Source of the DNA: a virus
Reading direction: 5' to 3' (one strand)
Length of the DNA: 57,285 nucleotides
IMG/VR virus record: IMGVR_UViG_3300046057_000055
Location: 1-57,285 of that record
Part shown: piece after piece, positions 1 to 57,285 of the stretch
How positions within the stretch are numbered: position 1 is the first letter of the stretch
How the letters are laid out: every line of letters starts with the position of its first letter
Made by a program: the position numbers and the translations under genes
Notes under the pieces: generated by a model
Seen by the model: only the letters and a program-made list of their open reading frames with translations
Database searches by the model: none
What the model was told of the DNA's origin: nothing

Positions 1-55
1 TCGAGGAGATTCAGGCTGGTGTTGAGGCAATGCGTTCGGACGAATAACTACGTTC
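1..55. repeat. Terminal direct repeat, copy 1 (identical to 57231..57285)
   Basis: All 55 nt are identical at both window ends (tcgaggagattcagg...aactacgttc). This implies circular closure or terminal redundancy, with 57,230 bp of unique sequence. Confidence 0.95.
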
Positions 56-110
56 ACTTTCACTGCCCGGTTGGCTGACTGTTAATCAGTAGCCGGTCCT
101 CACCGAGGAT

Positions 111-482
111 GTGATCGAAGTACCCATCACAGTCCGAGAGATCAGCGAGACGTACGACCAGGACGGCCGTCTGAAGACTATCACGATCACGGCCGGCCGG
201 AAACACAAAGACGGGCACGCGGTCAGCTTCGGATTCGGCTACGAGGACTCGCTGCTACTCGATGCCGACGAGATCCACAAGCGCCACCACGACGTCCCAG
301 GCCACCTGCCGCTGAACGACGACGCGGTCGACGTCGCGACGAAGGTGCGTGAGTTTGCACGAGAGATTGCCGAGCAGCGCTGGGCGGGCGATGGCGCCGG
401 ACCGACGGCGTCGACGATCGAGATCAGTCGCCAGCTGGCGTCGAGCATTGAGATCGAGGACGACGAAGGGATCGTCCAATAG
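111..482 (+). CDS. Hypothetical acidic protein (123 aa, GTG start)
   Basis: ORF track. Acidic composition typical of haloarchaeal proteins. Followed by the hairpin at 508..526. Confidence 0.5.
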   Translation: MIEVPITVREISETYDQDGRLKTITITAGRKHKDGHAVSFGFGYEDSLLLDADEIHKRHHDVPGHLPLNDDAVDVATKVREFAREIAEQRWAGDGAGPTASTIEISRQLASSIEIEDDEGIVQ

Positions 483-507
483 CTGTCGGTGCGGCATCGC
501 GGAAAAC

Positions 508-526
508 GGTCTGGCGGATCCAGACC
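508..526 (+). terminator. Hairpin ggtctgg-cggat-ccagacc downstream of 111..482
   Basis: Perfect 7-bp stem with a 5-nt loop, read directly. Archaeal termination is not proven by a hairpin alone. Confidence 0.3.
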
Positions 527-585
527 CCTGCGTCTGACCAACTCGGCCTACGGGCTCCTGAAATAAATCGATATCGGAGTCTGAG

Positions 586-631
586 TCTTAACCAACACCG
601 GCGCCCCCTGCGGTAGATCTGTTGGTTAAGA
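586..631. promoter_or_regulatory. 12-bp inverted repeat tcttaaccaaca / tgttggttaaga, a candidate centromere or operator upstream of parA
   Basis: Perfect arms at 586..597 and 620..631 with a 22-nt spacer. A 10-bp direct repeat tgcgtctgac lies at 529..538 and 652..661. Confidence 0.45.
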
Positions 632-697
632 TCCGAGCGGATCGGATGGCTTGCGTCTGACGCGGATTTATCACCTATCAGTGAGAGCACTCCCGGT

Positions 698-758
698 AGT
701 GACAGGCAGGACAGCAATCCCATCATTACTGGGAGTGACGTCACTGCCGGCAATCCCA
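698..758. promoter_or_regulatory. parA-proximal operator-like repeat cluster
   Basis: Perfect 12-bp palindrome agtgacgtcact at 734..745. Half-site agtgac at 698..703. Direct repeat gcaatccca at 714..722 and 750..758. The cluster ends 4 nt before the parA ATG. Confidence 0.45.
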
Positions 759-761
759 ATC

Positions 762-1577
762 ATGACAGCAAAACGCGTTACGACGGCGATCTTCAAGGGC
801 GGTACCGGGAAGACAGCAACTGCGACGAACCTGACGGCCGCGCTCGCCGACCAGGGCGAGGCCGTCCTCGCGGTCGACCTCGACCACCGCGGCGGGCTAA
901 CGAAAGGCCTCGGCCTCGAGGACGCCTACGACGCCGACCACCACATCGGTCAATTCCTCCTCCAAGATGAAGCCGTCGACGGGATGGATCCGACGTCGGT
1001 CATCCGCGACCGCGGGGCGTTCGACGTGATCCCGGCGAACCGCCGGATGGACGATCTCTCCGACGATCTCAACAACGACCGGGCGTGGTTCCTCCGGCTC
1101 GAAGAGTTCATCGAGGGCGTCGAGGACGGCTACGACTGGGTCGTGCTGGACTCGCCGCCGGAACTCAACCGCGTGAGCGACTCGGCGATCATCGCTGCGA
1201 AGAACGTCCTCGTGCCGATGGCGCCCGCCGGCGAGGCGCTCGACGGCTTCGGCGAGCTCATGGAGAACCAAGTCATCCCGATCCGGCAGGACCTCGACGA
1301 CGACGTCTCGATCGCCGGGATCTTCGTGAACATCGCGCGGGACAACAACGAGAAGGAATTCGTCGTCGACGAGCTGCGGCCGACGTTCGACGACGAGCTC
1401 ATCATGCGGACCGACGACGCCGGCGACGACGAAGTGCTGGAGCTGCGCTATCGGGTCGCGATCCCGCGCTCCTGGCGCCACGGCGAGACGCTGTTCGAGT
1501 TCGCTCCTGAGAACGCGATGTGCGACCGCTATCGCGAGCTCGCCGCAGCGCTCGACGAGCGGGTCGAGACGGAGTGA
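762..1577 (+). CDS. parA: ParA/Soj-family partition ATPase (271 aa)
   Basis: Deviant Walker A in FKGGTGKTATATNL and a Walker B-like VVLDSPPE. ATG 762 is preferred over the TTG-initiated N-terminal extension in the ORF track (651). Confidence 0.9.
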   Translation: MTAKRVTTAIFKGGTGKTATATNLTAALADQGEAVLAVDLDHRGGLTKGLGLEDAYDADHHIGQFLLQDEAVDGMDPTSVIRDRGAFDVIPANRRMDDLSDDLNNDRAWFLRLEEFIEGVEDGYDWVVLDSPPELNRVSDSAIIAAKNVLVPMAPAGEALDGFGELMENQVIPIRQDLDDDVSIAGIFVNIARDNNEKEFVVDELRPTFDDELIMRTDDAGDDEVLELRYRVAIPRSWRHGETLFEFAPENAMCDRYRELAAALDERVETE

Positions 1578-1582
1578 TCACG

Positions 1583-2095
1583 ATGACCGACGACGATCCC
1601 CGCGACCGGTTCAGCGGCCTCGACGAGCTGAAAGACGAGTACGAGGGCGCGGATCAGGACGGCACTGACGGCGAGGACGGTAGTGACAGCACCGAGAGTG
1701 CGGACGGGACAGACAGCACGGACAGTAATGACGGCAATGATGTCTCTGACGAGAACGATACCATGACCGACGCCGCCAGCGTAGCCAGTAATGACGGGAC
1801 TGACAGCACCGACAGTAATGAGAGTACGGACGGGACTGCCGGGACGGACGGCAATGACGGCGTGAAGGCCAGCCGCGAGAACGTCCAGGCGTACATCCCG
1901 GCCGACGAGAAGGAGCAACTGGAGGCGACGTTCCGACAAATCAAGGCGCTGTGCAACCTCGCTGATCGCGACGAGCCGCTGAAGAACGACTTCTACGCTG
2001 CCGCGTTCCGCCACGGCCACCAGGACGTCGAAGCGATCGCGTCGTACCTGGACCTCAGGGACGTCTACGACGAGTACGGCGAGATGGTCAGCTGA
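1583..2095 (+). CDS. Acidic D/T/S-repeat protein (170 aa), second gene of the partition operon and candidate ParA partner
   Basis: ATG lies 5 nt after the parA stop. Repeated DGTDSTDSN motifs. Conserved-looking C-terminal helical part (IPADEKEQLEATFRQIKAL). Confidence 0.65.
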   Translation: MTDDDPRDRFSGLDELKDEYEGADQDGTDGEDGSDSTESADGTDSTDSNDGNDVSDENDTMTDAASVASNDGTDSTDSNESTDGTAGTDGNDGVKASRENVQAYIPADEKEQLEATFRQIKALCNLADRDEPLKNDFYAAAFRHGHQDVEAIASYLDLRDVYDEYGEMVS

Positions 2096-2097
2096 CG

Positions 2098-2487
2098 ATG
2101 GCGGAGGACTACCGAAAAGTCTGTCTCGCGACGAAGGGGCGAGAATGCGAGATCTGCGGCGCGACGAAGAATATCGTGGTCCATCACGTCGACGGCGATC
2201 GCTCGAACAACCACATCGACAATCCGGTCCCGATGTGTAAACTCTGTCACAAAGCCGTCCACTGGGGCGATGAAGGATACGAACAATGGCACGAGCAGCT
2301 CGTCGGTAGCGCCGACGGCCAGGAGGACGATGTCGAGCGCGAGCAGCTGACCCAGCGGATGCCCGAGGACCTCGTCAAGGACGTCGACGAGATTGCCGAT
2401 CACTTGGGGATGAGTCGGAACGCGATGATCAACATGATGTGCCGCCGGAGCATCGGCGAGATGAAGGAAGAACTCGGGCTGGGATGA
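2098..2487 (+). CDS. HNH endonuclease fused to a C-terminal ribbon-helix-helix-like domain (129 aa)
   Basis: HNH motif CEICG...VHHVDGDRSNNHIDN...CKLCHKAVH. C-terminal CopG-like segment MPEDLVKDVDEIADHLGMSRNAMINMM. Confidence 0.8.
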   Translation: MAEDYRKVCLATKGRECEICGATKNIVVHHVDGDRSNNHIDNPVPMCKLCHKAVHWGDEGYEQWHEQLVGSADGQEDDVEREQLTQRMPEDLVKDVDEIADHLGMSRNAMINMMCRRSIGEMKEELGLG

Positions 2488-2495
2488 TCTTTGTC

Positions 2496-2544
2496 ATGGG
2501 TGTATTACTACCAAAGCTTTATTATTATGGGTGTATTACTACCA
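2496..2544 (+). repeat. Two 18-bp direct repeats atgggtgtattactacca flanking an AT-rich TATA-like spacer
   Basis: Copies at 2496..2513 and 2527..2544 (31-bp period). The spacer is ctttattatt. The pair sits 19 nt upstream of ATG 2563. Confidence 0.7.
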
Positions 2545-2562
2545 TGTAGAGGCAGACACCCT

Positions 2563-3534
2563 ATGTCCGAACTCACCGACGCCACGAACTTTGAGGTCGA
2601 GCGTGCAACGCACGAAAGCGAACTCAACATCAACGGCCCGAGCGAGATCGATGGGATGGAGGCCAACCGCTGGCAGAAGAAGGGCGACCGCCTGTACATC
2701 AACGGCCCCGCGAAGTGGGAAAAGAACGGCACCTACGTCGATCTGGAGGCGGAGCAACTCGTTGACCTCCCTGGCAGCCGAGATGTCACGGTCGAGATCG
2801 ACGACGAGACGCTTACCCTCACCGTCCACGACGAGGGCGGCATCGGCGCCGAGAAAACCAATACCATCATCCTGTCCTTCGAGACGCCCGAGGACGACGA
2901 CTCCGAAGACGACGAAGACGAACAGAAGATCGTCGCGGACGGCGGCGAGGACGTCACCGAGCACGTCGACGACGAGACGATCGAGAGCGCGATCGAGGAC
3001 CACGACGGCCCGCTCGACCACGACAAGACGGCGACGGTTGCGGAGGTCCGCGATGCGCTCGCGTGGATGCAACAGAGCACCGTCGAGTTCTGGAGCGAGT
3101 GGCTCTCAAACGTCGAAAACGGCGAGGTGGACGTTGTCTACGAGGGCGATGACTGCATTGTGTTTACGACCGGCGAGCAGAACGTCCCCCGGCGCGACCT
3201 GCGAGAGCACTACGACGGCGACCTCAACGATCGGACGTCGGACGTCGTCAGCGCGATCCACCACACGCTGGCGCGCGAGCGCTGCGACTACGACTGGGGC
3301 TACGAGTACCCGCTCGTCGTTCGCAAACCTGCCGACTTCGACGCCGGTCAGGAGTTCGCCGACGCGGTCGTCAACGGCCTCCAACGCCGCGGCCTCTCGC
3401 CTGGACAGGCGTGGGCGTACTACGGCGTCGAGATCCGCGGCGAGTCGCGGAAACGTTGGGGCGAGCGGAAGGGCGACTACGACCACAAGAGCGTTTCCGA
3501 CGCGCTAGAGAAAGCAACGGCGAAGCTCCCCTAA
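2563..3534 (+). CDS. Hypothetical acidic protein (323 aa) with an N-terminal RWQK-G-DRLY domain, paralogous to 56310..56657
   Basis: ATG 2563 chosen because the upstream ORF-track extension covers the repeat/promoter region. N-terminal ~100 aa align by eye with the 115-aa protein at 56310. Confidence 0.7.
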   Translation: MSELTDATNFEVERATHESELNINGPSEIDGMEANRWQKKGDRLYINGPAKWEKNGTYVDLEAEQLVDLPGSRDVTVEIDDETLTLTVHDEGGIGAEKTNTIILSFETPEDDDSEDDEDEQKIVADGGEDVTEHVDDETIESAIEDHDGPLDHDKTATVAEVRDALAWMQQSTVEFWSEWLSNVENGEVDVVYEGDDCIVFTTGEQNVPRRDLREHYDGDLNDRTSDVVSAIHHTLARERCDYDWGYEYPLVVRKPADFDAGQEFADAVVNGLQRRGLSPGQAWAYYGVEIRGESRKRWGERKGDYDHKSVSDALEKATAKLP

Positions 3535-3539
3535 CACAG

Positions 3540-4880
3540 ATGCCACATCGACTTCGCGACGCGGCGGCGAGTCTGTGCCCGGAGTGCGACAGCGAGTACG
3601 CGAGTCTCGCCCAGCACTGGTCGCGCGGGCAGTGCGACCCGCCCGCGATCGACGCTCAGACGCGGGCGCTGCTCGACGGACTGGTACTCGGCGACGCCAG
3701 TCTTGAGGGCGCCAAGACTGCCAAGCTCCGGCTCGAAACGACACACCGAGAGTTTGCGCTCTGGATCCACGACCAACTCGGGTGGCTCTCTCGCGGCGTC
3801 ATGCAGCACCCGCCCGGATCGGACGGTACGCATCCGGTGCATCGCGTTACGACGCTCGCCCATCCGGGCCTAAACGACTACCGCGAGTGGTGGTCCGACG
3901 ACGTCGTCGCCCCGCCGACATCGTGGGAACCGAACCAGCGTTCGATGCGAGTGTGGTACGCCTGCGACGGCGGGCTCTCATTCGGAGGGTTCCAGATCCA
4001 GTTCCGCGCCGTCGACGAGCGCCGCGCTTCGACGATCGCCCGCGTCCTTCGCGACGTTCCTGGCGACCTTACCCCGGCGGTCGGCGGGGGGCGCGTTACC
4101 CTCCGGGGCGTGGATGCTGTAGCGTTCCTCGACACGATCGGCGAGCCGCTGCCGGGCGTCGCGTACAAATGGGCCTGCCAACAGCCGGTCTATCGGTCGC
4201 TGAAGGCCAGCGCGGACGACGGTGATCCTGTGCTGACACACGATATGGCGCCGGCTGATCGATACGGCGCACTCCTTCAGGCGCTCGCGGATGCACTCGA
4301 TGTCGGGCGCGGTGATCTATCGCCTGTTCTGTTCCGCGATGCACTCGGCGGCCTCACGCCCAGGACTATCAGCGATACGCTCGGGGGCGGGGACTGGGAC
4401 GACGCGTTGCGGGTTGCCAGCGTCCCGGCCAAGGCCGACGATTCTCACACGGCCGATGATCCGCAGGGAGTGCCGCCGAACTACAGCAGGCAAGAGATCC
4501 TTGACGCTATCCGTACTGTCGACGAGCGGGTCGGCGACCAGTTACTCTCGAAGCGGACCTACGACGAGCACCGCGACGACAGTCATCCGGCCGGCGAGAC
4601 GATCACGAACCGGTTTCGCTGGACCGACATCAAAGCCGACGCCCGGGTCGACACACAACCGCGAACGGATGATCTAACTGAGGCGGCGGCGCTCGATGCG
4701 CTCCGCGAGGTCGCCGAGCGCGTCGACGAGACGCTGACGATGGATTGGTACGACGCCGCCCGCGACGACGCCCATCCGAACTCTCGGTCAATTGCTACAA
4801 AATTTGGCTGGAACGACAGCAAAGCGAAGGTCGGATTAGAAGTGGACAATCGCGGTTCGTGGGAGCGCGAGGACAGCTGA
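3540..4880 (+). CDS. LAGLIDADG-type homing endonuclease with an N-terminal zinc ribbon and two C-terminal endonuclease-associated repeats (446 aa)
   Basis: CPECDSEY...C zinc ribbon. LLDGLVLGDASLEG motif. Two ~50-aa repeats (ILDAIRTVDERVGDQLL...RFRW and ALDALREVAERVDETLT...KFGW). Confidence 0.75.
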   Translation: MPHRLRDAAASLCPECDSEYASLAQHWSRGQCDPPAIDAQTRALLDGLVLGDASLEGAKTAKLRLETTHREFALWIHDQLGWLSRGVMQHPPGSDGTHPVHRVTTLAHPGLNDYREWWSDDVVAPPTSWEPNQRSMRVWYACDGGLSFGGFQIQFRAVDERRASTIARVLRDVPGDLTPAVGGGRVTLRGVDAVAFLDTIGEPLPGVAYKWACQQPVYRSLKASADDGDPVLTHDMAPADRYGALLQALADALDVGRGDLSPVLFRDALGGLTPRTISDTLGGGDWDDALRVASVPAKADDSHTADDPQGVPPNYSRQEILDAIRTVDERVGDQLLSKRTYDEHRDDSHPAGETITNRFRWTDIKADARVDTQPRTDDLTEAAALDALREVAERVDETLTMDWYDAARDDAHPNSRSIATKFGWNDSKAKVGLEVDNRGSWEREDS

Positions 4881-4962
4881 ACCACATGCCGAATGCCAAT
4901 CCATATACCGAATAACGGTTTATAGAAGCGATTGCAGCGGAAACGGCGGGGTCGAACACCGA

Positions 4963-4986
4963 TTTCCGGGCCTCAAACCCGGGAAA
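4963..4986. terminator. Hairpin between convergent genes (ccggg-cctcaaa-cccgg flanked by ttt/aaa)
   Basis: 5-bp stem with a 7-nt loop, read directly. Lies between the 4880 (+) stop and the 5079 (-) stop. Confidence 0.35.
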
Positions 4987-5078
4987 CACGCCCAGGTTAA
5001 CCGTCCAGACGCCGTTCAACGTCTGCGAGCAGGCTGCTACGCCGATGTGGGCATAGTTGACAGGATTAAATCTGTTAT

Positions 5079-5405
5079 CTACTCAGATGGGCCCGAACGC
5101 CGGCGCCAGTACAGGAGGCTGACTCCAGCTGCCCCAACGATTCCAACCGGCGCACCGCCCCTCTCCCCGAGGACCGGCGCCACGGTCACGATCGCGTCGA
5201 CGCCGCGAGGGACCAGCTCCGGAACGTGGATCGCGAGGACTGCTGCAAGCGCATCCGCCAGCGTCGGCTCGATCGCCGCGACCACCGCCCAGACAACGGT
5301 ACGAATCGCCTCGAGGGCAGGCACACCAAGAACAGCCATCACGCCAAGTGCGACGGAAACTGCGAACAGCACATCCGCGATATTCTCCTGCTTCTGATAT
5401 TCCAT
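5079..5405 (-). CDS. Small multi-pass membrane protein (108 aa)
   Basis: MEYQKQENIADVLFAVSVALGVMAVLGV... has hydrophobic helices. ATG 5405 is preferred over the long ORF-track extension. Confidence 0.55.
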   Translation of the reverse strand: MEYQKQENIADVLFAVSVALGVMAVLGVPALEAIRTVVWAVVAAIEPTLADALAAVLAIHVPELVPRGVDAIVTVAPVLGERGGAPVGIVGAAGVSLLYWRRRSGPSE

Positions 5406-5544
5406 ATAGAAACCCGTAACCCGCCGATATTGTAAGGCTTTCCCCGCTCTACCACACGATTCCGTCACCCCGGGGGAGTTCTTTCTATTCTTCAAGAAAC
5501 GTGCGCGTACGAGGAATTCAGTTGATGGTAACAACACCAACACC

Positions 5545-5554
5545 CTTATTATGA
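5545..5554 (+). promoter_or_regulatory. TATA-like box cttattatga about 30 nt upstream of ATG 5579 (leaderless-type promoter)
   Basis: AT-rich element in GC-rich context at the spacing typical of haloarchaeal leaderless genes. Confidence 0.4.
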
Positions 5555-5578
5555 TGGCGTCTCTACCAACAAACAGGG

Positions 5579-5866
5579 ATGGCACCCACCGACGATGAAG
5601 TCGACGTCGAAGCCAACTATCGCCGCGTCGACGGCGACTACGTGATCCGCGTGAAAATCATGCGCGTTCCCGAATCGGAGAAATTCCCCGAGGGCGTCAA
5701 GTACCGGCTTCACTTCGGGACGATCGACGGCGAGACGCTCGTTCGCTACGACAACTCCCACGGCGTCCACGAACGGCACGAGGGCGACACGGTCGAACAC
5801 ATCGAGTTTCCCGGCGTCGAAGCACTCGTCGAGCGCTTCGAGGCAGATATCGACGATCGGCTGTAA
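5579..5866 (+). CDS. DUF6516/TumE-like putative toxin (95 aa)
   Basis: Motif KYRLHFGTIDGETLVRYDNSHGVHERH recalled from the haloarchaeal DUF6516 family. Paired with the downstream wHTH gene. Confidence 0.6.
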   Translation: MAPTDDEVDVEANYRRVDGDYVIRVKIMRVPESEKFPEGVKYRLHFGTIDGETLVRYDNSHGVHERHEGDTVEHIEFPGVEALVERFEADIDDRL

Positions 5867-5899
5867 GCGGGTGCCAACCAAACCGAGGTGCCACACCAC

Positions 5900-6295
5900 A
5901 TGAGCGACACTCTCCACATCCAGATCGAGACGACCGACGAGTTCTTCGAGCAGGTCAAGGAGGACGCCGCAGCGATCGACGACGGTGCCGACGTCGACGT
6001 CGACGTCCTGAGCGTCCCCGACCTCGCAACGCTGAGCCGCGTCCTGAGCAAGACGAACCTCGAACTGATCCAAACGGTGGCCGAGTACGAACCAGACAGT
6101 ATGCGCGAGACCGCCCGGCTCGTCGAGCGCGACATCAAGAACGTCAGTGAGGATCTGAACTTCCTCGCCGAGATCGGCGTCGTCGAGATCGAGACGGACG
6201 GACGGGCGAAGCGCCCGGTTGTCCCCTACGATGATCTGGAAGTCGACATTCCTGTTCGCGAGAGCGGCGAGAACAACAGCTCTCTGGTCGCATAG
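5900..6295 (+). CDS. HVO_A0114-family wHTH DNA-binding protein, putative antitoxin or regulator (131 aa)
   Basis: TNLELIQTVAEYEPDSMRETARLVERDIKNVSEDLNFLAEIGVVEIETDGRAKRPVVPYD matches the family pattern from memory. ATG 5900 is preferred over GTG 5888. Confidence 0.6.
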   Translation: MSDTLHIQIETTDEFFEQVKEDAAAIDDGADVDVDVLSVPDLATLSRVLSKTNLELIQTVAEYEPDSMRETARLVERDIKNVSEDLNFLAEIGVVEIETDGRAKRPVVPYDDLEVDIPVRESGENNSSLVA

Positions 6296-6396
6296 TTGCG
6301 ACCAAGATACTTGCCATACCCATGCTAGAAATTTATGTTCCTGTAACAACTTGTTCGAATGTCTCCCACGAAACATAACAGGAGACGTGATCAAAT

Positions 6397-6849
6397 ATGG
6401 CACTGCCAGCAATTGCAGGCGCAGCAGCGGTTGCAGCGATCGGTTGGAAAGTTCTCTCAGGCCCGAAGGGACACGACGGCCTCGTAAAGAAGACGCACAA
6501 GCAGCTCCAGCAGTCGGCTGGAGAATCGACGAGCGTCTACGTCGACCACCACCACTACTCAGACAGCGCTGCGGGGAACACTCGAGGGCTTGATCTCGGG
6601 ATCAACTCGATCCCAGATCACGTCGTTCAGAGCCCTCCCGGGTCGCCGAATCTCATCGTGGAGGTCGAGACCAGCGACAGTCTGGACAGCGACGCAGAGG
6701 AACAACTCGAAGAGTTCCGACTCCAGGGCTACAAACGAGTCCTAGTCGTCCCGTCGTCAGCAGCTGATGATGCAGAGGCGTTCGTCGGCGATCTCGATGG
6801 GCAGATCTCCGTCACGACCCCCTCAGACGTCGTGGAGTTAGTTTCCTGA
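6397..6849 (+). CDS. N-terminally membrane-anchored protein of unknown function (150 aa)
   Basis: N-terminal transmembrane segment ALPAIAGAAAVAAIGW. C-terminal alpha/beta-like segment NLIVEVETSD...YKRVLVVP. A nuclease-like fold is only a guess. Confidence 0.55.
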   Translation: MALPAIAGAAAVAAIGWKVLSGPKGHDGLVKKTHKQLQQSAGESTSVYVDHHHYSDSAAGNTRGLDLGINSIPDHVVQSPPGSPNLIVEVETSDSLDSDAEEQLEEFRLQGYKRVLVVPSSAADDAEAFVGDLDGQISVTTPSDVVELVS

Positions 6850-6862
6850 CCGTCAGTTAAAC

Positions 6863-6883
6863 CCCGGTGCGACACCGGGTTTT
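6863..6883 (+). terminator. Hairpin cccggtg-cga-caccggg followed by tttt
   Basis: 7-bp stem followed by a T-run, 14 nt after the stop at 6849. Confidence 0.5.
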
Positions 6884-6901
6884 AGAGTAGAATTGCTTTT
6901 C

Positions 6902-6910
6902 AAAATATAA
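6902..6910 (+). promoter_or_regulatory. TATA-like box aaaatataa about 20 nt upstream of ATG 6927
   Basis: AT-rich element directly upstream of the lipoprotein gene. Confidence 0.4.
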
Positions 6911-6926
6911 CCTGTTAGTTGCAAGC

Positions 6927-7667
6927 ATGACCGAACAACTCTCGCGGCGGACGTTCATCGGTGCCGCCAGCATCACGGCCCTCACTGGCTGCTATGGAAC
7001 AACGGACAATACCCGAGACGAGAGCAGCAACGACGAACCGGAGACCACACCCAGGGCTTCTGTCGAGATCACCAGCACCACCCTGATCGACGGCGCGTCG
7101 GTCACCGCTTCGGAGAGTGGCCAAGTCCCTTGGGCGTATGTCGACGTCGAGAACACAACTGAGGTCGATCACGGTCGGCTGGATCTCCAGCTGCGCTTCT
7201 ACGACGACGCCGACGAGCTGATGGATACGCGCCGGGGCAGCGTCGAGCTACTTCCGGGGGAGACGACCTGGCGCCACTACCAGCGATTCACAAAAGGACG
7301 GGACTTGGACGAAGGCCGCGACATCGTTCAGAACATCGAGGCAGACATCCTTGAGGCGGACCGACGCGCGATTACTAACCCGCCAGCGACCGCCGACGTC
7401 GTCAAGAGCGAGATGGTAGCTGAACCAGAGTCTGGTGTAACCGTAACCGGAGAAATCAGTACTGGCGAAACTGGTGTTGAGGGGACGTTGTACGTGATCG
7501 CTCAGGTATACGACGATGCCGGGAGACTGCGGGGCACCACATTCGATAGCCGCGACAGTCTGTCAGCGAATGCTCGGTGGCGCTTCGAAGCCAGCTCGCT
7601 CATCCGAACACCGCCAGACGTTGAGGGGCAAGCGGCCGATCACGAGATTATCCTCCACGCTCAATGA
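6927..7667 (+). CDS. Tat-exported lipoprotein with two FxLYD-type domains (246 aa)
   Basis: Twin-arginine SRRTFIG and lipobox LTGC. LQLRFYDDADEL and VIAQVYDDAGRL motifs. Confidence 0.8.
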   Translation: MTEQLSRRTFIGAASITALTGCYGTTDNTRDESSNDEPETTPRASVEITSTTLIDGASVTASESGQVPWAYVDVENTTEVDHGRLDLQLRFYDDADELMDTRRGSVELLPGETTWRHYQRFTKGRDLDEGRDIVQNIEADILEADRRAITNPPATADVVKSEMVAEPESGVTVTGEISTGETGVEGTLYVIAQVYDDAGRLRGTTFDSRDSLSANARWRFEASSLIRTPPDVEGQAADHEIILHAQ

Positions 7668-7722
7668 CGGCGTGAGGAGAATCGGCCTATCACTTATCAT
7701 ATCGTTACGATTAGTTACGGGC

Positions 7723-8460
7723 ATGGCTGATCAACTCGGGCGTCGAGAGTTCCTCGGGATCACCGGCAGTGCCGCCTTCGCCGGTTGCCTCAGCTCTACG
7801 AGCGAACCGACCAGTTCAGACGCCAGTGATCCCAACCAGAAAGAGAACGACGACCAGCCGTTGTTCTTCAACCGAGGGGACGTACTTGACGCGTTCTCGG
7901 ATAGAGGTGTAGAATTTCGCGAGTTCCAGTGGGGATATGACCCGAGGACGGAGTCCCCTGCAGCTGTCGGAGTCGTTGAAAATACGCGTGGGGAAGAGAT
8001 CGCAAGTGCTAGAGTCGCAGTTGATTTCTACGACGGAGACGTTCAGCTTGGAAGCCGCTGGACGATGCCTCGGTATCTCGGTCCAGGCGAATTTGCACAG
8101 GTCCACATTCCAGCAGCTGTCGACGATCCAGACCGAATCACGCGCGTTGCCGTCGATACGACCGTGCGTCTCGAGTCTCTAACGCCCCAGAATGACGGAG
8201 AGGTAACGATCACCGCAGAACAGTTTGATCAGGGCCAGGAACCACCTGTCGTCTCTGGGACTCTCGAGAATGAGACTGACGACGAACTGTCTCGAGTGTA
8301 CATCCACATCAACTTCTACGACGGGGACGAGCTCGTCTACTGGCGAAAGGACGGTGTTAGCCGGCTATCGGCAGGCAACGCTGCAGAGTGGGAAGTCAGC
8401 GCACATCAGAACGGTGATCGGGTTGCGGATTACAAGCGCCGAATCACTGTACAGCAGTAG
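7723..8460 (+). CDS. Tat-exported lipoprotein with two FxLYD-type domains (245 aa), paralogue of 6927..7667
   Basis: GRREFLG and lipobox FAGC. VAVDFYDGDVQL and IHINFYDGDELV motifs. ATG 7723 chosen within the ORF-track ORF. The gene is visibly AT-richer than its surroundings. Confidence 0.8.
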   Translation: MADQLGRREFLGITGSAAFAGCLSSTSEPTSSDASDPNQKENDDQPLFFNRGDVLDAFSDRGVEFREFQWGYDPRTESPAAVGVVENTRGEEIASARVAVDFYDGDVQLGSRWTMPRYLGPGEFAQVHIPAAVDDPDRITRVAVDTTVRLESLTPQNDGEVTITAEQFDQGQEPPVVSGTLENETDDELSRVYIHINFYDGDELVYWRKDGVSRLSAGNAAEWEVSAHQNGDRVADYKRRITVQQ

Positions 8461-8466
8461 CTGAGA

Positions 8467-11229
8467 TCACACCCGCCGCGAGATCGACGAGAACCGCTCG
8501 TCGATCTCGCGGATGACGTCCTCGACCGGCCGCCGAGACCCACCAGTCGTGACGATCTCCGCCGGCCCAGCGTCGATCTGCTGAGTCTGGACCGCCGTGT
8601 CGATCGGTAGCCCGTCGACGACCAGCGCGTCCGTGACCGGCGGGAGATCAACGTCGCTCGGCCACGTCGCCTCGACCTCGTGATGCGGCTCCAGCCCCGT
8701 CTCGACGATCCGCAGCGCCGCCTGCCCGCACGCCCGGTCGGTCGTCAGCCCCGTGATGTCCCGGACCTCCGTGTTCGCGTCGGCGGGATCGACGCCGTCG
8801 GCGACGAACTCGCCCCGAGTCTGGTGCTCATAGTCGACGCGGTAGGCCGCCCCGTCGACGAGGTCGCCGCCGGCCAGCGCCGTGATCGTGCCGTCGCGGT
8901 GGGAGATCTCGTAGTCTGCTCCGCGGTCGAACGTCTCCTGGGTGTCCGGGTCATAGACGTCGACCGATCCCTTCAGGAGTCGTTCGTGCTGGAGTGAGAC
9001 CGCCGTCCCATGCTCGGCGGTGATCTGCTCGCGGCGGACGGACTGGTTGCTCCCGTAGACGATTGCCCGCTCGATCGGGTCCCGTGTCGTCGTGACGTTG
9101 AAGTCCGCGAGCGATGCGTCGACGGTCGTGGTCCGCTGCTCGCGCTCGGCCCACTCGAGACGGCCGCCGCTGTCATCCATCTCGAACGCGAAGACGCTGT
9201 CGCCCAGCTGCTCGGCCAGTTCGCGGAGGACGTCGACGACCGTCGCGTCGAACTGCCTGTCGAGCACCAGCGGCATATCGTCCAGTTGTGCTGTGAGCGT
9301 CAGCGAGTCCACCGACTGGCCGTTGTAGCCGTACCGTGGCGTCCGGCCCTGCGGGGTCTGGCCGATCGGCCAGCGCGAGAGCGTCGCCTCGGCCTGGATC
9401 TCGCCAGTCCTCGACGCCCAGTCCGCCGAGACGGTCTCGGTGTTCGACGCCGTGACCAGCGCGTCGTCGCCGTCGTTGGTGATGCCGACCGCCTGCTGGC
9501 CGTCGACGCTGTCGAACGACGTCGTGAGGTCGCCACCGATCACGCTCAACACAGTGTTGGAGACGTCGAAGCGGATCGTCTCGATTGGATAGTGTTCGGG
9601 CCCGTCGAGCGCGTTTCGCGACGTCGACGACACCCAGGTCGGCTCCTCGTCCAAGGTGATGTCGTAGCGATTGTCTGCGAGCGCGACGTGGTCGATCACC
9701 GTCGGGTCGCTTGCAGACTGCGTGATCTCGACGCGGATCGTGTGCTCGCCCGCCGCGAGGTCGCCGTACGTCCAGCCGTTCGAGACAAAGCTCTCGCCGT
9801 CGTCGCCGTAGTCGCGCCAGCTGAGCCCGAGACGACCGAACGAGTCTGAATAGTTGATCGTGGACAGGAGGTTGCCGTCGAGATAGACCCTGGTTTCGGG
9901 CGTGGCACTGCCAGGGTTCTCGGCACGGATCCAGATGCCGACCTGACTTTCTGGGATCTCGTAGCCGGTCGTGAACGTCCACTCCGCGACCTGGCCACTG
10001 GTGTCGAGCCACCGCGCGGCGCCGTACTCGTCAGTGTTCCCGTCGCCGGAGTAGGCCATGTCCTCGCTGAAGGTCCCGTCAGCAACCTCGTCCCCATCGT
10101 AGCCGTCTGCTGTGAAACACGACTGCAACAGTGACAAGCCGTTGGCGACGTCGACCGGACGCGTGCTTAGGTCCGTCGTCTGTGTGATCCCTGCCCAGTC
10201 GGCGTCCGTCGTGACGTCCTGGACGACGTCCTCGGTCTCCTCGACGCTTGGCGTGTCGACGCTGGTCGCGTAGCACGTTTCGCTGGCGACCAGCTCTTCG
10301 GCGACCTCGTGGACGGGGCGCGAGTCGTACTCGGCCTCGACGCGCTCTCGGAGCTGCTCGCCGCCGCGGGCGACCAGCACCGTCCGACCGGGCTGCTGCT
10401 CGACGTCCAGAAGGACCTCGGCCGGCTGGCGCTCGCCGTCGTGCCAGACGCGCACCGCAGCCTTCTCGAACGCATCGGCCTGCCACTTCGTCGACTTTGT
10501 GACTGGGATGCGAACGCGCGGCAGGCCATTGACCTTCGGGACGATCTGCGCTTCGTCGAGGACGCTCGGCCGATGGGTGGAGCCGTCGGCCGCGTCGATC
10601 TCGACGTACCAGCCCGATGCGGGGATCCGCGACGTCGGCTTGCCCGTCGCGTCCGCGGTCGCGCTGATCTCTTCGGTGTCGGCGTAGACCCACTCCGTGT
10701 GCTCGCGGACGTAATAGCGATACTCTCGCTGCGGCAGCACACCGTCGTCGGTGACCGTCGTGTCGTCGGCCCCGGTCGTGCCGATCTGCTCGAAGCTCTC
10801 GACACTGCCGTCGAATACCCGCGCCCGGAAGATCTTGCTCCCGGAGTCATTGTCAGCGTACTCTGCCCAGTCCAGCGAGACCGACGTCGCCGACGTCGAC
10901 GCGGTGAGACTGTCGGGGGCCGGAAACTTCGTGATGTCCTCGGCCTCGAGCCACGAGCCGGTCTTGTAGGCCGTCTGCGTTCGGAGCCGGACCGAATACT
11001 GCTCGCCGTCCTGGAGCCCGGTGATCTGGTGCGAGGTCGTCCCTACGCCGACCGTCGCCTCGTCCTGGTAGTCTGGGTGGTTGCCATCGGGATCGTCGTC
11101 GCGCAACTCCAGGTGGAACTCGCCGTTGTTGAGGACGTCGTCCCACGTCGCGGTGAGTTCGTCCTCGACGCTGGCGTCCAGCTGGAGGCCGCTCGCAGCG
11201 GGCAGATCGGTAGTGAACTGAGCCGGCAT
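8467..11229 (-). CDS. Tail fiber / receptor-binding protein with N-terminal FN3 repeats (920 aa)
   Basis: FN3-like segments (LTATWDD...GEQYSVRLRT; VSLDWAE...YRYYVRE). It is the last gene of the tail module, and its start overlaps the upstream stop (TAATG). Confidence 0.7.
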   Translation of the reverse strand: MPAQFTTDLPAASGLQLDASVEDELTATWDDVLNNGEFHLELRDDDPDGNHPDYQDEATVGVGTTSHQITGLQDGEQYSVRLRTQTAYKTGSWLEAEDITKFPAPDSLTASTSATSVSLDWAEYADNDSGSKIFRARVFDGSVESFEQIGTTGADDTTVTDDGVLPQREYRYYVREHTEWVYADTEEISATADATGKPTSRIPASGWYVEIDAADGSTHRPSVLDEAQIVPKVNGLPRVRIPVTKSTKWQADAFEKAAVRVWHDGERQPAEVLLDVEQQPGRTVLVARGGEQLRERVEAEYDSRPVHEVAEELVASETCYATSVDTPSVEETEDVVQDVTTDADWAGITQTTDLSTRPVDVANGLSLLQSCFTADGYDGDEVADGTFSEDMAYSGDGNTDEYGAARWLDTSGQVAEWTFTTGYEIPESQVGIWIRAENPGSATPETRVYLDGNLLSTINYSDSFGRLGLSWRDYGDDGESFVSNGWTYGDLAAGEHTIRVEITQSASDPTVIDHVALADNRYDITLDEEPTWVSSTSRNALDGPEHYPIETIRFDVSNTVLSVIGGDLTTSFDSVDGQQAVGITNDGDDALVTASNTETVSADWASRTGEIQAEATLSRWPIGQTPQGRTPRYGYNGQSVDSLTLTAQLDDMPLVLDRQFDATVVDVLRELAEQLGDSVFAFEMDDSGGRLEWAEREQRTTTVDASLADFNVTTTRDPIERAIVYGSNQSVRREQITAEHGTAVSLQHERLLKGSVDVYDPDTQETFDRGADYEISHRDGTITALAGGDLVDGAAYRVDYEHQTRGEFVADGVDPADANTEVRDITGLTTDRACGQAALRIVETGLEPHHEVEATWPSDVDLPPVTDALVVDGLPIDTAVQTQQIDAGPAEIVTTGGSRRPVEDVIREIDERFSSISRRV

Positions 11230-13697
11230 TATTGGTCCTCCCTCGCAGTGGTGTGTTCAGTGTATGTCTCAACGGTGGTGCCGTAGAGCATCCCATCGAG
11301 TAGTTCGGTCGTCTGGGTAGACTGCGTCTCCCCCTCGCCGACCGGTGCGACGTCGCTCCCGTCCTGCGAGTAGCTGCCGCTGTCATCCTCGCGGAGCAGC
11401 AGCCGGTAGCCGTCGGCGTTGTTCGAGGGGTCAGTCCACGAGATCGTGGCGTGACGGCCGTCGACGGACTCAACCGCCAGCTCAACCGGCGGGAGGTTCG
11501 TGATGGCCGTTTTCGTAGACGTGTCGTCAAAGAAGTACGTGCCGCCAGTCCCACGACGGTATTGCTGGATGGTGGTCCGAGCAAACGCCTCATATTGCTC
11601 GCCGTCCAGTAACCCATCTCGAGTCTCGCTTGTCTGGTCTGCAGGGAGATCGGCGTGATGGTCCCATGTATCGCTGCCCGTCGGCCTGAACTTCGTCTCC
11701 TGCTTCGAGGGGAAGGCAGCGTTGTTCGTCCACGAGAGTGTTATCTCGCGATCCGTCGAGGCGTCGAGCGCAAGGTCTGATGGGGCGGCAGGCCGGGTGT
11801 GCTCGTGTAGGATGTCGCTGACGACGATACGGTCGTATCCTCGGTGGTCCGCGCCGCCCATGTTGTTCCCCGTGATTCTCACCCGGGCATCCGACGACAT
11901 GTATGAGCCGGGGACGAGAGCGTGGGCCTCAAACCAGTCCGACTTGTTGTACGCCGATGCCTCGTAGTCGTTGTTGTCGGGAATGTTGTTGATCTGGTGT
12001 ATCGTCTGCCACGTCGATCCGTCGTACCATTCGATGCGAATGTCGTCGCCGTGGTTCGTGTCCATCGACCCGATAGCCATCGCGCAGCGGACGATCACAC
12101 CTGATTCGCCGCTCATATCGCCGAGGTCCTTCATCACTGTACTGTTGCCGTCCAGCCTGAGGCAGTACGATCCGCTGTCGGATCCGTCGATTGCCGTATC
12201 TTCGATCCCGCCAGTTACTACCCCGGACTCGGACGTGTCGAGGTACGTGTTGTCCCATTTCGACAGATCCCCGGACTCGAAATCGTCCTCGAAGTAGACA
12301 TTCCCCCGGTTGCCGTAGTCGGCGTACGCGTATTCCGAGACCCGGTATTCGTCGCCACGGTTCTCGGTCCGCTCGATGCGGAACTGGTAACGAGCGCCCT
12401 CCTCGAAATACCCTGAGTCGACAAACTCGTAGCTCTGCCCGGTCTCGTAGGTGACCGCGATCCGTTCTCCCTGCGACGGGTAGTGGGTGCTAATCGTCGT
12501 CCAACCCCCATACCCGCCCCCGTCATCCTTGCGCGCTTCGACGTGGTTGTAGTTCCCGATGTCGGACTTCCGCGTCCACGTCACATCGAAGGTGTCTGAA
12601 CCGGGACGCGATACAGCCGGGTTGTGCGGCGGGATCGGCGTCGTATAGACCGTGTCGCTCGTCGTCCAACTGGAGGTATCACCCTGCGAGTTAACCCCGC
12701 GGACCCGGAATTGGAACTCCGAGTCGATACCGACCTGCTCGTTATAGGGGGCATCGGAACTCGGGTAAACCGACGCCGTCCCGTTCGAGACGGACATATC
12801 GTAGCTCGATGGTTCGACCCACGAGGCCCCATCGCGCGACATCTGCAGGTCGTAGTCCTCGTTGTTCGAGTCGTGGTCCCAGTCAAGATCGATCTGGTAG
12901 TCGTCGACGACCGTCGCGTCGACGTTGCTTGGCGCGACCGGCGCATAGTAGTACTCGATCTCGACCTGTCCGTCGTTCGTCGCCCCAGCGCCCCCGCCGA
13001 CCGTCGTCGAGGCGGCCGTGACGCCACCGGTGTAGCTCGATCCACCGCCGCCAGCGCCAGCGCCGCCGCTGGTGTCCAGACCGGCACCGCCACCGCCGCC
13101 GTAGTATCCCCCACCGCCACCGCCGCCACCGCTCCATCCGTTTTTGGGATCGCCGCCGGCACCACCGGAGCCGGACGACCCATCCTGACCATCGTTCCCG
13201 CCGCCGGACCCGCCGGCCCCTCCACCAGATTGCGTCCCGCCGTGCCCTGCATCGCCGACGAACGACTCTGCGCCGTCCTGACCGGTGTCGCCGCCACCAT
13301 CACCGCCGGGGTTGTACGACCCACTGCCAGAGGAGTGGCCGCCGAGGCCGCCGCCACCACCGGCGACGATGACGCGGTCGGCGAGCGCGGTGCTGTTGTA
13401 TCGGACGTCGCTGGCCCCGCCTCCGGACCCACCGCCGCTGCCGTTTGACCCGTTATCTCCGCCGGATCCACCGCCGTTGAACCCGCCATTGGTCTTGAAC
13501 CCGCCACCGCCGCCGACGTACACTTCGAGCGTGTCGCTCCCGGAGACGGACAGATCGCCTTCGGTGTACCCACCAGCACCGCCTGCATCCGTCGTGTAGC
13601 CGCCACCGGCCCCCCAGCAGCGGATAGTGACTTTCTCGACGCCGTCCGGAACAGTCCAACTGTAACTCCCTGCGCTGGACCAGCTTTCAGTCGGCAT
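11229..13697 (-). CDS. Tail fiber protein with an N-terminal glycine-rich domain and multiple FN3 repeats (822 aa)
   Basis: About 250 aa of GGxGG-rich sequence ending VEIEYYY, then at least 4 FN3-like units (IDLDWDH, FDVTWTR, ITLSWTN, ATISWTD). Confidence 0.7.
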   Translation of the reverse strand: MPTESWSSAGSYSWTVPDGVEKVTIRCWGAGGGYTTDAGGAGGYTEGDLSVSGSDTLEVYVGGGGGFKTNGGFNGGGSGGDNGSNGSGGGSGGGASDVRYNSTALADRVIVAGGGGGLGGHSSGSGSYNPGGDGGGDTGQDGAESFVGDAGHGGTQSGGGAGGSGGGNDGQDGSSGSGGAGGDPKNGWSGGGGGGGGYYGGGGGAGLDTSGGAGAGGGGSSYTGGVTAASTTVGGGAGATNDGQVEIEYYYAPVAPSNVDATVVDDYQIDLDWDHDSNNEDYDLQMSRDGASWVEPSSYDMSVSNGTASVYPSSDAPYNEQVGIDSEFQFRVRGVNSQGDTSSWTTSDTVYTTPIPPHNPAVSRPGSDTFDVTWTRKSDIGNYNHVEARKDDGGGYGGWTTISTHYPSQGERIAVTYETGQSYEFVDSGYFEEGARYQFRIERTENRGDEYRVSEYAYADYGNRGNVYFEDDFESGDLSKWDNTYLDTSESGVVTGGIEDTAIDGSDSGSYCLRLDGNSTVMKDLGDMSGESGVIVRCAMAIGSMDTNHGDDIRIEWYDGSTWQTIHQINNIPDNNDYEASAYNKSDWFEAHALVPGSYMSSDARVRITGNNMGGADHRGYDRIVVSDILHEHTRPAAPSDLALDASTDREITLSWTNNAAFPSKQETKFRPTGSDTWDHHADLPADQTSETRDGLLDGEQYEAFARTTIQQYRRGTGGTYFFDDTSTKTAITNLPPVELAVESVDGRHATISWTDPSNNADGYRLLLREDDSGSYSQDGSDVAPVGEGETQSTQTTELLDGMLYGTTVETYTEHTTAREDQ

Positions 13698-14846
13698 CTA
13701 TCGACGCACCTCCTGTCGGTCGATGAGGTCCTTCTGCCCGGCCGTCGCGTAGACCGTCGACGCAGCGACCGGGTCAAGCCAGTCGACGATCCCCGACGGG
13801 ATCGGCGCGGACTCGCCATCGGGGATCGCGAACAGCACCGAGTCGTCACCGCGCCCGAGGATCGCGTCGAGCGCGTAGAGACTGGAGCCATCGCTAAACG
13901 TCAGCTGCGCGTCGACGCGGATCATCCCGACGTGCGTGAGGTCGACGTCGAGCAGCGACCACGACGAGTTGTTCGTCAGCCCGACCGCGCTCCAGGACGA
14001 CGTCGACGACTCCCAAGTCTCGGCCGTGATCGTGCCAGCGGCCTCGTCGAGCTCAACGCGGAGGACGCCAGAGTCCAGGACGACCGGGTCGGCGAAGTCG
14101 TGCTGGGGGCGGGCAACGACCTGCCACTGCCGGTTGTCGTTGCTGTCGGTTTTCGAGTCGTTGCCGCGCGTATCGTAGACGCGGACGCCGACGCGGATGT
14201 CGTCGGCGTACGGGATCTCGTAGATCAGCGTCGGGTTGTCCGCACTGACCGCGTTGGATCCGTCGGACAGATCGTAGACGTCGACGTCGCCGAACTCAGC
14301 TGTCCGCGTCGACGCCTCGGTCGCAGGCGCCCGTGCCTGCGTCTCCGGGTTAAACCACTGGGCCTTGCTCACCAGGGACGGCAGCGTGACTCTCGCGGTC
14401 GTGTCGTTGCCGAACTGCTCGTCGTGCTCGACTTGGCTCTGTTCGGTGCGCAGCGCTCGCCACTGCGAGTTGCGCGTCCCGGCGTGCCGGATCGTCCCGC
14501 TGATCTGCTGGACACGCTTCTCTGCTGTGTTTGCCCGCGAGAAGCTACCCTCCTCAAGGACGTAGTAGCCGTCCTCCGGACTGCCGCCATCGGGGGCGCA
14601 GTAGACGACTTTGCTGATCCCCGGCGCGCCGAAAAGTTCCTCGATCTCCGAAGCGACCATCTCCGCGTGGGTGCCTCTGATGGAGGCTTCGAGCCGCCGC
14701 TGGCCGGGGTCGAGGGACAGCGCCTCGACGGCCGAGCCGCCGCTGTTGAGGATGCCCTGGGCGGCGATGTTCGTCGTCGACGTCGCCTCCGAGCTACGCT
14801 GGCTGTCGGCCGAGACACGGACGTGGTGGAGTCGCTTGTCGGGCAT
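13698..14846 (-). CDS. Tail tip / baseplate hub-like protein (382 aa)
   Basis: Second gene after the tape measure candidate. Its size fits the N-terminal module of Tal/gp27-like proteins. No motif was recognised. Confidence 0.45.
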   Translation of the reverse strand: MPDKRLHHVRVSADSQRSSEATSTTNIAAQGILNSGGSAVEALSLDPGQRRLEASIRGTHAEMVASEIEELFGAPGISKVVYCAPDGGSPEDGYYVLEEGSFSRANTAEKRVQQISGTIRHAGTRNSQWRALRTEQSQVEHDEQFGNDTTARVTLPSLVSKAQWFNPETQARAPATEASTRTAEFGDVDVYDLSDGSNAVSADNPTLIYEIPYADDIRVGVRVYDTRGNDSKTDSNDNRQWQVVARPQHDFADPVVLDSGVLRVELDEAAGTITAETWESSTSSWSAVGLTNNSSWSLLDVDLTHVGMIRVDAQLTFSDGSSLYALDAILGRGDDSVLFAIPDGESAPIPSGIVDWLDPVAASTVYATAGQKDLIDRQEVRR

Positions 14847-14847
14847 G

Positions 14848-15456
14848 TTATCGGTCCTCCTGGCCGCCGGTGTCGAGCGCCTGGTCCAGCGAGATGGTCT
14901 CGATCCACGTCACCGAGCCGTCGAAGACGCTGGACTCCTCGGGCGAGTTGAAAACGATGTTTGGGTTCTCGGGGATGACCTGCAGCGGCCCGTACCGCGT
15001 GCTGCTGTCGCTACTGTACTCCCCGAACTCCAGCGTCGCCGGGTTTTTGCTGTCGATCGTCGCCGTCTGCAGGTAGCGGTCGAACACAGCCATCTGCGCG
15101 TGGACGTCCTCGCCGGTCGCGTCTGCCGGGGTCCCGCCGGCGCCAGTGTTGCCCCACTGGTGGGGCGATCCGGTGTAGCCCTGGAAGTCGATCGAGATCG
15201 CGTGGATGCCGCCACCGATATCAAGCGAGAGTTCCTGCCGGAGTCCCTCGCCGTCGATTTCCTGGTCGGTGAGGTCGCCGTACCACTCGAGGATCGTTGA
15301 CGCGATCACCGATGTCGTCCCCTCTGACTGGAAAAACTCCTGCGTCCGCGTTTCGATCTCGACGACGACGTCTGAGGGGAACACGAACGTCCCGGTGACG
15401 GTTTCGCCGGCGATCTGTGCGTTCGGGATCGTCACCTGCGGCTTCGTCCACGTCAT
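14848..15456 (-). CDS. Distal tail protein-like (202 aa)
   Basis: Immediately downstream of the tape measure candidate, with start overlapping its stop (ATGA). Confidence 0.45.
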   Translation of the reverse strand: MTWTKPQVTIPNAQIAGETVTGTFVFPSDVVVEIETRTQEFFQSEGTTSVIASTILEWYGDLTDQEIDGEGLRQELSLDIGGGIHAISIDFQGYTGSPHQWGNTGAGGTPADATGEDVHAQMAVFDRYLQTATIDSKNPATLEFGEYSSDSSTRYGPLQVIPENPNIVFNSPEESSVFDGSVTWIETISLDQALDTGGQEDR

Positions 15457-16727
15457 CTCTGGAGCCCCCGCTCGAGTTTCTCGATGCGGCGCTTCAGCTG
15501 TCGGAGGTCGCTATCGATCTTCCGTTCGAGGCTGGATAGGTCGACGTTGTACGTCGGCTTGTGTTCGACCTTCGTGTCCCCGCCCGTCCGGTCCCGGGCC
15601 TGGTTCGAGTCGGTTTGCGACCCGCCGCCGCCCGAGGAGTCAGACTCAGATCCAGAGTCAGATTGCCAGCTGTACTCGGCGTCGGTGTCGTACTCGGGCG
15701 TGTGGACCTTCGGCTGGTCTGGTACGGTATTCGCGTACGCGTCGTCGATATCGCTCCCGGTTAGGCCAGGCGTCGTCGACACACCATCGAGGTTGCCTGC
15801 TCTCGGACGATCTGTGATCCCGAAAACGTCCGGATGTTCACGGTTAGGGTTACCCGGCGTAACGTCACTGGCCGTGTCCTCGCCCTTGTCGGGGCGGTCG
15901 ACATGGCCGACAATCCGATCAGCGATGTCGATTTTCCCGTCGACGAGTGCATCGATTGCCACAGTCCCGACTAATGCCGTAAGGGCGACACCCCCGACTA
16001 TCGCAGCCAGTGGCGCACCTGCAACCAGAGCAGCGATCGAACTTCCCGCAACAAGCGATGAGATGGACGTCCCAGTAACGAACGATGCGATAGATGCCCC
16101 ACCAGCGATGAACGCCCCCAGGCCAACACCTGTCTCGATGAGTTCCGGGAGCGGCACAGGCCCAGCGATGAGGTCGCCGAGGCTGTTGAGCGGGTTGATG
16201 ATGTCCGACAGTGTGGCCTTACCCTCGATGAGGTTCTTGGCTATCAAGCCCCCGGTGATGAGTGTCGACACCGCAAGGCCCGACTTGACGAGAACTCCAG
16301 CCGAGACCTTAGTGACCAACGAACCGAGGCTCACCGGTGTAATCAGTGACGTGAGACTGGTTCCCGCCATCATACTCGCGACGCTGCCGAGGCCGAGGAG
16401 GCTTGACACGCCCCCGCCCCCACCTCCGCCGTTTGCCTCTCCTCGTTCAGTTGCCTCAAGAAGCCCCGAAAGGAGCGTATTCCGCTCCTTATCGAGTCCG
16501 ACCGTGTCCTCAAGCGCTCCCGATACGCCGGAGAGCTTCGTTCCGATGGCTGTTGTCGCCGTGGTTGCCACACCGCTCCCGGATTGACCGCCAACGCCGG
16601 CTGTCGTTGAGCTATCTACCTCTTGAGTGATGCTGATGTCGCTGAGTTCCCGCTCAAGTTGTCGGGTGGCACTTTTCACCGACGAGTCCGAGAAGGACAG
16701 CTCTGCTTCAGTACTAAACTCTGTCAT
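15453..16727 (-). CDS. Tape measure protein candidate (424 aa)
   Basis: Follows the G/GT chaperone pair. Long G/A/S/L/V-rich hydrophobic core, poly-G run and C-terminal coiled coil (LRQLKRRIEKLERGLQR). Confidence 0.6.
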   Translation of the reverse strand: MTEFSTEAELSFSDSSVKSATRQLERELSDISITQEVDSSTTAGVGGQSGSGVATTATTAIGTKLSGVSGALEDTVGLDKERNTLLSGLLEATERGEANGGGGGGGVSSLLGLGSVASMMAGTSLTSLITPVSLGSLVTKVSAGVLVKSGLAVSTLITGGLIAKNLIEGKATLSDIINPLNSLGDLIAGPVPLPELIETGVGLGAFIAGGASIASFVTGTSISSLVAGSSIAALVAGAPLAAIVGGVALTALVGTVAIDALVDGKIDIADRIVGHVDRPDKGEDTASDVTPGNPNREHPDVFGITDRPRAGNLDGVSTTPGLTGSDIDDAYANTVPDQPKVHTPEYDTDAEYSWQSDSGSESDSSGGGGSQTDSNQARDRTGGDTKVEHKPTYNVDLSSLERKIDSDLRQLKRRIEKLERGLQR

Positions 16728-16782
16728 GATGATCCCTCTTGCGCTGTGTCAAGAACTGAAAACCGCCGCTGTTCCGGCCGCG

Positions 16783-17262
16783 CTATTCGTCGACGTCCGT
16801 TCGGTCTGTTGTGTCTGGGGCTGCTCTTTCCGCGAAATCCTCGGTAATCGAATCGTTCAGCGCGATAACACTGACGATCACTAGAGCCAGCCCACCGAGC
16901 AGCGTCACGTAGAGACCTGACCCTGCTGTCACGGTCGACTCTGCGAGCTGCCGCTGTGCTTCTGGCCCCTCGTAGCCGAAGATGAACGGGTCCACGATGT
17001 AGACAGCTGCTAACGTCGAAACGAGGACACCGACGCCGAATACGAGACCCTGTATTTTCTCACGCCACTCCGCGAACGCGAGTGCGAAAATCACTCCGAA
17101 TCCAAGCGGCGCCGTGTACAGGCCGTCGTGGGAAAACCCCGCCTCGGTCGCCGTCGTCCCCAGAACTGAAACTTCAAACCAGGGTAGAAACGCACCGAAG
17201 ATGATAGCAGCAGCGCCGACCAGGCCAACCTGCTGCTCTGTCGAGAGCTCATCAAGTGACAT
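16783..17262 (-). CDS. Four-helix membrane protein inserted between chaperone and tape measure genes (159 aa), moron-like
   Basis: Four hydrophobic segments. Has its own AT-rich upstream region (17263..17308). Locally lower GC. Confidence 0.65.
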   Translation of the reverse strand: MSLDELSTEQQVGLVGAAAIIFGAFLPWFEVSVLGTTATEAGFSHDGLYTAPLGFGVIFALAFAEWREKIQGLVFGVGVLVSTLAAVYIVDPFIFGYEGPEAQRQLAESTVTAGSGLYVTLLGGLALVIVSVIALNDSITEDFAERAAPDTTDRTDVDE

Positions 17263-17308
17263 ACTAACAGATCGGTTTGGGGATATGTTAAAACTGCTGC
17301 CAAGGTGG

Positions 17309-17970
17309 CTATTTATTTCCTCGCCGAGTGAACAGTTCGCTGGCGGCGAGTTCGATCAACTCCAAGTCGCGGATGGAACATTCACGAGCCTCTCGCGGCG
17401 AGATACCGCAAACGCCGGCGATACCGATGAGCAGGTCGGCCCGAGCACCTACTGAGAGCTCTCGCTGATCTCCTCGTAGAGCGCTCTGTAGTTTGTCTCT
17501 CCGTTTCCCCCCACGCCAGTGAGTGCGTCGATCCTGTCCTGCGCCCACTTGAGGAACGCAACCGGGAGGTCCGAGATCGTTGCGACGCGCTCGTCCTCGC
17601 CCATGCTGTCGTCGACGTACGGCGCATCGACAGTGCCCTTGGCGACCTGGTAGACGCGGACAGCACCAGCGCCACCACCGTGCTCGCCGACGTCGTCCTC
17701 GAGGGCGCCGAATTCGCCGCCGGTCAGCCCGCCGAACGTAACGGCGTCGACGTCGGCGTCCCACATGGGAGCGTACTCGGCGTCGAACGCCTCGTCGCGA
17801 GCCCAGCGGACGCCCTGCAGATGCGTCTCCACTTGGGCCCGTTCGGTCTCGAAGCGCTGTCGGATGTCGCTGTTGTCGACGTCGTTGAGGACGTCGTTGA
17901 TCTCGTCGAGCTTGTCCTCGAGACGCTGCTCCTCCTCGTCGAAGTTGTAGGTTTCCGTGCGTAGAGGCAT
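17309..17970 (-). CDS. GT-like -1 frameshift fusion product (about 220 aa)
   Basis: The -1 frame is open from the slip site to TAG at 17309..17311. It encodes ...ADLLIGIAGVCGISPREARECSIRDLELIELAASELFTRRGNK. I checked the frame arithmetic by hand. Confidence 0.55.
17449..17970 (-). CDS. Tail assembly chaperone G-like (173 aa)
   Basis: Acidic protein directly after the major tail protein gene. Contains the slippery heptamer near its 3' end. Confidence 0.65.
   Translation of the reverse strand: MPLRTETYNFDEEEQRLEDKLDEINDVLNDVDNSDIRQRFETERAQVETHLQGVRWARDEAFDAEYAPMWDADVDAVTFGGLTGGEFGALEDDVGEHGGGAGAVRVYQVAKGTVDAPYVDDSMGEDERVATISDLPVAFLKWAQDRIDALTGVGGNGETNYRALYEEISESSQ
17503..17509 (-). other. Slippery heptamer G_GGA_AAC (programmed -1 ribosomal frameshift site)
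   Basis: Reads gtg ggg gga aac in the zero frame. Fits the X_XXY_YYZ pattern and resembles the lambda G/GT site G_GGA_AAG. Confidence 0.55.
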
Positions 17971-17975
17971 CGTGA

Positions 17976-18902
17976 TCAGGCGATTGTGACGCCGCCAGTG
18001 ACGTTGAACTGGGTCGTGTCGGTCGTGTCTGTGTCTCCGTCCGTGATCAGGTCGTTCCAGCCGTGCGTGGTCGGCTTGAGCTTCGGCAGTTGATACGCCG
18101 ATACGGACGCCCCGTCGACGGCGACGTCGAACGAGCCAGACACGCTGTCCATCCGGGCCGCGGTCGTCGTCGCACCGGTGCCGCCGTAGGCGAGTTCGGT
18201 TCTCGAAGGGCCGGAGAAGATCGCGTCGGCAGTGAGCTCCGTTTCGGGCTTCGCGAGGACTGCGTCGACGGCGATGTGATCGGCGCCGCGCTGGAGCCGG
18301 CTGATGTTGCTGATCGACAGCTCGGCCGACTGGAGTTTCGTAACCTCGGCGCCGTCGACGTCGAGCGTGACGCCGTGGAACATCGCCGACGTGCCGTCGG
18401 TGACGCTGTTGATCGACGACGGTGTGATCGACGTGCCGAGTTCCTCGTCGGCGTAGGCCATCGTCAAGCTGTACGAGATCGGCTCGCCCTGATCGTAGCT
18501 GACCGTGTAGTCAAGCGGGATGCAGCCCTTGAGCTCGCGCTCGGCCGTTCCATCGAGGTAGTCGATCCCCGCGTAGACGCGCCCGGATGCCGCTCGTCCA
18601 CGTGTGAATCCGGTGCCGCCGTCGTTGAAGACGAGGTCCTCGACGTCGCCGTGGACGTCCGAGGAGATCACGGCCTCAACGGCGAACGCGCCCTCGAGGT
18701 TGCCCGCGACCGACTCGACGTACTCGGCCTGGTCGGCCTCGCTCAGGTTCTGCAGCGCCCGGTCGAGTTCGAGCTCGGTCACCGTGGGGTCCCGGCCGAA
18801 CTTCCAGTAGTCCGGGTTGCTGTCGGAGTCCGCGTCGACCAGCGAGCCCATGAACGTCTGTTCTTTCCCGAACGCGAGAGACGCCGCTCCCGCGCCCGTC
18901 AT
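17976..18902 (-). CDS. Major tail protein candidate (308 aa)
   Basis: Lies between the neck genes and the chaperone pair. There is no sheath-sized gene, so the morphology is siphovirus-like. Confidence 0.55.
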   Translation of the reverse strand: MTGAGAASLAFGKEQTFMGSLVDADSDSNPDYWKFGRDPTVTELELDRALQNLSEADQAEYVESVAGNLEGAFAVEAVISSDVHGDVEDLVFNDGGTGFTRGRAASGRVYAGIDYLDGTAERELKGCIPLDYTVSYDQGEPISYSLTMAYADEELGTSITPSSINSVTDGTSAMFHGVTLDVDGAEVTKLQSAELSISNISRLQRGADHIAVDAVLAKPETELTADAIFSGPSRTELAYGGTGATTTAARMDSVSGSFDVAVDGASVSAYQLPKLKPTTHGWNDLITDGDTDTTDTTQFNVTGGVTIA

Positions 18903-18950
18903 GCTGTGCCTCCGTCAGTGTTATCGTATCGAATCATGGTTGTCTCACTC

Positions 18951-19466
18951 TCAGGGTAGGGATGCGTAGCCGATCAGGCGGACGTCCCAGTCGCGTCGGA
19001 AGTAGTCCATGTTCTCCTCGCTCAGATCAGTCTCGTTTTCGACGACCAGGGTGTGGTACGCGACCGAGCCAATGTCGTTGCCCCCGACGTCGTCGACAGT
19101 TGGGTAGGACCGCTCGACATCGAGCGCGTGCTGGGCGTAGCGTACCAGCCGTTCAAAGTCGGTCGTAGAGTCGACATGCCCATACTCAGCAGCAGTGAGC
19201 GCTTCCAACCGACACGAGATCGTCGTCTCGACGCGCTTGTCGTACTCCGCCCCGACCGGTTCGGACATCCTATCGGCGAGTGATGCGCCGATCGCTGACC
19301 ACTGCTTGAGCTCAAGTGACCGCTTGCGCTGGCCCGTCTCGAGGATCTCCGGTTCGTCGCGGTTGATCCGTGCCAACACCGGATCCCCGTCGCCGTCCGC
19401 CGGCCAGCTGTCTGGCCAGTTCACCTTGACGGTCTCAAGTACCCACGTCACTTCGTCCTGAACCAT
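18951..19466 (-). CDS. Neck / tail-terminator-like protein (171 aa)
   Basis: Called on position in the head-tail joining block only. Confidence 0.4.
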   Translation of the reverse strand: MVQDEVTWVLETVKVNWPDSWPADGDGDPVLARINRDEPEILETGQRKRSLELKQWSAIGASLADRMSEPVGAEYDKRVETTISCRLEALTAAEYGHVDSTTDFERLVRYAQHALDVERSYPTVDDVGGNDIGSVAYHTLVVENETDLSEENMDYFRRDWDVRLIGYASLP

Positions 19467-19469
19467 CGC

Positions 19470-19931
19470 TTAGCTCACCTCCTGTCGAAGCCAGTTGATA
19501 CCGGCCTGGACGAACCGCGACTCCGGGAGTCCGGAGACATCGACCTCCGGGAGGAACGCCGTCCCATCAGGGAACATCTCCTTCAGGTGCGGATACTCAT
19601 CGCCGTCGAATCGGAAGACAAGGACGGGATCTCCTTCGATGGTGTGGTCGCTGGTCCCGTTGTTGTAGAACGCGGCCACCTCGTGCTCCCAGCGCCAGGA
19701 TACCTCCAGCTCGGTGTCTGACCGAGATATTTCGACGCCGGCGAACGAGTCGATGATCGGCTCGGCGTCGTAGTCGTTTCGGGAGGCGTAGCTGCGGAGC
19801 GTTCCGTGCGAGACACGCATCGCTTGGTAGACGAGGGATCGAGTGTTGCCGACCAGCTCGGCTTCGGCCTCGTCAAGCACTGGCGACGGGCCCTCAATCG
19901 AGAACGATACGCGGGCGTCAGTTTCCGCCAT
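19470..19931 (-). CDS. Head-tail joining protein candidate (153 aa)
   Basis: ATG 19931 (MAETDARV...) is preferred over the R-rich ORF-track extension. Called on position only. Confidence 0.4.
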   Translation of the reverse strand: MAETDARVSFSIEGPSPVLDEAEAELVGNTRSLVYQAMRVSHGTLRSYASRNDYDAEPIIDSFAGVEISRSDTELEVSWRWEHEVAAFYNNGTSDHTIEGDPVLVFRFDGDEYPHLKEMFPDGTAFLPEVDVSGLPESRFVQAGINWLRQEVS

Positions 19932-20175
19932 CGTTGTCCTCCGTGTCGCTGCCCTGCAGATCCTGCGCTGTCTCGAGGGCGTCGTCCATCGTTCGCTTGC
20001 CAAACACGCGGTAGGCGCCGCCGATCACGATCGCCAGCACGACGAGTTGCCAGAGCGCCCCCAGCGACTCGCCTGTCCACTCGCCGTGCGCCCACAGCCC
20101 GACGACCGCGAGGATCACGATGGCGCCCACGACGGACGCCAGCGCGCGGTAGGGGCGGGCCGGTTTGATCGGCAT
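19918..20175 (-). CDS. Small two-helix membrane protein (85 aa)
   Basis: ALASVVGAIVILAVVGLW and LWQLVVLAIVIGGAY hydrophobic segments. GGAGGTG lies upstream. GTG 20178 is an alternative start. Confidence 0.5.
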   Translation of the reverse strand: MPIKPARPYRALASVVGAIVILAVVGLWAHGEWTGESLGALWQLVVLAIVIGGAYRVFGKRTMDDALETAQDLQGSDTEDNDGGN

Positions 20176-21050
20176 CACGGCACCTCCGCGTCGGGCTCAA
20201 GGAGCTTCCGAGCACGCTCTTTCATCTCGTCGGCCTTCGACTCGATGTTGTAGATGGTCGCGTTCTCGGGGATCTCGATGCTCGCCTCTTCGACGAACTC
20301 GGCGCCGGCGAAGTTCGCGACCGCCCTGCGGACGGTCCGCGGGATGCCCTCGTGGCCGTAGTCCCAGTCCGGGTACACAGCCTTCGACAGGCTGGCGATC
20401 TCGTCATCAAGCGAGTGGACGTTGATGTAGAGTTCGCTGATGCCGTCGTTGTTGACGCGGCCCCAGTAGTCCTCGCCCCGGTGCGTAGTGCCGACGCCGC
20501 CCTCGTAGTCGTCGCTGGCCACCCAGTCGTCGAACCCGCCGTCGGCGTTGATGACGTTGAGTTCGTTGATCGCGTCGACATCCTTCCGATCGAGGCGGAT
20601 CCGCGTGTACGCCGGGATGCTGTCGTCGGCCGGCGGTTCGAGCGCCTCGGACGAGCCAACCGAGATGCGGATCTCCTGTTTGAGCTCCCGCCGCTCGTGG
20701 CGCCGGCGTTCGTACGCCGGCCCGGACTCGAGTAGCGCGTCGCTGTTCTGCCGACGGTGGTGGCGATCGCGTTCGCTGGCGCCGTGAACCATCGCCCCGT
20801 GACGAGGGAGATCCTCTTCGTCGTGTCGCGTCTTCGGACTCGTCGGGATGTCGATTGCGTCGGCCTCGTCCAGGATGTCAGCGCTGTTGGGGGCGTACCA
20901 GTGGCGCTTATAGGTCCGCTCGAGCCACTGACTCTGGGACGTGACCGCATCGATCGCGATCTGTTTGTCCTGCTCGATGTCGCCCGGGAGCGATGCTGAT
21001 CGCAACGCTCGCCGGAGATCCTCGAGCGTGCAGTAGCCTACTGGATCCAT
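20175..21050 (-). CDS. Head-tail connector/adaptor candidate (291 aa)
   Basis: N-terminus YCTLEDLRRALRS resembles gp6-type connector N-termini. Position downstream of the capsid genes. Confidence 0.4.
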   Translation of the reverse strand: MDPVGYCTLEDLRRALRSASLPGDIEQDKQIAIDAVTSQSQWLERTYKRHWYAPNSADILDEADAIDIPTSPKTRHDEEDLPRHGAMVHGASERDRHHRRQNSDALLESGPAYERRRHERRELKQEIRISVGSSEALEPPADDSIPAYTRIRLDRKDVDAINELNVINADGGFDDWVASDDYEGGVGTTHRGEDYWGRVNNDGISELYINVHSLDDEIASLSKAVYPDWDYGHEGIPRTVRRAVANFAGAEFVEEASIEIPENATIYNIESKADEMKERARKLLEPDAEVP

Positions 21051-21056
21051 GGAGAG

Positions 21057-21368
21057 TTACCCTCCGCCGGCCATCAGCGTGATCGTTGCCTGGTCACCGG
21101 CGGTGCCGGTCCCGCTCGAACACCGAACGCGCACCTCGACGTCGCCCGTCTCGTAGACATCGTCGTAGTCAGCGCTACCGGTCAGCTCATCGTCGACGTT
21201 CTGGATCCACTCGCCGCCGCGTCGACGGGCGTCCCACTGGTAGTCCGCAGCGGCGTCGCCCCGGATGTGCAGCGAGGCGATCGATGCACCGAGCATCCGG
21301 ATCGAGGCGGATCCGCCGGCAGTCTCGATGTCGATCGTCTTCTCGGCGACCTGTGGCGATTCAGGCAT
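21057..21368 (-). CDS. Hypothetical structural-module protein (103 aa)
   Basis: ORF track. Tightly packed in the head module. Confidence 0.5.
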   Translation of the reverse strand: MPESPQVAEKTIDIETAGGSASIRMLGASIASLHIRGDAAADYQWDARRRGGEWIQNVDDELTGSADYDDVYETGDVEVRVRCSSGTGTAGDQATITLMAGGG

Positions 21369-21371
21369 GCG

Positions 21372-21569
21372 TTAGCCCTCCCTCTTGAGCGTGTACGCCG
21401 TGCCCTTCGGGATGAACACTTCAAGGCGCGTGTTGTCCGGGCCGTCGGTGACAGTGATTCGCTCACCATTCTCGGTGCTCTCTGTTGTGACCGCCTCGGG
21501 ATCCGTCTCGAACGTCTCCGTTCTGGCAGGATTTGTGTCGTAGATACAGACGGTGAACTCCTGAACCAT
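21372..21569 (-). CDS. Hypothetical structural-module protein (65 aa)
   Basis: ORF track. Acidic. 3-nt intergenic gaps on both sides. Confidence 0.5.
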   Translation of the reverse strand: MVQEFTVCIYDTNPARTETFETDPEAVTTESTENGERITVTDGPDNTRLEVFIPKGTAYTLKREG

Positions 21570-21572
21570 CGG

Positions 21573-22061
21573 TTAGCCCTCCAGTTCGTCCAGCCGGTCG
21601 TCGATCGCGTCCAGGGCGCCGGTGCGGTTCTTGTCGGCCGTCTCGAGCTCCTTGATCGCGTCGAGCTCTTCGACGTTGTCGACGTCCTGAACGAGCTCGG
21701 CGATCTCATCGTTCGTCTGCTCGCTGGGATCGAACGCGACCGCGTCGCGGACCGTCTCGATGCCGTTCTCGAACGACTCGGCGTCGGCGTCGGCGGCCAG
21801 GAACTCGGACGGCTCCGGAAGTTCCTCGACGTCATTGTCGCCAGCGCCAGCCTCGCCCTCATCGTCATCGCCGGCGTCCTCGGTGTCGTCGACGGGCTCG
21901 AACTCGGCGTCCGTGACCTCGATCCGCTCGAAGTCGCCGCGCTCGTCGCAGAGGTACGCGGCCATCTCGTCGTCGACGCCAGCGCGATCGCCGACCGTGA
22001 AGCGCCGCTCCAGCGGGCGGACGTAGACTCGCCCGCCCTGGACCTTCTCAACTGTCGGCAT
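21573..22061 (-). CDS. Hypothetical acidic head-module protein (162 aa)
   Basis: ATG 22061 (MPTVEKVQGGRVYV...) chosen. The upstream 133 aa of the ORF-track ORF are R/H-rich shadow sequence overlapping 22064..22441. Confidence 0.55.
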   Translation of the reverse strand: MPTVEKVQGGRVYVRPLERRFTVGDRAGVDDEMAAYLCDERGDFERIEVTDAEFEPVDDTEDAGDDDEGEAGAGDNDVEELPEPSEFLAADADAESFENGIETVRDAVAFDPSEQTNDEIAELVQDVDNVEELDAIKELETADKNRTGALDAIDDRLDELEG

Positions 22062-22063
22062 GA

Positions 22064-22441
22064 TCAGGCGCTCCCGGTGGCGACCACGACCCAGCCCGAT
22101 GCCGTGCCGTCGATGTTCAGGACGGTCGCCGTAGCGCCCTGTGTGGTGATGTTGCTCGGTCCGGTGCCGACGAAGTCCGCATCCGCGAACGACAGCGTCG
22201 GTGTGTTCGCGCCGCCGTCGTGGACGACCGTGACCTCCCGGCCCTCCGCAGCGGCGGTCGAGAGGTCGACCGTGTTCGTCCCGTCGGCCGTGACGATGTG
22301 GACGTCGGTGTCCTCGGAGACGGCCGTGTCGGCGCCGTTCGCGGGCGCGTCGGTCGCGACGTTGCCGCGGGCGCCGTCGGCGAGCGCGAGCCCGCGCTCG
22401 TAGCGGTCGCGGATCTCCGCGTTGGTGGTGGGTCCTGCCAT
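22064..22441 (-). CDS. Hypothetical head-module protein (125 aa), possible decoration protein
   Basis: ORF track. Lies shortly downstream of the major capsid gene (after the 60-aa ORF 22441..22623). Function is a guess. Confidence 0.45.
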   Translation of the reverse strand: MAGPTTNAEIRDRYERGLALADGARGNVATDAPANGADTAVSEDTDVHIVTADGTNTVDLSTAAAEGREVTVVHDGGANTPTLSFADADFVGTGPSNITTQGATATVLNIDGTASGWVVVATGSA

Positions 22442-22623
22442 CAGTTGCCGACCTCCTCACCGTCGATGTAGATGTCGACTGGTTCCTCTTCCGGGATGCG
22501 GTACTCGGTTCCCTGTGCCTGGATCACGACCGCGTCGTCGGCGTCGTGGCTGTGATAGACATCGGCGAGCGGCTCGTCGTCGTGGTCATCGGGTGTGCCC
22601 CGATAGACCGTTGTGCGCGTCAT
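22441..22623 (-). CDS. Hypothetical small acidic protein (60 aa)
   Basis: ORF track. Its stop overlaps the next start. Confidence 0.45.
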   Translation of the reverse strand: MTRTTVYRGTPDDHDDEPLADVYHSHDADDAVVIQAQGTEYRIPEEEPVDIYIDGEEVGN

Positions 22624-22637
22624 GTCAGATCACCACG

Positions 22638-23690
22638 TTAGGCCGCGGGGTCCTCGATGTTCGTGACCAGCGCGCCCGCCTGGAGGGACTTGATCTGGAA
22701 GTCGAACTGCCCTTCGAGCCAGTTGCGCGAGTGCAGCGCGTTCTCGTTGACCTTGTCGGAGTTGGTCGTCTGGTCGAGTTCCATCTCGCGGAACAGGCCG
22801 TACGCCAGGTTCTCCGGATCGGTGAGCATGGCGTAGCCGTTCGGCCAGCCGTTGACGCCGATGATGTCGTACTCGAAGGGCGTGACGTCGCCGTCGCCCA
22901 TGAGGACGGCAGCGCCGCCGACGTCCTCGCGCTCGGTCAGGTCGTAGTTGTACTGCTGAACCTGGTCTGGACTGCACAGCCAGACGACATCGTCGGGGTC
23001 GCGGAAGCGCGGGTCCAGCGCCTGGACGCCGTCGTTGAACATCTTCGTGTCGATGGGGGCGTCGCCCATGTCGACTTCGGGCATCGAGTCGACATCGCCC
23101 GCTGCGGTGTCCTCGAGACCGATACGGTCCGAGTTGCTGTCCTTGCCCTCAGCGACGGCGATCCAGCCGTTCCAGGTGGAGTCGAGATCCGACGCGCCGG
23201 CGCCGGCGTAGGCCTCGAGGTTGCCGTTGGTGGCGTTGGCCCGCATGCCGATCAGGCCGATGTCGTTCGCCCAGCGCTGGATGAACTCGTCGATGATGTA
23301 CTGCCCGAACTCGTCGTCCTCGTAGTGGGTGTTCTTCAGCGCGTCGCGGTTGGGCTCGACGAGGATGTAGTACTGCTTGTCGGTAGTGTTGAACTTCACC
23401 TCGCCGGACTCGGCGTCGGAGCCCTGGGTCCGGTTGCCCTCCTCGTCGCGCGTGTTGCCCGAAAGCATCGGGACGCCGAACCGGGGGACGTCCATTTCGA
23501 GGCGGTCGAGCGGCATCACGTCGGCCATGCCAAGGATCTCGATCTCCTCCTGCGTCCGGGTGAGGAACTCCTCGAACGTCTCGGGGTCGAGCTGGTAGCC
23601 GTCCAGCTCCGCCAGGCCGATGTCCTTCTGCGTGCCGTGCAGGGCGTCGCGGTTCTGCTGTCGTGCCGGGGAAAGAGAGTTGGGACTCAT
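22638..23690 (-). CDS. Major capsid protein candidate, HK97-type (350 aa)
   Basis: Size and position immediately after the protease-scaffold gene. No motif was verified. Confidence 0.7.
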   Translation of the reverse strand: MSPNSLSPARQQNRDALHGTQKDIGLAELDGYQLDPETFEEFLTRTQEEIEILGMADVMPLDRLEMDVPRFGVPMLSGNTRDEEGNRTQGSDAESGEVKFNTTDKQYYILVEPNRDALKNTHYEDDEFGQYIIDEFIQRWANDIGLIGMRANATNGNLEAYAGAGASDLDSTWNGWIAVAEGKDSNSDRIGLEDTAAGDVDSMPEVDMGDAPIDTKMFNDGVQALDPRFRDPDDVVWLCSPDQVQQYNYDLTEREDVGGAAVLMGDGDVTPFEYDIIGVNGWPNGYAMLTDPENLAYGLFREMELDQTTNSDKVNENALHSRNWLEGQFDFQIKSLQAGALVTNIEDPAA

Positions 23691-23702
23691 CTGTTGACCT
23701 CG

Positions 23703-25616
23703 TTAGTTGAGCATCTTGCCGAGCTGGTCGAGGCTGCCGTCCTCGCCGCCCTCGTCGGTGCCTGCGTCGCGTTCGAGCTGCGTCGAGACGCCGGACTGCT
23801 GGGAGATCGTGTCCAGGCGGTCCTCGACCTCGTCGACGCGTTCCGCCTTCTCGTTGAGCCGCTCGATCGCATCGGCGACGCCGATGTCCGATTCCTCGTC
23901 GACGCCGAGTGCGGCCTTTGCTGCGTCCTCGCGGACCTCGTAGGTCTCGCCGTCGATCTCGATTTCCGCAGTCTTCGCCTCTGGGCCGGAGAACGTCTCG
24001 GTGAGGTTCTCGACCGCCTGCGTCAGGTCGCTGATCTGTTCTGCGTTCTGTTCGGCGAGGCTTTTGTCGTTCTCGTCGTCGGGGGTGTCATCACTCATGT
24101 CTGTGGTGTCTGAGTCAGTGTCGTCATCCGGCGTATCGCCGCCGGCGTCGTCGTTGGATGGCGATTCGTTACTGGCCGAAGCTGCCTTCCGATGGACTCG
24201 CTGGGCCATGTTGGCCAGCTGGTCTGTGGGACTGTCGACCGTCCCAAGCGACTCGATCACGTTGTTGGTCGCTTGTTCAAGGTCATCGATGCTCCCGTAG
24301 ATAGAGACGTGCGGGTCGTCGAGCGGGTCCGGGAACGCCTCCCGGCGCCAGTCGACATACACGTCATGTTCTGGGAAGTTGACGCCCATCCCGAGTAGAT
24401 CGCCGTCGTAGTCCGTGTCGTCGTTATCCGAAGCCACGACGCGGAACACGTCAACGCCAACGGTGTCATCTTTGGTGACGGACTTCGCGTTGCTGACCTC
24501 GTCGTCTTCGTCGTCTTCGCCGTCCTCCTCATCGTCGTCGACGTCGAGGTCATCGGGATCGTCGCCCCACGTGCGGCCGTCGTGCTCGGAGAGGTCGAAG
24601 TCGACGTCGTCACGGTCGGTGAACCGCTCGATGCCGTGCTCGATGCCGGCGTCTTCGAGGACGTCCGCCGCCGAGTCGATCGTCGCGAACAGCGAGTGCT
24701 GGTTTGCGGTCGACAGAGTGCGCCCCTCCTTCGCGGCGCCGTCCGCATCCTCGGGGGACTTCGATGCGCCCGCCCCGTCATCGGTGCCGAACGTCGGGTC
24801 CGGGTTGGCGGTGGGCCCTGCCGCGGCCTCGGAGTCGCCACCGGTCAGTGCCGAGAGGAACGCCTTCCCGGCCCGGTGGAGCGTCGACTGCTTGCCGGGC
24901 AGGTCCGAGCCATCGACGTCGACGGCCTCGTTAAGGACATCCCAGAGCTGCTGGGCATCGGCCTCGGAGTGGCCGCGCTTCTGGGCCTCCTCCAGGAACC
25001 CATCCAGATCGCCGAGGTAGTCGCCGAGGCGCTTCTCGGTGTCGGCCTTCGTCTCGAGGATCTGGGCGTCGGGCACCGCGGGGATGTCGACCGCCGAGAC
25101 CTCGCGGATGGTCGCACTGACGAGCTCCCAGACGTGGGGGTTCTCACCGAGATCGTCTGGCGCGTCGACGTCGTCGACGGCGTCGTCGTCCAGTTCGTAC
25201 GGGCCATCCCAGTGGACGTCGATCGCCCCGATGGAGTAGCCCGCGAGGACGTCGTCAGCGATGAGCTCCCAGAGGCTGTTTTCGTTGATGCGCCATTCCT
25301 GGACCCACGCGCCGGCGTCGACGGTCTCGCCGCCGATCTCCTCGCTCTCGTCGAGGACTTCGTTGCGCTCGAGGTCCATCCAGTCGTCGGGGAAGACGGC
25401 GTGCATGATGCCGCCGCCCGCCTCGCCGGCCTCGACGAACGTCTCGAACTGGTCGGCGAACCCCCGGATGGTCTCCTCACGAGCGAAGTCGTGCTGGAGG
25501 TCCGCCTTGTCGGGGACCATCACGATGCCAGCGGCGACCTGCTCGTCGTCGTCCTTCGTGACGAACTCGACATCCTTGCGGAACTGCTCGCCGCCGGCCT
25601 TCGTTACGGGCGGCAT
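23703..25616 (-). CDS. Prohead protease fused to an acidic scaffold domain (637 aa)
   Basis: N-terminal ~190 aa look like an HK97-family prohead protease (...GIVMVPDKADLQHD...AGYSIGA...). The rest is a long D/E-rich region with a C-terminal coiled coil. Confidence 0.65.
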   Translation of the reverse strand: MPPVTKAGGEQFRKDVEFVTKDDDEQVAAGIVMVPDKADLQHDFAREETIRGFADQFETFVEAGEAGGGIMHAVFPDDWMDLERNEVLDESEEIGGETVDAGAWVQEWRINENSLWELIADDVLAGYSIGAIDVHWDGPYELDDDAVDDVDAPDDLGENPHVWELVSATIREVSAVDIPAVPDAQILETKADTEKRLGDYLGDLDGFLEEAQKRGHSEADAQQLWDVLNEAVDVDGSDLPGKQSTLHRAGKAFLSALTGGDSEAAAGPTANPDPTFGTDDGAGASKSPEDADGAAKEGRTLSTANQHSLFATIDSAADVLEDAGIEHGIERFTDRDDVDFDLSEHDGRTWGDDPDDLDVDDDEEDGEDDEDDEVSNAKSVTKDDTVGVDVFRVVASDNDDTDYDGDLLGMGVNFPEHDVYVDWRREAFPDPLDDPHVSIYGSIDDLEQATNNVIESLGTVDSPTDQLANMAQRVHRKAASASNESPSNDDAGGDTPDDDTDSDTTDMSDDTPDDENDKSLAEQNAEQISDLTQAVENLTETFSGPEAKTAEIEIDGETYEVREDAAKAALGVDEESDIGVADAIERLNEKAERVDEVEDRLDTISQQSGVSTQLERDAGTDEGGEDGSLDQLGKMLN

Positions 25617-25619
25617 GGG

Positions 25620-25733
25620 TCAGTCCTCCTCAGACAGCGCGTTCCTGAGAAAGCCGGTCACGCGGTCGTCGGGATCGCCGTCTTCGATCGCGTGGACGGC
25701 CCGCTGAACGTAGTCGCGTTCTTCAGGAGTCAT
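25620..25733 (-). CDS. Hypothetical small protein (37 aa)
   Basis: Hand translation MTPEERDYVQRAVHAIEDGDPDDRVTGFLRNALSEED. Packed between neighbouring genes. Confidence 0.4.
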   Translation of the reverse strand: MTPEERDYVQRAVHAIEDGDPDDRVTGFLRNALSEED

Positions 25734-25736
25734 CTG

Positions 25737-25880
25737 TCAGCCCTCCGCATCGTCCTCGTCTTCGTCGTCGGCGCGGTCGGAGTCGGCGTCGGCGTCCTTC
25801 GTTTTGTCAAGCTTGTTGGCTCGACCGGTCGAGAGGACGCCTCGCTTCTCGCCGCGCTCCTTGTTTTTCTTTCGTGTCAT
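25737..25880 (-). CDS. Hypothetical small protein with basic N-terminus and acidic C-terminus (47 aa)
   Basis: Hand translation MTRKKNKERGEKRGVLSTGRANKLDKTKDADADSDRADDEDEDDAEG. Confidence 0.4.
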   Translation of the reverse strand: MTRKKNKERGEKRGVLSTGRANKLDKTKDADADSDRADDEDEDDAEG

Positions 25881-25974
25881 CGTGGTCGTAAAGTCGCTTC
25901 AGCCCGGTCGAACCTCACACAGGGGAGTCGGGTCGCTCCCTGGATCATCGGTCGGTTGCTCTGCCAGTACGAGA

Positions 25975-26196
25975 TCAGTCGCTACGCCAGTCGCCCAGCA
26001 TGGCGACTGTCTTCCCGATCACGTATGGGGCGCCCACTGAGACGGCGATCACCGCAGCCTCAACGGGGTCGGTGACCAGTGCGCTGATGAAGGCTGCCAC
26101 GATGACCAGCACCCCGAACACGATCGCGCCGACGATGTACGCCCGGGGCGCGCTCTCGCGAGCGGCGTCGGTGATGGCAGCGATAGTGCCGTTCAT
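25975..26196 (-). CDS. Small membrane protein (73 aa)
   Basis: MNGTIAAITDAARESAPRAYIVGAIVFGVLVIVAAFISALV... ATG 26196 chosen within the ORF-track ORF. Confidence 0.5.
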   Translation of the reverse strand: MNGTIAAITDAARESAPRAYIVGAIVFGVLVIVAAFISALVTDPVEAAVIAVSVGAPYVIGKTVAMLGDWRSD

Positions 26197-26200
26197 AGAG

Positions 26201-26350
26201 TCACCGGAGTTTGTTGAGCAGTCGCTGGGCAAGCGATTGCGCTGAGTTGCCGCCCTCATCGTCGCCGGTGTCGAGTCCGGCTTCGTCGTAGACGTCCTCT
26301 GCGTCGACATCGCCCAACCACGAGTCCTGATCAGAGGGTATTTCGACCAT
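26201..26350 (-). CDS. Hypothetical small acidic protein (49 aa)
   Basis: Hand translation MVEIPSDQDSWLGDVDAEDVYDEAGLDTGDDEGGNSAQSLAQRLLNKLR. Lies directly downstream of the portal stop. Confidence 0.4.
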   Translation of the reverse strand: MVEIPSDQDSWLGDVDAEDVYDEAGLDTGDDEGGNSAQSLAQRLLNKLR

Positions 26351-26352
26351 CG

Positions 26353-29300
26353 TTACGCCTCCGCCGATTCGGTGTAGATGTCAGTCATGTCTCCATCGTC
26401 TGATGTGTAGATATCGTCCGGGCTGTACGTCTCCGACCCGTCTTTGCCGACGATGAGTTCGTTCTCTTCCTCGGCCAGGCCGGGCGTCGTGTGCGACGAG
26501 CCCCATACTTCATCGACAGGGATCTCGGTCTGGATGATAACACCATCCTCCTCGCCCTCATCCGCGAACTGCTCGGCATGAGCTGGGAATGTCGACCACG
26601 ACTCGAGCGTCCGATGCTCGATGTCGATATCTTCGCCGTTTTCTGCGGCTTCCTGAATCTGCTCCGCGAACTCTCCACTGACGCCACGCGCCACCGGGAC
26701 AGTCTCGCCGAACGTCTCTCTGAGAATCTCTCTCGTGACTGCAACGCTATCACCGATGGCCGTAACAGGGTCGTCTCCCTCGGCTGCTGGGAGAGGGTCG
26801 CCGACAGTATCCGGGTCGGCAGTGGCATCGTCAGGAATGTTGTCGTTGCCTGTCGTGTCGATCGCTGCGCCCCACAACTCTGCCGTGTTATCGTTGAGGA
26901 GTGACCCGTCTTGTTCGGCGCGCCAAGCATCAAAGGACTGTGCAGCCTCGTGTTGTTCAGGTCCATAGGCCGGGTCGACGACGTAGTCGTCGTTCAGTGC
27001 CCCTTCGGATGCTTCCCTGACCGCAGAGGTTTCTGTGGAGAGTGCATCCTGGACGACCTGCGCCGATTCGACTTCCTGGTCGCCGACATCAATTGTTTCT
27101 GTTTGATGGATGTACGCGGATTCGGCAACCACACGCTCCCCGCTTTCGTCGAGGTTGTCGACATGTTCTCTCGCTGCCGCCAGTGCATCACCCACGGTTG
27201 CGCCCTCGGCGACGGCGTCCTCAACAGCGCTCTGTAACTGCTCCCGGGCTTCGTCGCTGCCATTCCACGAGTCAGGAGCACCATCTTGGATCGCTTCCGA
27301 CCCGGGTGTGTTGTCGCCATCAGGTGAGCAGTATAGTCCACCACGCGGCCCCTCATGGACTGTCCCGTCGCACTCGCTCTCGTCATCGATGTGGGTGGCG
27401 TCGTCGGGGACTCCTGATGGAGTCTTCTGCCGCTCGCTAAAATCCCGGCCGCCCGCTGATCGCGCCGCCAAGAGTGAGATGTCGTCCGGGACGTCCTCGG
27501 CATCCGGCATCGGCCCTTCCGGGAGCCGGCCGTGGAAATTGGTGATCTCAACATACTCGTAGTCCAGCCGGATGTTGTCGTAGTGATAGCTACCGTGACT
27601 ACTCGCGTTCGCCAGTGCCGACCACTCCGTCGCCGGGACGTCAACGTAGGCGTACAGCGACGACTGGCCTTCGTCGCGCTGGAACGACAGGTAGAGCTCG
27701 TTCGTCTCAAAGTCGAACAGCCCATCATCCAAATTCGAGCTGTCGAACTCCATCTGCTCGATCGAGTCCTTTGAAACGAGATCGGCCTCGACGGCAGCCC
27801 ACTCGCGTTCGGCGATCTTGTTGTCTGGCGGCGGGAGCTGGTTCTCGATGGGAGGTTGATCTGGCCCCTCCCCAGGGGCGCCCTGGGCCTCCCGCCCCAC
27901 GTTCGCGACGAGTGTGTCGCCGTCGATCTCGTGGTCCTCGGGGAGTGGGTCCTCGCCAACCATCTCGAGGGCGCGATTCACCGGGACGGCGCCCCTGACG
28001 GCCTGGATCTTCCGGCGGGCAACGGCGGCGTCCTCCTTGGGTTGGTCGGCGCCGCGCAGCTCGAACTCGATCGTCCAGTCACGGATCCCAAACGCCTTCT
28101 GGTGGAGGATCTGGTAGAGCCGTGCAGCGAACTTGTGCTGCTCGGGCTGGATCACCTCCAGGGCGAAGTCCCGATCCTGTTGGTCGGAGTTCGAGTAGTT
28201 TGCCGACTCGGTGATCCCGATCTTGACTGGCGGGACCTCTAGCACTTTCGCGATCTCGTGCTCGTTCTTCTCCCGGAACTGCCGGAAGTCCATCTCCTCG
28301 CTGATGCCCTGGCCCAGCGGCTCGATCGAGATCTCGGCGTCGGTGCCGTCCTCGGTCTGGAGGTCTTTCTTGTCGAGGAACTTCTCGACCTCCAGCACGA
28401 CGGCGCGATGGGACTCCGCACGGAGCCCGTTGAGCATCTGCCGCAGGTCCTCGCGGGACTCTTCGGAGAGCTCGCCGCCAGTCACCTTGACGACCATCCG
28501 AGGGATCGTGTCGTTATCGAAGAAGTCGCGGTTGTAGTCCTTGGCCGCTTCGTCGGCCGTGATCGTCCGGATGGCGCTCACCCAGTCCGGGATGCCGTAG
28601 TCGTCGGCCAGCGGGGACGGGTTGGTGACGAAGATTAGCTCGTTGGCTGGATCGTGCTCGAGCTTTTCTGCCGACCCGGTGACGACGTCGCCAGTCTCCT
28701 GGTCGACGAAGAGGGGCTCCCGCTTGTCGTCCTCGCTGCGCCCACGCCAGCGGTCGCCGGCCTCGCCGAAGTACCGGCGCCGGCCGTCGCGGATCTGGAC
28801 GTAGCCCCTACTCGCAAACTCCGCCCCATCGGCGTCGACGAACCTCCCCTCCTCAGGATGACGGGGCTGGTCGAACTGGCTCTGGGGCTTCCGAACACGG
28901 ACGGTGTTCGCCGGGACATGCGCGAGGCCGACCGGGTCGCCCTCCATGTTGGTGAGGATCTCGAGCGCACACCAGCCGATGAGGTGGTAGTCCTGGCGAG
29001 CGAGCTCGAGGACTTCCTCGGGCGTCGTCGGCTCGGCCTTCTGGCGGGCCTTGGTCTGCCAGCGTGAGTCCAGGCCGCGCCAGAAGTCGCGGATCGTCTC
29101 GCGCTCGTCGTCGCTCGCCTCCTCGGCGTCGACGTCGACGTGCGGGACGATCGAGAAGCCGTAGCCCACCTCGTAGCGGGCCTTCTTGCGGATGCCGACC
29201 GAGAGCGTCTCGTTCAGTTCGCTGAACGACGCCAGCCGGTCGGGATTGTACGGTGGCTTGATGCCGGCGCCGTGGGTACGGATCCGGCGGTCGGAGAGCT

Positions 29301-29391
29301 GCGTGCTGTTCTCGGCCTTCGCCAGCGGCGTGCCATCGCCGATCCCCGAGACCTTGACCTCGATCTCGCCGCTATCGTCAGCGCTACTCAT
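26353..29391 (-). CDS. Portal protein with a KTSC domain and a long acidic C-terminal extension ending in an ADP-ribosyltransferase-like motif set (1012 aa)
   Basis: Lies immediately downstream of TerL. The N-terminal ~520 aa are portal-sized. KTSC-like segment LYLSFQRDEGQSSLYAYVDVPATEWSALANASSHGSYHYDNIRLDYEY. The C-terminus carries VARG...SWST...ENELIVGKDG. Confidence 0.8.
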   Translation of the reverse strand: MSSADDSGEIEVKVSGIGDGTPLAKAENSTQLSDRRIRTHGAGIKPPYNPDRLASFSELNETLSVGIRKKARYEVGYGFSIVPHVDVDAEEASDDERETIRDFWRGLDSRWQTKARQKAEPTTPEEVLELARQDYHLIGWCALEILTNMEGDPVGLAHVPANTVRVRKPQSQFDQPRHPEEGRFVDADGAEFASRGYVQIRDGRRRYFGEAGDRWRGRSEDDKREPLFVDQETGDVVTGSAEKLEHDPANELIFVTNPSPLADDYGIPDWVSAIRTITADEAAKDYNRDFFDNDTIPRMVVKVTGGELSEESREDLRQMLNGLRAESHRAVVLEVEKFLDKKDLQTEDGTDAEISIEPLGQGISEEMDFRQFREKNEHEIAKVLEVPPVKIGITESANYSNSDQQDRDFALEVIQPEQHKFAARLYQILHQKAFGIRDWTIEFELRGADQPKEDAAVARRKIQAVRGAVPVNRALEMVGEDPLPEDHEIDGDTLVANVGREAQGAPGEGPDQPPIENQLPPPDNKIAEREWAAVEADLVSKDSIEQMEFDSSNLDDGLFDFETNELYLSFQRDEGQSSLYAYVDVPATEWSALANASSHGSYHYDNIRLDYEYVEITNFHGRLPEGPMPDAEDVPDDISLLAARSAGGRDFSERQKTPSGVPDDATHIDDESECDGTVHEGPRGGLYCSPDGDNTPGSEAIQDGAPDSWNGSDEAREQLQSAVEDAVAEGATVGDALAAAREHVDNLDESGERVVAESAYIHQTETIDVGDQEVESAQVVQDALSTETSAVREASEGALNDDYVVDPAYGPEQHEAAQSFDAWRAEQDGSLLNDNTAELWGAAIDTTGNDNIPDDATADPDTVGDPLPAAEGDDPVTAIGDSVAVTREILRETFGETVPVARGVSGEFAEQIQEAAENGEDIDIEHRTLESWSTFPAHAEQFADEGEEDGVIIQTEIPVDEVWGSSHTTPGLAEEENELIVGKDGSETYSPDDIYTSDDGDMTDIYTESAEA

Positions 29392-29433
29392 CGTCCTGGC
29401 CTCCGTCGTACTGACCGCTGTTCGTGTCCGGAA

Positions 29434-31065
29434 TCATATGTATGAAACACCCGTCGAGTTGCTATCGTCATCCTCGTCGTCGGTGCCATCAGGATCCTCA
29501 TCGGCGAGACCCAGGGACTCTATCCGCCGGAGCCCCTGCTCGGCCATGTACCACGCCGCGATCAGGTCGGGCGTGTGGCCCTGGAGCCGCCCGTCTTTGA
29601 GCTCCAGCGACTGCATCGCCTGGACGAAGTCCTCGGTCGGCTGGTGGCCGCGGTGGAACAGCATCGACCCGTTCTCGACAAGTGTCCGGAGCCGCGGGAT
29701 GCCGTTCTCCCAGCTGTGTTTCTTTCCACTCGTCGGGATGCCAGTGACTTTCGCGCGCAGTTGAGCGTCGAACTCGATCGCGTCCTCGACGACGTAGCCT
29801 TGCATCCCGTTGCTCTCGATCACGATCATCGCCGGGTCGAACCGACGGTCATACTCGGTGAGCAGCGTCTTCACCTCGCTGGGCTGCATCCCCGCCTCGG
29901 CGTGGGCGTCCAGGAGACGACGTCGGCCGTCGCGCTGGAGCAGCCAGACGTTGAACGCGGCGTCGTCGCCGGTCGGCGAGTTCGCCGGGTCGTGGGCGAC
30001 GACGATCGCCTCGCCGGCGCCGGCGGTGTACTCCTGAGGCGGATCCTGGCTGCGGATCGAACAGCCGCCGTCCTCCGCCGCAGCCCGGACGTCGGCCGCC
30101 TCGATCAGGTTGCCCGAGGCGCCGCGGATCACCAACGCGTACTCCCGCCAGAAGCGGTGGTTCGCCATCTTCGAGCGCTTGTCGTCGAGCCACTCCGGGC
30201 CGCGGGCCTCTGGCCAGAGCACCTGCATCGTCTCGCCCTCGCTCCATGGGTTCTCGACCTCGGTGTAGAGCGCCTCGTCAGGACGGCGCTCGGCCCAGTC
30301 GTCGTCCTCGCCGAACTGCTGATCCCAGACGTCGAGGATCGCCGGGTACTCGTCGACCGCGTAGCCCTCAAGCGTCCGGAAGTGGGCGTAGATGTCGTCC
30401 GGGCGCTTCCGAGTGCCGATCACGACCGTCCGGCCGTTGTCCTTGACCATCGGGACCGTGACGGCCTCGATCCAGTCGAGGACGTCGTCGGTCGAGCCGT
30501 CGCCCTTCTCCTTGATGATGTCGTCCAGGATCAGCAGGTGGGCACGGTCACCTTCGATCCCGCCGTCGAGCCAGCCGGCGTTCAGGATCGAGCCGTTCGC
30601 GAAGATCTTCGCCGTGATCGTGTTCTTCTGGGCCGGCTCGTTCAGGTTGGTGAGCCACTCGTTGCGCTCGACCATCTTCCAGAATTCGGTGTCGGCCTTC
30701 TTCTGGACCGAGCCCTGGTTGTTCATCGCCCAGATCCCGCGGAACCCGTCCTTGTACTCGAGGCAGCCGATCAGGTATGTCAGCGTGATCGTCGTCTTCA
30801 GCCCGTCACGGTGACAGAGCAGGACGCGGTCGCCGGCGTCGAACTTCTCGAGCCAGCGTTCGTGATGATCGCCCAGGAGGTGGTAGGGGTCATCCTCCAT
30901 CTCTTCGGCCATGTAGTTCCGCGTCAGCTCGTTGGCGAAGTCGATCCACGAGGCCGGCCCCTCGAAGGGGTTCAGCAAGTCCCGTTTGGTCTCCGGCGAC
31001 GTCGTCGCCGCGGCAAGGCGCTCCGCTGCGGCTTCCGGGTCGACGTCGTTGCTCATGCTACACAT
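29434..31065 (-). CDS. terL: Terminase large subunit (543 aa)
   Basis: ATPase-like LLCHRDGLKTT and Walker B-like HLLILDDI, with a C-terminal nuclease-sized domain. Precedes the portal. ATG 31056 is an alternative start. Confidence 0.85.
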   Translation of the reverse strand: MCSMSNDVDPEAAAERLAAATTSPETKRDLLNPFEGPASWIDFANELTRNYMAEEMEDDPYHLLGDHHERWLEKFDAGDRVLLCHRDGLKTTITLTYLIGCLEYKDGFRGIWAMNNQGSVQKKADTEFWKMVERNEWLTNLNEPAQKNTITAKIFANGSILNAGWLDGGIEGDRAHLLILDDIIKEKGDGSTDDVLDWIEAVTVPMVKDNGRTVVIGTRKRPDDIYAHFRTLEGYAVDEYPAILDVWDQQFGEDDDWAERRPDEALYTEVENPWSEGETMQVLWPEARGPEWLDDKRSKMANHRFWREYALVIRGASGNLIEAADVRAAAEDGGCSIRSQDPPQEYTAGAGEAIVVAHDPANSPTGDDAAFNVWLLQRDGRRRLLDAHAEAGMQPSEVKTLLTEYDRRFDPAMIVIESNGMQGYVVEDAIEFDAQLRAKVTGIPTSGKKHSWENGIPRLRTLVENGSMLFHRGHQPTEDFVQAMQSLELKDGRLQGHTPDLIAAWYMAEQGLRRIESLGLADEDPDGTDDEDDDSNSTGVSYI

Positions 31066-31552
31066 CGGCCAGCCCCCCGTCGTCCTGCTGTTGGCGCTGC
31101 CGGATGAGTTCGAGCGCGAGTTCCTGCTCGTCCTCGGCGAGCTCGTGTTCAGTCGACTGGTTCAGGTTGGCCTCCAGACGGTTGGGCTCGCGGCCGACGT
31201 GGCCGCGATCGCCGAGCCACTCGTTCCACTCCGACGCCGTCTTCGCCGCCTTCCGGTACTCGTCGTTCTCCATGAGCTTCCGGATCGCCGTCTCGTAGAC
31301 CGTGGCCGTGATCGCGTCGACGCGGTCCTCGTCCATCCGGCCCACTACGTACTGCTGCAGCCGGGCCTTGTCCTGAGAGATCTGGCTCTTCGAGACGTCG
31401 TACCGGGAGGCTAAACGCGTCGGGCTGATTGAGTCCGGATGCCCGGCCTTCTCGATCAACTCGAGGATCTCTGCTCGCCGCTCCGTCCAGTGGTATTCCT
31501 CGGGCGGCTTGTCCTCGGGGATGTCGATCGCCCGGTAGTCGGTGTCGCTCAT
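31058..31552 (-). CDS. HTH protein, small-terminase-like (164 aa)
   Basis: HTH ISPTRLASRYDVSKSQISQDKARL. Lies directly upstream of terL. Its C-terminal tail HELAEDEQELALELIRQRQQQDDGG is shared with 32818..33411. Confidence 0.5.
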   Translation of the reverse strand: MSDTDYRAIDIPEDKPPEEYHWTERRAEILELIEKAGHPDSISPTRLASRYDVSKSQISQDKARLQQYVVGRMDEDRVDAITATVYETAIRKLMENDEYRKAAKTASEWNEWLGDRGHVGREPNRLEANLNQSTEHELAEDEQELALELIRQRQQQDDGGLADV

Positions 31553-31564
31553 GTTCAGTCTCGT

Positions 31565-32815
31565 TCAGTGTTCGCCGGCGTTGACGCCGGCCTCGAGCTG
31601 GCGCTCGGCCTCAGCCACGCGCCGCTCGATCACCTGGCGGTAGGTCTCCTCGTCGACCTCGAAGCCGATGCAATCGCGCTCGTTCCGAAGCGCCGCCACT
31701 GCGGTGCTCCCCGAGCCCAGGAACGGATCCAGAACGACATCCTCCTGGGAAGATGACTGCTCCAGCAGCGTCTCCAGAAGGCCGACCGGCTTCTCGGTCG
31801 GGTGCTCGTTGCCGTCTGAGGAGTGCTTGTGCAGGATGACGTCCGACACCGTCCGGTCGAGCGATCGGGCATCGGCGACGTCGTGGACGGCGTAGAGGAT
31901 GAACTCGTGTTGGTAGCCGTAGCGGACGCCGCCACTGCCGAACGACGTCTGGTTGTTCGGGGCCGACTTCAGCCAGACGACGCAGTTGAGGACCTCGAAG
32001 CCGGCATCCTGGAGGACATCCCGGAAGTCGTCGTACGTCTTCCAGGAGGCGAACGCGTAGAGGTGGCCGTCCTCGGCGAGCACTCGCTTGAGCTCGGGGA
32101 CGATCGCCCGCCAGAGGTCGACCGCTTCCTCGTAGCCGTCGTTCTCCAGCGAGCCGGCGTGCTCGGTCTCCGAACTCCCCAGCGTCTCACTCAAGTCGAG
32201 ATCGACGCCGTAGGGCGGGTCCGTGAGGACGACGTCGACGCTGTCGTCGTCGACGTGTTCGTGGAGACCTGCGACAGCGTCCTCGAAGTGGACCTGTGTC
32301 GTAGGGTCGTACTCGTAGGCGGGCGCCGTCGCGTTGTCCACGCGGATCTCCGAGAGCAACTCGTCGAGATCTTCGTCGGCCGCGTCGACGAGGTCCTGGA
32401 CGTCCTCGCCGCGCCCCGCGTTCAGCAGGTAGTCGTACTCGAGGGCGTCGCGCTTGGTGTCGTGCTCGCCGGAGATCTTGTTGAGCTCCTGGCGCCAGAG
32501 CCGGCGTTCAGCGTCGTCCTCGAAGTCGTAGAGCTTGACCGGGACCTCCTCGAGGCCGACCTCCTGGGCCGCCCGCCAGCGGTGCTCGCCATCGGCGATC
32601 AGCCCCTCAGCGTTGCCGTCGTACCCAGGAAGGTCACCCGTGTTCGCGACGATCGCGTTGCCGATCCAGCCCTTCTCGCGAAGGTTGTCCACGAGGAGCC
32701 CGAACATCTCGTCGGACTGCTCGTTCGGGTTGTCGCCGTCGACGCAGAGTTCATCCGGGGGGACGGTCGTTTCCGCTTCTGGCTGTGGAAGCTCGTCGAG
32801 CGTGAGTTCGTCCAT
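31565..32815 (-). CDS. ParB-like nuclease domain fused to an N6-adenine/N4-cytosine DNA methyltransferase (416 aa)
   Basis: ParB motif ADGEHRWRAA. Motif IV VLTDPPYGV precedes motif I VLDPFLGSGSTAVAA (beta-class order). Confidence 0.85.
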   Translation of the reverse strand: MDELTLDELPQPEAETTVPPDELCVDGDNPNEQSDEMFGLLVDNLREKGWIGNAIVANTGDLPGYDGNAEGLIADGEHRWRAAQEVGLEEVPVKLYDFEDDAERRLWRQELNKISGEHDTKRDALEYDYLLNAGRGEDVQDLVDAADEDLDELLSEIRVDNATAPAYEYDPTTQVHFEDAVAGLHEHVDDDSVDVVLTDPPYGVDLDLSETLGSSETEHAGSLENDGYEEAVDLWRAIVPELKRVLAEDGHLYAFASWKTYDDFRDVLQDAGFEVLNCVVWLKSAPNNQTSFGSGGVRYGYQHEFILYAVHDVADARSLDRTVSDVILHKHSSDGNEHPTEKPVGLLETLLEQSSSQEDVVLDPFLGSGSTAVAALRNERDCIGFEVDEETYRQVIERRVAEAERQLEAGVNAGEH

Positions 32816-32817
32816 GA

Positions 32818-33411
32818 TCAGTCGCCTCCTGCGTCTTTCTGCTGGCGCTGCCGGATGACCTCGAGAGCGAGCTCTTTCTCGTCGTCACCGAGTTCGTGTT
32901 GGGTCGTCTGGTCGACCTCGGCCTGCATCGATATCTCGTCCTCGTTGGGGACGACGTTGAACTCCGAGAGCAGCTGGCGGCCCTCACGGATCAGTGCTGG
33001 GTCCATCGCATCCTCGCCGCGCAACGCGAGGTTCATGCCGACGATCCCGAGCAGGTTGACCGCCTCCTCGGGGTCGTCCAGTGCGTCGACCCACTCGTCG
33101 AAGACACGCTGCTGGCGGTCGGAGAGCTTTGACTTGAAGTACTCCGATGTCGCCCCGTGCTTGAAGTTCGGGTTCGACTCGCCCCACTGCTCGCCGGTGA
33201 CAGGGTGGTTCCGGCACGGTCCGATGTCGCGGTCGGTCCCCCAGCCCGCTCGCTGGAGGCAGTAGTCGATGTCGTCTCGTTCCCGGCCGTGGTCGGTAGG
33301 CGTCGTCCGGTCGGACTTCTGGGCGGCGCAGATGGGGTAGCCCTTCTCGGGGTGGAGCGGGTAGCCCACATCGTTACGAGGCGGTTCCTCGGAGAATTCG
33401 TAGTCTGTCAT
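32818..33411 (-). CDS. Second small-terminase-like protein (197 aa)
   Basis: GPCRNHPVTGEQWGESNPNFKHGATSEYF resembles small-terminase N-terminal motifs. Its C-terminal tail HELGDDEKELALEVIRQRQQKDAGG matches 31058..31552. Confidence 0.5.
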   Translation of the reverse strand: MTDYEFSEEPPRNDVGYPLHPEKGYPICAAQKSDRTTPTDHGRERDDIDYCLQRAGWGTDRDIGPCRNHPVTGEQWGESNPNFKHGATSEYFKSKLSDRQQRVFDEWVDALDDPEEAVNLLGIVGMNLALRGEDAMDPALIREGRQLLSEFNVVPNEDEISMQAEVDQTTQHELGDDEKELALEVIRQRQQKDAGGD

Positions 33412-33447
33412 AAGTGGTTCTCCAGAACAGGGGGCGTCATCAGTGGG

Positions 33448-33720
33448 TCACCGGGGCGGGCCGGACCGCGACGGGCCCGATGGTCCCGACCGACGGACGC
33501 CGCTGGGCGTCTTCGGCGAGTCGACATCGCGATCGTGCTCGCCGCGGAGGTGGCACTTCTTGCAGCGCTTCCGGCGGTTGTTCGGGTGGCCGTTCGACGG
33601 ATTGCCGTCGTTGTGGTGGACGTCCGCGCGCTCGACGTCGTCGAACGACCGACCGCAGCCCGGGCAGCGTCGGCCAGCGCGTTCGTCCCACGTTCGTTCG
33701 CGGTCACGATCTCGGGACAT
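33448..33720 (-). CDS. HNH endonuclease (90 aa), packaging-associated by position
   Basis: CPGCG...VHHNDGNPSNGHPNN...CKKCH. Confidence 0.8.
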   Translation of the reverse strand: MSRDRDRERTWDERAGRRCPGCGRSFDDVERADVHHNDGNPSNGHPNNRRKRCKKCHLRGEHDRDVDSPKTPSGVRRSGPSGPSRSGPPR

Positions 33721-33722
33721 GG

Positions 33723-33929
33723 TCAGTGATCAAGCAGCAGTTCGCGAGTACACTCCGGGCAGAGTGTGATGAGGTCGCCCGGCTCGTAGCCGTGCTGCCG
33801 GAGTTGGTCGCCGTACCGAGTATTGTCGTACCAGTCCTCGTTGAACTCGCCGGTGAACGGTGGCCGGCCGTCGCGAGGCTCCTCTGCATCGGTGTCGCAG
33901 AAGCCGTCGCACTGGTAGAGGTAGGGCAT
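33723..33929 (-). CDS. Small Cys-containing protein (68 aa)
   Basis: ORF track. CDGFC...CPEC pattern. Confidence 0.5.
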   Translation of the reverse strand: MPYLYQCDGFCDTDAEEPRDGRPPFTGEFNEDWYDNTRYGDQLRQHGYEPGDLITLCPECTRELLLDH

Positions 33930-33946
33930 ATGTATTCGAAGTGAAT

Positions 33947-34195
33947 TCAGTGGAGTCGGTGCTCGACTTGCTTGGCCGTCTCAGCAGGGAGCTGTGCCTC
34001 GAGGTCATCTAACCGGCCCTCGATCCGCTCGACGGCGTCCTCGATCGCGGCGGCGTCCTGGTCGGTGAGCTCGACGTCGTCACGGAGCAGCGGCAGGACG
34101 ACCTCGCGGAAGAACTCGGGCCACTGGCGATCGTCGCGATGGCCGTCGAGCTCCTCGAAGAGCTCGTCGGGCAGCGAGATCGGTGTCCGGGACAT
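33947..34195 (-). CDS. Ribbon-helix-helix-like small protein (82 aa)
   Basis: MSRTPISLPDELFEELDG... ATG 34195 is preferred over the R-rich ORF-track extension. Confidence 0.55.
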   Translation of the reverse strand: MSRTPISLPDELFEELDGHRDDRQWPEFFREVVLPLLRDDVELTDQDAAAIEDAVERIEGRLDDLEAQLPAETAKQVEHRLH

Positions 34196-34212
34196 GGTTA
34201 TTCGAAGTGCAT

Positions 34213-34347
34213 TCACTCCTTGGGGTGGTACCGGTAGTTTGACGGCGTCGACGCGAGCACAGCGGCGCCTAGGGCGACGACGTAGCAGGACCGATGCCAC
34301 TCTGCGTCGCCTTCGGTCGCGTCGTCGCACTGGGGTGCCTGGCACAT
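34213..34347 (-). CDS. Hypothetical small protein (44 aa)
   Basis: MCQAPQCDDATEGDAEWHRSCYVVALGAAVLAS... Its start overlaps the upstream stop (TGATG). Confidence 0.4.
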   Translation of the reverse strand: MCQAPQCDDATEGDAEWHRSCYVVALGAAVLASTPSNYRYHPKE

Positions 34348-34478
34348 CAGTCGGTCACGCCCCATCTGGTGTCCGTCGACGGTCGCTGCGACGCGCACGG
34401 CCGGCAGACGTCCTCATCGAACTCGGGGACGGGGCCGAACGGGACCGTTTCCCTACAGTCGGCGCACTCGAAGGTCAT
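34347..34478 (-). CDS. Zinc-ribbon mini-protein (43 aa)
   Basis: Hand translation MTFECADCRETVPFGPVPEFDEDVCRPCASQRPSTDTRWGVTD. Overlaps the upstream gene by ATGA. Confidence 0.45.
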   Translation of the reverse strand: MTFECADCRETVPFGPVPEFDEDVCRPCASQRPSTDTRWGVTD

Positions 34479-34798
34479 CGTGAGAGTGCCGAGGGGTCCT
34501 CGGCGGCCGCCTTACGCTCCTCGAGATCAGCGTAGCGCTCCAGTCCGTACCAGACAGCGAGCCCGAGCGCGATGAACAGCACGTTCGCCGCGATGCCCAG
34601 CAGCTCGACCGTGCCGGGCTGGCCCTCGATCGCGATCGCCGACGAGCCCATCATCAGCGCGACGCCGATGAGGAACAGCACGGTCACGTACGCCGGGTGG
34701 ACCTGCCGGGCCCGGAGAAGCTGGAAGTACAGCGCTGCGATCATCCAGACGGCGCCGGCCACTGTTCCGAGGGCGTTGACGAGCGGGACTTCACTCAT
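34475..34798 (-). CDS. Three-helix membrane protein with a charged C-terminal tail (107 aa), holin-like
   Basis: Three hydrophobic segments followed by ERYADLEERKAAAEDPSALSR. ATG 34798 overlaps the upstream stop by 8 nt (ATGAGTGA). Confidence 0.55.
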   Translation of the reverse strand: MSEVPLVNALGTVAGAVWMIAALYFQLLRARQVHPAYVTVLFLIGVALMMGSSAIAIEGQPGTVELLGIAANVLFIALGLAVWYGLERYADLEERKAAAEDPSALSR

Positions 34799-35024
34799 CG
34801 TCGCCCTCCCCGCCCTGAGTTGTGACCAGTGCGCCGAAGTCGATCGGCAGTTGATCCAGTGCGATGTCGACACTCAGTAGCGTCGATATCAGGCTGATCA
34901 GGATCAGCTTGTTCTCGAGTGTCAGCGTGACGCCGTTGATGATCGTTTCGGCCGCGACCAGACCCAGCAGCGTCAGCACGGCCGCGCCACCGGTCAAGAA
35001 GCGGATCTGTCTTTTGAGACTCAT
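34791..35024 (-). CDS. Two-helix membrane protein with an acidic C-terminal tail (77 aa), holin-like
   Basis: LTGGAAVLTLLGLVAAETII and LILISLISTLLSVDIAL, then QGGEGDDE. Confidence 0.55.
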   Translation of the reverse strand: MSLKRQIRFLTGGAAVLTLLGLVAAETIINGVTLTLENKLILISLISTLLSVDIALDQLPIDFGALVTTQGGEGDDE

Positions 35025-35632
35025 TCATGGTCTTGGGATTTCGGTGCGCGCTCGATGTCGAGGTCCTTGGCGGCCATCCGGACGCCGCGCTCGATCGAGA
35101 CGTCGCGACCGGAGTAGTGCGCCCGCCAGAGATCGGGCCGCCAGCTCGTCGGCTCCTCGTGCGCCGTGACGATCACGGCCGGACCGCGTGCGGTGGCTGC
35201 AGGGATTTCGAACAGACGGACGTGGACCTGCCGCCGGCGCAGCCACTCCGGAGCGCCAGGGTACAGCTTCGAGCCGTGATACCGCGCCCACGACGCCGCT
35301 TCCGGGCGGGCCGCCCAGTCGCTCGCGAACGACGCTAACGGTTGGGGTCTGTAGCCCGCTGCGGCGAGGTCGTCCAGGACGTCGTCGACGGTGACGCCCT
35401 GGAGTGTCGCGACGCGTTCGTCGACGCCGACGTCGGTCTCCGCGTAGAGATCGCCGTCGGCATTGGTGAACACGCGGTGGAGCAGCGGGACGGCTAGCCG
35501 GCGGACTGGTGCCCAGAACCGCGAGTCCTCGCTGAACCAGTCGCCTGGGGCGTACAGCCGTGCCGCGACGAGTGTCGCGACCAGGGCGACGCCGCCGACG
35601 TAGATGACGTCCGGTGAAAGCTGGTCGATCAT
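35021..35632 (-). CDS. Signal-anchored protein of unknown function (203 aa)
   Basis: The N-terminal G/A/V/T-rich helix VIYVGGVALVATLVAARLY resembles a SAR-type anchor. ATG 35632 chosen because the ORF-track extension overlaps the tRNA-like gene. Confidence 0.55.
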   Translation of the reverse strand: MIDQLSPDVIYVGGVALVATLVAARLYAPGDWFSEDSRFWAPVRRLAVPLLHRVFTNADGDLYAETDVGVDERVATLQGVTVDDVLDDLAAAGYRPQPLASFASDWAARPEAASWARYHGSKLYPGAPEWLRRRQVHVRLFEIPAATARGPAVIVTAHEEPTSWRPDLWRAHYSGRDVSIERGVRMAAKDLDIERAPKSQDHE

Positions 35633-35645
35633 GAGTATGGAAAAG

Positions 35646-35742
35646 CGCTCGGAGCGCGATTTGAACGCGCGACAGGGCTGCGGACGGTCAACAACTATCG
35701 CATTTTTCGAACGCAGCCTGGCTCGTCCTCGCCAGCCCGAGC
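35646..35742 (-). tRNA. tRNA-like gene (97 nt) with an expanded anticodon region; isotype unresolved
   Basis: 7-bp acceptor stem GCTCGGG/TCCGAGC. Canonical T-arm GCGCG-TTCAAAT-CGCGC. D-arm GGC-GAGGACGA-GCC. A 7-bp helix GGCTGCG/CGCAGCC encloses 29 nt containing TTCGAA. A TTTT run follows the 3' end. Confidence 0.55.
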
Positions 35743-35982
35743 AAGGGGTACTTGGAGCGGGTGGCCGGGGCGGAGTGGCTACCGCGACCGTCATGTCCTG
35801 ACGCCCGGCTCGCGGTTGTCCCGCGAATCCTCGGGCGACGATCGCTCCCGGCGCGGTCAGGACGCCGCGTCATCCCTGGTCTCGTACATGGCCTCCGGTG
35901 AGGGCCGAGGTGATTTGTGGTCAGTCCGCGCGTCCTGATGCGATGCGGTTCCCTCGAGCAGCCCACACTGGGACTGACGCCG

Positions 35983-36336
35983 TCATCGGGAGCCGCGGTC
36001 GTCGAGAAACGCCTCGATCTCGCTGATCTGCTCAGTCGACCAGCGACTCGACGCCCGGGCACGGTCGGCGTCGACGCTGATCGGGCGGCCCGTGATGACC
36101 TCGCGGCTCGAGTCACGGACCACGATCTCGAACGCGACGCCGTCGACGTCGGCCACGAAGCAGTAGATGTCTCGCCCGTCCCGGTGAACGTCGCCGCGTG
36201 TGATACAGCGCCGGACGACCTCGCCGTCCAGGTGCCGGTCGTAGCCGTCCGCCCCGCGGCCACGAAGCCGCTGGGCGAACAGGTTCGACGGCGAGAACGC
36301 GGACGGCTCTCTGGGGAGCGGGACTTCGGTCGACAT
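35983..36336 (-). CDS. Hypothetical protein (117 aa)
   Basis: ORF track. No motif recognised. Confidence 0.5.
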   Translation of the reverse strand: MSTEVPLPREPSAFSPSNLFAQRLRGRGADGYDRHLDGEVVRRCITRGDVHRDGRDIYCFVADVDGVAFEIVVRDSSREVITGRPISVDADRARASSRWSTEQISEIEAFLDDRGSR

Positions 36337-36351
36337 GAATGCAGAGTGTGT

Positions 36352-36993
36352 TCAGCGGTCTAGGACCACCGCATCCGCGATCGCCGCGCGAACATCCAGC
36401 CCGTTGCTGTCCTCGACTGGGACGGCCTGGTCGACGACCGCGTCGAACAGCTGGCGTCGATCGAGTTGGACGTCGTGCTTGTCCTCGGCCCGGAGTGTCC
36501 GCGCTGCGCGGTGGAGGAAGTACGCCGTCTCGAAGGGGAAGCGGTCGCGGATGATCGCCTCACCGTGCTGGTGGGCGGTGTTGCCGCAGCGACAGACCGT
36601 GCCCGTCGCGACGCCGCGCTCGACGATCGGTCGGTCGCCCTCTTCGTCGACATCCATCGAGATCTCGCCCTGGTCGGCGTGCTCGGTTCGGTACTGGTAG
36701 CCCACGAGGACGTCCTTCGCGTGGTCCCACTCCTGGTGGTCGCTGGGGCCGATCACGACCGTGGAGTCCGGCTTGTCGACCGTCTTCAGCTGGCGTCCGC
36801 AGGTCTTGCAGAAGCGATGGTCGTGCTCAAGGATCTCCAAGATCCGCCCTGCCTGTTTGGCCCGCTTGTGGGCGCGGTGGCAGGCCGTCGAGCAGAACGA
36901 CCCTGCGACCGACGTCGACGGCCGGCGGTCACCGCCGCAGTGCGAGCATTCGTACGTCTCTTCGTCCGTCGGCTGGCTGGGCATTGTACTCAT
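36352..36993 (-). CDS. Multi-Cys zinc-finger protein (213 aa)
   Basis: CSHCG...CSTACH, CKTCG and CRCGNTAHQH clusters. ATG 36993 chosen. Confidence 0.55.
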   Translation of the reverse strand: MSTMPSQPTDEETYECSHCGGDRRPSTSVAGSFCSTACHRAHKRAKQAGRILEILEHDHRFCKTCGRQLKTVDKPDSTVVIGPSDHQEWDHAKDVLVGYQYRTEHADQGEISMDVDEEGDRPIVERGVATGTVCRCGNTAHQHGEAIIRDRFPFETAYFLHRAARTLRAEDKHDVQLDRRQLFDAVVDQAVPVEDSNGLDVRAAIADAVVLDR

Positions 36994-37122
36994 GATTTTG
37001 CGGGACGGTCGGCTATCGGCACCAAGGGCGCTCTGAACGCCCCCAGGTAGAACAGTCGCGTTACTGGTAATTGCGGGCTGGTTATCCATAAATGCGCGTT
37101 TAGACCCGCTCTGCGGGTCTAA

Positions 37123-37362
37123 TCATGTTGTTCGATAGAGGTGATGCCGGGCATCGCCGTAATCCGGATGCTCAGTGACGAGGTCCTGGTCTTCGAGGCG
37201 GTCAAGCGCATCCTGCACGCCTGTCTCTGAGAGAGCCGTCGTCTCGATCAGTTCCCGCTGGGTGAGTGGCCCCTCGTTGTCCAGGACGACGTAGACGAGT
37301 TTCGTCGCCGGCGTGGACGATGCGAGCTCGGTCGGGATCTCGATCTGTTCCTGGTCAGTCAT
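37123..37362 (-). CDS. Small winged-helix DNA-binding protein (79 aa)
   Basis: KLVYVVLDNEGPLTQRELIETTALSETGVQDALDRLEDQDLV. ATG 37362 overlaps the upstream stop by 8 nt (ATGACTGA). Confidence 0.65.
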   Translation of the reverse strand: MTDQEQIEIPTELASSTPATKLVYVVLDNEGPLTQRELIETTALSETGVQDALDRLEDQDLVTEHPDYGDARHHLYRTT

Positions 37363-40300
37363 CGTTGCGATCACCTCCGTCGGTCGCGACGGCAGGAGCC
37401 GTCTCGTCGATTGTCGCCTGGTCGGGCCGCTCGCCGATCGCGACGATCCGCGAGTCCGACCGGGACTCGTCGACGTCGCCGACCAGCGTCCGAACCAGCG
37501 GCAGCCACTCCGCGACCGCCGGATCGACAGCCTCTCGCACACCCCAGATGTCGACTGTTCCGCTGGGGCCGAACAGCTCGTGGATCTCGGCATCGGCGAC
37601 GTCGACGCCGAGCCGAACCAGCAGTTCGTAGACGACATCGCCCAGCTTCTGATCCGCCGTCGTGGTGGCGTAGGGGCTGTCCTCCGGGCCGCTCCGGGTA
37701 CTGCCGGTTGCGTACCACGGCAGCACCGTCGCCGTCCAGGACGTCCCGTCGACGCGGTCGATCAGGTCCAGCGCCGCCAGCGTCTCGGCGTGTCGGTCGA
37801 ACGTGCCGCCGTGGATCCCGGCCTGGTCGGCGATCTCCGACCGGCCCAGGCCGCCGTCAGCCTCGAGCAGCACCTTCAGGATCTTCCCGATGCTCGGCGC
37901 CTTGTCAGGGAGGAGCCGGCTCGCCGGGAGGGACGCCAGTGCCGATTCGACGTCCCGCAGTTCGACATCTCGGTAGACGCTTTTCAGACTGCTGAACGCA
38001 TCGGCGACGTCGTACGGCGAGTCGCAGTAGGCCTGGAACAGCCGGACCGTCCGCCGGAATGCGTCCTCGTTGCCGTGGGGCATCATGCCCTTCTGCTTGA
38101 GGAACCGCTCGACGGCGTAGCGCATCCCGGCGTAGCCGTTGGCGTCGGCCACCTCGATCGGGAGCTCGATCTCGTCGTAGTCGGTCATGTCGTCCTGGAG
38201 CTCCTCGTTCTTCCGCCGCAGCGCCGCCTCGACGTCGCGGCGGTAGGTGTCGGCGTGGGGGCCCGACACCACCCAGGACGCCCGGAGGTCCGCCGTCGGA
38301 TCGTCGGGCAGCACCTCGCGGGGCATTGCCTGTTTCCGGCGCCGTTCGTCGGTCTCCCAATTGTTTCGGTACACCGAGTGGGCGCCATAGGACGACTGCT
38401 TGGAGACAGTTTCCGAAAGGAACGTCACGAGCTCCTCGTCGTTGGTCAGCTCCGGCTTCGGCACCCGGAGGTCGACCGTGATCGGGATGCCGATCGCGTG
38501 GTAGACCGCGGTCGCCGTCATCAGTAGGCCGTGGGCGTCCTTCAGCAGGTCCTGCCGTTCGCCGGCGTCAAGATCGTCGAGGTTGCCGAGATTCTCGAGG
38601 AGGATACAGCAGACAGTCCGGAGCCGGTCGCTGAAGTCGTCGTAGTTCTCCTCGTCACGAGAGAACCAGCCGATTTGGGCCGCCCGGCGCAGCAGCCGGT
38701 CAACCGCTTCGTCGACGACATCGAAGCAGTGCTCGAGGTCCTCGCCCAGCGCCGACGGCGTCAGGATCTTGCCCCACGCCTTCGGCGAGAGTAACGTCGT
38801 TCCGAGCCGCACCAGCGTCCTGGCGGCGCCCGACCATTGCGTCGAGACGACCAGCCGATCGCGGAGGCAGCTCAGGTACGACACCCGGCTGTCACCGAAC
38901 TGCTCGACTGGGTAGCGGTTGAACGTCACGCCGTCTGCCCGGTCGGCGGCCAGGATCCGGCTGTGTAGCGGCCAGCTGCTCGGTTCGCCGCCCTGCTCGA
39001 GCTGGGGGAGCCACTGCACGTAGCCGGCGTCCCCGGCCTGGCCGGTGTCGGCGAGGGCGGCTTCGGCGGCCGGCAGGTCCTCCCCTCTCCCCGACCCTCC
39101 GGCACCATACACTGTACTTTCTGTAGACTGTTGGGTTCCAGTAACGTCGCCGGGACTGGCCTCGCCGGTCTCGGCAAATTCGTTCTCGAACCCACCGATC
39201 ACGGTCGTCTGATCGGGGTGAACCGGCCAGTTCTCGTCATCGAGCATCCCGGCGGCCGTCTCGCCGGCGTCGGTGAGATGGTGGGTGTTTGTCGTCCCCG
39301 CGCGGTCGATCTCGACGTAGCCGTGCTCGTCGGCGAGCAACTCGACGTAGCCCCGGACCGACGACGCGGCGAGGTCGATCTCGGGGTCTGCAGCCATGTC
39401 GCGGACGGTCGCGCCGTCGTTGCGCTCGAGGTGGGCGAGGATCGCGAGTTTGCCCGGGCGCTTGTCCATCGTCTGCAAGTCAGCCCAGATCGCGTGCTCG
39501 TCGGGGGCGGGCTGATCGGCGCCGTCGTCGGGCGTGCGCCGGCCCGGGTTCCGACGCTCAGTAACGCAGTCGGCCCACTCGGGATGGCGCTTGCAGAGGA
39601 GCTGCTCGATCTTCGGCGGGCAGACGACGGTCGTCTCGCCGGCGTCGGCCAGCAGCGTGATCGCGTGGAGCGAGCCCTCGCGCGTCCCGCGGTCGTCGCA
39701 CTCGTCCCAGGCGCTCGCATCCAGCCGGAGCACGAACTCGAGCTCGACGTCGGCCGCCTCGAGCAGCGGGCCGATGACGCCGGCGAGGAGATGCAGGCCG
39801 CCGATCTGGATCGCGCCGTGCCCGGTGCCAGCGTTCGCGAGCTCAGACTCGACGTCCTCGCGAAGCTGCTGGTAGCGCTCCTGGCGCTCGGGGGACTTCT
39901 CCAGCACGTCGCCGTCGGGCTCATCGAGCGCGAGTGCGTAGGAGGTGAGCTTCGCGATCATCGTCCGGACGCGCTCGTCGACGAGCTCGTCCGGGAGGAT
40001 CTCTGCCGTGATCGCCGCGGCGACCGTGCCGCGTTGATCGGTGGGGCGACCGTACTCGTGCGCGAGGTTCCGGATCGCCCGGCAGACGGGATCGAGCAGC
40101 TGGACCGCAACGTCACCCAGCCACTGCTTCTTCGCCGGCGGCGTGTCCTGGACGATTGTGTCGAGGCGGCGCTGGCTCGGCGGCGTGGGCGACAGCCGGA
40201 GCGTCTCGGCCGGCGCCGCGAACGCCGGCTCGTACTCGACGTGCTCGACGTCGACGGTGTCGTAGTAGCGGTCGAGGTGGGCCTCTGCGCGCTCCTCGTA

Positions 40301-40693
40301 GAGCTCTTCCCAGCGTCGCTTTCGATCGAGGTGTTGCTGGGCGGCCTGCTGGAGGTACTCCTCCTGCCGGGATTTCTTCGCGAGGTGCTTCTCGGCGGCG
40401 TCCTCGAACGTGTCGGTCGGGAGCGCGTCCTGGAGGTGGACGTCGGCCTGCTCGGCCTGGACACGGTAGTGGTCCTCCGTGGCGTAGTCTTCGGCCTCGC
40501 CGCTGCGAGCCGCCAGCTTGCGGGCCCGGACCTCGTGGAGATCGTCGGGATCGTCGGCCGTCGTGAGCGACCGGAGCTTCTTGGTCGCGTGGACGGTCTG
40601 GCAGCGCGTGCAGGTCGCGCTCGCCTGGTAGCGCAGTTCGTCGACGACCCATAGGTTGCTACAGTTCGAACAGCCAACGAGGTGGTACGTCAT
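37355..40693 (-). CDS. Large zinc-ribbon / multi-wHTH protein (1112 aa), replication-initiator (RepH-like) candidate
   Basis: N-terminal zinc ribbon YHLVGCSNCSNLWVVD...CTRCQ (DUF5817-like from memory). Internal wHTH-like segments (KLAILAHLERNDGATVRDMA; ILKVLLEADGGLGRSEIADQAG). No Walker A motif seen. The function is inferred. Confidence 0.6.
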   Translation of the reverse strand: MTYHLVGCSNCSNLWVVDELRYQASATCTRCQTVHATKKLRSLTTADDPDDLHEVRARKLAARSGEAEDYATEDHYRVQAEQADVHLQDALPTDTFEDAAEKHLAKKSRQEEYLQQAAQQHLDRKRRWEELYEERAEAHLDRYYDTVDVEHVEYEPAFAAPAETLRLSPTPPSQRRLDTIVQDTPPAKKQWLGDVAVQLLDPVCRAIRNLAHEYGRPTDQRGTVAAAITAEILPDELVDERVRTMIAKLTSYALALDEPDGDVLEKSPERQERYQQLREDVESELANAGTGHGAIQIGGLHLLAGVIGPLLEAADVELEFVLRLDASAWDECDDRGTREGSLHAITLLADAGETTVVCPPKIEQLLCKRHPEWADCVTERRNPGRRTPDDGADQPAPDEHAIWADLQTMDKRPGKLAILAHLERNDGATVRDMAADPEIDLAASSVRGYVELLADEHGYVEIDRAGTTNTHHLTDAGETAAGMLDDENWPVHPDQTTVIGGFENEFAETGEASPGDVTGTQQSTESTVYGAGGSGRGEDLPAAEAALADTGQAGDAGYVQWLPQLEQGGEPSSWPLHSRILAADRADGVTFNRYPVEQFGDSRVSYLSCLRDRLVVSTQWSGAARTLVRLGTTLLSPKAWGKILTPSALGEDLEHCFDVVDEAVDRLLRRAAQIGWFSRDEENYDDFSDRLRTVCCILLENLGNLDDLDAGERQDLLKDAHGLLMTATAVYHAIGIPITVDLRVPKPELTNDEELVTFLSETVSKQSSYGAHSVYRNNWETDERRRKQAMPREVLPDDPTADLRASWVVSGPHADTYRRDVEAALRRKNEELQDDMTDYDEIELPIEVADANGYAGMRYAVERFLKQKGMMPHGNEDAFRRTVRLFQAYCDSPYDVADAFSSLKSVYRDVELRDVESALASLPASRLLPDKAPSIGKILKVLLEADGGLGRSEIADQAGIHGGTFDRHAETLAALDLIDRVDGTSWTATVLPWYATGSTRSGPEDSPYATTTADQKLGDVVYELLVRLGVDVADAEIHELFGPSGTVDIWGVREAVDPAVAEWLPLVRTLVGDVDESRSDSRIVAIGERPDQATIDETAPAVATDGGDRNDD

Positions 40694-41005
40694 CGACAGA
40701 CCACCGGCTGGGCGCCGAAGGCTGGCGTCGGAACGGTCGAATTGCACACGAGTCTCTGGGCTACTCGGCTGTATTCGTGGCCGTGCGCCCTGCTACGCAG
40801 GAGATACGCACAGCTACTGCTGTCCGGTAGGCTTAAGTCGATCCTGGCCGCAGACATAGACCAAGGCACCCTACCTCCTCGGTCTACAGCCCGCGAGCGC
40901 CGGCTGTATCCATCGCGGTGTGGCGTCCTATCTTGACTACGGTGTGCATGGTTTTCGTGATTTAAAAAGCCACGCGTTCGAACCGCATGGCGCGTCGGAC
41001 GCACG

Positions 41006-41092
41006 TCAGACGCCACCCCCATTGATCGCGACGATCGCGAGCAGCGCTGCGGCGCCGAGCAGCATCACGACGACACCGACCCAGCGGCTCAT
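41006..41092 (-). CDS. Single-helix membrane mini-protein (28 aa)
   Basis: Hand translation MSRWVGVVVMLLGAAALLAIVAINGGGV. Overlaps the upstream stop by ATGA. Confidence 0.4.
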   Translation of the reverse strand: MSRWVGVVVMLLGAAALLAIVAINGGGV

Positions 41093-41781
41093 TTGATCTC
41101 TCCGCGGTAGCGCGAGCCTTCCTTGACATCGGTGTACCGGCCGCAGTGGACCAGCACCGACCGCGCTTTCGATTCGGGGATCCCGAGCTCGTCGGCGACA
41201 TCCTCGAGGTACTCGTTCCCGTTGGCGGCGTCGTCGACGCCGGCGGCCGTGACGCCGTCGGGGAGCGTGGAGCTATCCTCGTCGTCGTCGTCCTGATCGG
41301 CGTCGTCCGGCGCGGCCTCGTCGAGCGTATCGACGATCTCGTCGTCGTGGACGGTGACCGATGAGAACTCGTCTTCCGAGTCGCCCTCGTTCTCGTCCTC
41401 TTCGTCGCCGACACTGTCCTCGTCGGCACCGTCTTCGTCGCCATTACAATCACTTGTAATGGACGCCGCCGTGCGATTGTCGTCGTCCGTTCCGACGATG
41501 TCGAACTGCTCGAGGAGCCCGCGAACCTCACCGTTCTCGCCGCGCCGAAGTCGGACAGCGTCGTCCTGCTCCGTAACGCAGCGCGCGACGTACTCGGTGC
41601 TGTAGCCGCCGACCAGCACGACCGTACGAGTGGCCCAGCCCTCGCCGTGGGCGGCGTCCCACTCGACGTGGTCGACATCGGTCACTTCCATCGGGTTGCT
41701 CCAGCTGTAGTTGTTGGTCGCGACGTCGACCTCGTCGCCTTCGTCGACGGCGAAGATCCCGGCGACAACGTCGTCCGTCAC
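41089..41781 (-). CDS. Highly acidic protein with a C-terminal HTH-like segment (230 aa, GTG start)
   Basis: ORF track. YLEDVADELGIPESKARSVLVHCG. GGAGGTGA lies upstream. Confidence 0.55.
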   Translation of the reverse strand: MTDDVVAGIFAVDEGDEVDVATNNYSWSNPMEVTDVDHVEWDAAHGEGWATRTVVLVGGYSTEYVARCVTEQDDAVRLRRGENGEVRGLLEQFDIVGTDDDNRTAASITSDCNGDEDGADEDSVGDEEDENEGDSEDEFSSVTVHDDEIVDTLDEAAPDDADQDDDDEDSSTLPDGVTAAGVDDAANGNEYLEDVADELGIPESKARSVLVHCGRYTDVKEGSRYRGEIK

Positions 41782-41975
41782 GCCTGGTCACCTCCGTCGG
41801 CGTCGACGATCTCAACCGGGAACCAGCGCTGCTCCTCGCCGGCGATCTTGAGGCCAACCTCGGGCCCATCGTCGTCGGGCAGGCAGCGCACGTTCCGGAC
41901 GTTCGCAGGATGCCCTTCGTCGTCGACGTCGTCCAGCACGATGGCCTCGTGGCCGGACTCGTCGTGTTCGATCAC
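41778..41975 (-). CDS. Hypothetical acidic protein (65 aa, GTG start)
   Basis: GTG 41975 is preceded by GGGAGGTGG and overlaps the upstream stop (GTGA). The ORF-track N-terminal extension is R-rich shadow sequence. Confidence 0.45.
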   Translation of the reverse strand: MIEHDESGHEAIVLDDVDDEGHPANVRNVRCLPDDDGPEVGLKIAGEEQRWFPVEIVDADGGDQA

Positions 41976-42124
41976 GTCTCGCCACCTCCCGACCGACGTG
42001 CGGCTCTCTGCAGTCTGCTCGCGAACACCGCGGCCTCGACTGACGTGATCCCGCCGACCTCCGACCAGTCGACGTCCTCCAGGTGCTCGGCGATCTCCGC
42101 GAGGTCCTCGTTCGTCGAGGACAT
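41972..42124 (-). CDS. Hypothetical small protein (50 aa)
   Basis: Hand translation MSSTNEDLAEIAEHLEDVDWSEVGGITSVEAAVFASRLQRAARRSGGGET. Overlaps the Dam stop by TGATG. Confidence 0.4.
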   Translation of the reverse strand: MSSTNEDLAEIAEHLEDVDWSEVGGITSVEAAVFASRLQRAARRSGGGET

Positions 42125-43008
42125 CAGGTGTCACCTCCGTCGCGGTCAGTGCCCGTCTGTACTGAACGGCCATTTCCTCCATCGGTAGCCGCGAATAATG
42201 TCCGCTGGTCTGCCCCAGCGAATAGTGGCACCTCCGACGAGTCGAAGTTCAGAAACAGCCGTTCGGTCACTTCGACCGACTCGGCGTTGTTTGACTCGTG
42301 GTGGTGAGTCTGCGTCACCTGCGTCCAGTCGCCGTAGCCGGCCGGTTCGTCGGTGTAGGAGACCAGCGCGTAGCCGTCGATATCGGCCAGCGTGTCAGCG
42401 AGGTCTCCGTGGTCGAACTCGCCGACTCGGTAGGTGTGCTCCTTCCCGAGGTACGGTGGATCGAGGTAGAACACCGTCTCGTCACCGTCGTACTTGTCGA
42501 TGACGTCCTGGTAGTCGGCGTTCTGAACCGAGACGCCCTGGAAGCGGTCGGCGATCTGGTCGATCCGTTCGTCGACAGACTTCCAGAGGTTCGAGGCACC
42601 TCGCTTCTTGCGCGGCTGGTCTCTCTTGAACCCGGCTCCGTGGTCGTACTTGCCACCGAACTGCGTGAACCGGAGGTACATCCAGCGACCGGCGCGCTCT
42701 ACGGAATCGTCGGGGCGGTCGCCGTCGTAGTACTCGCGGACCCACTCGTTGTAAACCTCCTCGCTGAATGGGGTCCGCCGGCACCACTCTGCGAGATCGT
42801 CGGGTCGCTCCCGGGCGACCTCGAAGAACTGGACGATGTCGCCGTCGACGTCGTTGTAGACCTCGATGTGGCTCCGTTGCTTGTTGAGAAGGACCGCCGC
42901 AGAGCCGCCGAACGGCTCCACGTAGACCGTGTGGTCCGGCAGGTGGTCGATAATCCAGTCGGTGAGTAGCGTCTTGCCACCGGGATAGGGGAACGCTGAG
43001 AGCGTCAC
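42124..43008 (-). CDS. Dam-type N6-adenine DNA methyltransferase (294 aa, GTG start)
   Basis: FPYPGGK, motif I VEPFGGSAAV and motif IV FYLDPPY (alpha-class order). GTG 43008 is preceded by GGAGGTGG and overlaps the upstream stop. Confidence 0.8.
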   Translation of the reverse strand: MTLSAFPYPGGKTLLTDWIIDHLPDHTVYVEPFGGSAAVLLNKQRSHIEVYNDVDGDIVQFFEVARERPDDLAEWCRRTPFSEEVYNEWVREYYDGDRPDDSVERAGRWMYLRFTQFGGKYDHGAGFKRDQPRKKRGASNLWKSVDERIDQIADRFQGVSVQNADYQDVIDKYDGDETVFYLDPPYLGKEHTYRVGEFDHGDLADTLADIDGYALVSYTDEPAGYGDWTQVTQTHHHESNNAESVEVTERLFLNFDSSEVPLFAGADQRTLFAATDGGNGRSVQTGTDRDGGDT

Positions 43009-43178
43009 GCAGACCACCTCCGACCGCAGGTTTCGCACACCCAGCAATCACCGTCCCAGCCGTGGAGAGTGTCACCAACGCAGCGGTGACAGTAGCGGAG
43101 CTGTGGCGACTCGTCGGATGGGTGCAGTGGCGCTTGTCCGATTCGGTCAGTATCGCTGGTAGAGCGATCACTCGGCAT
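43005..43178 (-). CDS. Zinc-ribbon mini-protein between the Dcm and Dam genes (57 aa)
   Basis: Hand translation ...LRYCHRCVGDTLHGWDGDCWVCETCGRRWSA. The ATG is preceded by GGAGGGG. Confidence 0.45.
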   Translation of the reverse strand: MPSDRSTSDTDRIGQAPLHPSDESPQLRYCHRCVGDTLHGWDGDCWVCETCGRRWSA

Positions 43179-44037
43179 CGACCATCCCCTCCTGGATGAC
43201 CTGCTCGATCACACCATCGAGCGTCTCGGGGTCGTCGCCGAACGCATCGAGCGTCGCCTGGTCGGGCTCGTTGAGCCCGTGGCGCTCGCGGAAGAACTCC
43301 GGATGCTCGATCGAACCTGGCTTCGCGCCGATGTGGAGCTGCGGGTTGCCCTGCTCGGGCAGCCCCATCACGTCGACGCGCTTGCCGATAACGATCACGC
43401 GCTCGCGATGCTGCGGGACGCCGTAGTCGGCGGTGTCGACCTTCTGCCAGCTGACGTGGTAGCCGCCGGCCTGGAAGGTCTCGCAGACCTCTTTGATCGC
43501 CTCGCCGTCGTGCATCGTCGCCAGCCCGGGGACGTTCTCCATCACGAAGTGGACGGGCTTGGCCTGGTGGACGATCCGGGCCATCTCCTGGTAGAGCTCG
43601 TTGCGCGGGTCGTCCTCCTCGCGCTTGCCGATGTGGCTGAAGCCCTGGCAGGGCGGCCCGCCGGAGATCGCGGTGAGCTGGCCGACGCCGACGCCGGCGG
43701 CCTCGAGGATCTCCCAGGTCGCGACGTCCCGGATGTCGCGCTCCATCAGGACTGGCGGCTCGTCCTGATCGAGGTTGTCGCCCTCGATCAGATTCCGCCG
43801 AAACGTCTCGGCAGCGTGTTCGTCCTGCTCGACCGCGACGAGGTTCTTGAACCCGGCCTGGGCAAACCCGAGGTCGAAGCCGCCGATGCCACTGAACAGC
43901 GAGACGTGCGTCGGCGGGTCGGTGTAGCCGATCCGCTGCTGGATCTCGGAGGGCTCCTCGTAGTGCTGGGTGCCGAGGAACGCGCTGGACTCCAGAAGCG
44001 ACTGGGGAGTCCCGGCGACGCCGGCGTTCTCACTCAT
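43168..44037 (-). CDS. C5-cytosine DNA methyltransferase (289 aa)
   Basis: Motif I LFSGIGGFDLGF, motif IV GGPPCQGFS and motif VI ENVPGL. ATG 44037 (8-nt overlap ATGAGTGA) is preferred over GTG 44046. Confidence 0.85.
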   Translation of the reverse strand: MSENAGVAGTPQSLLESSAFLGTQHYEEPSEIQQRIGYTDPPTHVSLFSGIGGFDLGFAQAGFKNLVAVEQDEHAAETFRRNLIEGDNLDQDEPPVLMERDIRDVATWEILEAAGVGVGQLTAISGGPPCQGFSHIGKREEDDPRNELYQEMARIVHQAKPVHFVMENVPGLATMHDGEAIKEVCETFQAGGYHVSWQKVDTADYGVPQHRERVIVIGKRVDVMGLPEQGNPQLHIGAKPGSIEHPEFFRERHGLNEPDQATLDAFGDDPETLDGVIEQVIQEGMVDAE

Positions 44038-44212
44038 CGCGACCACCTCGCAGGAAACACGCCGGACACGGCAACTCGCCGGCCGGGTTGTTCGGTCCGG
44101 GACACCCCTCGTTTCCGGACGGGCACGTGGTGTCCTGATCGCCGACGCCAGCGCTCGTGAGCGTCGAGTCGATCGCGGCGGGATGCGAGCGGCGAGCGCT
44201 ACGCATTGTCAT
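44030..44212 (-). CDS. Small Cys-rich protein (60 aa)
   Basis: CPSGNEGCPGPNNPAGELPCPAC. ATG 44212 or 44206. Confidence 0.4.
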   Translation of the reverse strand: MTMRSARRSHPAAIDSTLTSAGVGDQDTTCPSGNEGCPGPNNPAGELPCPACFLRGGRDE

Positions 44213-44696
44213 CACCCCCGCCGAACCGCCCGGCTTCAGCACGCTCGAACGCTGGGTCGAGCAGGTCTTTCGCAGCCTCGCCGACGAGCGTCCGCAGCGC
44301 GGCCTCGTAGCTCTCCGGCCCGTCGCCGGGATCGTCGTCAAGCGCGAGTGCGCGCTGGGCCATCGTCGCGACCTGCCGCAAGCGCTGTTGGTCGACCGGA
44401 TGCCGGACTGGTCGGATCGAGTCCAGCGCCGCCTCGGTGGGGTAGCGCGTCAGCCGTCCTTCCGGGTAGGCGTAGGTCTTTCGCGGACTGGAGACCGTGT
44501 CCTCGCCCGCCGGCAAGAACACGCACTCAAGCACGCGGTCGTCGTCCTGGACGCCCCACTCCTGGGCCATCGCGTCGGCGACGTCGACGTGGTCGTGCTC
44601 GGCTGCCGTCTCGGTCGCGATCGCGACGACCTGGAGCGGCTTGTTCCGCGCCCGGTCAAGGACGACATCGCCGATGTCGATCTCGCGCTCAGTCAT
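44199..44696 (-). CDS. Hypothetical protein (165 aa) whose N-terminal domain is paralogous to 51246..51578
   Basis: IDIGDVVLDR...LQVV...DDRVLECVF...TYAYPEGRL aligns by eye with the 51246 product. Confidence 0.55.
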   Translation of the reverse strand: MTEREIDIGDVVLDRARNKPLQVVAIATETAAEHDHVDVADAMAQEWGVQDDDRVLECVFLPAGEDTVSSPRKTYAYPEGRLTRYPTEAALDSIRPVRHPVDQQRLRQVATMAQRALALDDDPGDGPESYEAALRTLVGEAAKDLLDPAFERAEAGRFGGGDDNA

Positions 44697-44823
44697 CGAC
44701 GTACACCCCCTCCTTGCCGGCCTCACAGTCGTCGTGTGGGCAGACCGATGGTGCGACGTCGCCCTCGCCGAAGTGGTAGCGGTTGCCGCAGGCGTACGTC
44801 GCGAACAGCAACTCACTCGCCAT
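44689..44823 (-). CDS. Zinc-ribbon-like mini-protein (44 aa)
   Basis: MASELLFATYACGNRYHFGEGDVAPSVCPHDDCEAGKEGVYVDD. GGAGGTGA lies upstream. Confidence 0.45.
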   Translation of the reverse strand: MASELLFATYACGNRYHFGEGDVAPSVCPHDDCEAGKEGVYVDD

Positions 44824-45055
44824 CGGCCTCACCTCCGGGAATCCGCAGGATGACCTCGACGTCGCCGCCCTCGAAGTCTGCGAGTGTCCGCTCGACGACG
44901 AGATCGTGCTCGCGAGCGAGGTCGTGGACGACGCCGGTGTCGATCTTGCCCTCGCTGTGCTCGGAACACTCGACGACCAGCTGGTCATCCTCGCGACCGA
45001 CTGAGACGCCGTCCGCGGCCGCGGCCTCGAGGACGAAGCGATCGGCGGCGCTCAC
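44813..45055 (-). CDS. Hypothetical acidic protein (80 aa, GTG start)
   Basis: ORF track. Overlaps the upstream stop by GTGA. Confidence 0.5.
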   Translation of the reverse strand: MSAADRFVLEAAAADGVSVGREDDQLVVECSEHSEGKIDTGVVHDLAREHDLVVERTLADFEGGDVEVILRIPGGEADGE

Positions 45056-45897
45056 GCGTCATCACCCCCGTTGGCAACGGTCACCGAATCCAACTGTCCG
45101 AGCTGATCGAGCTGGGACTGATCGGCGTCGACGCCGTCGTCCTCGGGGTCGGCTTCCTCCTCGTCGTCCTGGAGCTGCTCGCGCGCCTGCTGCTGGATCG
45201 TCTCGTCCTCGGCGATCGCCTCGGCGCTGCCGACGTCCTCGACGCCGGAGAACTGCAGGAGGACGTCTTCGATCCACTGAGCCATCTGGACCGGGCCCCA
45301 GTCGTCGGGCTCGTAGAGCTCGCAGTAGCCCGAGCCGGCGATCGTCCCCTTGAGCCGGACCCCGTCGTAGCGGACGGTGAACGCGAACTGGCTCAGATCC
45401 GACTCGAGGCCGTGCTTAAGGATCTCGTCGTTGGACTCGAGCGACCGGTAGAAGCTCCCCGCCTCGTCCCCCTCGCTCCAGATCACGCTCTGGAACGTCG
45501 CCCCGCGCTCTTCGACGTAGCCGGCGAACCCGTTGAGGTTGCCGTAGATCGCCGGTAGCACGAGGCTGCCCGTTGCGCGACTGATCAGCCGGAATACGAA
45601 CTCGCCGTCGCTGCTGTCGACCGCGACGAAGCCCGGGTTGGCGCCGGGCATCGCGAACCACCGACAGTGCAGCGGCTTCTTGAAGTCCTTGGCGAGCATC
45701 GAGATCTCGCCATCGTCGCCGATCGAGGGCGCCTCGCGCGTCTCGCTGCCGAGGTACGCCGCCTCGCCAGAGTAGATCCGGTCACCGTCGACGGTCTCCT
45801 GGACCTCTTCGACCTGGAGCGATTGCCTGTCGTCGTGGAACGACCCAATCTCGCTCTCCGGCGGACTGAGGAACAGCCCGAGGACAGTCCGCCGCAT
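45052..45897 (-). CDS. Hypothetical protein (281 aa)
   Basis: ORF track. ATG 45897 overlaps the upstream TGA. No motif recognised. Confidence 0.55.
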   Translation of the reverse strand: MRRTVLGLFLSPPESEIGSFHDDRQSLQVEEVQETVDGDRIYSGEAAYLGSETREAPSIGDDGEISMLAKDFKKPLHCRWFAMPGANPGFVAVDSSDGEFVFRLISRATGSLVLPAIYGNLNGFAGYVEERGATFQSVIWSEGDEAGSFYRSLESNDEILKHGLESDLSQFAFTVRYDGVRLKGTIAGSGYCELYEPDDWGPVQMAQWIEDVLLQFSGVEDVGSAEAIAEDETIQQQAREQLQDDEEEADPEDDGVDADQSQLDQLGQLDSVTVANGGDDA

Positions 45898-45912
45898 CAC
45901 CGCTCACCTCCT
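45894..45912. repeat. 19-bp junction repeat gcatcaccgctcacctcct, copy 1
   Basis: Identical to 47351..47369. Encodes ...GGER stop, a GGAGGTG Shine-Dalgarno-like sequence and GTGATG start on the minus strand. Confidence 0.85.
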
Positions 45913-47354
45913 CGAGCGCCACCGGGACCACGGAACGTCATGCCGAGCGAGCCGACATCGAGGTCGACCGGGTGGATCCCGCTGCCGTCGGCGAGCGTCC
46001 GGCGCACCACGCCCGGATCCGACTCGTAGATCTGCCCCTCTTCCTGGAGGAGCTTGAGTTGCCGGAGGGTGATCCGCAGCTCGGCGCCGCTGTCCGCGAT
46101 CGCCTCGTCGATCACGGAGCCGACCGGAGCGCCGTGTTCCGTGTCGTCGGCGTGCTCGTCGACGGCCGCCAGCAGCGCGCGGCGAGCCGCCCGTGCGTCG
46201 TCGGCGCCGACGTACGTGTCGCCCAGATCCTTCCCCTCGCCGTCCGGGACGCCGACGTCGTCAGTGTGGTCGTCGAGGTCCTCACCGTCGATGCCCTCGC
46301 CGTCCGCCCGAAGTTCCTGCTCGTCGTGGCCCTCGATCGACTGGACGGGCGTGACGTTTGCGAGGCTCTCGATGTCGACTGCCTTGCCCCAGCGCTCGCC
46401 GTCGCTGCCGTCGCTGACCTGGCGCTGGACCACGCAACTCGTGGCGACGTCGCCGATCTCCGGCGCGGACTCGCTGGCGTCGCGGCCCTCCTCGAACGTC
46501 AGCCGATAGCGCTCGCGATACGGTCGGCTCCGATCCTCGCAGAGCAGCGTTTTCCGGAACGGTCGGGCGCTGTCGGGGCTGCCCTGCTCCTGCTCGATCG
46601 CGACGACCGAGACCGGTTCGGAGCGCCGGTTCCAGATGGCCATGTCGCCCTCGCTGAGCATGTCGACCACCCGGATGAACTGGATCGGGTGTCCGGGCGC
46701 GTCGACCCGGACGCGGTAGTTGAGGCCATCGACGCCGCCGTCGGTCAGGATCTCTCGATCGGCGTCGTCGAGCACCTCGCGGTACTCGGCTGCGGCCTCG
46801 AGCGCCTCGCCGAACTCGTCGGCATCAGCATCGGAGCCGGCGACGTCGGCCGCCTCGCGGTGGGCCTCGCGAAGCGTGTCTTCCGGGACGTCCTCCGCGA
46901 GCGCGAACACGATCAGCGTCTTGCGCCACTCCGACCAGTCGGCCTCGTGCCGGAACGTGTGCGCGAACAGATCGCGGAGCACGTCGCCCGCGGCCGTCTG
47001 CTCGTCGGCAGGCTCGCCGTAGTCGTCAGCGTCGAACCCCTCGGCGCTGACCGCGAACGTTCGCAGCATCCGGTCGGCGTCGAGGTACGAGGCCGACAGC
47101 TTGACCAGCGAGAGGTCGGCGTCGTCGGGCTCATCGAGGAAGTCAACACCGCGCGCCTGTTCCTCGGCGATCTCGGCGAACTCCGCGATCGTCGCATCAT
47201 CGTCAACGGTGAGTTCCTCGATCTCGACGCCGCCGTCGGCGACGAGCTCTTGATCGTCTTCGCAGTCCCGATCGAGGGTTGCGCCACAGAGCGGGCACGA
47301 GACCCAGTCACCGGAGACCGCGACGTCGCAGTTCGGGCAGCGGTCGAGCGGCAT
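45897..47354 (-). CDS. Zinc-ribbon protein with a C-terminal wHTH-like domain (485 aa)
   Basis: N-terminal CPNCD...CPLCG. C-terminal ITLRQLKLLQEEGQIYES. Confidence 0.55.
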   Translation of the reverse strand: MPLDRCPNCDVAVSGDWVSCPLCGATLDRDCEDDQELVADGGVEIEELTVDDDATIAEFAEIAEEQARGVDFLDEPDDADLSLVKLSASYLDADRMLRTFAVSAEGFDADDYGEPADEQTAAGDVLRDLFAHTFRHEADWSEWRKTLIVFALAEDVPEDTLREAHREAADVAGSDADADEFGEALEAAAEYREVLDDADREILTDGGVDGLNYRVRVDAPGHPIQFIRVVDMLSEGDMAIWNRRSEPVSVVAIEQEQGSPDSARPFRKTLLCEDRSRPYRERYRLTFEEGRDASESAPEIGDVATSCVVQRQVSDGSDGERWGKAVDIESLANVTPVQSIEGHDEQELRADGEGIDGEDLDDHTDDVGVPDGEGKDLGDTYVGADDARAARRALLAAVDEHADDTEHGAPVGSVIDEAIADSGAELRITLRQLKLLQEEGQIYESDPGVVRRTLADGSGIHPVDLDVGSLGMTFRGPGGARGGER

Positions 47355-47369
47355 CACCGCTCACCTCCT
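47351..47369. repeat. 19-bp junction repeat gcatcaccgctcacctcct, copy 2
   Basis: Identical to 45894..45912. The two copies sit exactly at the two boundaries of the 485-aa gene. Confidence 0.85.
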
Positions 47370-47599
47370 GAGCGGCCGGCCGTCGAATCGTCTCGCACGA
47401 GATCGCCGCCACAGCCGCGATCGGTGCGGGCGTCAGCGCACTTCCACGCGCCGGCAGCGAACGGCTCGCCGCAGCGCGGGCAGTACCCGTCGATCTGGGA
47501 GATCCGGCCGTCGTGGAACGCCGTCTCGCTCGGGTGGATCGCCCGCTCGTCGTCGGCGTCGACGGCGTCGACGACCGCGCCCGCAGCGGCGGCCGCCAT
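47354..47599 (-). CDS. Small zinc-ribbon-like protein (81 aa)
   Basis: GYCPRCGEPFAAGAWKCADARTDRGCGG. ATG 47599 overlaps the PadR stop. Confidence 0.5.
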   Translation of the reverse strand: MAAAAAGAVVDAVDADDERAIHPSETAFHDGRISQIDGYCPRCGEPFAAGAWKCADARTDRGCGGDLVRDDSTAGRSGGER

Positions 47600-48009
47600 C
47601 AGGCATCGCCTCCGTCGACGTCGACGCGCTCGAGCGCCCATCGGAGTTGCTCCCTGAGCGCGGCCCGGCCGGTGGTGGTCAGCTCGTACTGGTTCGTCCG
47701 GTAGTCGAGTTCGTTCTTCGCGACGAAACCGAGGTCAGCCAGAGTGCCGAGGTTCGGATACAGACGCCCGGGTGAAATATCATCGCCGTAGTACGCCTCA
47801 AGTTCCTCCTTGATTGCGAGGCCATAGCGGGCCTCTTCGGCGAGGATCGTCAGTATCGTCTGCTGGAACGACGTCAGGTCGTGGTCGGCGATGGTGGTTG
47901 CGGCTCCGTTACTTGAACTGGCCGTATGAACTACGCTACCTGCGGGTAGGCTATCGTTACCGCCCGTAGCGGCCGGATTACTACTATCGGTCGTGTCGGA
48001 GTCGTGCAT
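47599..48009 (-). CDS. PadR-family transcriptional regulator (136 aa)
   Basis: ILTILAEEARYGLAIKEELEAYYGDDISPGRLYPNLGTLADLGFV. ATG 48009 chosen. Confidence 0.75.
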   Translation of the reverse strand: MHDSDTTDSSNPAATGGNDSLPAGSVVHTASSSNGAATTIADHDLTSFQQTILTILAEEARYGLAIKEELEAYYGDDISPGRLYPNLGTLADLGFVAKNELDYRTNQYELTTTGRAALREQLRWALERVDVDGGDA

Positions 48010-48060
48010 TGGATTCGTCGTGGTTCTGACCGGGCTGCGCCAACAGCTCGGGATCATTTC

Positions 48061-48147
48061 CGACCGACCAGCAGAAGGACCAGGCGAGGGGATGGGTTGA
48101 CTTTTATAAAGCCACCATCCTAACTCTCGCCTGGTCCTCGGATCGGT
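48061..48147. promoter_or_regulatory. ~87-bp imperfect palindrome centred on the TATA-like ttttataaa
   Basis: Matching arm blocks: cgaccga/tcggtcg, ggaccaggcgag/ctcgcctggtcc (12 bp, perfect) and ggatgg/ccatcc. The centre is at 48101..48110, about 95 nt upstream of the PadR ATG. Confidence 0.7.
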
Positions 48148-48236
48148 CGTGGTTAGCGGGCGATTCTGGGATCGTCGGCGCGCGTGGTCGGGCGGTCCAC
48201 CTGCCAGTGTAACACCCGGCCGCGCGCGAAACCGTC

Positions 48237-48452
48237 TTAGCCATCTACTGGGACGGCATCAGCGCCGGACGTGAGTTCGTCCTGTCTCTTCTCGGCCCTC
48301 GCGAGATGTTCCTCCCAGGACCCTTCGTCCTCGAGGAGGAACCGGACCAAGACAGCCTCCTGAACGACACCAGAGCGTGTGTTTGTGCCCTGGATCCGAT
48401 CGTCCAGATCGGACTTCATCCCGTCCGGCATGCTGATACTTGGGTTAGCCAT
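48237..48452 (-). CDS. Ribbon-helix-helix (CopG-like) protein (71 aa)
   Basis: ISMPDGMKSDLDDRIQGTNTRSGVVQEAVLVRFL. Confidence 0.65.
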   Translation of the reverse strand: MANPSISMPDGMKSDLDDRIQGTNTRSGVVQEAVLVRFLLEDEGSWEEHLARAEKRQDELTSGADAVPVDG

Positions 48453-48564
48453 TCATTGCCACCTTGGCATCTTGCTAACTTAGTCCTTTCCCTGTCTTGG
48501 CAACTTAGGCGCTCGCTAAGCAGATGGGTGAATGTTTAAGACGCGCATCTGCTAAACTGCTAAT
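48453..48564. promoter_or_regulatory. Divergent promoter/operator region between two RHH genes
   Basis: Inverted repeat agcagatg/catctgct (48519..48526 and 48546..48553) brackets the TATA-like gtttaaga. Direct repeats ttggca...acttag occur twice. Confidence 0.55.
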
Positions 48565-48759
48565 ATGGCAAGCCCGAGTTTCCAGATCGATGACGAGACA
48601 TTGGAGGAGTTCGATCAGCTCATCAACATCAAGAAGGCGACTGGGGACCTCCCGAGCGATGCCAATCGAAGTGAAGTCCTCCGCAACTTGGTCGAGGAGT
48701 ACATCGAGGGAAACGGGAACTCCTTGACGAGTTCGGTGGAGGTGATGATCGCTGACTGA
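48565..48759 (+). CDS. Ribbon-helix-helix (CopG-like) protein (64 aa)
   Basis: FQIDDETLEEFDQLINIKKATGDLPSDANRSEVLRNLV. It is the only plus-strand gene in the minus arm. Confidence 0.65.
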   Translation: MASPSFQIDDETLEEFDQLINIKKATGDLPSDANRSEVLRNLVEEYIEGNGNSLTSSVEVMIAD

Positions 48760-48767
48760 CATCGTTC

Positions 48768-49028
48768 TCACCGAATCTCCGTTTTGACAAGTTCGACGGC
48801 GTCGTCGATCCACTGCGGCCAGGCCGACGCTGGCGGGTCGCGATGGACACACCGTCCCTCTTCGAACTCCAGCGTCCACTCGTCGACGCCGTGGCTGATG
48901 GTCACCGTCCGGCCGCCGTCCTCCTCGTACGTCAGCTCCAGCGTCGCCGTGCGCTCGGCGCCGTCCTCGATCTCGCCGCCGAGGTCGCTCACGAGGTCGA
49001 TCGTCTTAGTCCGGGACTCTGTTGCCAT
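48768..49028 (-). CDS. Hypothetical acidic protein (86 aa)
   Basis: MATESRTKTIDLVSDLGGEIEDG... ATG 49028 chosen. Confidence 0.5.
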   Translation of the reverse strand: MATESRTKTIDLVSDLGGEIEDGAERTATLELTYEEDGGRTVTISHGVDEWTLEFEEGRCVHRDPPASAWPQWIDDAVELVKTEIR

Positions 49029-49089
49029 TACGACCAGACGTTGGCCGCGATTCAGCTTATAAATGGGCGCAACTTCCGACGTGAAAGAG

Positions 49090-50151
49090 TTAAGTAGTAG
49101 CGATTGCCCGATCGATCGGCGGCGCGATCGTATCGTCGGCGACCGTGAGCTGCCGCCCGCTGTTGATGCCGTCGTCCTCAACGAGGTCGTAGCGGATCAG
49201 GTCCTGAAGTCGGTTCCGCCGCGCCCGGCGACTGATCGGCGTCTGGTCTCGGTTTCGGTAGATCCGATCGGCCAGCTCATCGTACCGGGCGTGGAGCTCT
49301 TCGCTCGATAGCTCGCCGGTCTCGTGAATCAGTGCGTAGATGACGTGGTGGTGATAGCTCATCGACTCCAGTTGCTGTTTGAGGATGCGCTGTTCGGCGA
49401 GTTCGTAGCCGTCGTCGACGTCGGCGGTATGGATCGTATGGTGGTCGCGGCGCAGCGCGAGATCGGCGGCCGCCTTGAGCGTCTGGATCGCCCGCCGGGC
49501 TCGCCCGTCGACGTTGCGTGCGATCTCGTGGAGTTGCTCGGTCCGGTAGGCGCCGGCGTCGAGCCCACTCCCCGCCCGTACCCCCAGGATGTCCGTGAGC
49601 TCGTTCGGCGAGTAGCGATCCAACTGGATCGACCGATCCTCGATCCGGGCGTCGCCCGAGTCGTCGAGGCGGGCCCGCCAGGCAACCGGATCGTGGCAGA
49701 TCGCCACGGTCGAGATCTCCGGCAACTCGTCGAGCGCCACCAGGACATCCGCCCGCGTCATCGTGTGGGCTTCGTCGAGGACCACGATGTAGGGCTGGTC
49801 GATTTGGTCCCGAAGCGCTCGCTTGAGGTCGGTGACGTTCGACTGTGCACCGTCAGCCGACGCCGTCGGATGCTTGTCGAGGGCCGTCTCAAGGACGTCG
49901 CAGGGCGTCATCCGAAGACAGCGCAAGTGGGCCGTGGCGACGCCCTCCGCTTTGGCTTCGAGCTTGTCGAGCCAGTGGCGGACGAGCGTCGTCTTCCCCA
50001 CTCCAGACGGACCCCAGATCAGGACGTTGTCAGCCTCTCGCCCCTCCCGCACCGGCTGGAACGCACGCGCGAGTTCGTTGCGCTCGGCGTCCCGGTGGGG
50101 CAGCTGGCGCGGCAAATAGTCCTCATCGAAAACACCCGCATCCTGAAACAT
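49090..50151 (-). CDS. orc1: Orc1/Cdc6 replication initiator (353 aa)
   Basis: Walker A WGPSGVGKTT and Walker B VVLDEAH, with a C-terminal winged helix. ATG 50151 chosen, with the TATA box about 25-30 nt upstream. Confidence 0.85.
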   Translation of the reverse strand: MFQDAGVFDEDYLPRQLPHRDAERNELARAFQPVREGREADNVLIWGPSGVGKTTLVRHWLDKLEAKAEGVATAHLRCLRMTPCDVLETALDKHPTASADGAQSNVTDLKRALRDQIDQPYIVVLDEAHTMTRADVLVALDELPEISTVAICHDPVAWRARLDDSGDARIEDRSIQLDRYSPNELTDILGVRAGSGLDAGAYRTEQLHEIARNVDGRARRAIQTLKAAADLALRRDHHTIHTADVDDGYELAEQRILKQQLESMSYHHHVIYALIHETGELSSEELHARYDELADRIYRNRDQTPISRRARRNRLQDLIRYDLVEDDGINSGRQLTVADDTIAPPIDRAIATT

Positions 50152-50175
50152 ATGGCCGACATGACGCGGACGTGG

Positions 50176-50183
50176 TATATAAA
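50176..50183 (-). promoter_or_regulatory. TATA box (tttatata on the minus strand) for orc1
   Basis: tatataaa on the plus strand, 25-32 nt upstream of ATG 50151 (leaderless-type spacing). Confidence 0.5.
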
Positions 50184-50258
50184 GCACACCGCTATTTCCG
50201 ACGTCCATTCGTCTCGTGGACTCTCGCAAACTGATCGCGTAAGATGGAGAGCCGAACG

Positions 50259-50564
50259 TCAGCCGCCGGGCGTGTGACCGTCGTCGACGACGTCCAGGTA
50301 CCAGCCCCAGTGCGTAAATCGCTGCGGACAATCGGGTCTGTGGGGAAAGTCGTCGATACCCGCAGACGGCTCCCGCGTCAGTTTCGTCGCAGCGCCACAC
50401 GCATCGCAGACCAGCTCCGTGGGCTCGCCAACCCGACAGCCATCATCGTCGCCGGGCTGGGAAACGATGATCGAGAAGTGCGTGTCTGGGTCCGTGATCG
50501 ACTGGAAGATCGTGCTGGGCTCGATGCCGTAGCTCTGGCCGTCCTCCTGCGTCTCGCCACTCAT
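50259..50564 (-). CDS. Hypothetical protein with a CxxC...C motif (101 aa)
   Basis: ORF track. ELVCDACGAATKL...PDCPQRF. Confidence 0.5.
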   Translation of the reverse strand: MSGETQEDGQSYGIEPSTIFQSITDPDTHFSIIVSQPGDDDGCRVGEPTELVCDACGAATKLTREPSAGIDDFPHRPDCPQRFTHWGWYLDVVDDGHTPGG

Positions 50565-50665
50565 TGTTTCCGGTGTCCCACGTTGAACCCGTTCTCGCGC
50601 GAGGCCGAGACGACGACCTCGCGGCCGGTCTTCGGGACCGAGATGCCGATCTCGAAGCGGTTCAT
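50561..50665 (-). CDS. Hypothetical mini-protein (34 aa)
   Basis: MNRFEIGISVPKTGREVVVSASRENGFNVGHRKQ. ATGA overlaps at both ends. Confidence 0.4.
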   Translation of the reverse strand: MNRFEIGISVPKTGREVVVSASRENGFNVGHRKQ

Positions 50666-51054
50666 CGCTGCCCCTCCACGACGAGCAGCGCGACGTCGAC
50701 GTCGGGCTCGGTCCCGCCGCCCTCCTCGCGAGCGCCGACCATGTCGATCACGCGCGGCCGGGCGACCTGCGTCCAGCTGCGCTGGTCGATCGCCCCCAGC
50801 GCGACGTGGATCTCGACGAGAGCGGACTCGACGCCGAGCGGCGACCGCTCGATCTCGGCCGGCGTACAGCCAGCGCCCCAGATGCCGACGACCGTCCAGC
50901 GCGTCTCGTCGGCCGACCGGTTGACGCGGATCGTCGCCGGCTGGCCCTGGCGGATTACTGACCGGCAGCAGCGACACTGCTCGGACTCGCCGCCGCCGAT
51001 CTCGCGCCCGCGGAGCGCCTCCTCGATCGCGAGCTTCTCGAGTGCCTCAGACAT
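50662..51054 (-). CDS. Hypothetical protein (130 aa)
   Basis: MSEALEKLAIEEALRGREIGGGESEQCRCCRS... ATG 51054 chosen. Confidence 0.5.
   Translation of the reverse strand: MSEALEKLAIEEALRGREIGGGESEQCRCCRSVIRQGQPATIRVNRSADETRWTVVGIWGAGCTPAEIERSPLGVESALVEIHVALGAIDQRSWTQVARPRVIDMVGAREEGGGTEPDVDVALLVVEGQR

Positions 51055-57285: not shown

Follow-up and report, generated by a model that had tools for sequence, protein, structure and literature searches.

The window, by which we mean the whole 57,285-nucleotide stretch of DNA analysed here, is the complete circular genome of a haloarchaeal tailed virus. We consider it likely that this virus is temperate and related to Halorubrum virus BJ1 (Graaviviridae-like, siphovirus-type), its lysogeny most plausibly taking the form of a non-integrating, low-copy circular plasmid. 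Natrinema, or something closely related to it, is the probable host. An earlier note on this DNA, made from the letters alone, had proposed an episomal plasmid-prophage lifestyle, and the proposal is supported mainly because relatives exist as circular plasmids or contigs in cultured haloarchaea. For the window virus itself, we infer persistence as a free plasmid because genes for plasmid replication, partition and addiction are present and an integrase is absent. The gene content that the earlier note had described was verified as a whole.

The sequence originates from a metagenome and corresponds to an entire IMG/VR virus record, rated there as a 100% complete virus, in which a 55-bp direct terminal repeat closes a circle of 57,230 bp. 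Circular assembly alone does not prove an episome, because genomes packaged by a headful mechanism also assemble as circles: BJ1 virion DNA is reported to be circularly permuted, and such DNA is equally expected to give a circular assembly (PMC7911831).

A putative ParA-type partition cassette

The gene at 762..1577 (+ strand) encodes a 271-aa partition ATPase. It matches the Pfam families AAA_31 (E = 2.6e-29, 102.9 bits against a cut-off of 27) and CbiA (E = 1.1e-12) and the PHROGs family phrog_164, 'ParA-like partition protein' (E = 3.7e-38), and the translation shows a deviant Walker A motif (KGGTGKT) at residues 12-18, all of which bears out the ParA reported earlier at this position. The profile match begins at residue 4 or 5 and there is no N-terminal DNA-binding domain. 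The protein is a small, type Ib-like member of the ParA/MinD superfamily of partition ATPases. Among its homologues, the one encoded on a circular contig of 45.3 kb is 86% identical, and the ParA proteins of phiH, phiCh1 and ChaoS9, the only haloviral matches in a ParA search of phage records, are about 31% identical.

The region immediately upstream of parA (653..761, + strand) is a candidate promoter or operator and possibly a centromere. It contains a TATA-like TTTATCA, a set of AGTGA/TCACT palindromes including the perfect 12-bp AGTGACGTCACT, and two direct repeats of about 38 nt. A stretch of about 55 nt in this region, ending in GCAATCCCA, is identical in an element of Natronoarchaeum philippinense. 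No centromere was identified in the window, where just two to four short repeats lie upstream of parA.

Downstream of parA, the gene at 1583..2095 (+ strand, ATG at 1583) encodes a conserved 170-aa partner that is assigned to DUF8160 through precomputed PF26492 labels. In this partner, described earlier as acidic, a conserved N-terminal peptide (MxDDDPRDRF..K.EY, with R7, R9 and K17 invariant in the alignment) is followed by an acidic low-complexity linker and then by a conserved helical C-terminal domain. Homologues of DUF8160 and ParA occur together on four contigs (57, 45, 4.1 and 3.1 kb), and a fifth pair, directly adjacent, was found on a 51-kb contig. The pair shares 83% nucleotide identity with that of an otherwise unrelated tailed virus having a different portal family.

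The DUF8160 protein is presumed to be the centromere-binding adaptor of the system. In a monomer model, residues 107-169 form four helices and no strand with a pLDDT of about 85. A wide fold search with the domain returned generic small helical domains alone (best Z 5.3), and a profile search of PDB sequences gave no match. The ribbon-helix-helix fold that had been read from the sequence for this domain was accordingly dropped. The predicted complex of ParA and DUF8160 scored 0.60 against 0.37 for the best control, weakly suggesting an interaction: among 80 solved complexes, 58 reach the mark applied to this score, as do 2 among 110 mismatched pairs, and those passing at 0.60 or below comprise seven of the 80 solved complexes and both of the passing mismatches. 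Agreement in contacts among the three runs was at least 0%, with a partner pLDDT of at least 50.

The product of the next gene (2098..2487, + strand) joins an HNH endonuclease (phrog_8048, E = 2.5e-15) to a weakly matching C-terminal ribbon-helix-helix domain (RHH_1, E = 0.011; an Arc-like phrog, E = 0.0019). The earlier description of an RHH-containing protein at this position stands for the weak C-terminal domain, but the gene is an HNH fusion and, as the first gene of a 2.8-kb insertion, lies outside the conserved partition cassette. A related element has no such gene between the partner gene and its homology to positions 4900-5018. A 96-nt match to the RHH part was observed in plasmid unnamed3 of Natronosalvus rutilus, which looks virus-like but has no annotated ParA within its first 50 kb.

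Replication, addiction and regulatory genes

The large protein encoded at 37355..40747 (- strand), earlier called Rep-like, can be placed more precisely. It contains DUF5817 (E = 1e-17) and winged helices and matches phrog_17376, 'replication protein', over residues 328-1122 (E = 3.8e-48); RepH proteins of phiH (L segment), phiCh1 and ChaoS9 match it at E values of about 1e-21, and haloarchaeal plasmid proteins share 40% identity over 97-99% of its length. By these comparisons it belongs to the RepH family of haloarchaeal plasmid replication proteins.

A second replication-related gene at 49090..50151 (- strand) encodes an AAA+ protein whose earlier assignment to Orc1/Cdc6 is upheld by TIGR02928 (E = 2.9e-41), AAA_16 and Cdc6_lid, and the Cdc6 of the Halobacterium salinarum plasmid pKBTZ02_38 aligns with the window from position 50151. 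The protein may act either as an origin-binding initiator or as a regulator. In SNJ2, a viral Orc1/Cdc6 can act as a regulator of lysogeny and not as an initiator, according to a citation in PMC10544981. An AT-rich origin candidate is located at 53021-53185, near the lowest values of cumulative GC skew.

A candidate toxin-antitoxin addiction module is found at 5579..6295 (+ strand). It consists of a TumE protein (5579-5866; E = 4.2e-13, with 49.5 bits where the cut-off is 23.4) and, next to it, a winged-helix protein of the HVO_A0114 type (5888-6295; E = 1.7e-28, 98.7 bits), and the same gene pair is found in Haloferax plasmids. The pair fits the TumE-TumA toxin-antitoxin superfamily, a family that has been experimentally validated (PMC10584680).

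The gene at 47599..48057 (- strand) encodes a PadR-family regulator (E = 7.6e-15) that is kept in all related elements examined, with 52-60% identity in the DC36 plasmid, the Natrinema salsiterrestre contig, the N. philippinense contig and pKBTZ02_38. We regard PadR as a candidate immunity repressor. An Rfam scan of the window returned no family at threshold.

Relatives in cultured haloarchaea

Relatives with capsid proteins 59-93% identical to that of the window are circular plasmids or contigs of 38-58 kb in cultured Natrinema, Halobacterium and Haloarcula, with a ParA in each one examined. Plasmid unnamed5 of Natrinema sp. DC36 (NZ_CP084477.1) is a circle of 57,942 bp with an 81% identical capsid protein. 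A contig of N. salsiterrestre (55,966 bp, with a 125-bp end overlap) has a 93% identical capsid protein and its own ParA, and a search of it for PF00589 gave no match. Its coverage is 85.7. H. salinarum pKBTZ02_38 (NZ_CP148058.1) and plasmid unnamed5 of Haloarcula sp. CBA1115 (NZ_CP010534.1) both carry ParA with a partner gene and a gene for Cdc6 or a Cdc6-like ATPase; in neither of these two plasmids is an integrase annotated.

The three plasmids from DC36, H. salinarum and CBA1115 resemble the window in architecture: on a circle of 38-58 kb, each combines a BJ1-like head-tail module with a ParA gene, a small acidic partner gene downstream of it and a gene of Cdc6 or RepH-like type. PadR is annotated in two of the three (DC36 and pKBTZ02_38), as in the window. 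None of them is called a virus in its database record. Their partition proteins differ from those of the window: the ParA and partner types of DC36 give no match at E 1e-5, and those of pKBTZ02_38 and CBA1115 share up to 32% identity with the window. The DC36 plasmid further differs in its terminase and in carrying a 224-aa tyrosine recombinase. Scores for homology among the partner types of the window, pKBTZ02_38, DC36 and CBA1115 are marginal and inflated by low complexity; the types have an architecture in common, but these scores lend no support to a common ancestry.

We then took a census of 15 mutually related elements, comprising the window, seven relatives bearing ParA and seven without ParA nearby, with contig size as a mere proxy for replicon state. 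The window and all seven ParA-bearing relatives are on replicons or contigs of 38-58 kb, whereas all seven elements without a nearby ParA are on contigs of at least 97 kb, three of them deep in chromosomes. ParA thus splits plasmid-sized replicons from large-contig copies with no exception among the 15. A tyrosine recombinase is found 9-43 kb from the capsid gene in five of the seven elements without nearby ParA. The two functions are not mutually exclusive, because tyrosine recombinases are also carried by several ParA-bearing relatives, namely the DC36 plasmid, the N. philippinense contig and two further contigs (G004:C13 and G207:C8).

These relatives bear on whether the virus has a plasmid state at all. 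It could instead be strictly virulent, or at most chronic, using RepH, Orc1/Cdc6 and ParA for lytic replication or genome positioning, in which case the circle would be permuted virion DNA. Within this lineage, headful packaging does lead to circular assemblies (PMC7911831); a related virus, HRTV-DL1, was isolated and studied as one that lyses its host (PMC10544981); and no lysogen of exactly this virus is known. We nevertheless consider a virulent life cycle improbable: cultured strains maintain relatives with the same gene set as plasmids, a purely lytic virus would have little use for a toxin-antitoxin pair and a conserved PadR, and the cultured viruses of the BJ1 group, whether integrating or lysing, are without ParA in the search of phage records.

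Search for integration machinery

The earlier note had reported no recombinase and had pointed to a divergent integrase among the hypothetical proteins as a finding that would overturn its reading. HMM searches detected no such integrase. Six-frame searches with tyrosine and serine recombinase profiles (PF00589 and PF00239) yielded no candidate up to E = 10, and matches were obtained in the control genomes. Pfam scans of about 78 ORFs and PHROGs scans of those larger ORFs whose function was unknown turned up no recombinase or transposase family; for protelomerase, DDE-transposase and SSV-type integrase families, coverage was at the ORF level, through the Pfam scans. The sole integration-related PHROGs match is a weak one between the Orc1 AAA+ protein and a transposition ATPase. 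The small tyrosine recombinase of DC36 has no homologue in the window, in which no dimer-resolution system was found either. As judged from these profile searches, the window appears to have no functional integration module.

A tRNA-like site at 35646-35742 was considered as a possible attP and rejected: ARAGORN and Rfam were negative, the fold z-score was -1.6, and four candidate host genomes gave no significant match to it.

A temperate virus that integrates into the chromosome through an unrecognised or host-encoded recombinase, and uses ParA only in a transient episomal phase, is in our estimation very unlikely. About half of the ORFs in the window are without assigned function, and a relative located in a chromosome (G276, at 2.66 Mb) lacks any PF00589 match for hundreds of kb around it, as such a mode of integration would allow. 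Against this, the recombinase profiles found nothing in the window although their controls were positive, the weak Orc1 match was the only integration family from PHROGs, the tRNA-like site is not a tRNA by ARAGORN or Rfam and has no significant match in the four candidate host genomes, the large contigs of the census hold no ParA-bearing relative, and the G276 copy, without a detectable terminase, looks like a remnant.

The head-tail module

The genes for virion formation lie at 8467..31552 (- strand) and, as had been claimed, make up a full head-tail-packaging module, identified from Pfam and PHROGs matches, comparison with the BJ1 capsid protein and synteny. The module encodes tail fibres, tail tube, a chaperone, the capsid protein, an XkdF-type protease-scaffold, the portal (Phage_portal, E = 2.8e-23) and the large and small terminase subunits (Terminase_6C, E = 7.6e-11). 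It is complete and uninterrupted and is on the same replicon as the plasmid genes. The capsid protein (22638-23690, - strand) is 59.6% identical over its full length to that of BJ1 (Graaviviridae, Beejeyvirus), which makes BJ1 the closest cultured virus by this protein, and 46% identical to that of HRTV-DL1. The module is syntenic with that of BJ1 and with plasmids of Natrinema, Halobacterium and Haloarcula.

BJ1 differs from the window in its size of 42 kb and in an integrase with evidence of integration (PMC2194725; PMC7911831; PMC11705971), and it was not among the matches of the ParA search of phage records. From this comparison, the window would appear to have swapped the lysogeny module of BJ1 for plasmid functions. 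The likeness to Graaviviridae would follow from a single comparison, that of the capsid protein with BJ1.

Exchange of head, terminase and partition modules between elements is clear, and the left arm and replication genes of the window are closest to haloarchaeal plasmid genes, but a plasmid with a captured head-tail module, defective or only occasionally packaged and not an autonomous virus, is highly improbable given a morphogenesis set that is complete and uninterrupted and an IMG/VR rating as a complete virus. Several elements conserve the module at 60-93% identity, a level that points to selection on virion production.

Comparison with known plasmid proviruses and a proposed lifestyle

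The preferred reading, a virus maintained as a low-copy plasmid, has precedents in phiH1 (Halobacterium) and phiCh1 (Natrialba) of the genus Myohalovirus. Both are temperate, with a circular plasmid as provirus (pNMAG03 for phiCh1), and these plasmids carry ParA, RepH and a toxin-antitoxin pair (PMC6210493; PMC6471424). Like the window, they have genomes of about 57-58 kb with about 62-65% G+C, a head module of the headful type whose capsid protein is distantly homologous (31-33%), several DNA methyltransferases, and a replication and maintenance region with ParA (about 31%), RepH (24-26% over the C-terminal half) and a toxin-antitoxin pair. The differences are nonetheless substantial. phiH1 and phiCh1 are contractile-tailed myoviruses, whereas the window has a BJ1-type non-contractile tail module. 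They carry two tyrosine recombinases, a tail-fibre invertase and Int2 beside parA, while none was detected in the window, and a coliphage-like repressor, unlike the window. Their toxin-antitoxin pair is VapC-like and that of the window is of the TumE/TumA family. Conversely, the window adds an Orc1/Cdc6, of which ChaoS9 also has one, and the DUF8160 partner.

P1 and N15 are tailed viruses kept extrachromosomally by their own initiator, ParA-type partition and toxin-antitoxin functions (in P1, parABS and phd-doc). The parallel with the window is one of functional analogy, since homology goes no further than the ParA superfamily. In P1, a large type Ia ParA works with ParB and parS, and dimers are resolved through Cre-lox, whereas the window has a small ParA and an unrelated adaptor; N15 is linear with a protelomerase, whereas the window is circular with archaeal-type initiators.

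We propose that the RepH-family initiator would recruit the host replisome, perhaps helped or regulated by the viral Orc1/Cdc6, and that ParA and the DUF8160 adaptor would segregate the plasmid copies at division. A ParA-adaptor-centromere mechanism is envisaged, in which the C-terminal domain of DUF8160 would bind DNA and its conserved arginine-rich N-terminal peptide would stimulate ParA. TumE/TumA may kill or arrest any cell left without the element. PadR and small RHH regulators may silence the leftward lytic operon until induction, after which the head-tail module would package the genome by a headful mechanism.

Implications for haloarchaeal proviruses

To our knowledge, plasmid-state lysogeny in archaea is documented for few viruses only, namely phiH1, phiCh1 and the tailless SNJ1. 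The earlier statement that it is poorly documented for archaeal siphovirus-like viruses holds for the BJ1 lineage, where we know of no documented case, but plasmid proviruses are known in the archaeal myoviruses phiH1 and phiCh1 (PMC6471424; PMC6210493). The idea of a plasmid provirus is therefore already known, and the window is an addition from a siphovirus lineage to the phiH1/phiCh1 kind.

Together with the relatives filed as 'plasmids', the window suggests that plasmid-state lysogeny extends to the BJ1 siphovirus lineage. We are evenly divided on a broader proposition: that the lysogeny mode of BJ1-like viruses is a swappable module, the same head-tail genes pairing with an integrase in chromosomal proviruses and with a ParA cassette and plasmid initiators in episomal ones; that ParA-DUF8160 is an uncharacterised, portable archaeal partition system; and that the window is the first recombinase-free, siphovirus-type plasmid provirus from archaea. 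Within the BJ1 lineage, the presence of ParA would predict an episomal over an integrated state, with contig size as the proxy. Provirus surveys that start from integrases or att sites will miss such elements, and some haloarchaeal 'plasmids' deserve re-annotation as proviruses. Stable haloarchaeal vectors could also draw on the compact ParA-DUF8160 cassette, on RepH and on TumE/TumA as candidate parts.

A circular tailed-virus genome with plasmid-type relatives

The window, 57,285 bp long, corresponds to a single IMG/VR virus record, which is rated 100% complete. Its first 55 bases are repeated exactly at its end, and the assembly therefore corresponds to a 57,230-bp circle. Virion DNA packaged by a headful mechanism would also assemble as a circle; with the main weight placed on the relatives of this virus, we consider it likely to be a plasmid provirus. 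The G+C content (about 65%) and the acidic character of nearly all predicted proteins are usual in haloarchaea and their viruses, and about half of the genes have no known function. The head-tail arm at 8467-31552, already recognised in the earlier note, lies on the minus strand and encodes fn3-domain fibres, a tail tube protein, the capsid protein, an XkdF-type protease-scaffold, portal and terminase. The capsid protein shares 59.6% identity with its counterpart in Halorubrum virus BJ1.

We used the capsid protein to search plasmid records and found eight haloarchaeal plasmids. In five of them it is 58-81% identical to that of the window, and all five are 38-58 kb in size. Plasmid unnamed5 of Natrinema sp. 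DC36, a circle of 57,942 bp belonging to a complete genome, keeps synteny with the window throughout head and tail; at its start are a ParA gene of its own and a gene for a small acidic partner. The Halobacterium salinarum plasmid pKBTZ02_38 and plasmid unnamed5 of Haloarcula sp. CBA1115 are built alike, each having ParA, a partner gene and a Cdc6 or Cdc6-like ATPase; an integrase is annotated in neither. The best match among species-representative genomes is a 55,966-bp contig of the cultured Natrinema salsiterrestre (capsid protein 93% identical), which is circular, since its ends overlap by 125 bp, and carries ParA with no PF00589 match.

We then sampled 401 Halobacteria genomes, found a BJ1-like capsid gene in 10, and in these located tyrosine recombinases and ParA and read contig sizes. 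The window and seven relatives with ParA are all on replicons or contigs of 38-58 kb; the contigs with the seven elements lacking ParA nearby range from 97 kb to 3.6 Mb. Three of these seven elements lie deep in chromosomes, and in five a tyrosine recombinase gene is 9-43 kb away from that for the capsid protein. ParA presence thus splits plasmid-sized from large-contig elements cleanly. Because these elements are mutually related and contig size is no more than a proxy for replicon state, we take the split as a strong pattern and not as a formal probability.

Partition cassette and replication genes

ParA at 762-1577 is unambiguous (AAA_31, E 2.6e-29; phrog_164 "ParA-like partition protein", E 3.7e-38) and has a deviant Walker A motif, KGGTGKT. 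The partner gene comes next, from an ATG at 1583 to 2095 (170 aa); it has no match in the Pfam copy scanned and is labelled PF26492/DUF8160 in a large protein collection. The closest ParA (86% identical) and the closest partner (75%) are both encoded by a circular contig, 45,294 bp in size, from the cultured Natronoarchaeum philippinense. The nucleotide match to this element covers 653-2115 at 83% identity and resumes at 4900-5018, defining the upstream region, parA and the partner gene as the conserved unit. The N. philippinense element (IMGVR_UViG_2728369221_000001, loci L015-L017) is a tailed virus with a portal of another family (Phage_portal_3), and sharing of the cassette by such unrelated viruses indicates that it moves between virus lineages. 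ParA and DUF8160 genes are on a common contig in four cases, and a fifth ParA homologue directly adjoins a DUF8160 gene. Upstream of parA, a TATA-like box and a few AGTGA/TCACT palindromes are conserved in the N. philippinense element; there is no clear iteron array, and we therefore assign no centromere.

In the seven DUF8160 homologues, the N-terminal peptide MxDDDPRDRF..K.EY is invariant, an acidic linker varies, and the C-terminal domain is conserved and confidently predicted to fold into four helices. Centromere-binding adaptors, whose N-terminal arginines stimulate ParA, have the same layout, and by this analogy we infer that the partner would be such an adaptor. A fold search with it was uninformative. 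The predicted complex of ParA with partner residues 1-40 scored 0.60 against 0.37 for the best control, weakly suggesting contact: among solved complexes, 58 of 80 reached the mark for this score, and among mismatched pairs 2 of 110; those reaching it at 0.60 or below were only seven of the solved complexes plus both passing mismatches. Contacts agreed between the three runs in at least 0%, and the pLDDT of the partner was at least 50.

The Orc1/Cdc6 gene is confirmed (TIGR02928, E 2.9e-41, plus AAA_16 and Cdc6_lid); viral Orc1/Cdc6 may regulate rather than initiate replication, according to work on SNJ2 as cited in PMC10544981. The large protein earlier called Rep-like belongs to the RepH family (phrog_17376, E 3.8e-48), matching RepH of phiH (L segment), phiCh1 and ChaoS9, and proteins from many haloarchaeal plasmids are 40% identical to it across its full length. 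At 5579-6295, a gene for a TumE toxin and, after it, a winged-helix gene add a putative further maintenance function; experiments have established the TumE family as a toxin-antitoxin system that targets translation (PMC10584680).

Recombinases

The earlier note had found no recombinase and named a hidden integrase as one finding that would overturn its episomal reading. Searching all six frames of the complete genome with PF00589 and PF00239 yielded no candidates even at E<=10, while control genomes gave positives. Neither Pfam scans of about 78 ORFs nor PHROGs scans of the larger unknown proteins found a recombinase or transposase, and the window lacks an equivalent of the tyrosine recombinase (224 aa) that the DC36 plasmid carries. 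With all of these searches negative, no hidden integrase came to light. Some ParA-bearing relatives do carry recombinases, among them the N. philippinense element with two tyrosine recombinases 1-4 kb from its ParA-DUF8160 cassette. By analogy with phiH and phiCh1, these enzymes may be invertases or resolvases.

Relation to known plasmid proviruses

As proviruses, phiH1 and phiCh1 exist in the form of circular plasmids (PMC6210493; PMC6471424, Table 1). ParA, RepH and a likely toxin-antitoxin pair are encoded in their replication region, and the L segment of phiH replicates on its own as a plasmid (PMC6210493; PMC6471424); ChaoS9 has Orc1 in addition. The window ParA and RepH are distant homologues of theirs. 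These viruses are myoviruses with recombinases. The cultured viruses related to the window in the head module differ from them: an integrase is present in BJ1, and studies of HRTV-DL1 treated it as a lysing virus (PMC7911831, PMC10544981). The finding thus adds a new member, from a new viral lineage, to an already known type of system. Both BJ1 and HRTV-DL1 are absent among the matches of our ParA search in phage records. A recent survey took integrases and att sites as its starting point for archaeal head-tailed proviruses (PMC11705971), a design that would miss elements of this type.

Insertion, terminase exchange and other features

Since the match to the N. philippinense element stops at 2115 and resumes at 4900, window 2098-4900 is a 2.8-kb insertion relative to this closest cassette relative. 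It holds an HNH-RHH fusion gene, a 347-aa gene and a LAGLIDADG-like gene. The "RHH protein" of the earlier note (2098-2487) does have an RHH match, weak and C-terminal; its main identity is an HNH endonuclease, and it lies outside the conserved cassette. The 347-aa protein also occurs on plasmids of Natrinema pallidum (75.6% nucleotide identity) and Natronorubrum daqingense, and the product of the LAGLIDADG-like gene is a 489-aa protein with weak LAGLIDADG_2 and HNH_repeat matches. The insertion looks like a cluster of homing-endonuclease cargo.

The large terminase subunit (29434-31065) differs in type from its equivalents on DC36 unnamed5 and in N. salsiterrestre: neither gives a match at E 1e-5, while these two are 91% identical to each other. 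It shares 59-65% identity with the terminases encoded by several chromosomal copies and by the plasmids pKBTZ02_38 and CBA1115 unnamed5. As the adjacent portal and capsid genes are 72-93% identical to those of the DC36 and N. salsiterrestre elements, the comparison implies a recombination breakpoint between portal and terminase genes.

In one haloarchaeal genome, tail, head, portal and ParB-methyltransferase genes are present as a copy in the chromosome (G276:C1:2651500-2670800, loci L023-L024), in which no terminase or ParA, and no tyrosine recombinase close by, was detectable. This copy may represent a defective provirus or a cluster of structural genes that has been domesticated.

The most AT-rich stretch of the window genome (53021-53185, G+C down to 30%) is a divergent intergenic region between leftward and rightward operons. 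It contains the palindrome TAACTAACTATTAGTTAGT, lies near the lowest values of cumulative GC skew and is a candidate origin or main switch region. A whole-window scan found no tRNA and no Rfam family. We rejected a tRNA-like reading of 35646-35742, which had no ARAGORN or Rfam call, folded no better than shuffled sequence (z -1.6) and matched none of four candidate host genomes significantly. Three DNA methyltransferases, a ParB_N-N6/N4 fusion (31565-32815), a Dam-type (42124-43047) and a Dcm-type enzyme (43168-44046), the last with an 84% identical counterpart in the N. salsiterrestre element, probably serve anti-restriction functions.

Follow-up and report, generated by a model that had tools for sequence, protein, structure and literature searches.

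The portal gene and its C-terminal extension

The window analysed here, a stretch of 57,285 nucleotides, carries an open reading frame (26353..29391, stop codon included) encoding a 1012-aa protein that joins a portal, a KTSC domain and a C-terminal cargo cassette. Upstream of it lies the gene for the large terminase subunit (29434..31065; phrog_38, E 2.6e-49; Pfam Terminase_6C), and on its other side a gene for an XkdF-type prohead protease whose C-terminal region is long and acidic (23703..25616; Pfam Peptidase_S78_2, E 5.8e-28), a candidate processing enzyme. The fused gene and both of these neighbours are on the minus strand. A 111-aa open reading frame downstream (25975..26310) gave only a weak Pfam match, to DUF5831, and no MuF domain was found in the portal fusion or anywhere in the window. 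The same fused open reading frame is present in two further contigs of IMG/VR, of which L007 is near-identical and L008 shares about 70-84% amino acid identity, depending on the region, and in a partial protein from a Salinarchaeum MAG (P0001).

Residues 1-638 (27478..29391) constitute the portal proper and align collinearly with the portal of Halorubrum virus BJ1, a complete protein of 651 aa that is 66% identical over query residues 6-638 by BLASTP and ends at query residue 638. Matches to Pfam Phage_portal (residues 123-457, E 2.8e-23) and to phrog_12 (portal, E 3.6e-39), together with the position of the gene between those for terminase and prohead protease, agree with this assignment. The Pfam profile matches for both Phage_portal and KTSC are above threshold, the KTSC domain (PF13619) occupying residues 551-611 (27559..27741; E 7.8e-12, with 45 bits where the cut-off is 25). 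The sequence-only reading had placed this domain at 27541..27759 and had taken it for a feature added to the portal. We reject the view that KTSC was acquired, because the BJ1 portal carries the same domain (Pfam, E 9.4e-12), indicating that KTSC is ancestral to the portal lineage.

What the BJ1 portal lacks is the 374-aa extension (residues 639-1012; 26356..27477), which is very acidic (24-28% D+E per 100 aa). Its first part includes a conserved leader or linker, RDFSERQKTPSGVPDDATHIDDESECDGTVHEGPRGGLYCSP (residues 649-690; 27322..27447), whose core is GPRGGLY (residues 681-687; 27331..27351) and which precedes differing cargo domains in P0008, P0012, L005 and L015. A middle region of ~130 aa follows, TIDVGDQEVESAQV (residues 701-829; 26905..27291), predicted in the first AlphaFold model to form helices and a beta-hairpin (pLDDT 45-85); it is common only to the close clade P0001-P0006. 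The final ~180 aa (residues 830-1012; 26356..26904) form a predicted R-S-E ADP-ribosyltransferase (ART)-fold domain, identified by structural model, Foldseek and family profile. Its motifs are R902 (26686..26688) of VPVARG (residues 898-903), inside a predicted strand (residues 897-904); the S-x-[ST] motif S931-W932-S933-T934 (26590..26601, with the S931 codon at 26599..26601) in LESWST (residues 929-934), on a predicted strand at residues 929-933; and the [QE]-x-E motif E976-N977-E978 (26458..26466, codons 26464..26466 for E976 and 26458..26460 for E978) in EENELIVGKDG (residues 975-985), where E978 opens a predicted strand (residues 978-982). The positions of these motifs had been read correctly from the sequence, as had their spacings, which are 29 aa from R902 to S931 and 47 aa from S931 to E978.

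Predicted fold and conservation of the R-S-E domain

AlphaFold2 models of residues 745-1012 and 830-1012 each reached a pTM of 0.76, with pLDDT of 84-94 in the core and a mean of 80 for the shorter model. In the models R902 lies within a strand, S931 on the next-but-one strand, followed by a helix (residues 936-943), and E978 at the start of a strand that follows a 12-residue loop, which is the canonical ART order as far as the predicted structure goes; the models likewise agree with the ART fold, in which the core is a split beta-sheet and strands 1 and 2 are each followed by a helix. When the trimmed model was compared with the PDB by Foldseek, about 44 of the top 50 matches belonged to the ART superfamily (TreX, KptA/Tpt1, HopU1, Vis, Certhrax, C3, LT-IIb, EcPltA and PARP12/14/15), and the longer model gave the same picture. 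The similarity to solved structures is nevertheless weak, which counts against the assignment: TreX, the best match (prob 0.98), had an E value of 8e-3, and TM-scores were 0.3-0.45. Predicted viral structures in BFVD gave nine matches at E<=1e-3, reaching 1e-6, among which were a fusion to MuF ('head morphogenesis'), the HCTV-1 protein R4TI14 and a protein from an uncultured archaeal virus; lower in the list came a portal, ModA (rank 45, E 0.12) and entries bearing the name ADP ribosyltransferase. Both models match almost exclusively ADP-ribosyltransferases, and membership of the ART fold and of its R-S-E class is, on modelled structure and motif sequence, well supported.

The motifs are also retained across homologues. 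A census took in the query and 137 instances of homologous domains. Of these 138 sequences, 137 keep R902, 129 keep S931 and 128 keep W932; position 933 is S or T in 130, and at position 978 there is E in 120 and D in 9. The first position of the last motif, 976, has E in 67 sequences and Q in 23, with a gap in the alignment for 30, and the [QE]xE motif of ARTs allows this alternation of E and Q. Thus the R-S-E set proposed from the sequence holds in the homologous portal extensions and in at least 378 representative clusters. With an ART fold returned by the structure searches as well, neither of the two outcomes that the sequence-only reading had named as refuting it came about. Two features of the window protein count against a typical member: the residue preceding R902 is Y or F in 98 of 138 sequences, so that the family consensus is [YF]-R-G where the window protein has A-R-G, and the distance from R to S is ~43-46 aa in C3 and iota toxin against 29 aa here.

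An exhaustive profile search retrieved 378 representatives at E<=1e-3, which sets the family at no fewer than 378 clusters at 50% identity, and a further homologue search with the broad family profile returned eight proteins, all already known. No Pfam or NCBIfam model captures this ART-like family. Most of its members are very acidic and therefore presumably halophilic; they reach 7059 aa, and one protein (P0029) holds about 11 copies of the domain. Comparison of the window with L008 showed that the ART domain is the best-conserved and most constrained part of the gene and is under purifying selection, with 84% amino acid identity as against 70% for the portal and a dN/dS of 0.055, compared with 0.065 for the whole extension and 0.081 for the leader.

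Sequence links to curated families were weak. The extension of the window protein had no match beyond chance level in Pfam (E<=10), in NCBIfam or among PDB sequences, the last searched with the single sequence and with profiles of 8 and 43 members; matches to protelomerase, MexJ and NagJ were rejected as chance-level. Pfam DRAT was matched by 7 of 43 family members (best E 3.2e-7) and by 6 of 82 in a larger set, with scores of at most 24.6 bits among the matches listed singly against a gathering threshold of 25 bits, and three proteins carry their R, S and E motifs collinearly with the DRAT model, near its positions 174, 200 and 245. The window extension had no match to DRAT (PF07357) even at E<=10, and DRAT is a related family rather than the same one, the link to a curated ART family being transitive and weak. 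The C3/VIP2/Alt-type profile ADPrib_exo_Tox (PF03496) had no match in the window protein and one match among 82 family proteins (E 3.7e-15) that may lie outside the family domain. The likeness to C3/VIP2/Alt enzymes suggested by the sequence-only reading thus stands for the R-S-E set, whereas by sequence DraT comes closest among curated families, and that by way of some relatives only. Assignment to ART-PolyVal/Tox-ART-HYD2 was rejected, the active-site columns being R, S and E rather than H-Y-D.

Among deposited viruses, neither the extension nor a DRAT-matching relative had a tblastn match in 50,697 phage or archaeal-virus records. The family consensus gave a weak match (E 0.3) to HCTV-1 and HCTV-16, and a local HMM search identified the HCTV-1 match as a distant, partly degenerate relative in which the S position is occupied by N in gene 107 and by V in gene 109. 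PHROGs yielded only unnamed families (phrog_24083) and weak matches to 'minor head protein' and 'RNA polymerase ADP-ribosylase'.

Exchange of cargo behind a constant carrier

The ART module is not confined to one carrier. Portals of no fewer than three unrelated types carry it as a fusion, Phage_Mu_F is present in 3 of 82 family proteins, and stand-alone homologues lie directly downstream of a MuF gene in all three contigs examined. Conversely, one carrier bears different cargo: a BJ1-type portal with KTSC and the same leader is followed by the present ART domain in the window, L007 and L008, by a different R-S-E-like domain in the sister portal of L005, and by a kinase-like domain in that of L015, while in P0008 a kinase-like cargo with the same leader is a separate gene right after the portal gene. 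Close relatives combine a constant N-terminal carrier with differing C-terminal cassettes, or with none in BJ1, which is the arrangement of polymorphic toxins. Of 161 family proteins, 23 contain the leader motif GP[RQK]GGxY, and a second motif, ELHPRDxEGKF, also recurs before cargo; two loci from the leader scan (L016 and L018) were spurious matches in GC-rich antisense open reading frames. No cleavage site was identified, and neither an immunity gene nor an ADP-ribosylhydrolase was noted, short of a systematic search for macro and ARH domains; this counts against the role proposed below.

Proposed role, alternatives and relation to known systems

The gene encodes a BJ1-type portal of a haloarchaeal tailed virus, to whose C-terminus a mobile cargo cassette has been joined. 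We think it more probable than not that the last domain of the cassette is an NAD-dependent ART that is cut off near the leader and ejected with the DNA. Established structures show that portal C-termini point into the capsid, so twelve copies of the domain per virion would lie inside the head at the portal vertex. Cleavage at the leader or close to it would probably release the domain from the portal during head maturation, and the freed domain would then probably enter the cell with the DNA, as do T4 Alt and bacteriophage MuF-fused toxins; both the injected T4 Alt and ARTs joined to a MuF or portal protein have been described (PMC9503650, PMC5512222, PMC5576092). In the cell the domain may bind NAD+ and mono-ADP-ribosylate a host protein. 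Enzymes specific for arginine typically have the ExE form; TreX, for example, is an R-S-ExE ART that modifies arginine (PMC11606950). More tentatively, haloarchaeal tailed viruses could use the inward-facing portal C-terminus and the slots beside portal and MuF genes as an exchangeable cargo platform, in which the leaders EGP[RQK]GGxY and ELHPRDxEGKF would act as signals for capsid targeting, protease release or both, swapped R-S-E ARTs, a kinase-like domain and giant multi-ART polyvalent proteins would be loaded and injected, and the ART would hit an archaea-specific target at the start of infection; this wider scheme, which would be an archaeal and mainly halophilic counterpart of the T4 capsid-targeting sequences and bacterial MuF toxins, is possible but less likely than not.

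It is unlikely, in our view, that an active enzyme stays tethered to the portal, is never ejected and acts in the producing cell or procapsid, where it might modify the ends of the packaged DNA, a component of the virion or of packaging, or late host factors. Some R-S-E ARTs, such as pierisin and Scabin, do modify DNA, and the domain is covalently part of a 12-copy structural protein in which no cleavage site was found. In addition, the adjacent KTSC domain has been described as DNA-binding, and ARTs beside packaging genes might counter immunity aimed at the portal or terminase (PMC9503650). However, the same module occurs free-standing after MuF genes and within giant polyvalent proteins, and deliverable cargo therefore fits better than a portal-specific function; its exchange for a kinase-like domain moreover resembles effector polymorphism. 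We consider it quite unlikely that the domain is an NAD+ glycohydrolase, or makes a small molecule derived from ADP-ribose, and in this way blunts NAD-dependent host defence or metabolism. Transferase and hydrolase are inseparable by sequence and fold, and pure-NADase ART-fold toxins exist (PMC13285283; the RES family in PMC9503650), but the full R-S-[QE]xE set is retained here with its first E or Q conserved, whereas S and E are replaced in RES-type phosphorylases (PMC9503650) and characterised enzymes require the first E in order to modify arginine (PMC11606950).

Loss of catalysis appears very improbable. An appendage descended from the ART fold could serve the portal structurally or organise DNA, as an internal plug or packaging sensor; P22-like portals have long C-terminal barrels, and the motifs are degenerate in relatives such as HCTV-1 genes 107 and 109. 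Against this, every catalytic residue is kept in the window protein and its close relatives, R, S and E are the most conserved columns in the 137 domains, and BJ1 manages without the extension, which is thus not needed for portal function. Chance resemblance can be set aside almost entirely: short motifs are easily found in an acidic, low-complexity tail with this content of D and E, but the confidently folded model, the 378 homologous clusters, the column conservation and the dN/dS of 0.055 refute it.

To our knowledge, almost nothing is known of injected proteins or early host takeover in archaeal tailed viruses. The portal fusion provides a concrete candidate under purifying selection, for which R902A, S931A and E978A are the obvious mutants and residues 830-1012 the construct, and its analysis has uncovered an uncurated ART-like family. 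The two recurrent linker motifs could be targeting or cleavage signals. Finally, giant proteins occur in this family among presumed halophiles, despite the few polyvalent proteins reported for archaea (PMC5512222).

The closest parallels are the MuF- and portal-fused ARTs (PMC9503650) and MuF toxins (Jamet et al. 2017, PMC5576092) of bacteriophages, which likewise place a C-terminal ART on a head-internal carrier in the terminase-portal module; as in MuF toxins, C-terminal cassettes vary among related carriers and stand-alone copies adjoin MuF genes. The present system differs in its archaeal virus, in the portal as carrier, with no MuF domain in the protein and no MuF gene in the window, in an ART domain without any Pfam match, ADPrib_exo_Tox included, and in the leader motifs EGPRGGxY and ELHPRDxEGKF. 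T4 Alt is also an R-S-E ART that is packaged in the head, injected with the DNA and modifies host proteins (PMC5512222). Unlike the portal fusion, Alt is a free protein, and the two have no detectable sequence similarity. Alt has an N-terminal capsid-targeting leader that is cleaved by the prohead protease. DraT is the only curated family that members of the present family match, their motifs aligning to the C-terminal 90 positions of the Pfam DRAT model (PF07357), but the window protein has no such match, those of its relatives are partial, and DraT is a cellular nitrogenase regulator. TreX resembles the domain in being an ExE-type minimal ART core and in sitting at the C-terminal end of a polymorphic delivery protein (PMC11606950), whereas TreX and Tre1 are bacterial, delivered by T6SS Rhs proteins and paired with a dedicated immunity protein, with 14-15% identity and TM-scores of 0.31-0.45. 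The polyvalent-protein ART Tox-ART-HYD2 likewise occurs in giant multi-domain phage proteins, sometimes in many copies (PMC5512222), as in P0029, and differs in having an H-Y-D active site in place of R-S-E. That a portal-linked ART in an archaeal virus would be new, as the sequence-only reading had it, was therefore overstated, because MuF- and portal-fused ARTs are known in bacteriophages (PMC9503650, PMC5576092) and two archaeal tailed viruses, HVTV-1 and HCTV-5, have genes annotated as ARTs (PMC8651126). An ART carried by a head protein is a principle established in bacteriophages, and its fusion to an archaeal portal is a useful extension of that principle rather than a surprise.

The portal gene and its added extension

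The 1012-aa product encoded at 26353..29391 (minus strand) lies between the large terminase gene (29434..31065, minus) and an XkdF-type prohead protease gene (23703..25616, minus), the latter separated from it by an ORF of 111 aa. Pfam identified a Phage_portal domain at aa 123-457 (E 2.8e-23) and a KTSC domain at aa 551-611 (nt 27559..27741, minus; E 7.8e-12). The G+C content of the window (58-69%), its very acidic encoded proteins, its Orc1/Cdc6 and haloarchaeal DUFs, the finding of Halorubrum virus BJ1 (Graaviviridae) as the sole nucleotide-level relative among deposited viruses, and a near-identical IMG/VR viral contig (L007) indicate a haloarchaeal tailed virus or provirus.

The prohead protease, matched by phrog_26743 at E 1e-176, carries Peptidase_S78_2 at aa 17-132, then a very strongly acidic stretch of about 500 aa with a PspA/IM30-like coiled coil at its C-terminal end, and is probably a protease-scaffold fusion. 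An N6/N4 DNA methyltransferase fused to a ParB N-terminal domain (31565-32815, minus) is encoded shortly upstream of the genes for both terminase subunits, small and large, and two large tail-fibre-like proteins (11229-13697 and 8467-11229, both minus) contain fibronectin type III domains, one of them also an ALK/LTK-type glycine-rich domain (E 1.9e-21). A LAGLIDADG endonuclease-like ORF (3411-4880, plus), the Orc1/Cdc6 AAA+ protein (49090-50400, minus) and a 1130-aa DUF5817 and HTH protein (37355-40747, minus) are archaeal-type replication or regulation genes; no tRNA gene was found within the window.

The complete BJ1 portal (651 aa) is 66% identical to aa 6-638 of the window protein, where the alignment ends. 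Since the BJ1 portal has the same KTSC domain, KTSC is a trait of the portal lineage and not, as the sequence-only reading had it, a feature added to the portal. The addition is instead aa 639-1012 (nt 26356..27477, minus), for which no counterpart was detected at tblastn sensitivity in 50,697 deposited phage and archaeal virus records. This extension comprises a leader (aa 649-690, RDFSERQKTPSGVPDDATHIDDESECDGTVHEGPRGGLYCSP; core GPRGGLY at 27331-27351, minus), a middle region (aa 701-829) of helices and a beta-hairpin that is modeled with moderate confidence and is common to the closest clade only, and a conserved domain (aa 830-1012) bearing the R, S and ExE motifs. When the gene was compared with the full-length portal-KTSC-leader-ART fusion of another viral contig (L008), with synonymous sites near saturation, amino acid identity and dN/dS were 84% and 0.055 for the ADP-ribosyltransferase (ART) domain, 71% and 0.081 for the leader, 70% and 0.26 for the portal, and 61% and 0.17 for KTSC. 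No other part of the gene is as strongly constrained as the added ART domain.

Conserved motifs and predicted fold of the C-terminal domain

Because Pfam, NCBIfam and PDB-sequence searches returned no curated match for the extension sequence, the case for an ART rests on family conservation, structure, fold search and a link to a curated family. The three motifs previously proposed were located as described: VPVARG at aa 898-903 (R902 at 26686..26688, minus), LESWST at aa 929-934 and EENELIVGKDG at aa 975-985. Word-indexed searches yielded about 20 relatives of the domain, and a HMMER profile search run exhaustively over 1.84 billion representatives yielded 378 proteins at E<=1e-3, 150 of them at E<=1e-10. 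Among 137 extracted domain instances aligned to the profile, together with the window protein (138 sequences), the motif residues proved conserved as predicted: R902 was kept in 137/138, with Y or F before it in 98 and G after it in 107; S931 in 129/138 and W932 in 128/138; position 933 was S or T in 130/138; and position 978 was E in 120/138 and D in 9. Position 976 was E in 67 and Q in 23 of the 138, with an alignment gap in 30. Such a pattern, [YF]-R-G … S-x-[ST] … [QE]-x-E-[VIL]-[VI] with E and Q alternating, is what marks the R-S-E clade. The family also appears halophile-dominated, since D+E exceeds 20% in 121 of 161 members.

Both AlphaFold2 models computed from the family alignment reached pTM 0.76, with core pLDDT of 84-94. 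In them R902 lies within a predicted strand that precedes a helix, S931 sits two strands further on and again precedes a helix, and, past two more strands and a loop of 12 residues, E978 begins the next strand. The resulting order (R on strand 1, STS on strand 2, ExE in an ARTT loop that runs into strand 5) is the canonical one for ARTs. Approximately 44 of the top 50 PDB matches of the trimmed model were ART-superfamily structures, so the proposed ART fold held up in structure search, though E-values were weak and TM-scores were 0.3-0.45; the fold argument is therefore one of enrichment, with no single strong match. The best named match was the Rhs toxin TreX (prob 0.98, E 8e-3), an arginine-specific R-S-ExE ART (PMC11606950); others were KptA/Tpt1, HopU1, Vis, Certhrax, the CNFy ART-like domain, C3bot, C3cer, LT-IIb, EcPltA and PARP12/14/15, and the longer model gave the same list. 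Nine BFVD matches fell at E<=1e-3 (best 1.3e-6), mostly uncharacterised C-terminal domains; HCTV-1 R4TI14, a MuF protein named 'phage head morphogenesis' and a protein of an uncultured archaeal virus were among them. Further down the list were proteins named ADP ribosyltransferase, one portal and ModA. The link to a curated family is provided by Pfam DRAT (DraT), matched by 7/43 domain sequences and 6/82 full-length members (best E 3.2e-7), with the R, S and E motifs collinear with approximately positions 174, 200 and 245 of the 256-position model in three cases inspected.

From these data, aa 830-1012 very probably belong to the R-S-E clade of the ART superfamily. The likeness to C3/VIP2/Alt-type enzymes noted earlier survives at the level of the clade and not as membership in ADPrib_exo_Tox as that model stands. 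Nor is the window protein a member of Pfam DRAT as it stands, its extension having no Pfam match, and the H-Y-D 'polyvalent' ART of PMC5512222 was rejected as its identity, the active-site set here being R, S and ExE.

Cargo exchange and proposed mode of action

Stand-alone homologues of 240-300 aa begin with ELHPRDxEGKF, and their gene directly follows a MuF gene in 3/3 long contigs examined, inside terminase-portal-MuF-capsid modules; IPNILLGYDFEPP forms the C-terminal end of four stand-alone members. Other portals also carry the ART-like module as a fusion, namely one of Mu type (P0023), several Phage_portal_3 portals (P0026, L010, L011) and one of a further type (L009). In one locus (L017) a MuF gene is followed by a protein with a GPRGGLYY leader and two ART-like domains. 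A 1152-aa sister BJ1-type portal (L005, 1298-4756) shares portal, KTSC and leader with the window and has at its C-terminal end a distinct R-S-E-like domain of smaller size (ELYRGV…LESWSKS…EQEAIVFGG), missed by the family HMM and weakly matched by Pfam DRAT (E 5e-3). The next gene (P0008, L005 4759-5769) carries the same leader with a kinase-like cargo, and in IMGVR_UViG_3300028304_000287 (L015, 1961-4897) a BJ1-type portal-KTSC with a GPRGGLY leader has a kinase-like end (…NWDVKGDNLMIGDDGSVQVFDYD…) in place of the ART-like domain. Here the portal itself serves as the carrier, since no MuF gene was found in the window. This context matches the architecture of polymorphic, head-packaged effectors.

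Of 161 family proteins examined, EGP[RQK]GGxY was present in 23 and HPRDxxG[KR]F in 16 (carriers of leader motifs include P0004-P0006, P0010 and P0015-P0018), usually upstream of the ART-like domain and in several copies in giant proteins (P0114, P0140, P0153). EGP[RQK]GGxY and ELHPRDxEGKF could be targeting or cleavage signals; we found no literature on either motif. Giant multi-domain members reach 7059 aa (P0029; P0027, P0030 and P0054 each exceed 2000 aa), and in them the ART-like domain is repeated about 11 times at most. Polyvalent proteins were reported to be scarce in archaea (PMC5512222).

On the basis of the documented domain architecture and fold, the conservation of the catalytic set, and the constraint and modularity seen, we propose a mode of action for the extension. 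Portal C-termini (crown or barrel) point to the capsid interior, which would place the extension inside the head in 12 copies. T4 Alt is packaged via a cleavable targeting leader and then injected, and arginine is the typical target residue of ExE enzymes. The extension domain would act after release from the portal, for which the neighboring XkdF-type prohead protease, cutting at or near the leader, is a plausible agent. In early infection it would then mono-ADP-ribosylate a host protein, with NAD+ as the donor. We consider this combined reading reasonably probable. An enzyme that stays tethered and acts in the producer cell or procapsid is unlikely; an NADase or producer of a small molecule is somewhat less likely again. 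A non-catalytic appendage, set beside the conserved catalytic set, is improbable, and chance resemblance, set beside the family-wide motifs and the constraint on the domain, is close to negligible.

Comparison with known systems

In bacteriophages, R-S-E ARTs are fused to MuF and portal/head proteins and their co-injection has been predicted (PMC9503650, PMC5512222, PMC5576092), and the archaeal tailed viruses HVTV-1 and HCTV-5 have annotated ART genes (PMC8651126). The HCTV-1 isolate (Halovirus, NC_021330, 64830-74560; L012, L013) encodes three large proteins around a MuF gene, between its portal and prohead protease genes, and the two genes that flank MuF carry distantly related and partly degenerate versions of the domain, substituted at the S position: gene 107 (675 aa, annotated hypothetical) and gene 109 (1210 aa, annotated 'zeta toxin domain protein'). 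The portal of Halovirus HGTV-1 (NC_021328; L006, 3605-5821) is annotated 'Portal and Mu gpF-like protein', so a portal-MuF fusion exists in another haloarchaeal virus. Given the bacteriophage fusions, the HVTV-1 and HCTV-5 genes and the HCTV-1 copies, the principle was already known, and the earlier suggestion that a portal-linked ART in an archaeal virus would be new applies to the portal-fused form. To this form the present analysis adds a large ART-like family that no curated model covers, the two leader motifs EGP[RQK]GGxY and ELHPRDxEGKF, and the exchange of cassettes at the portal C-terminus.
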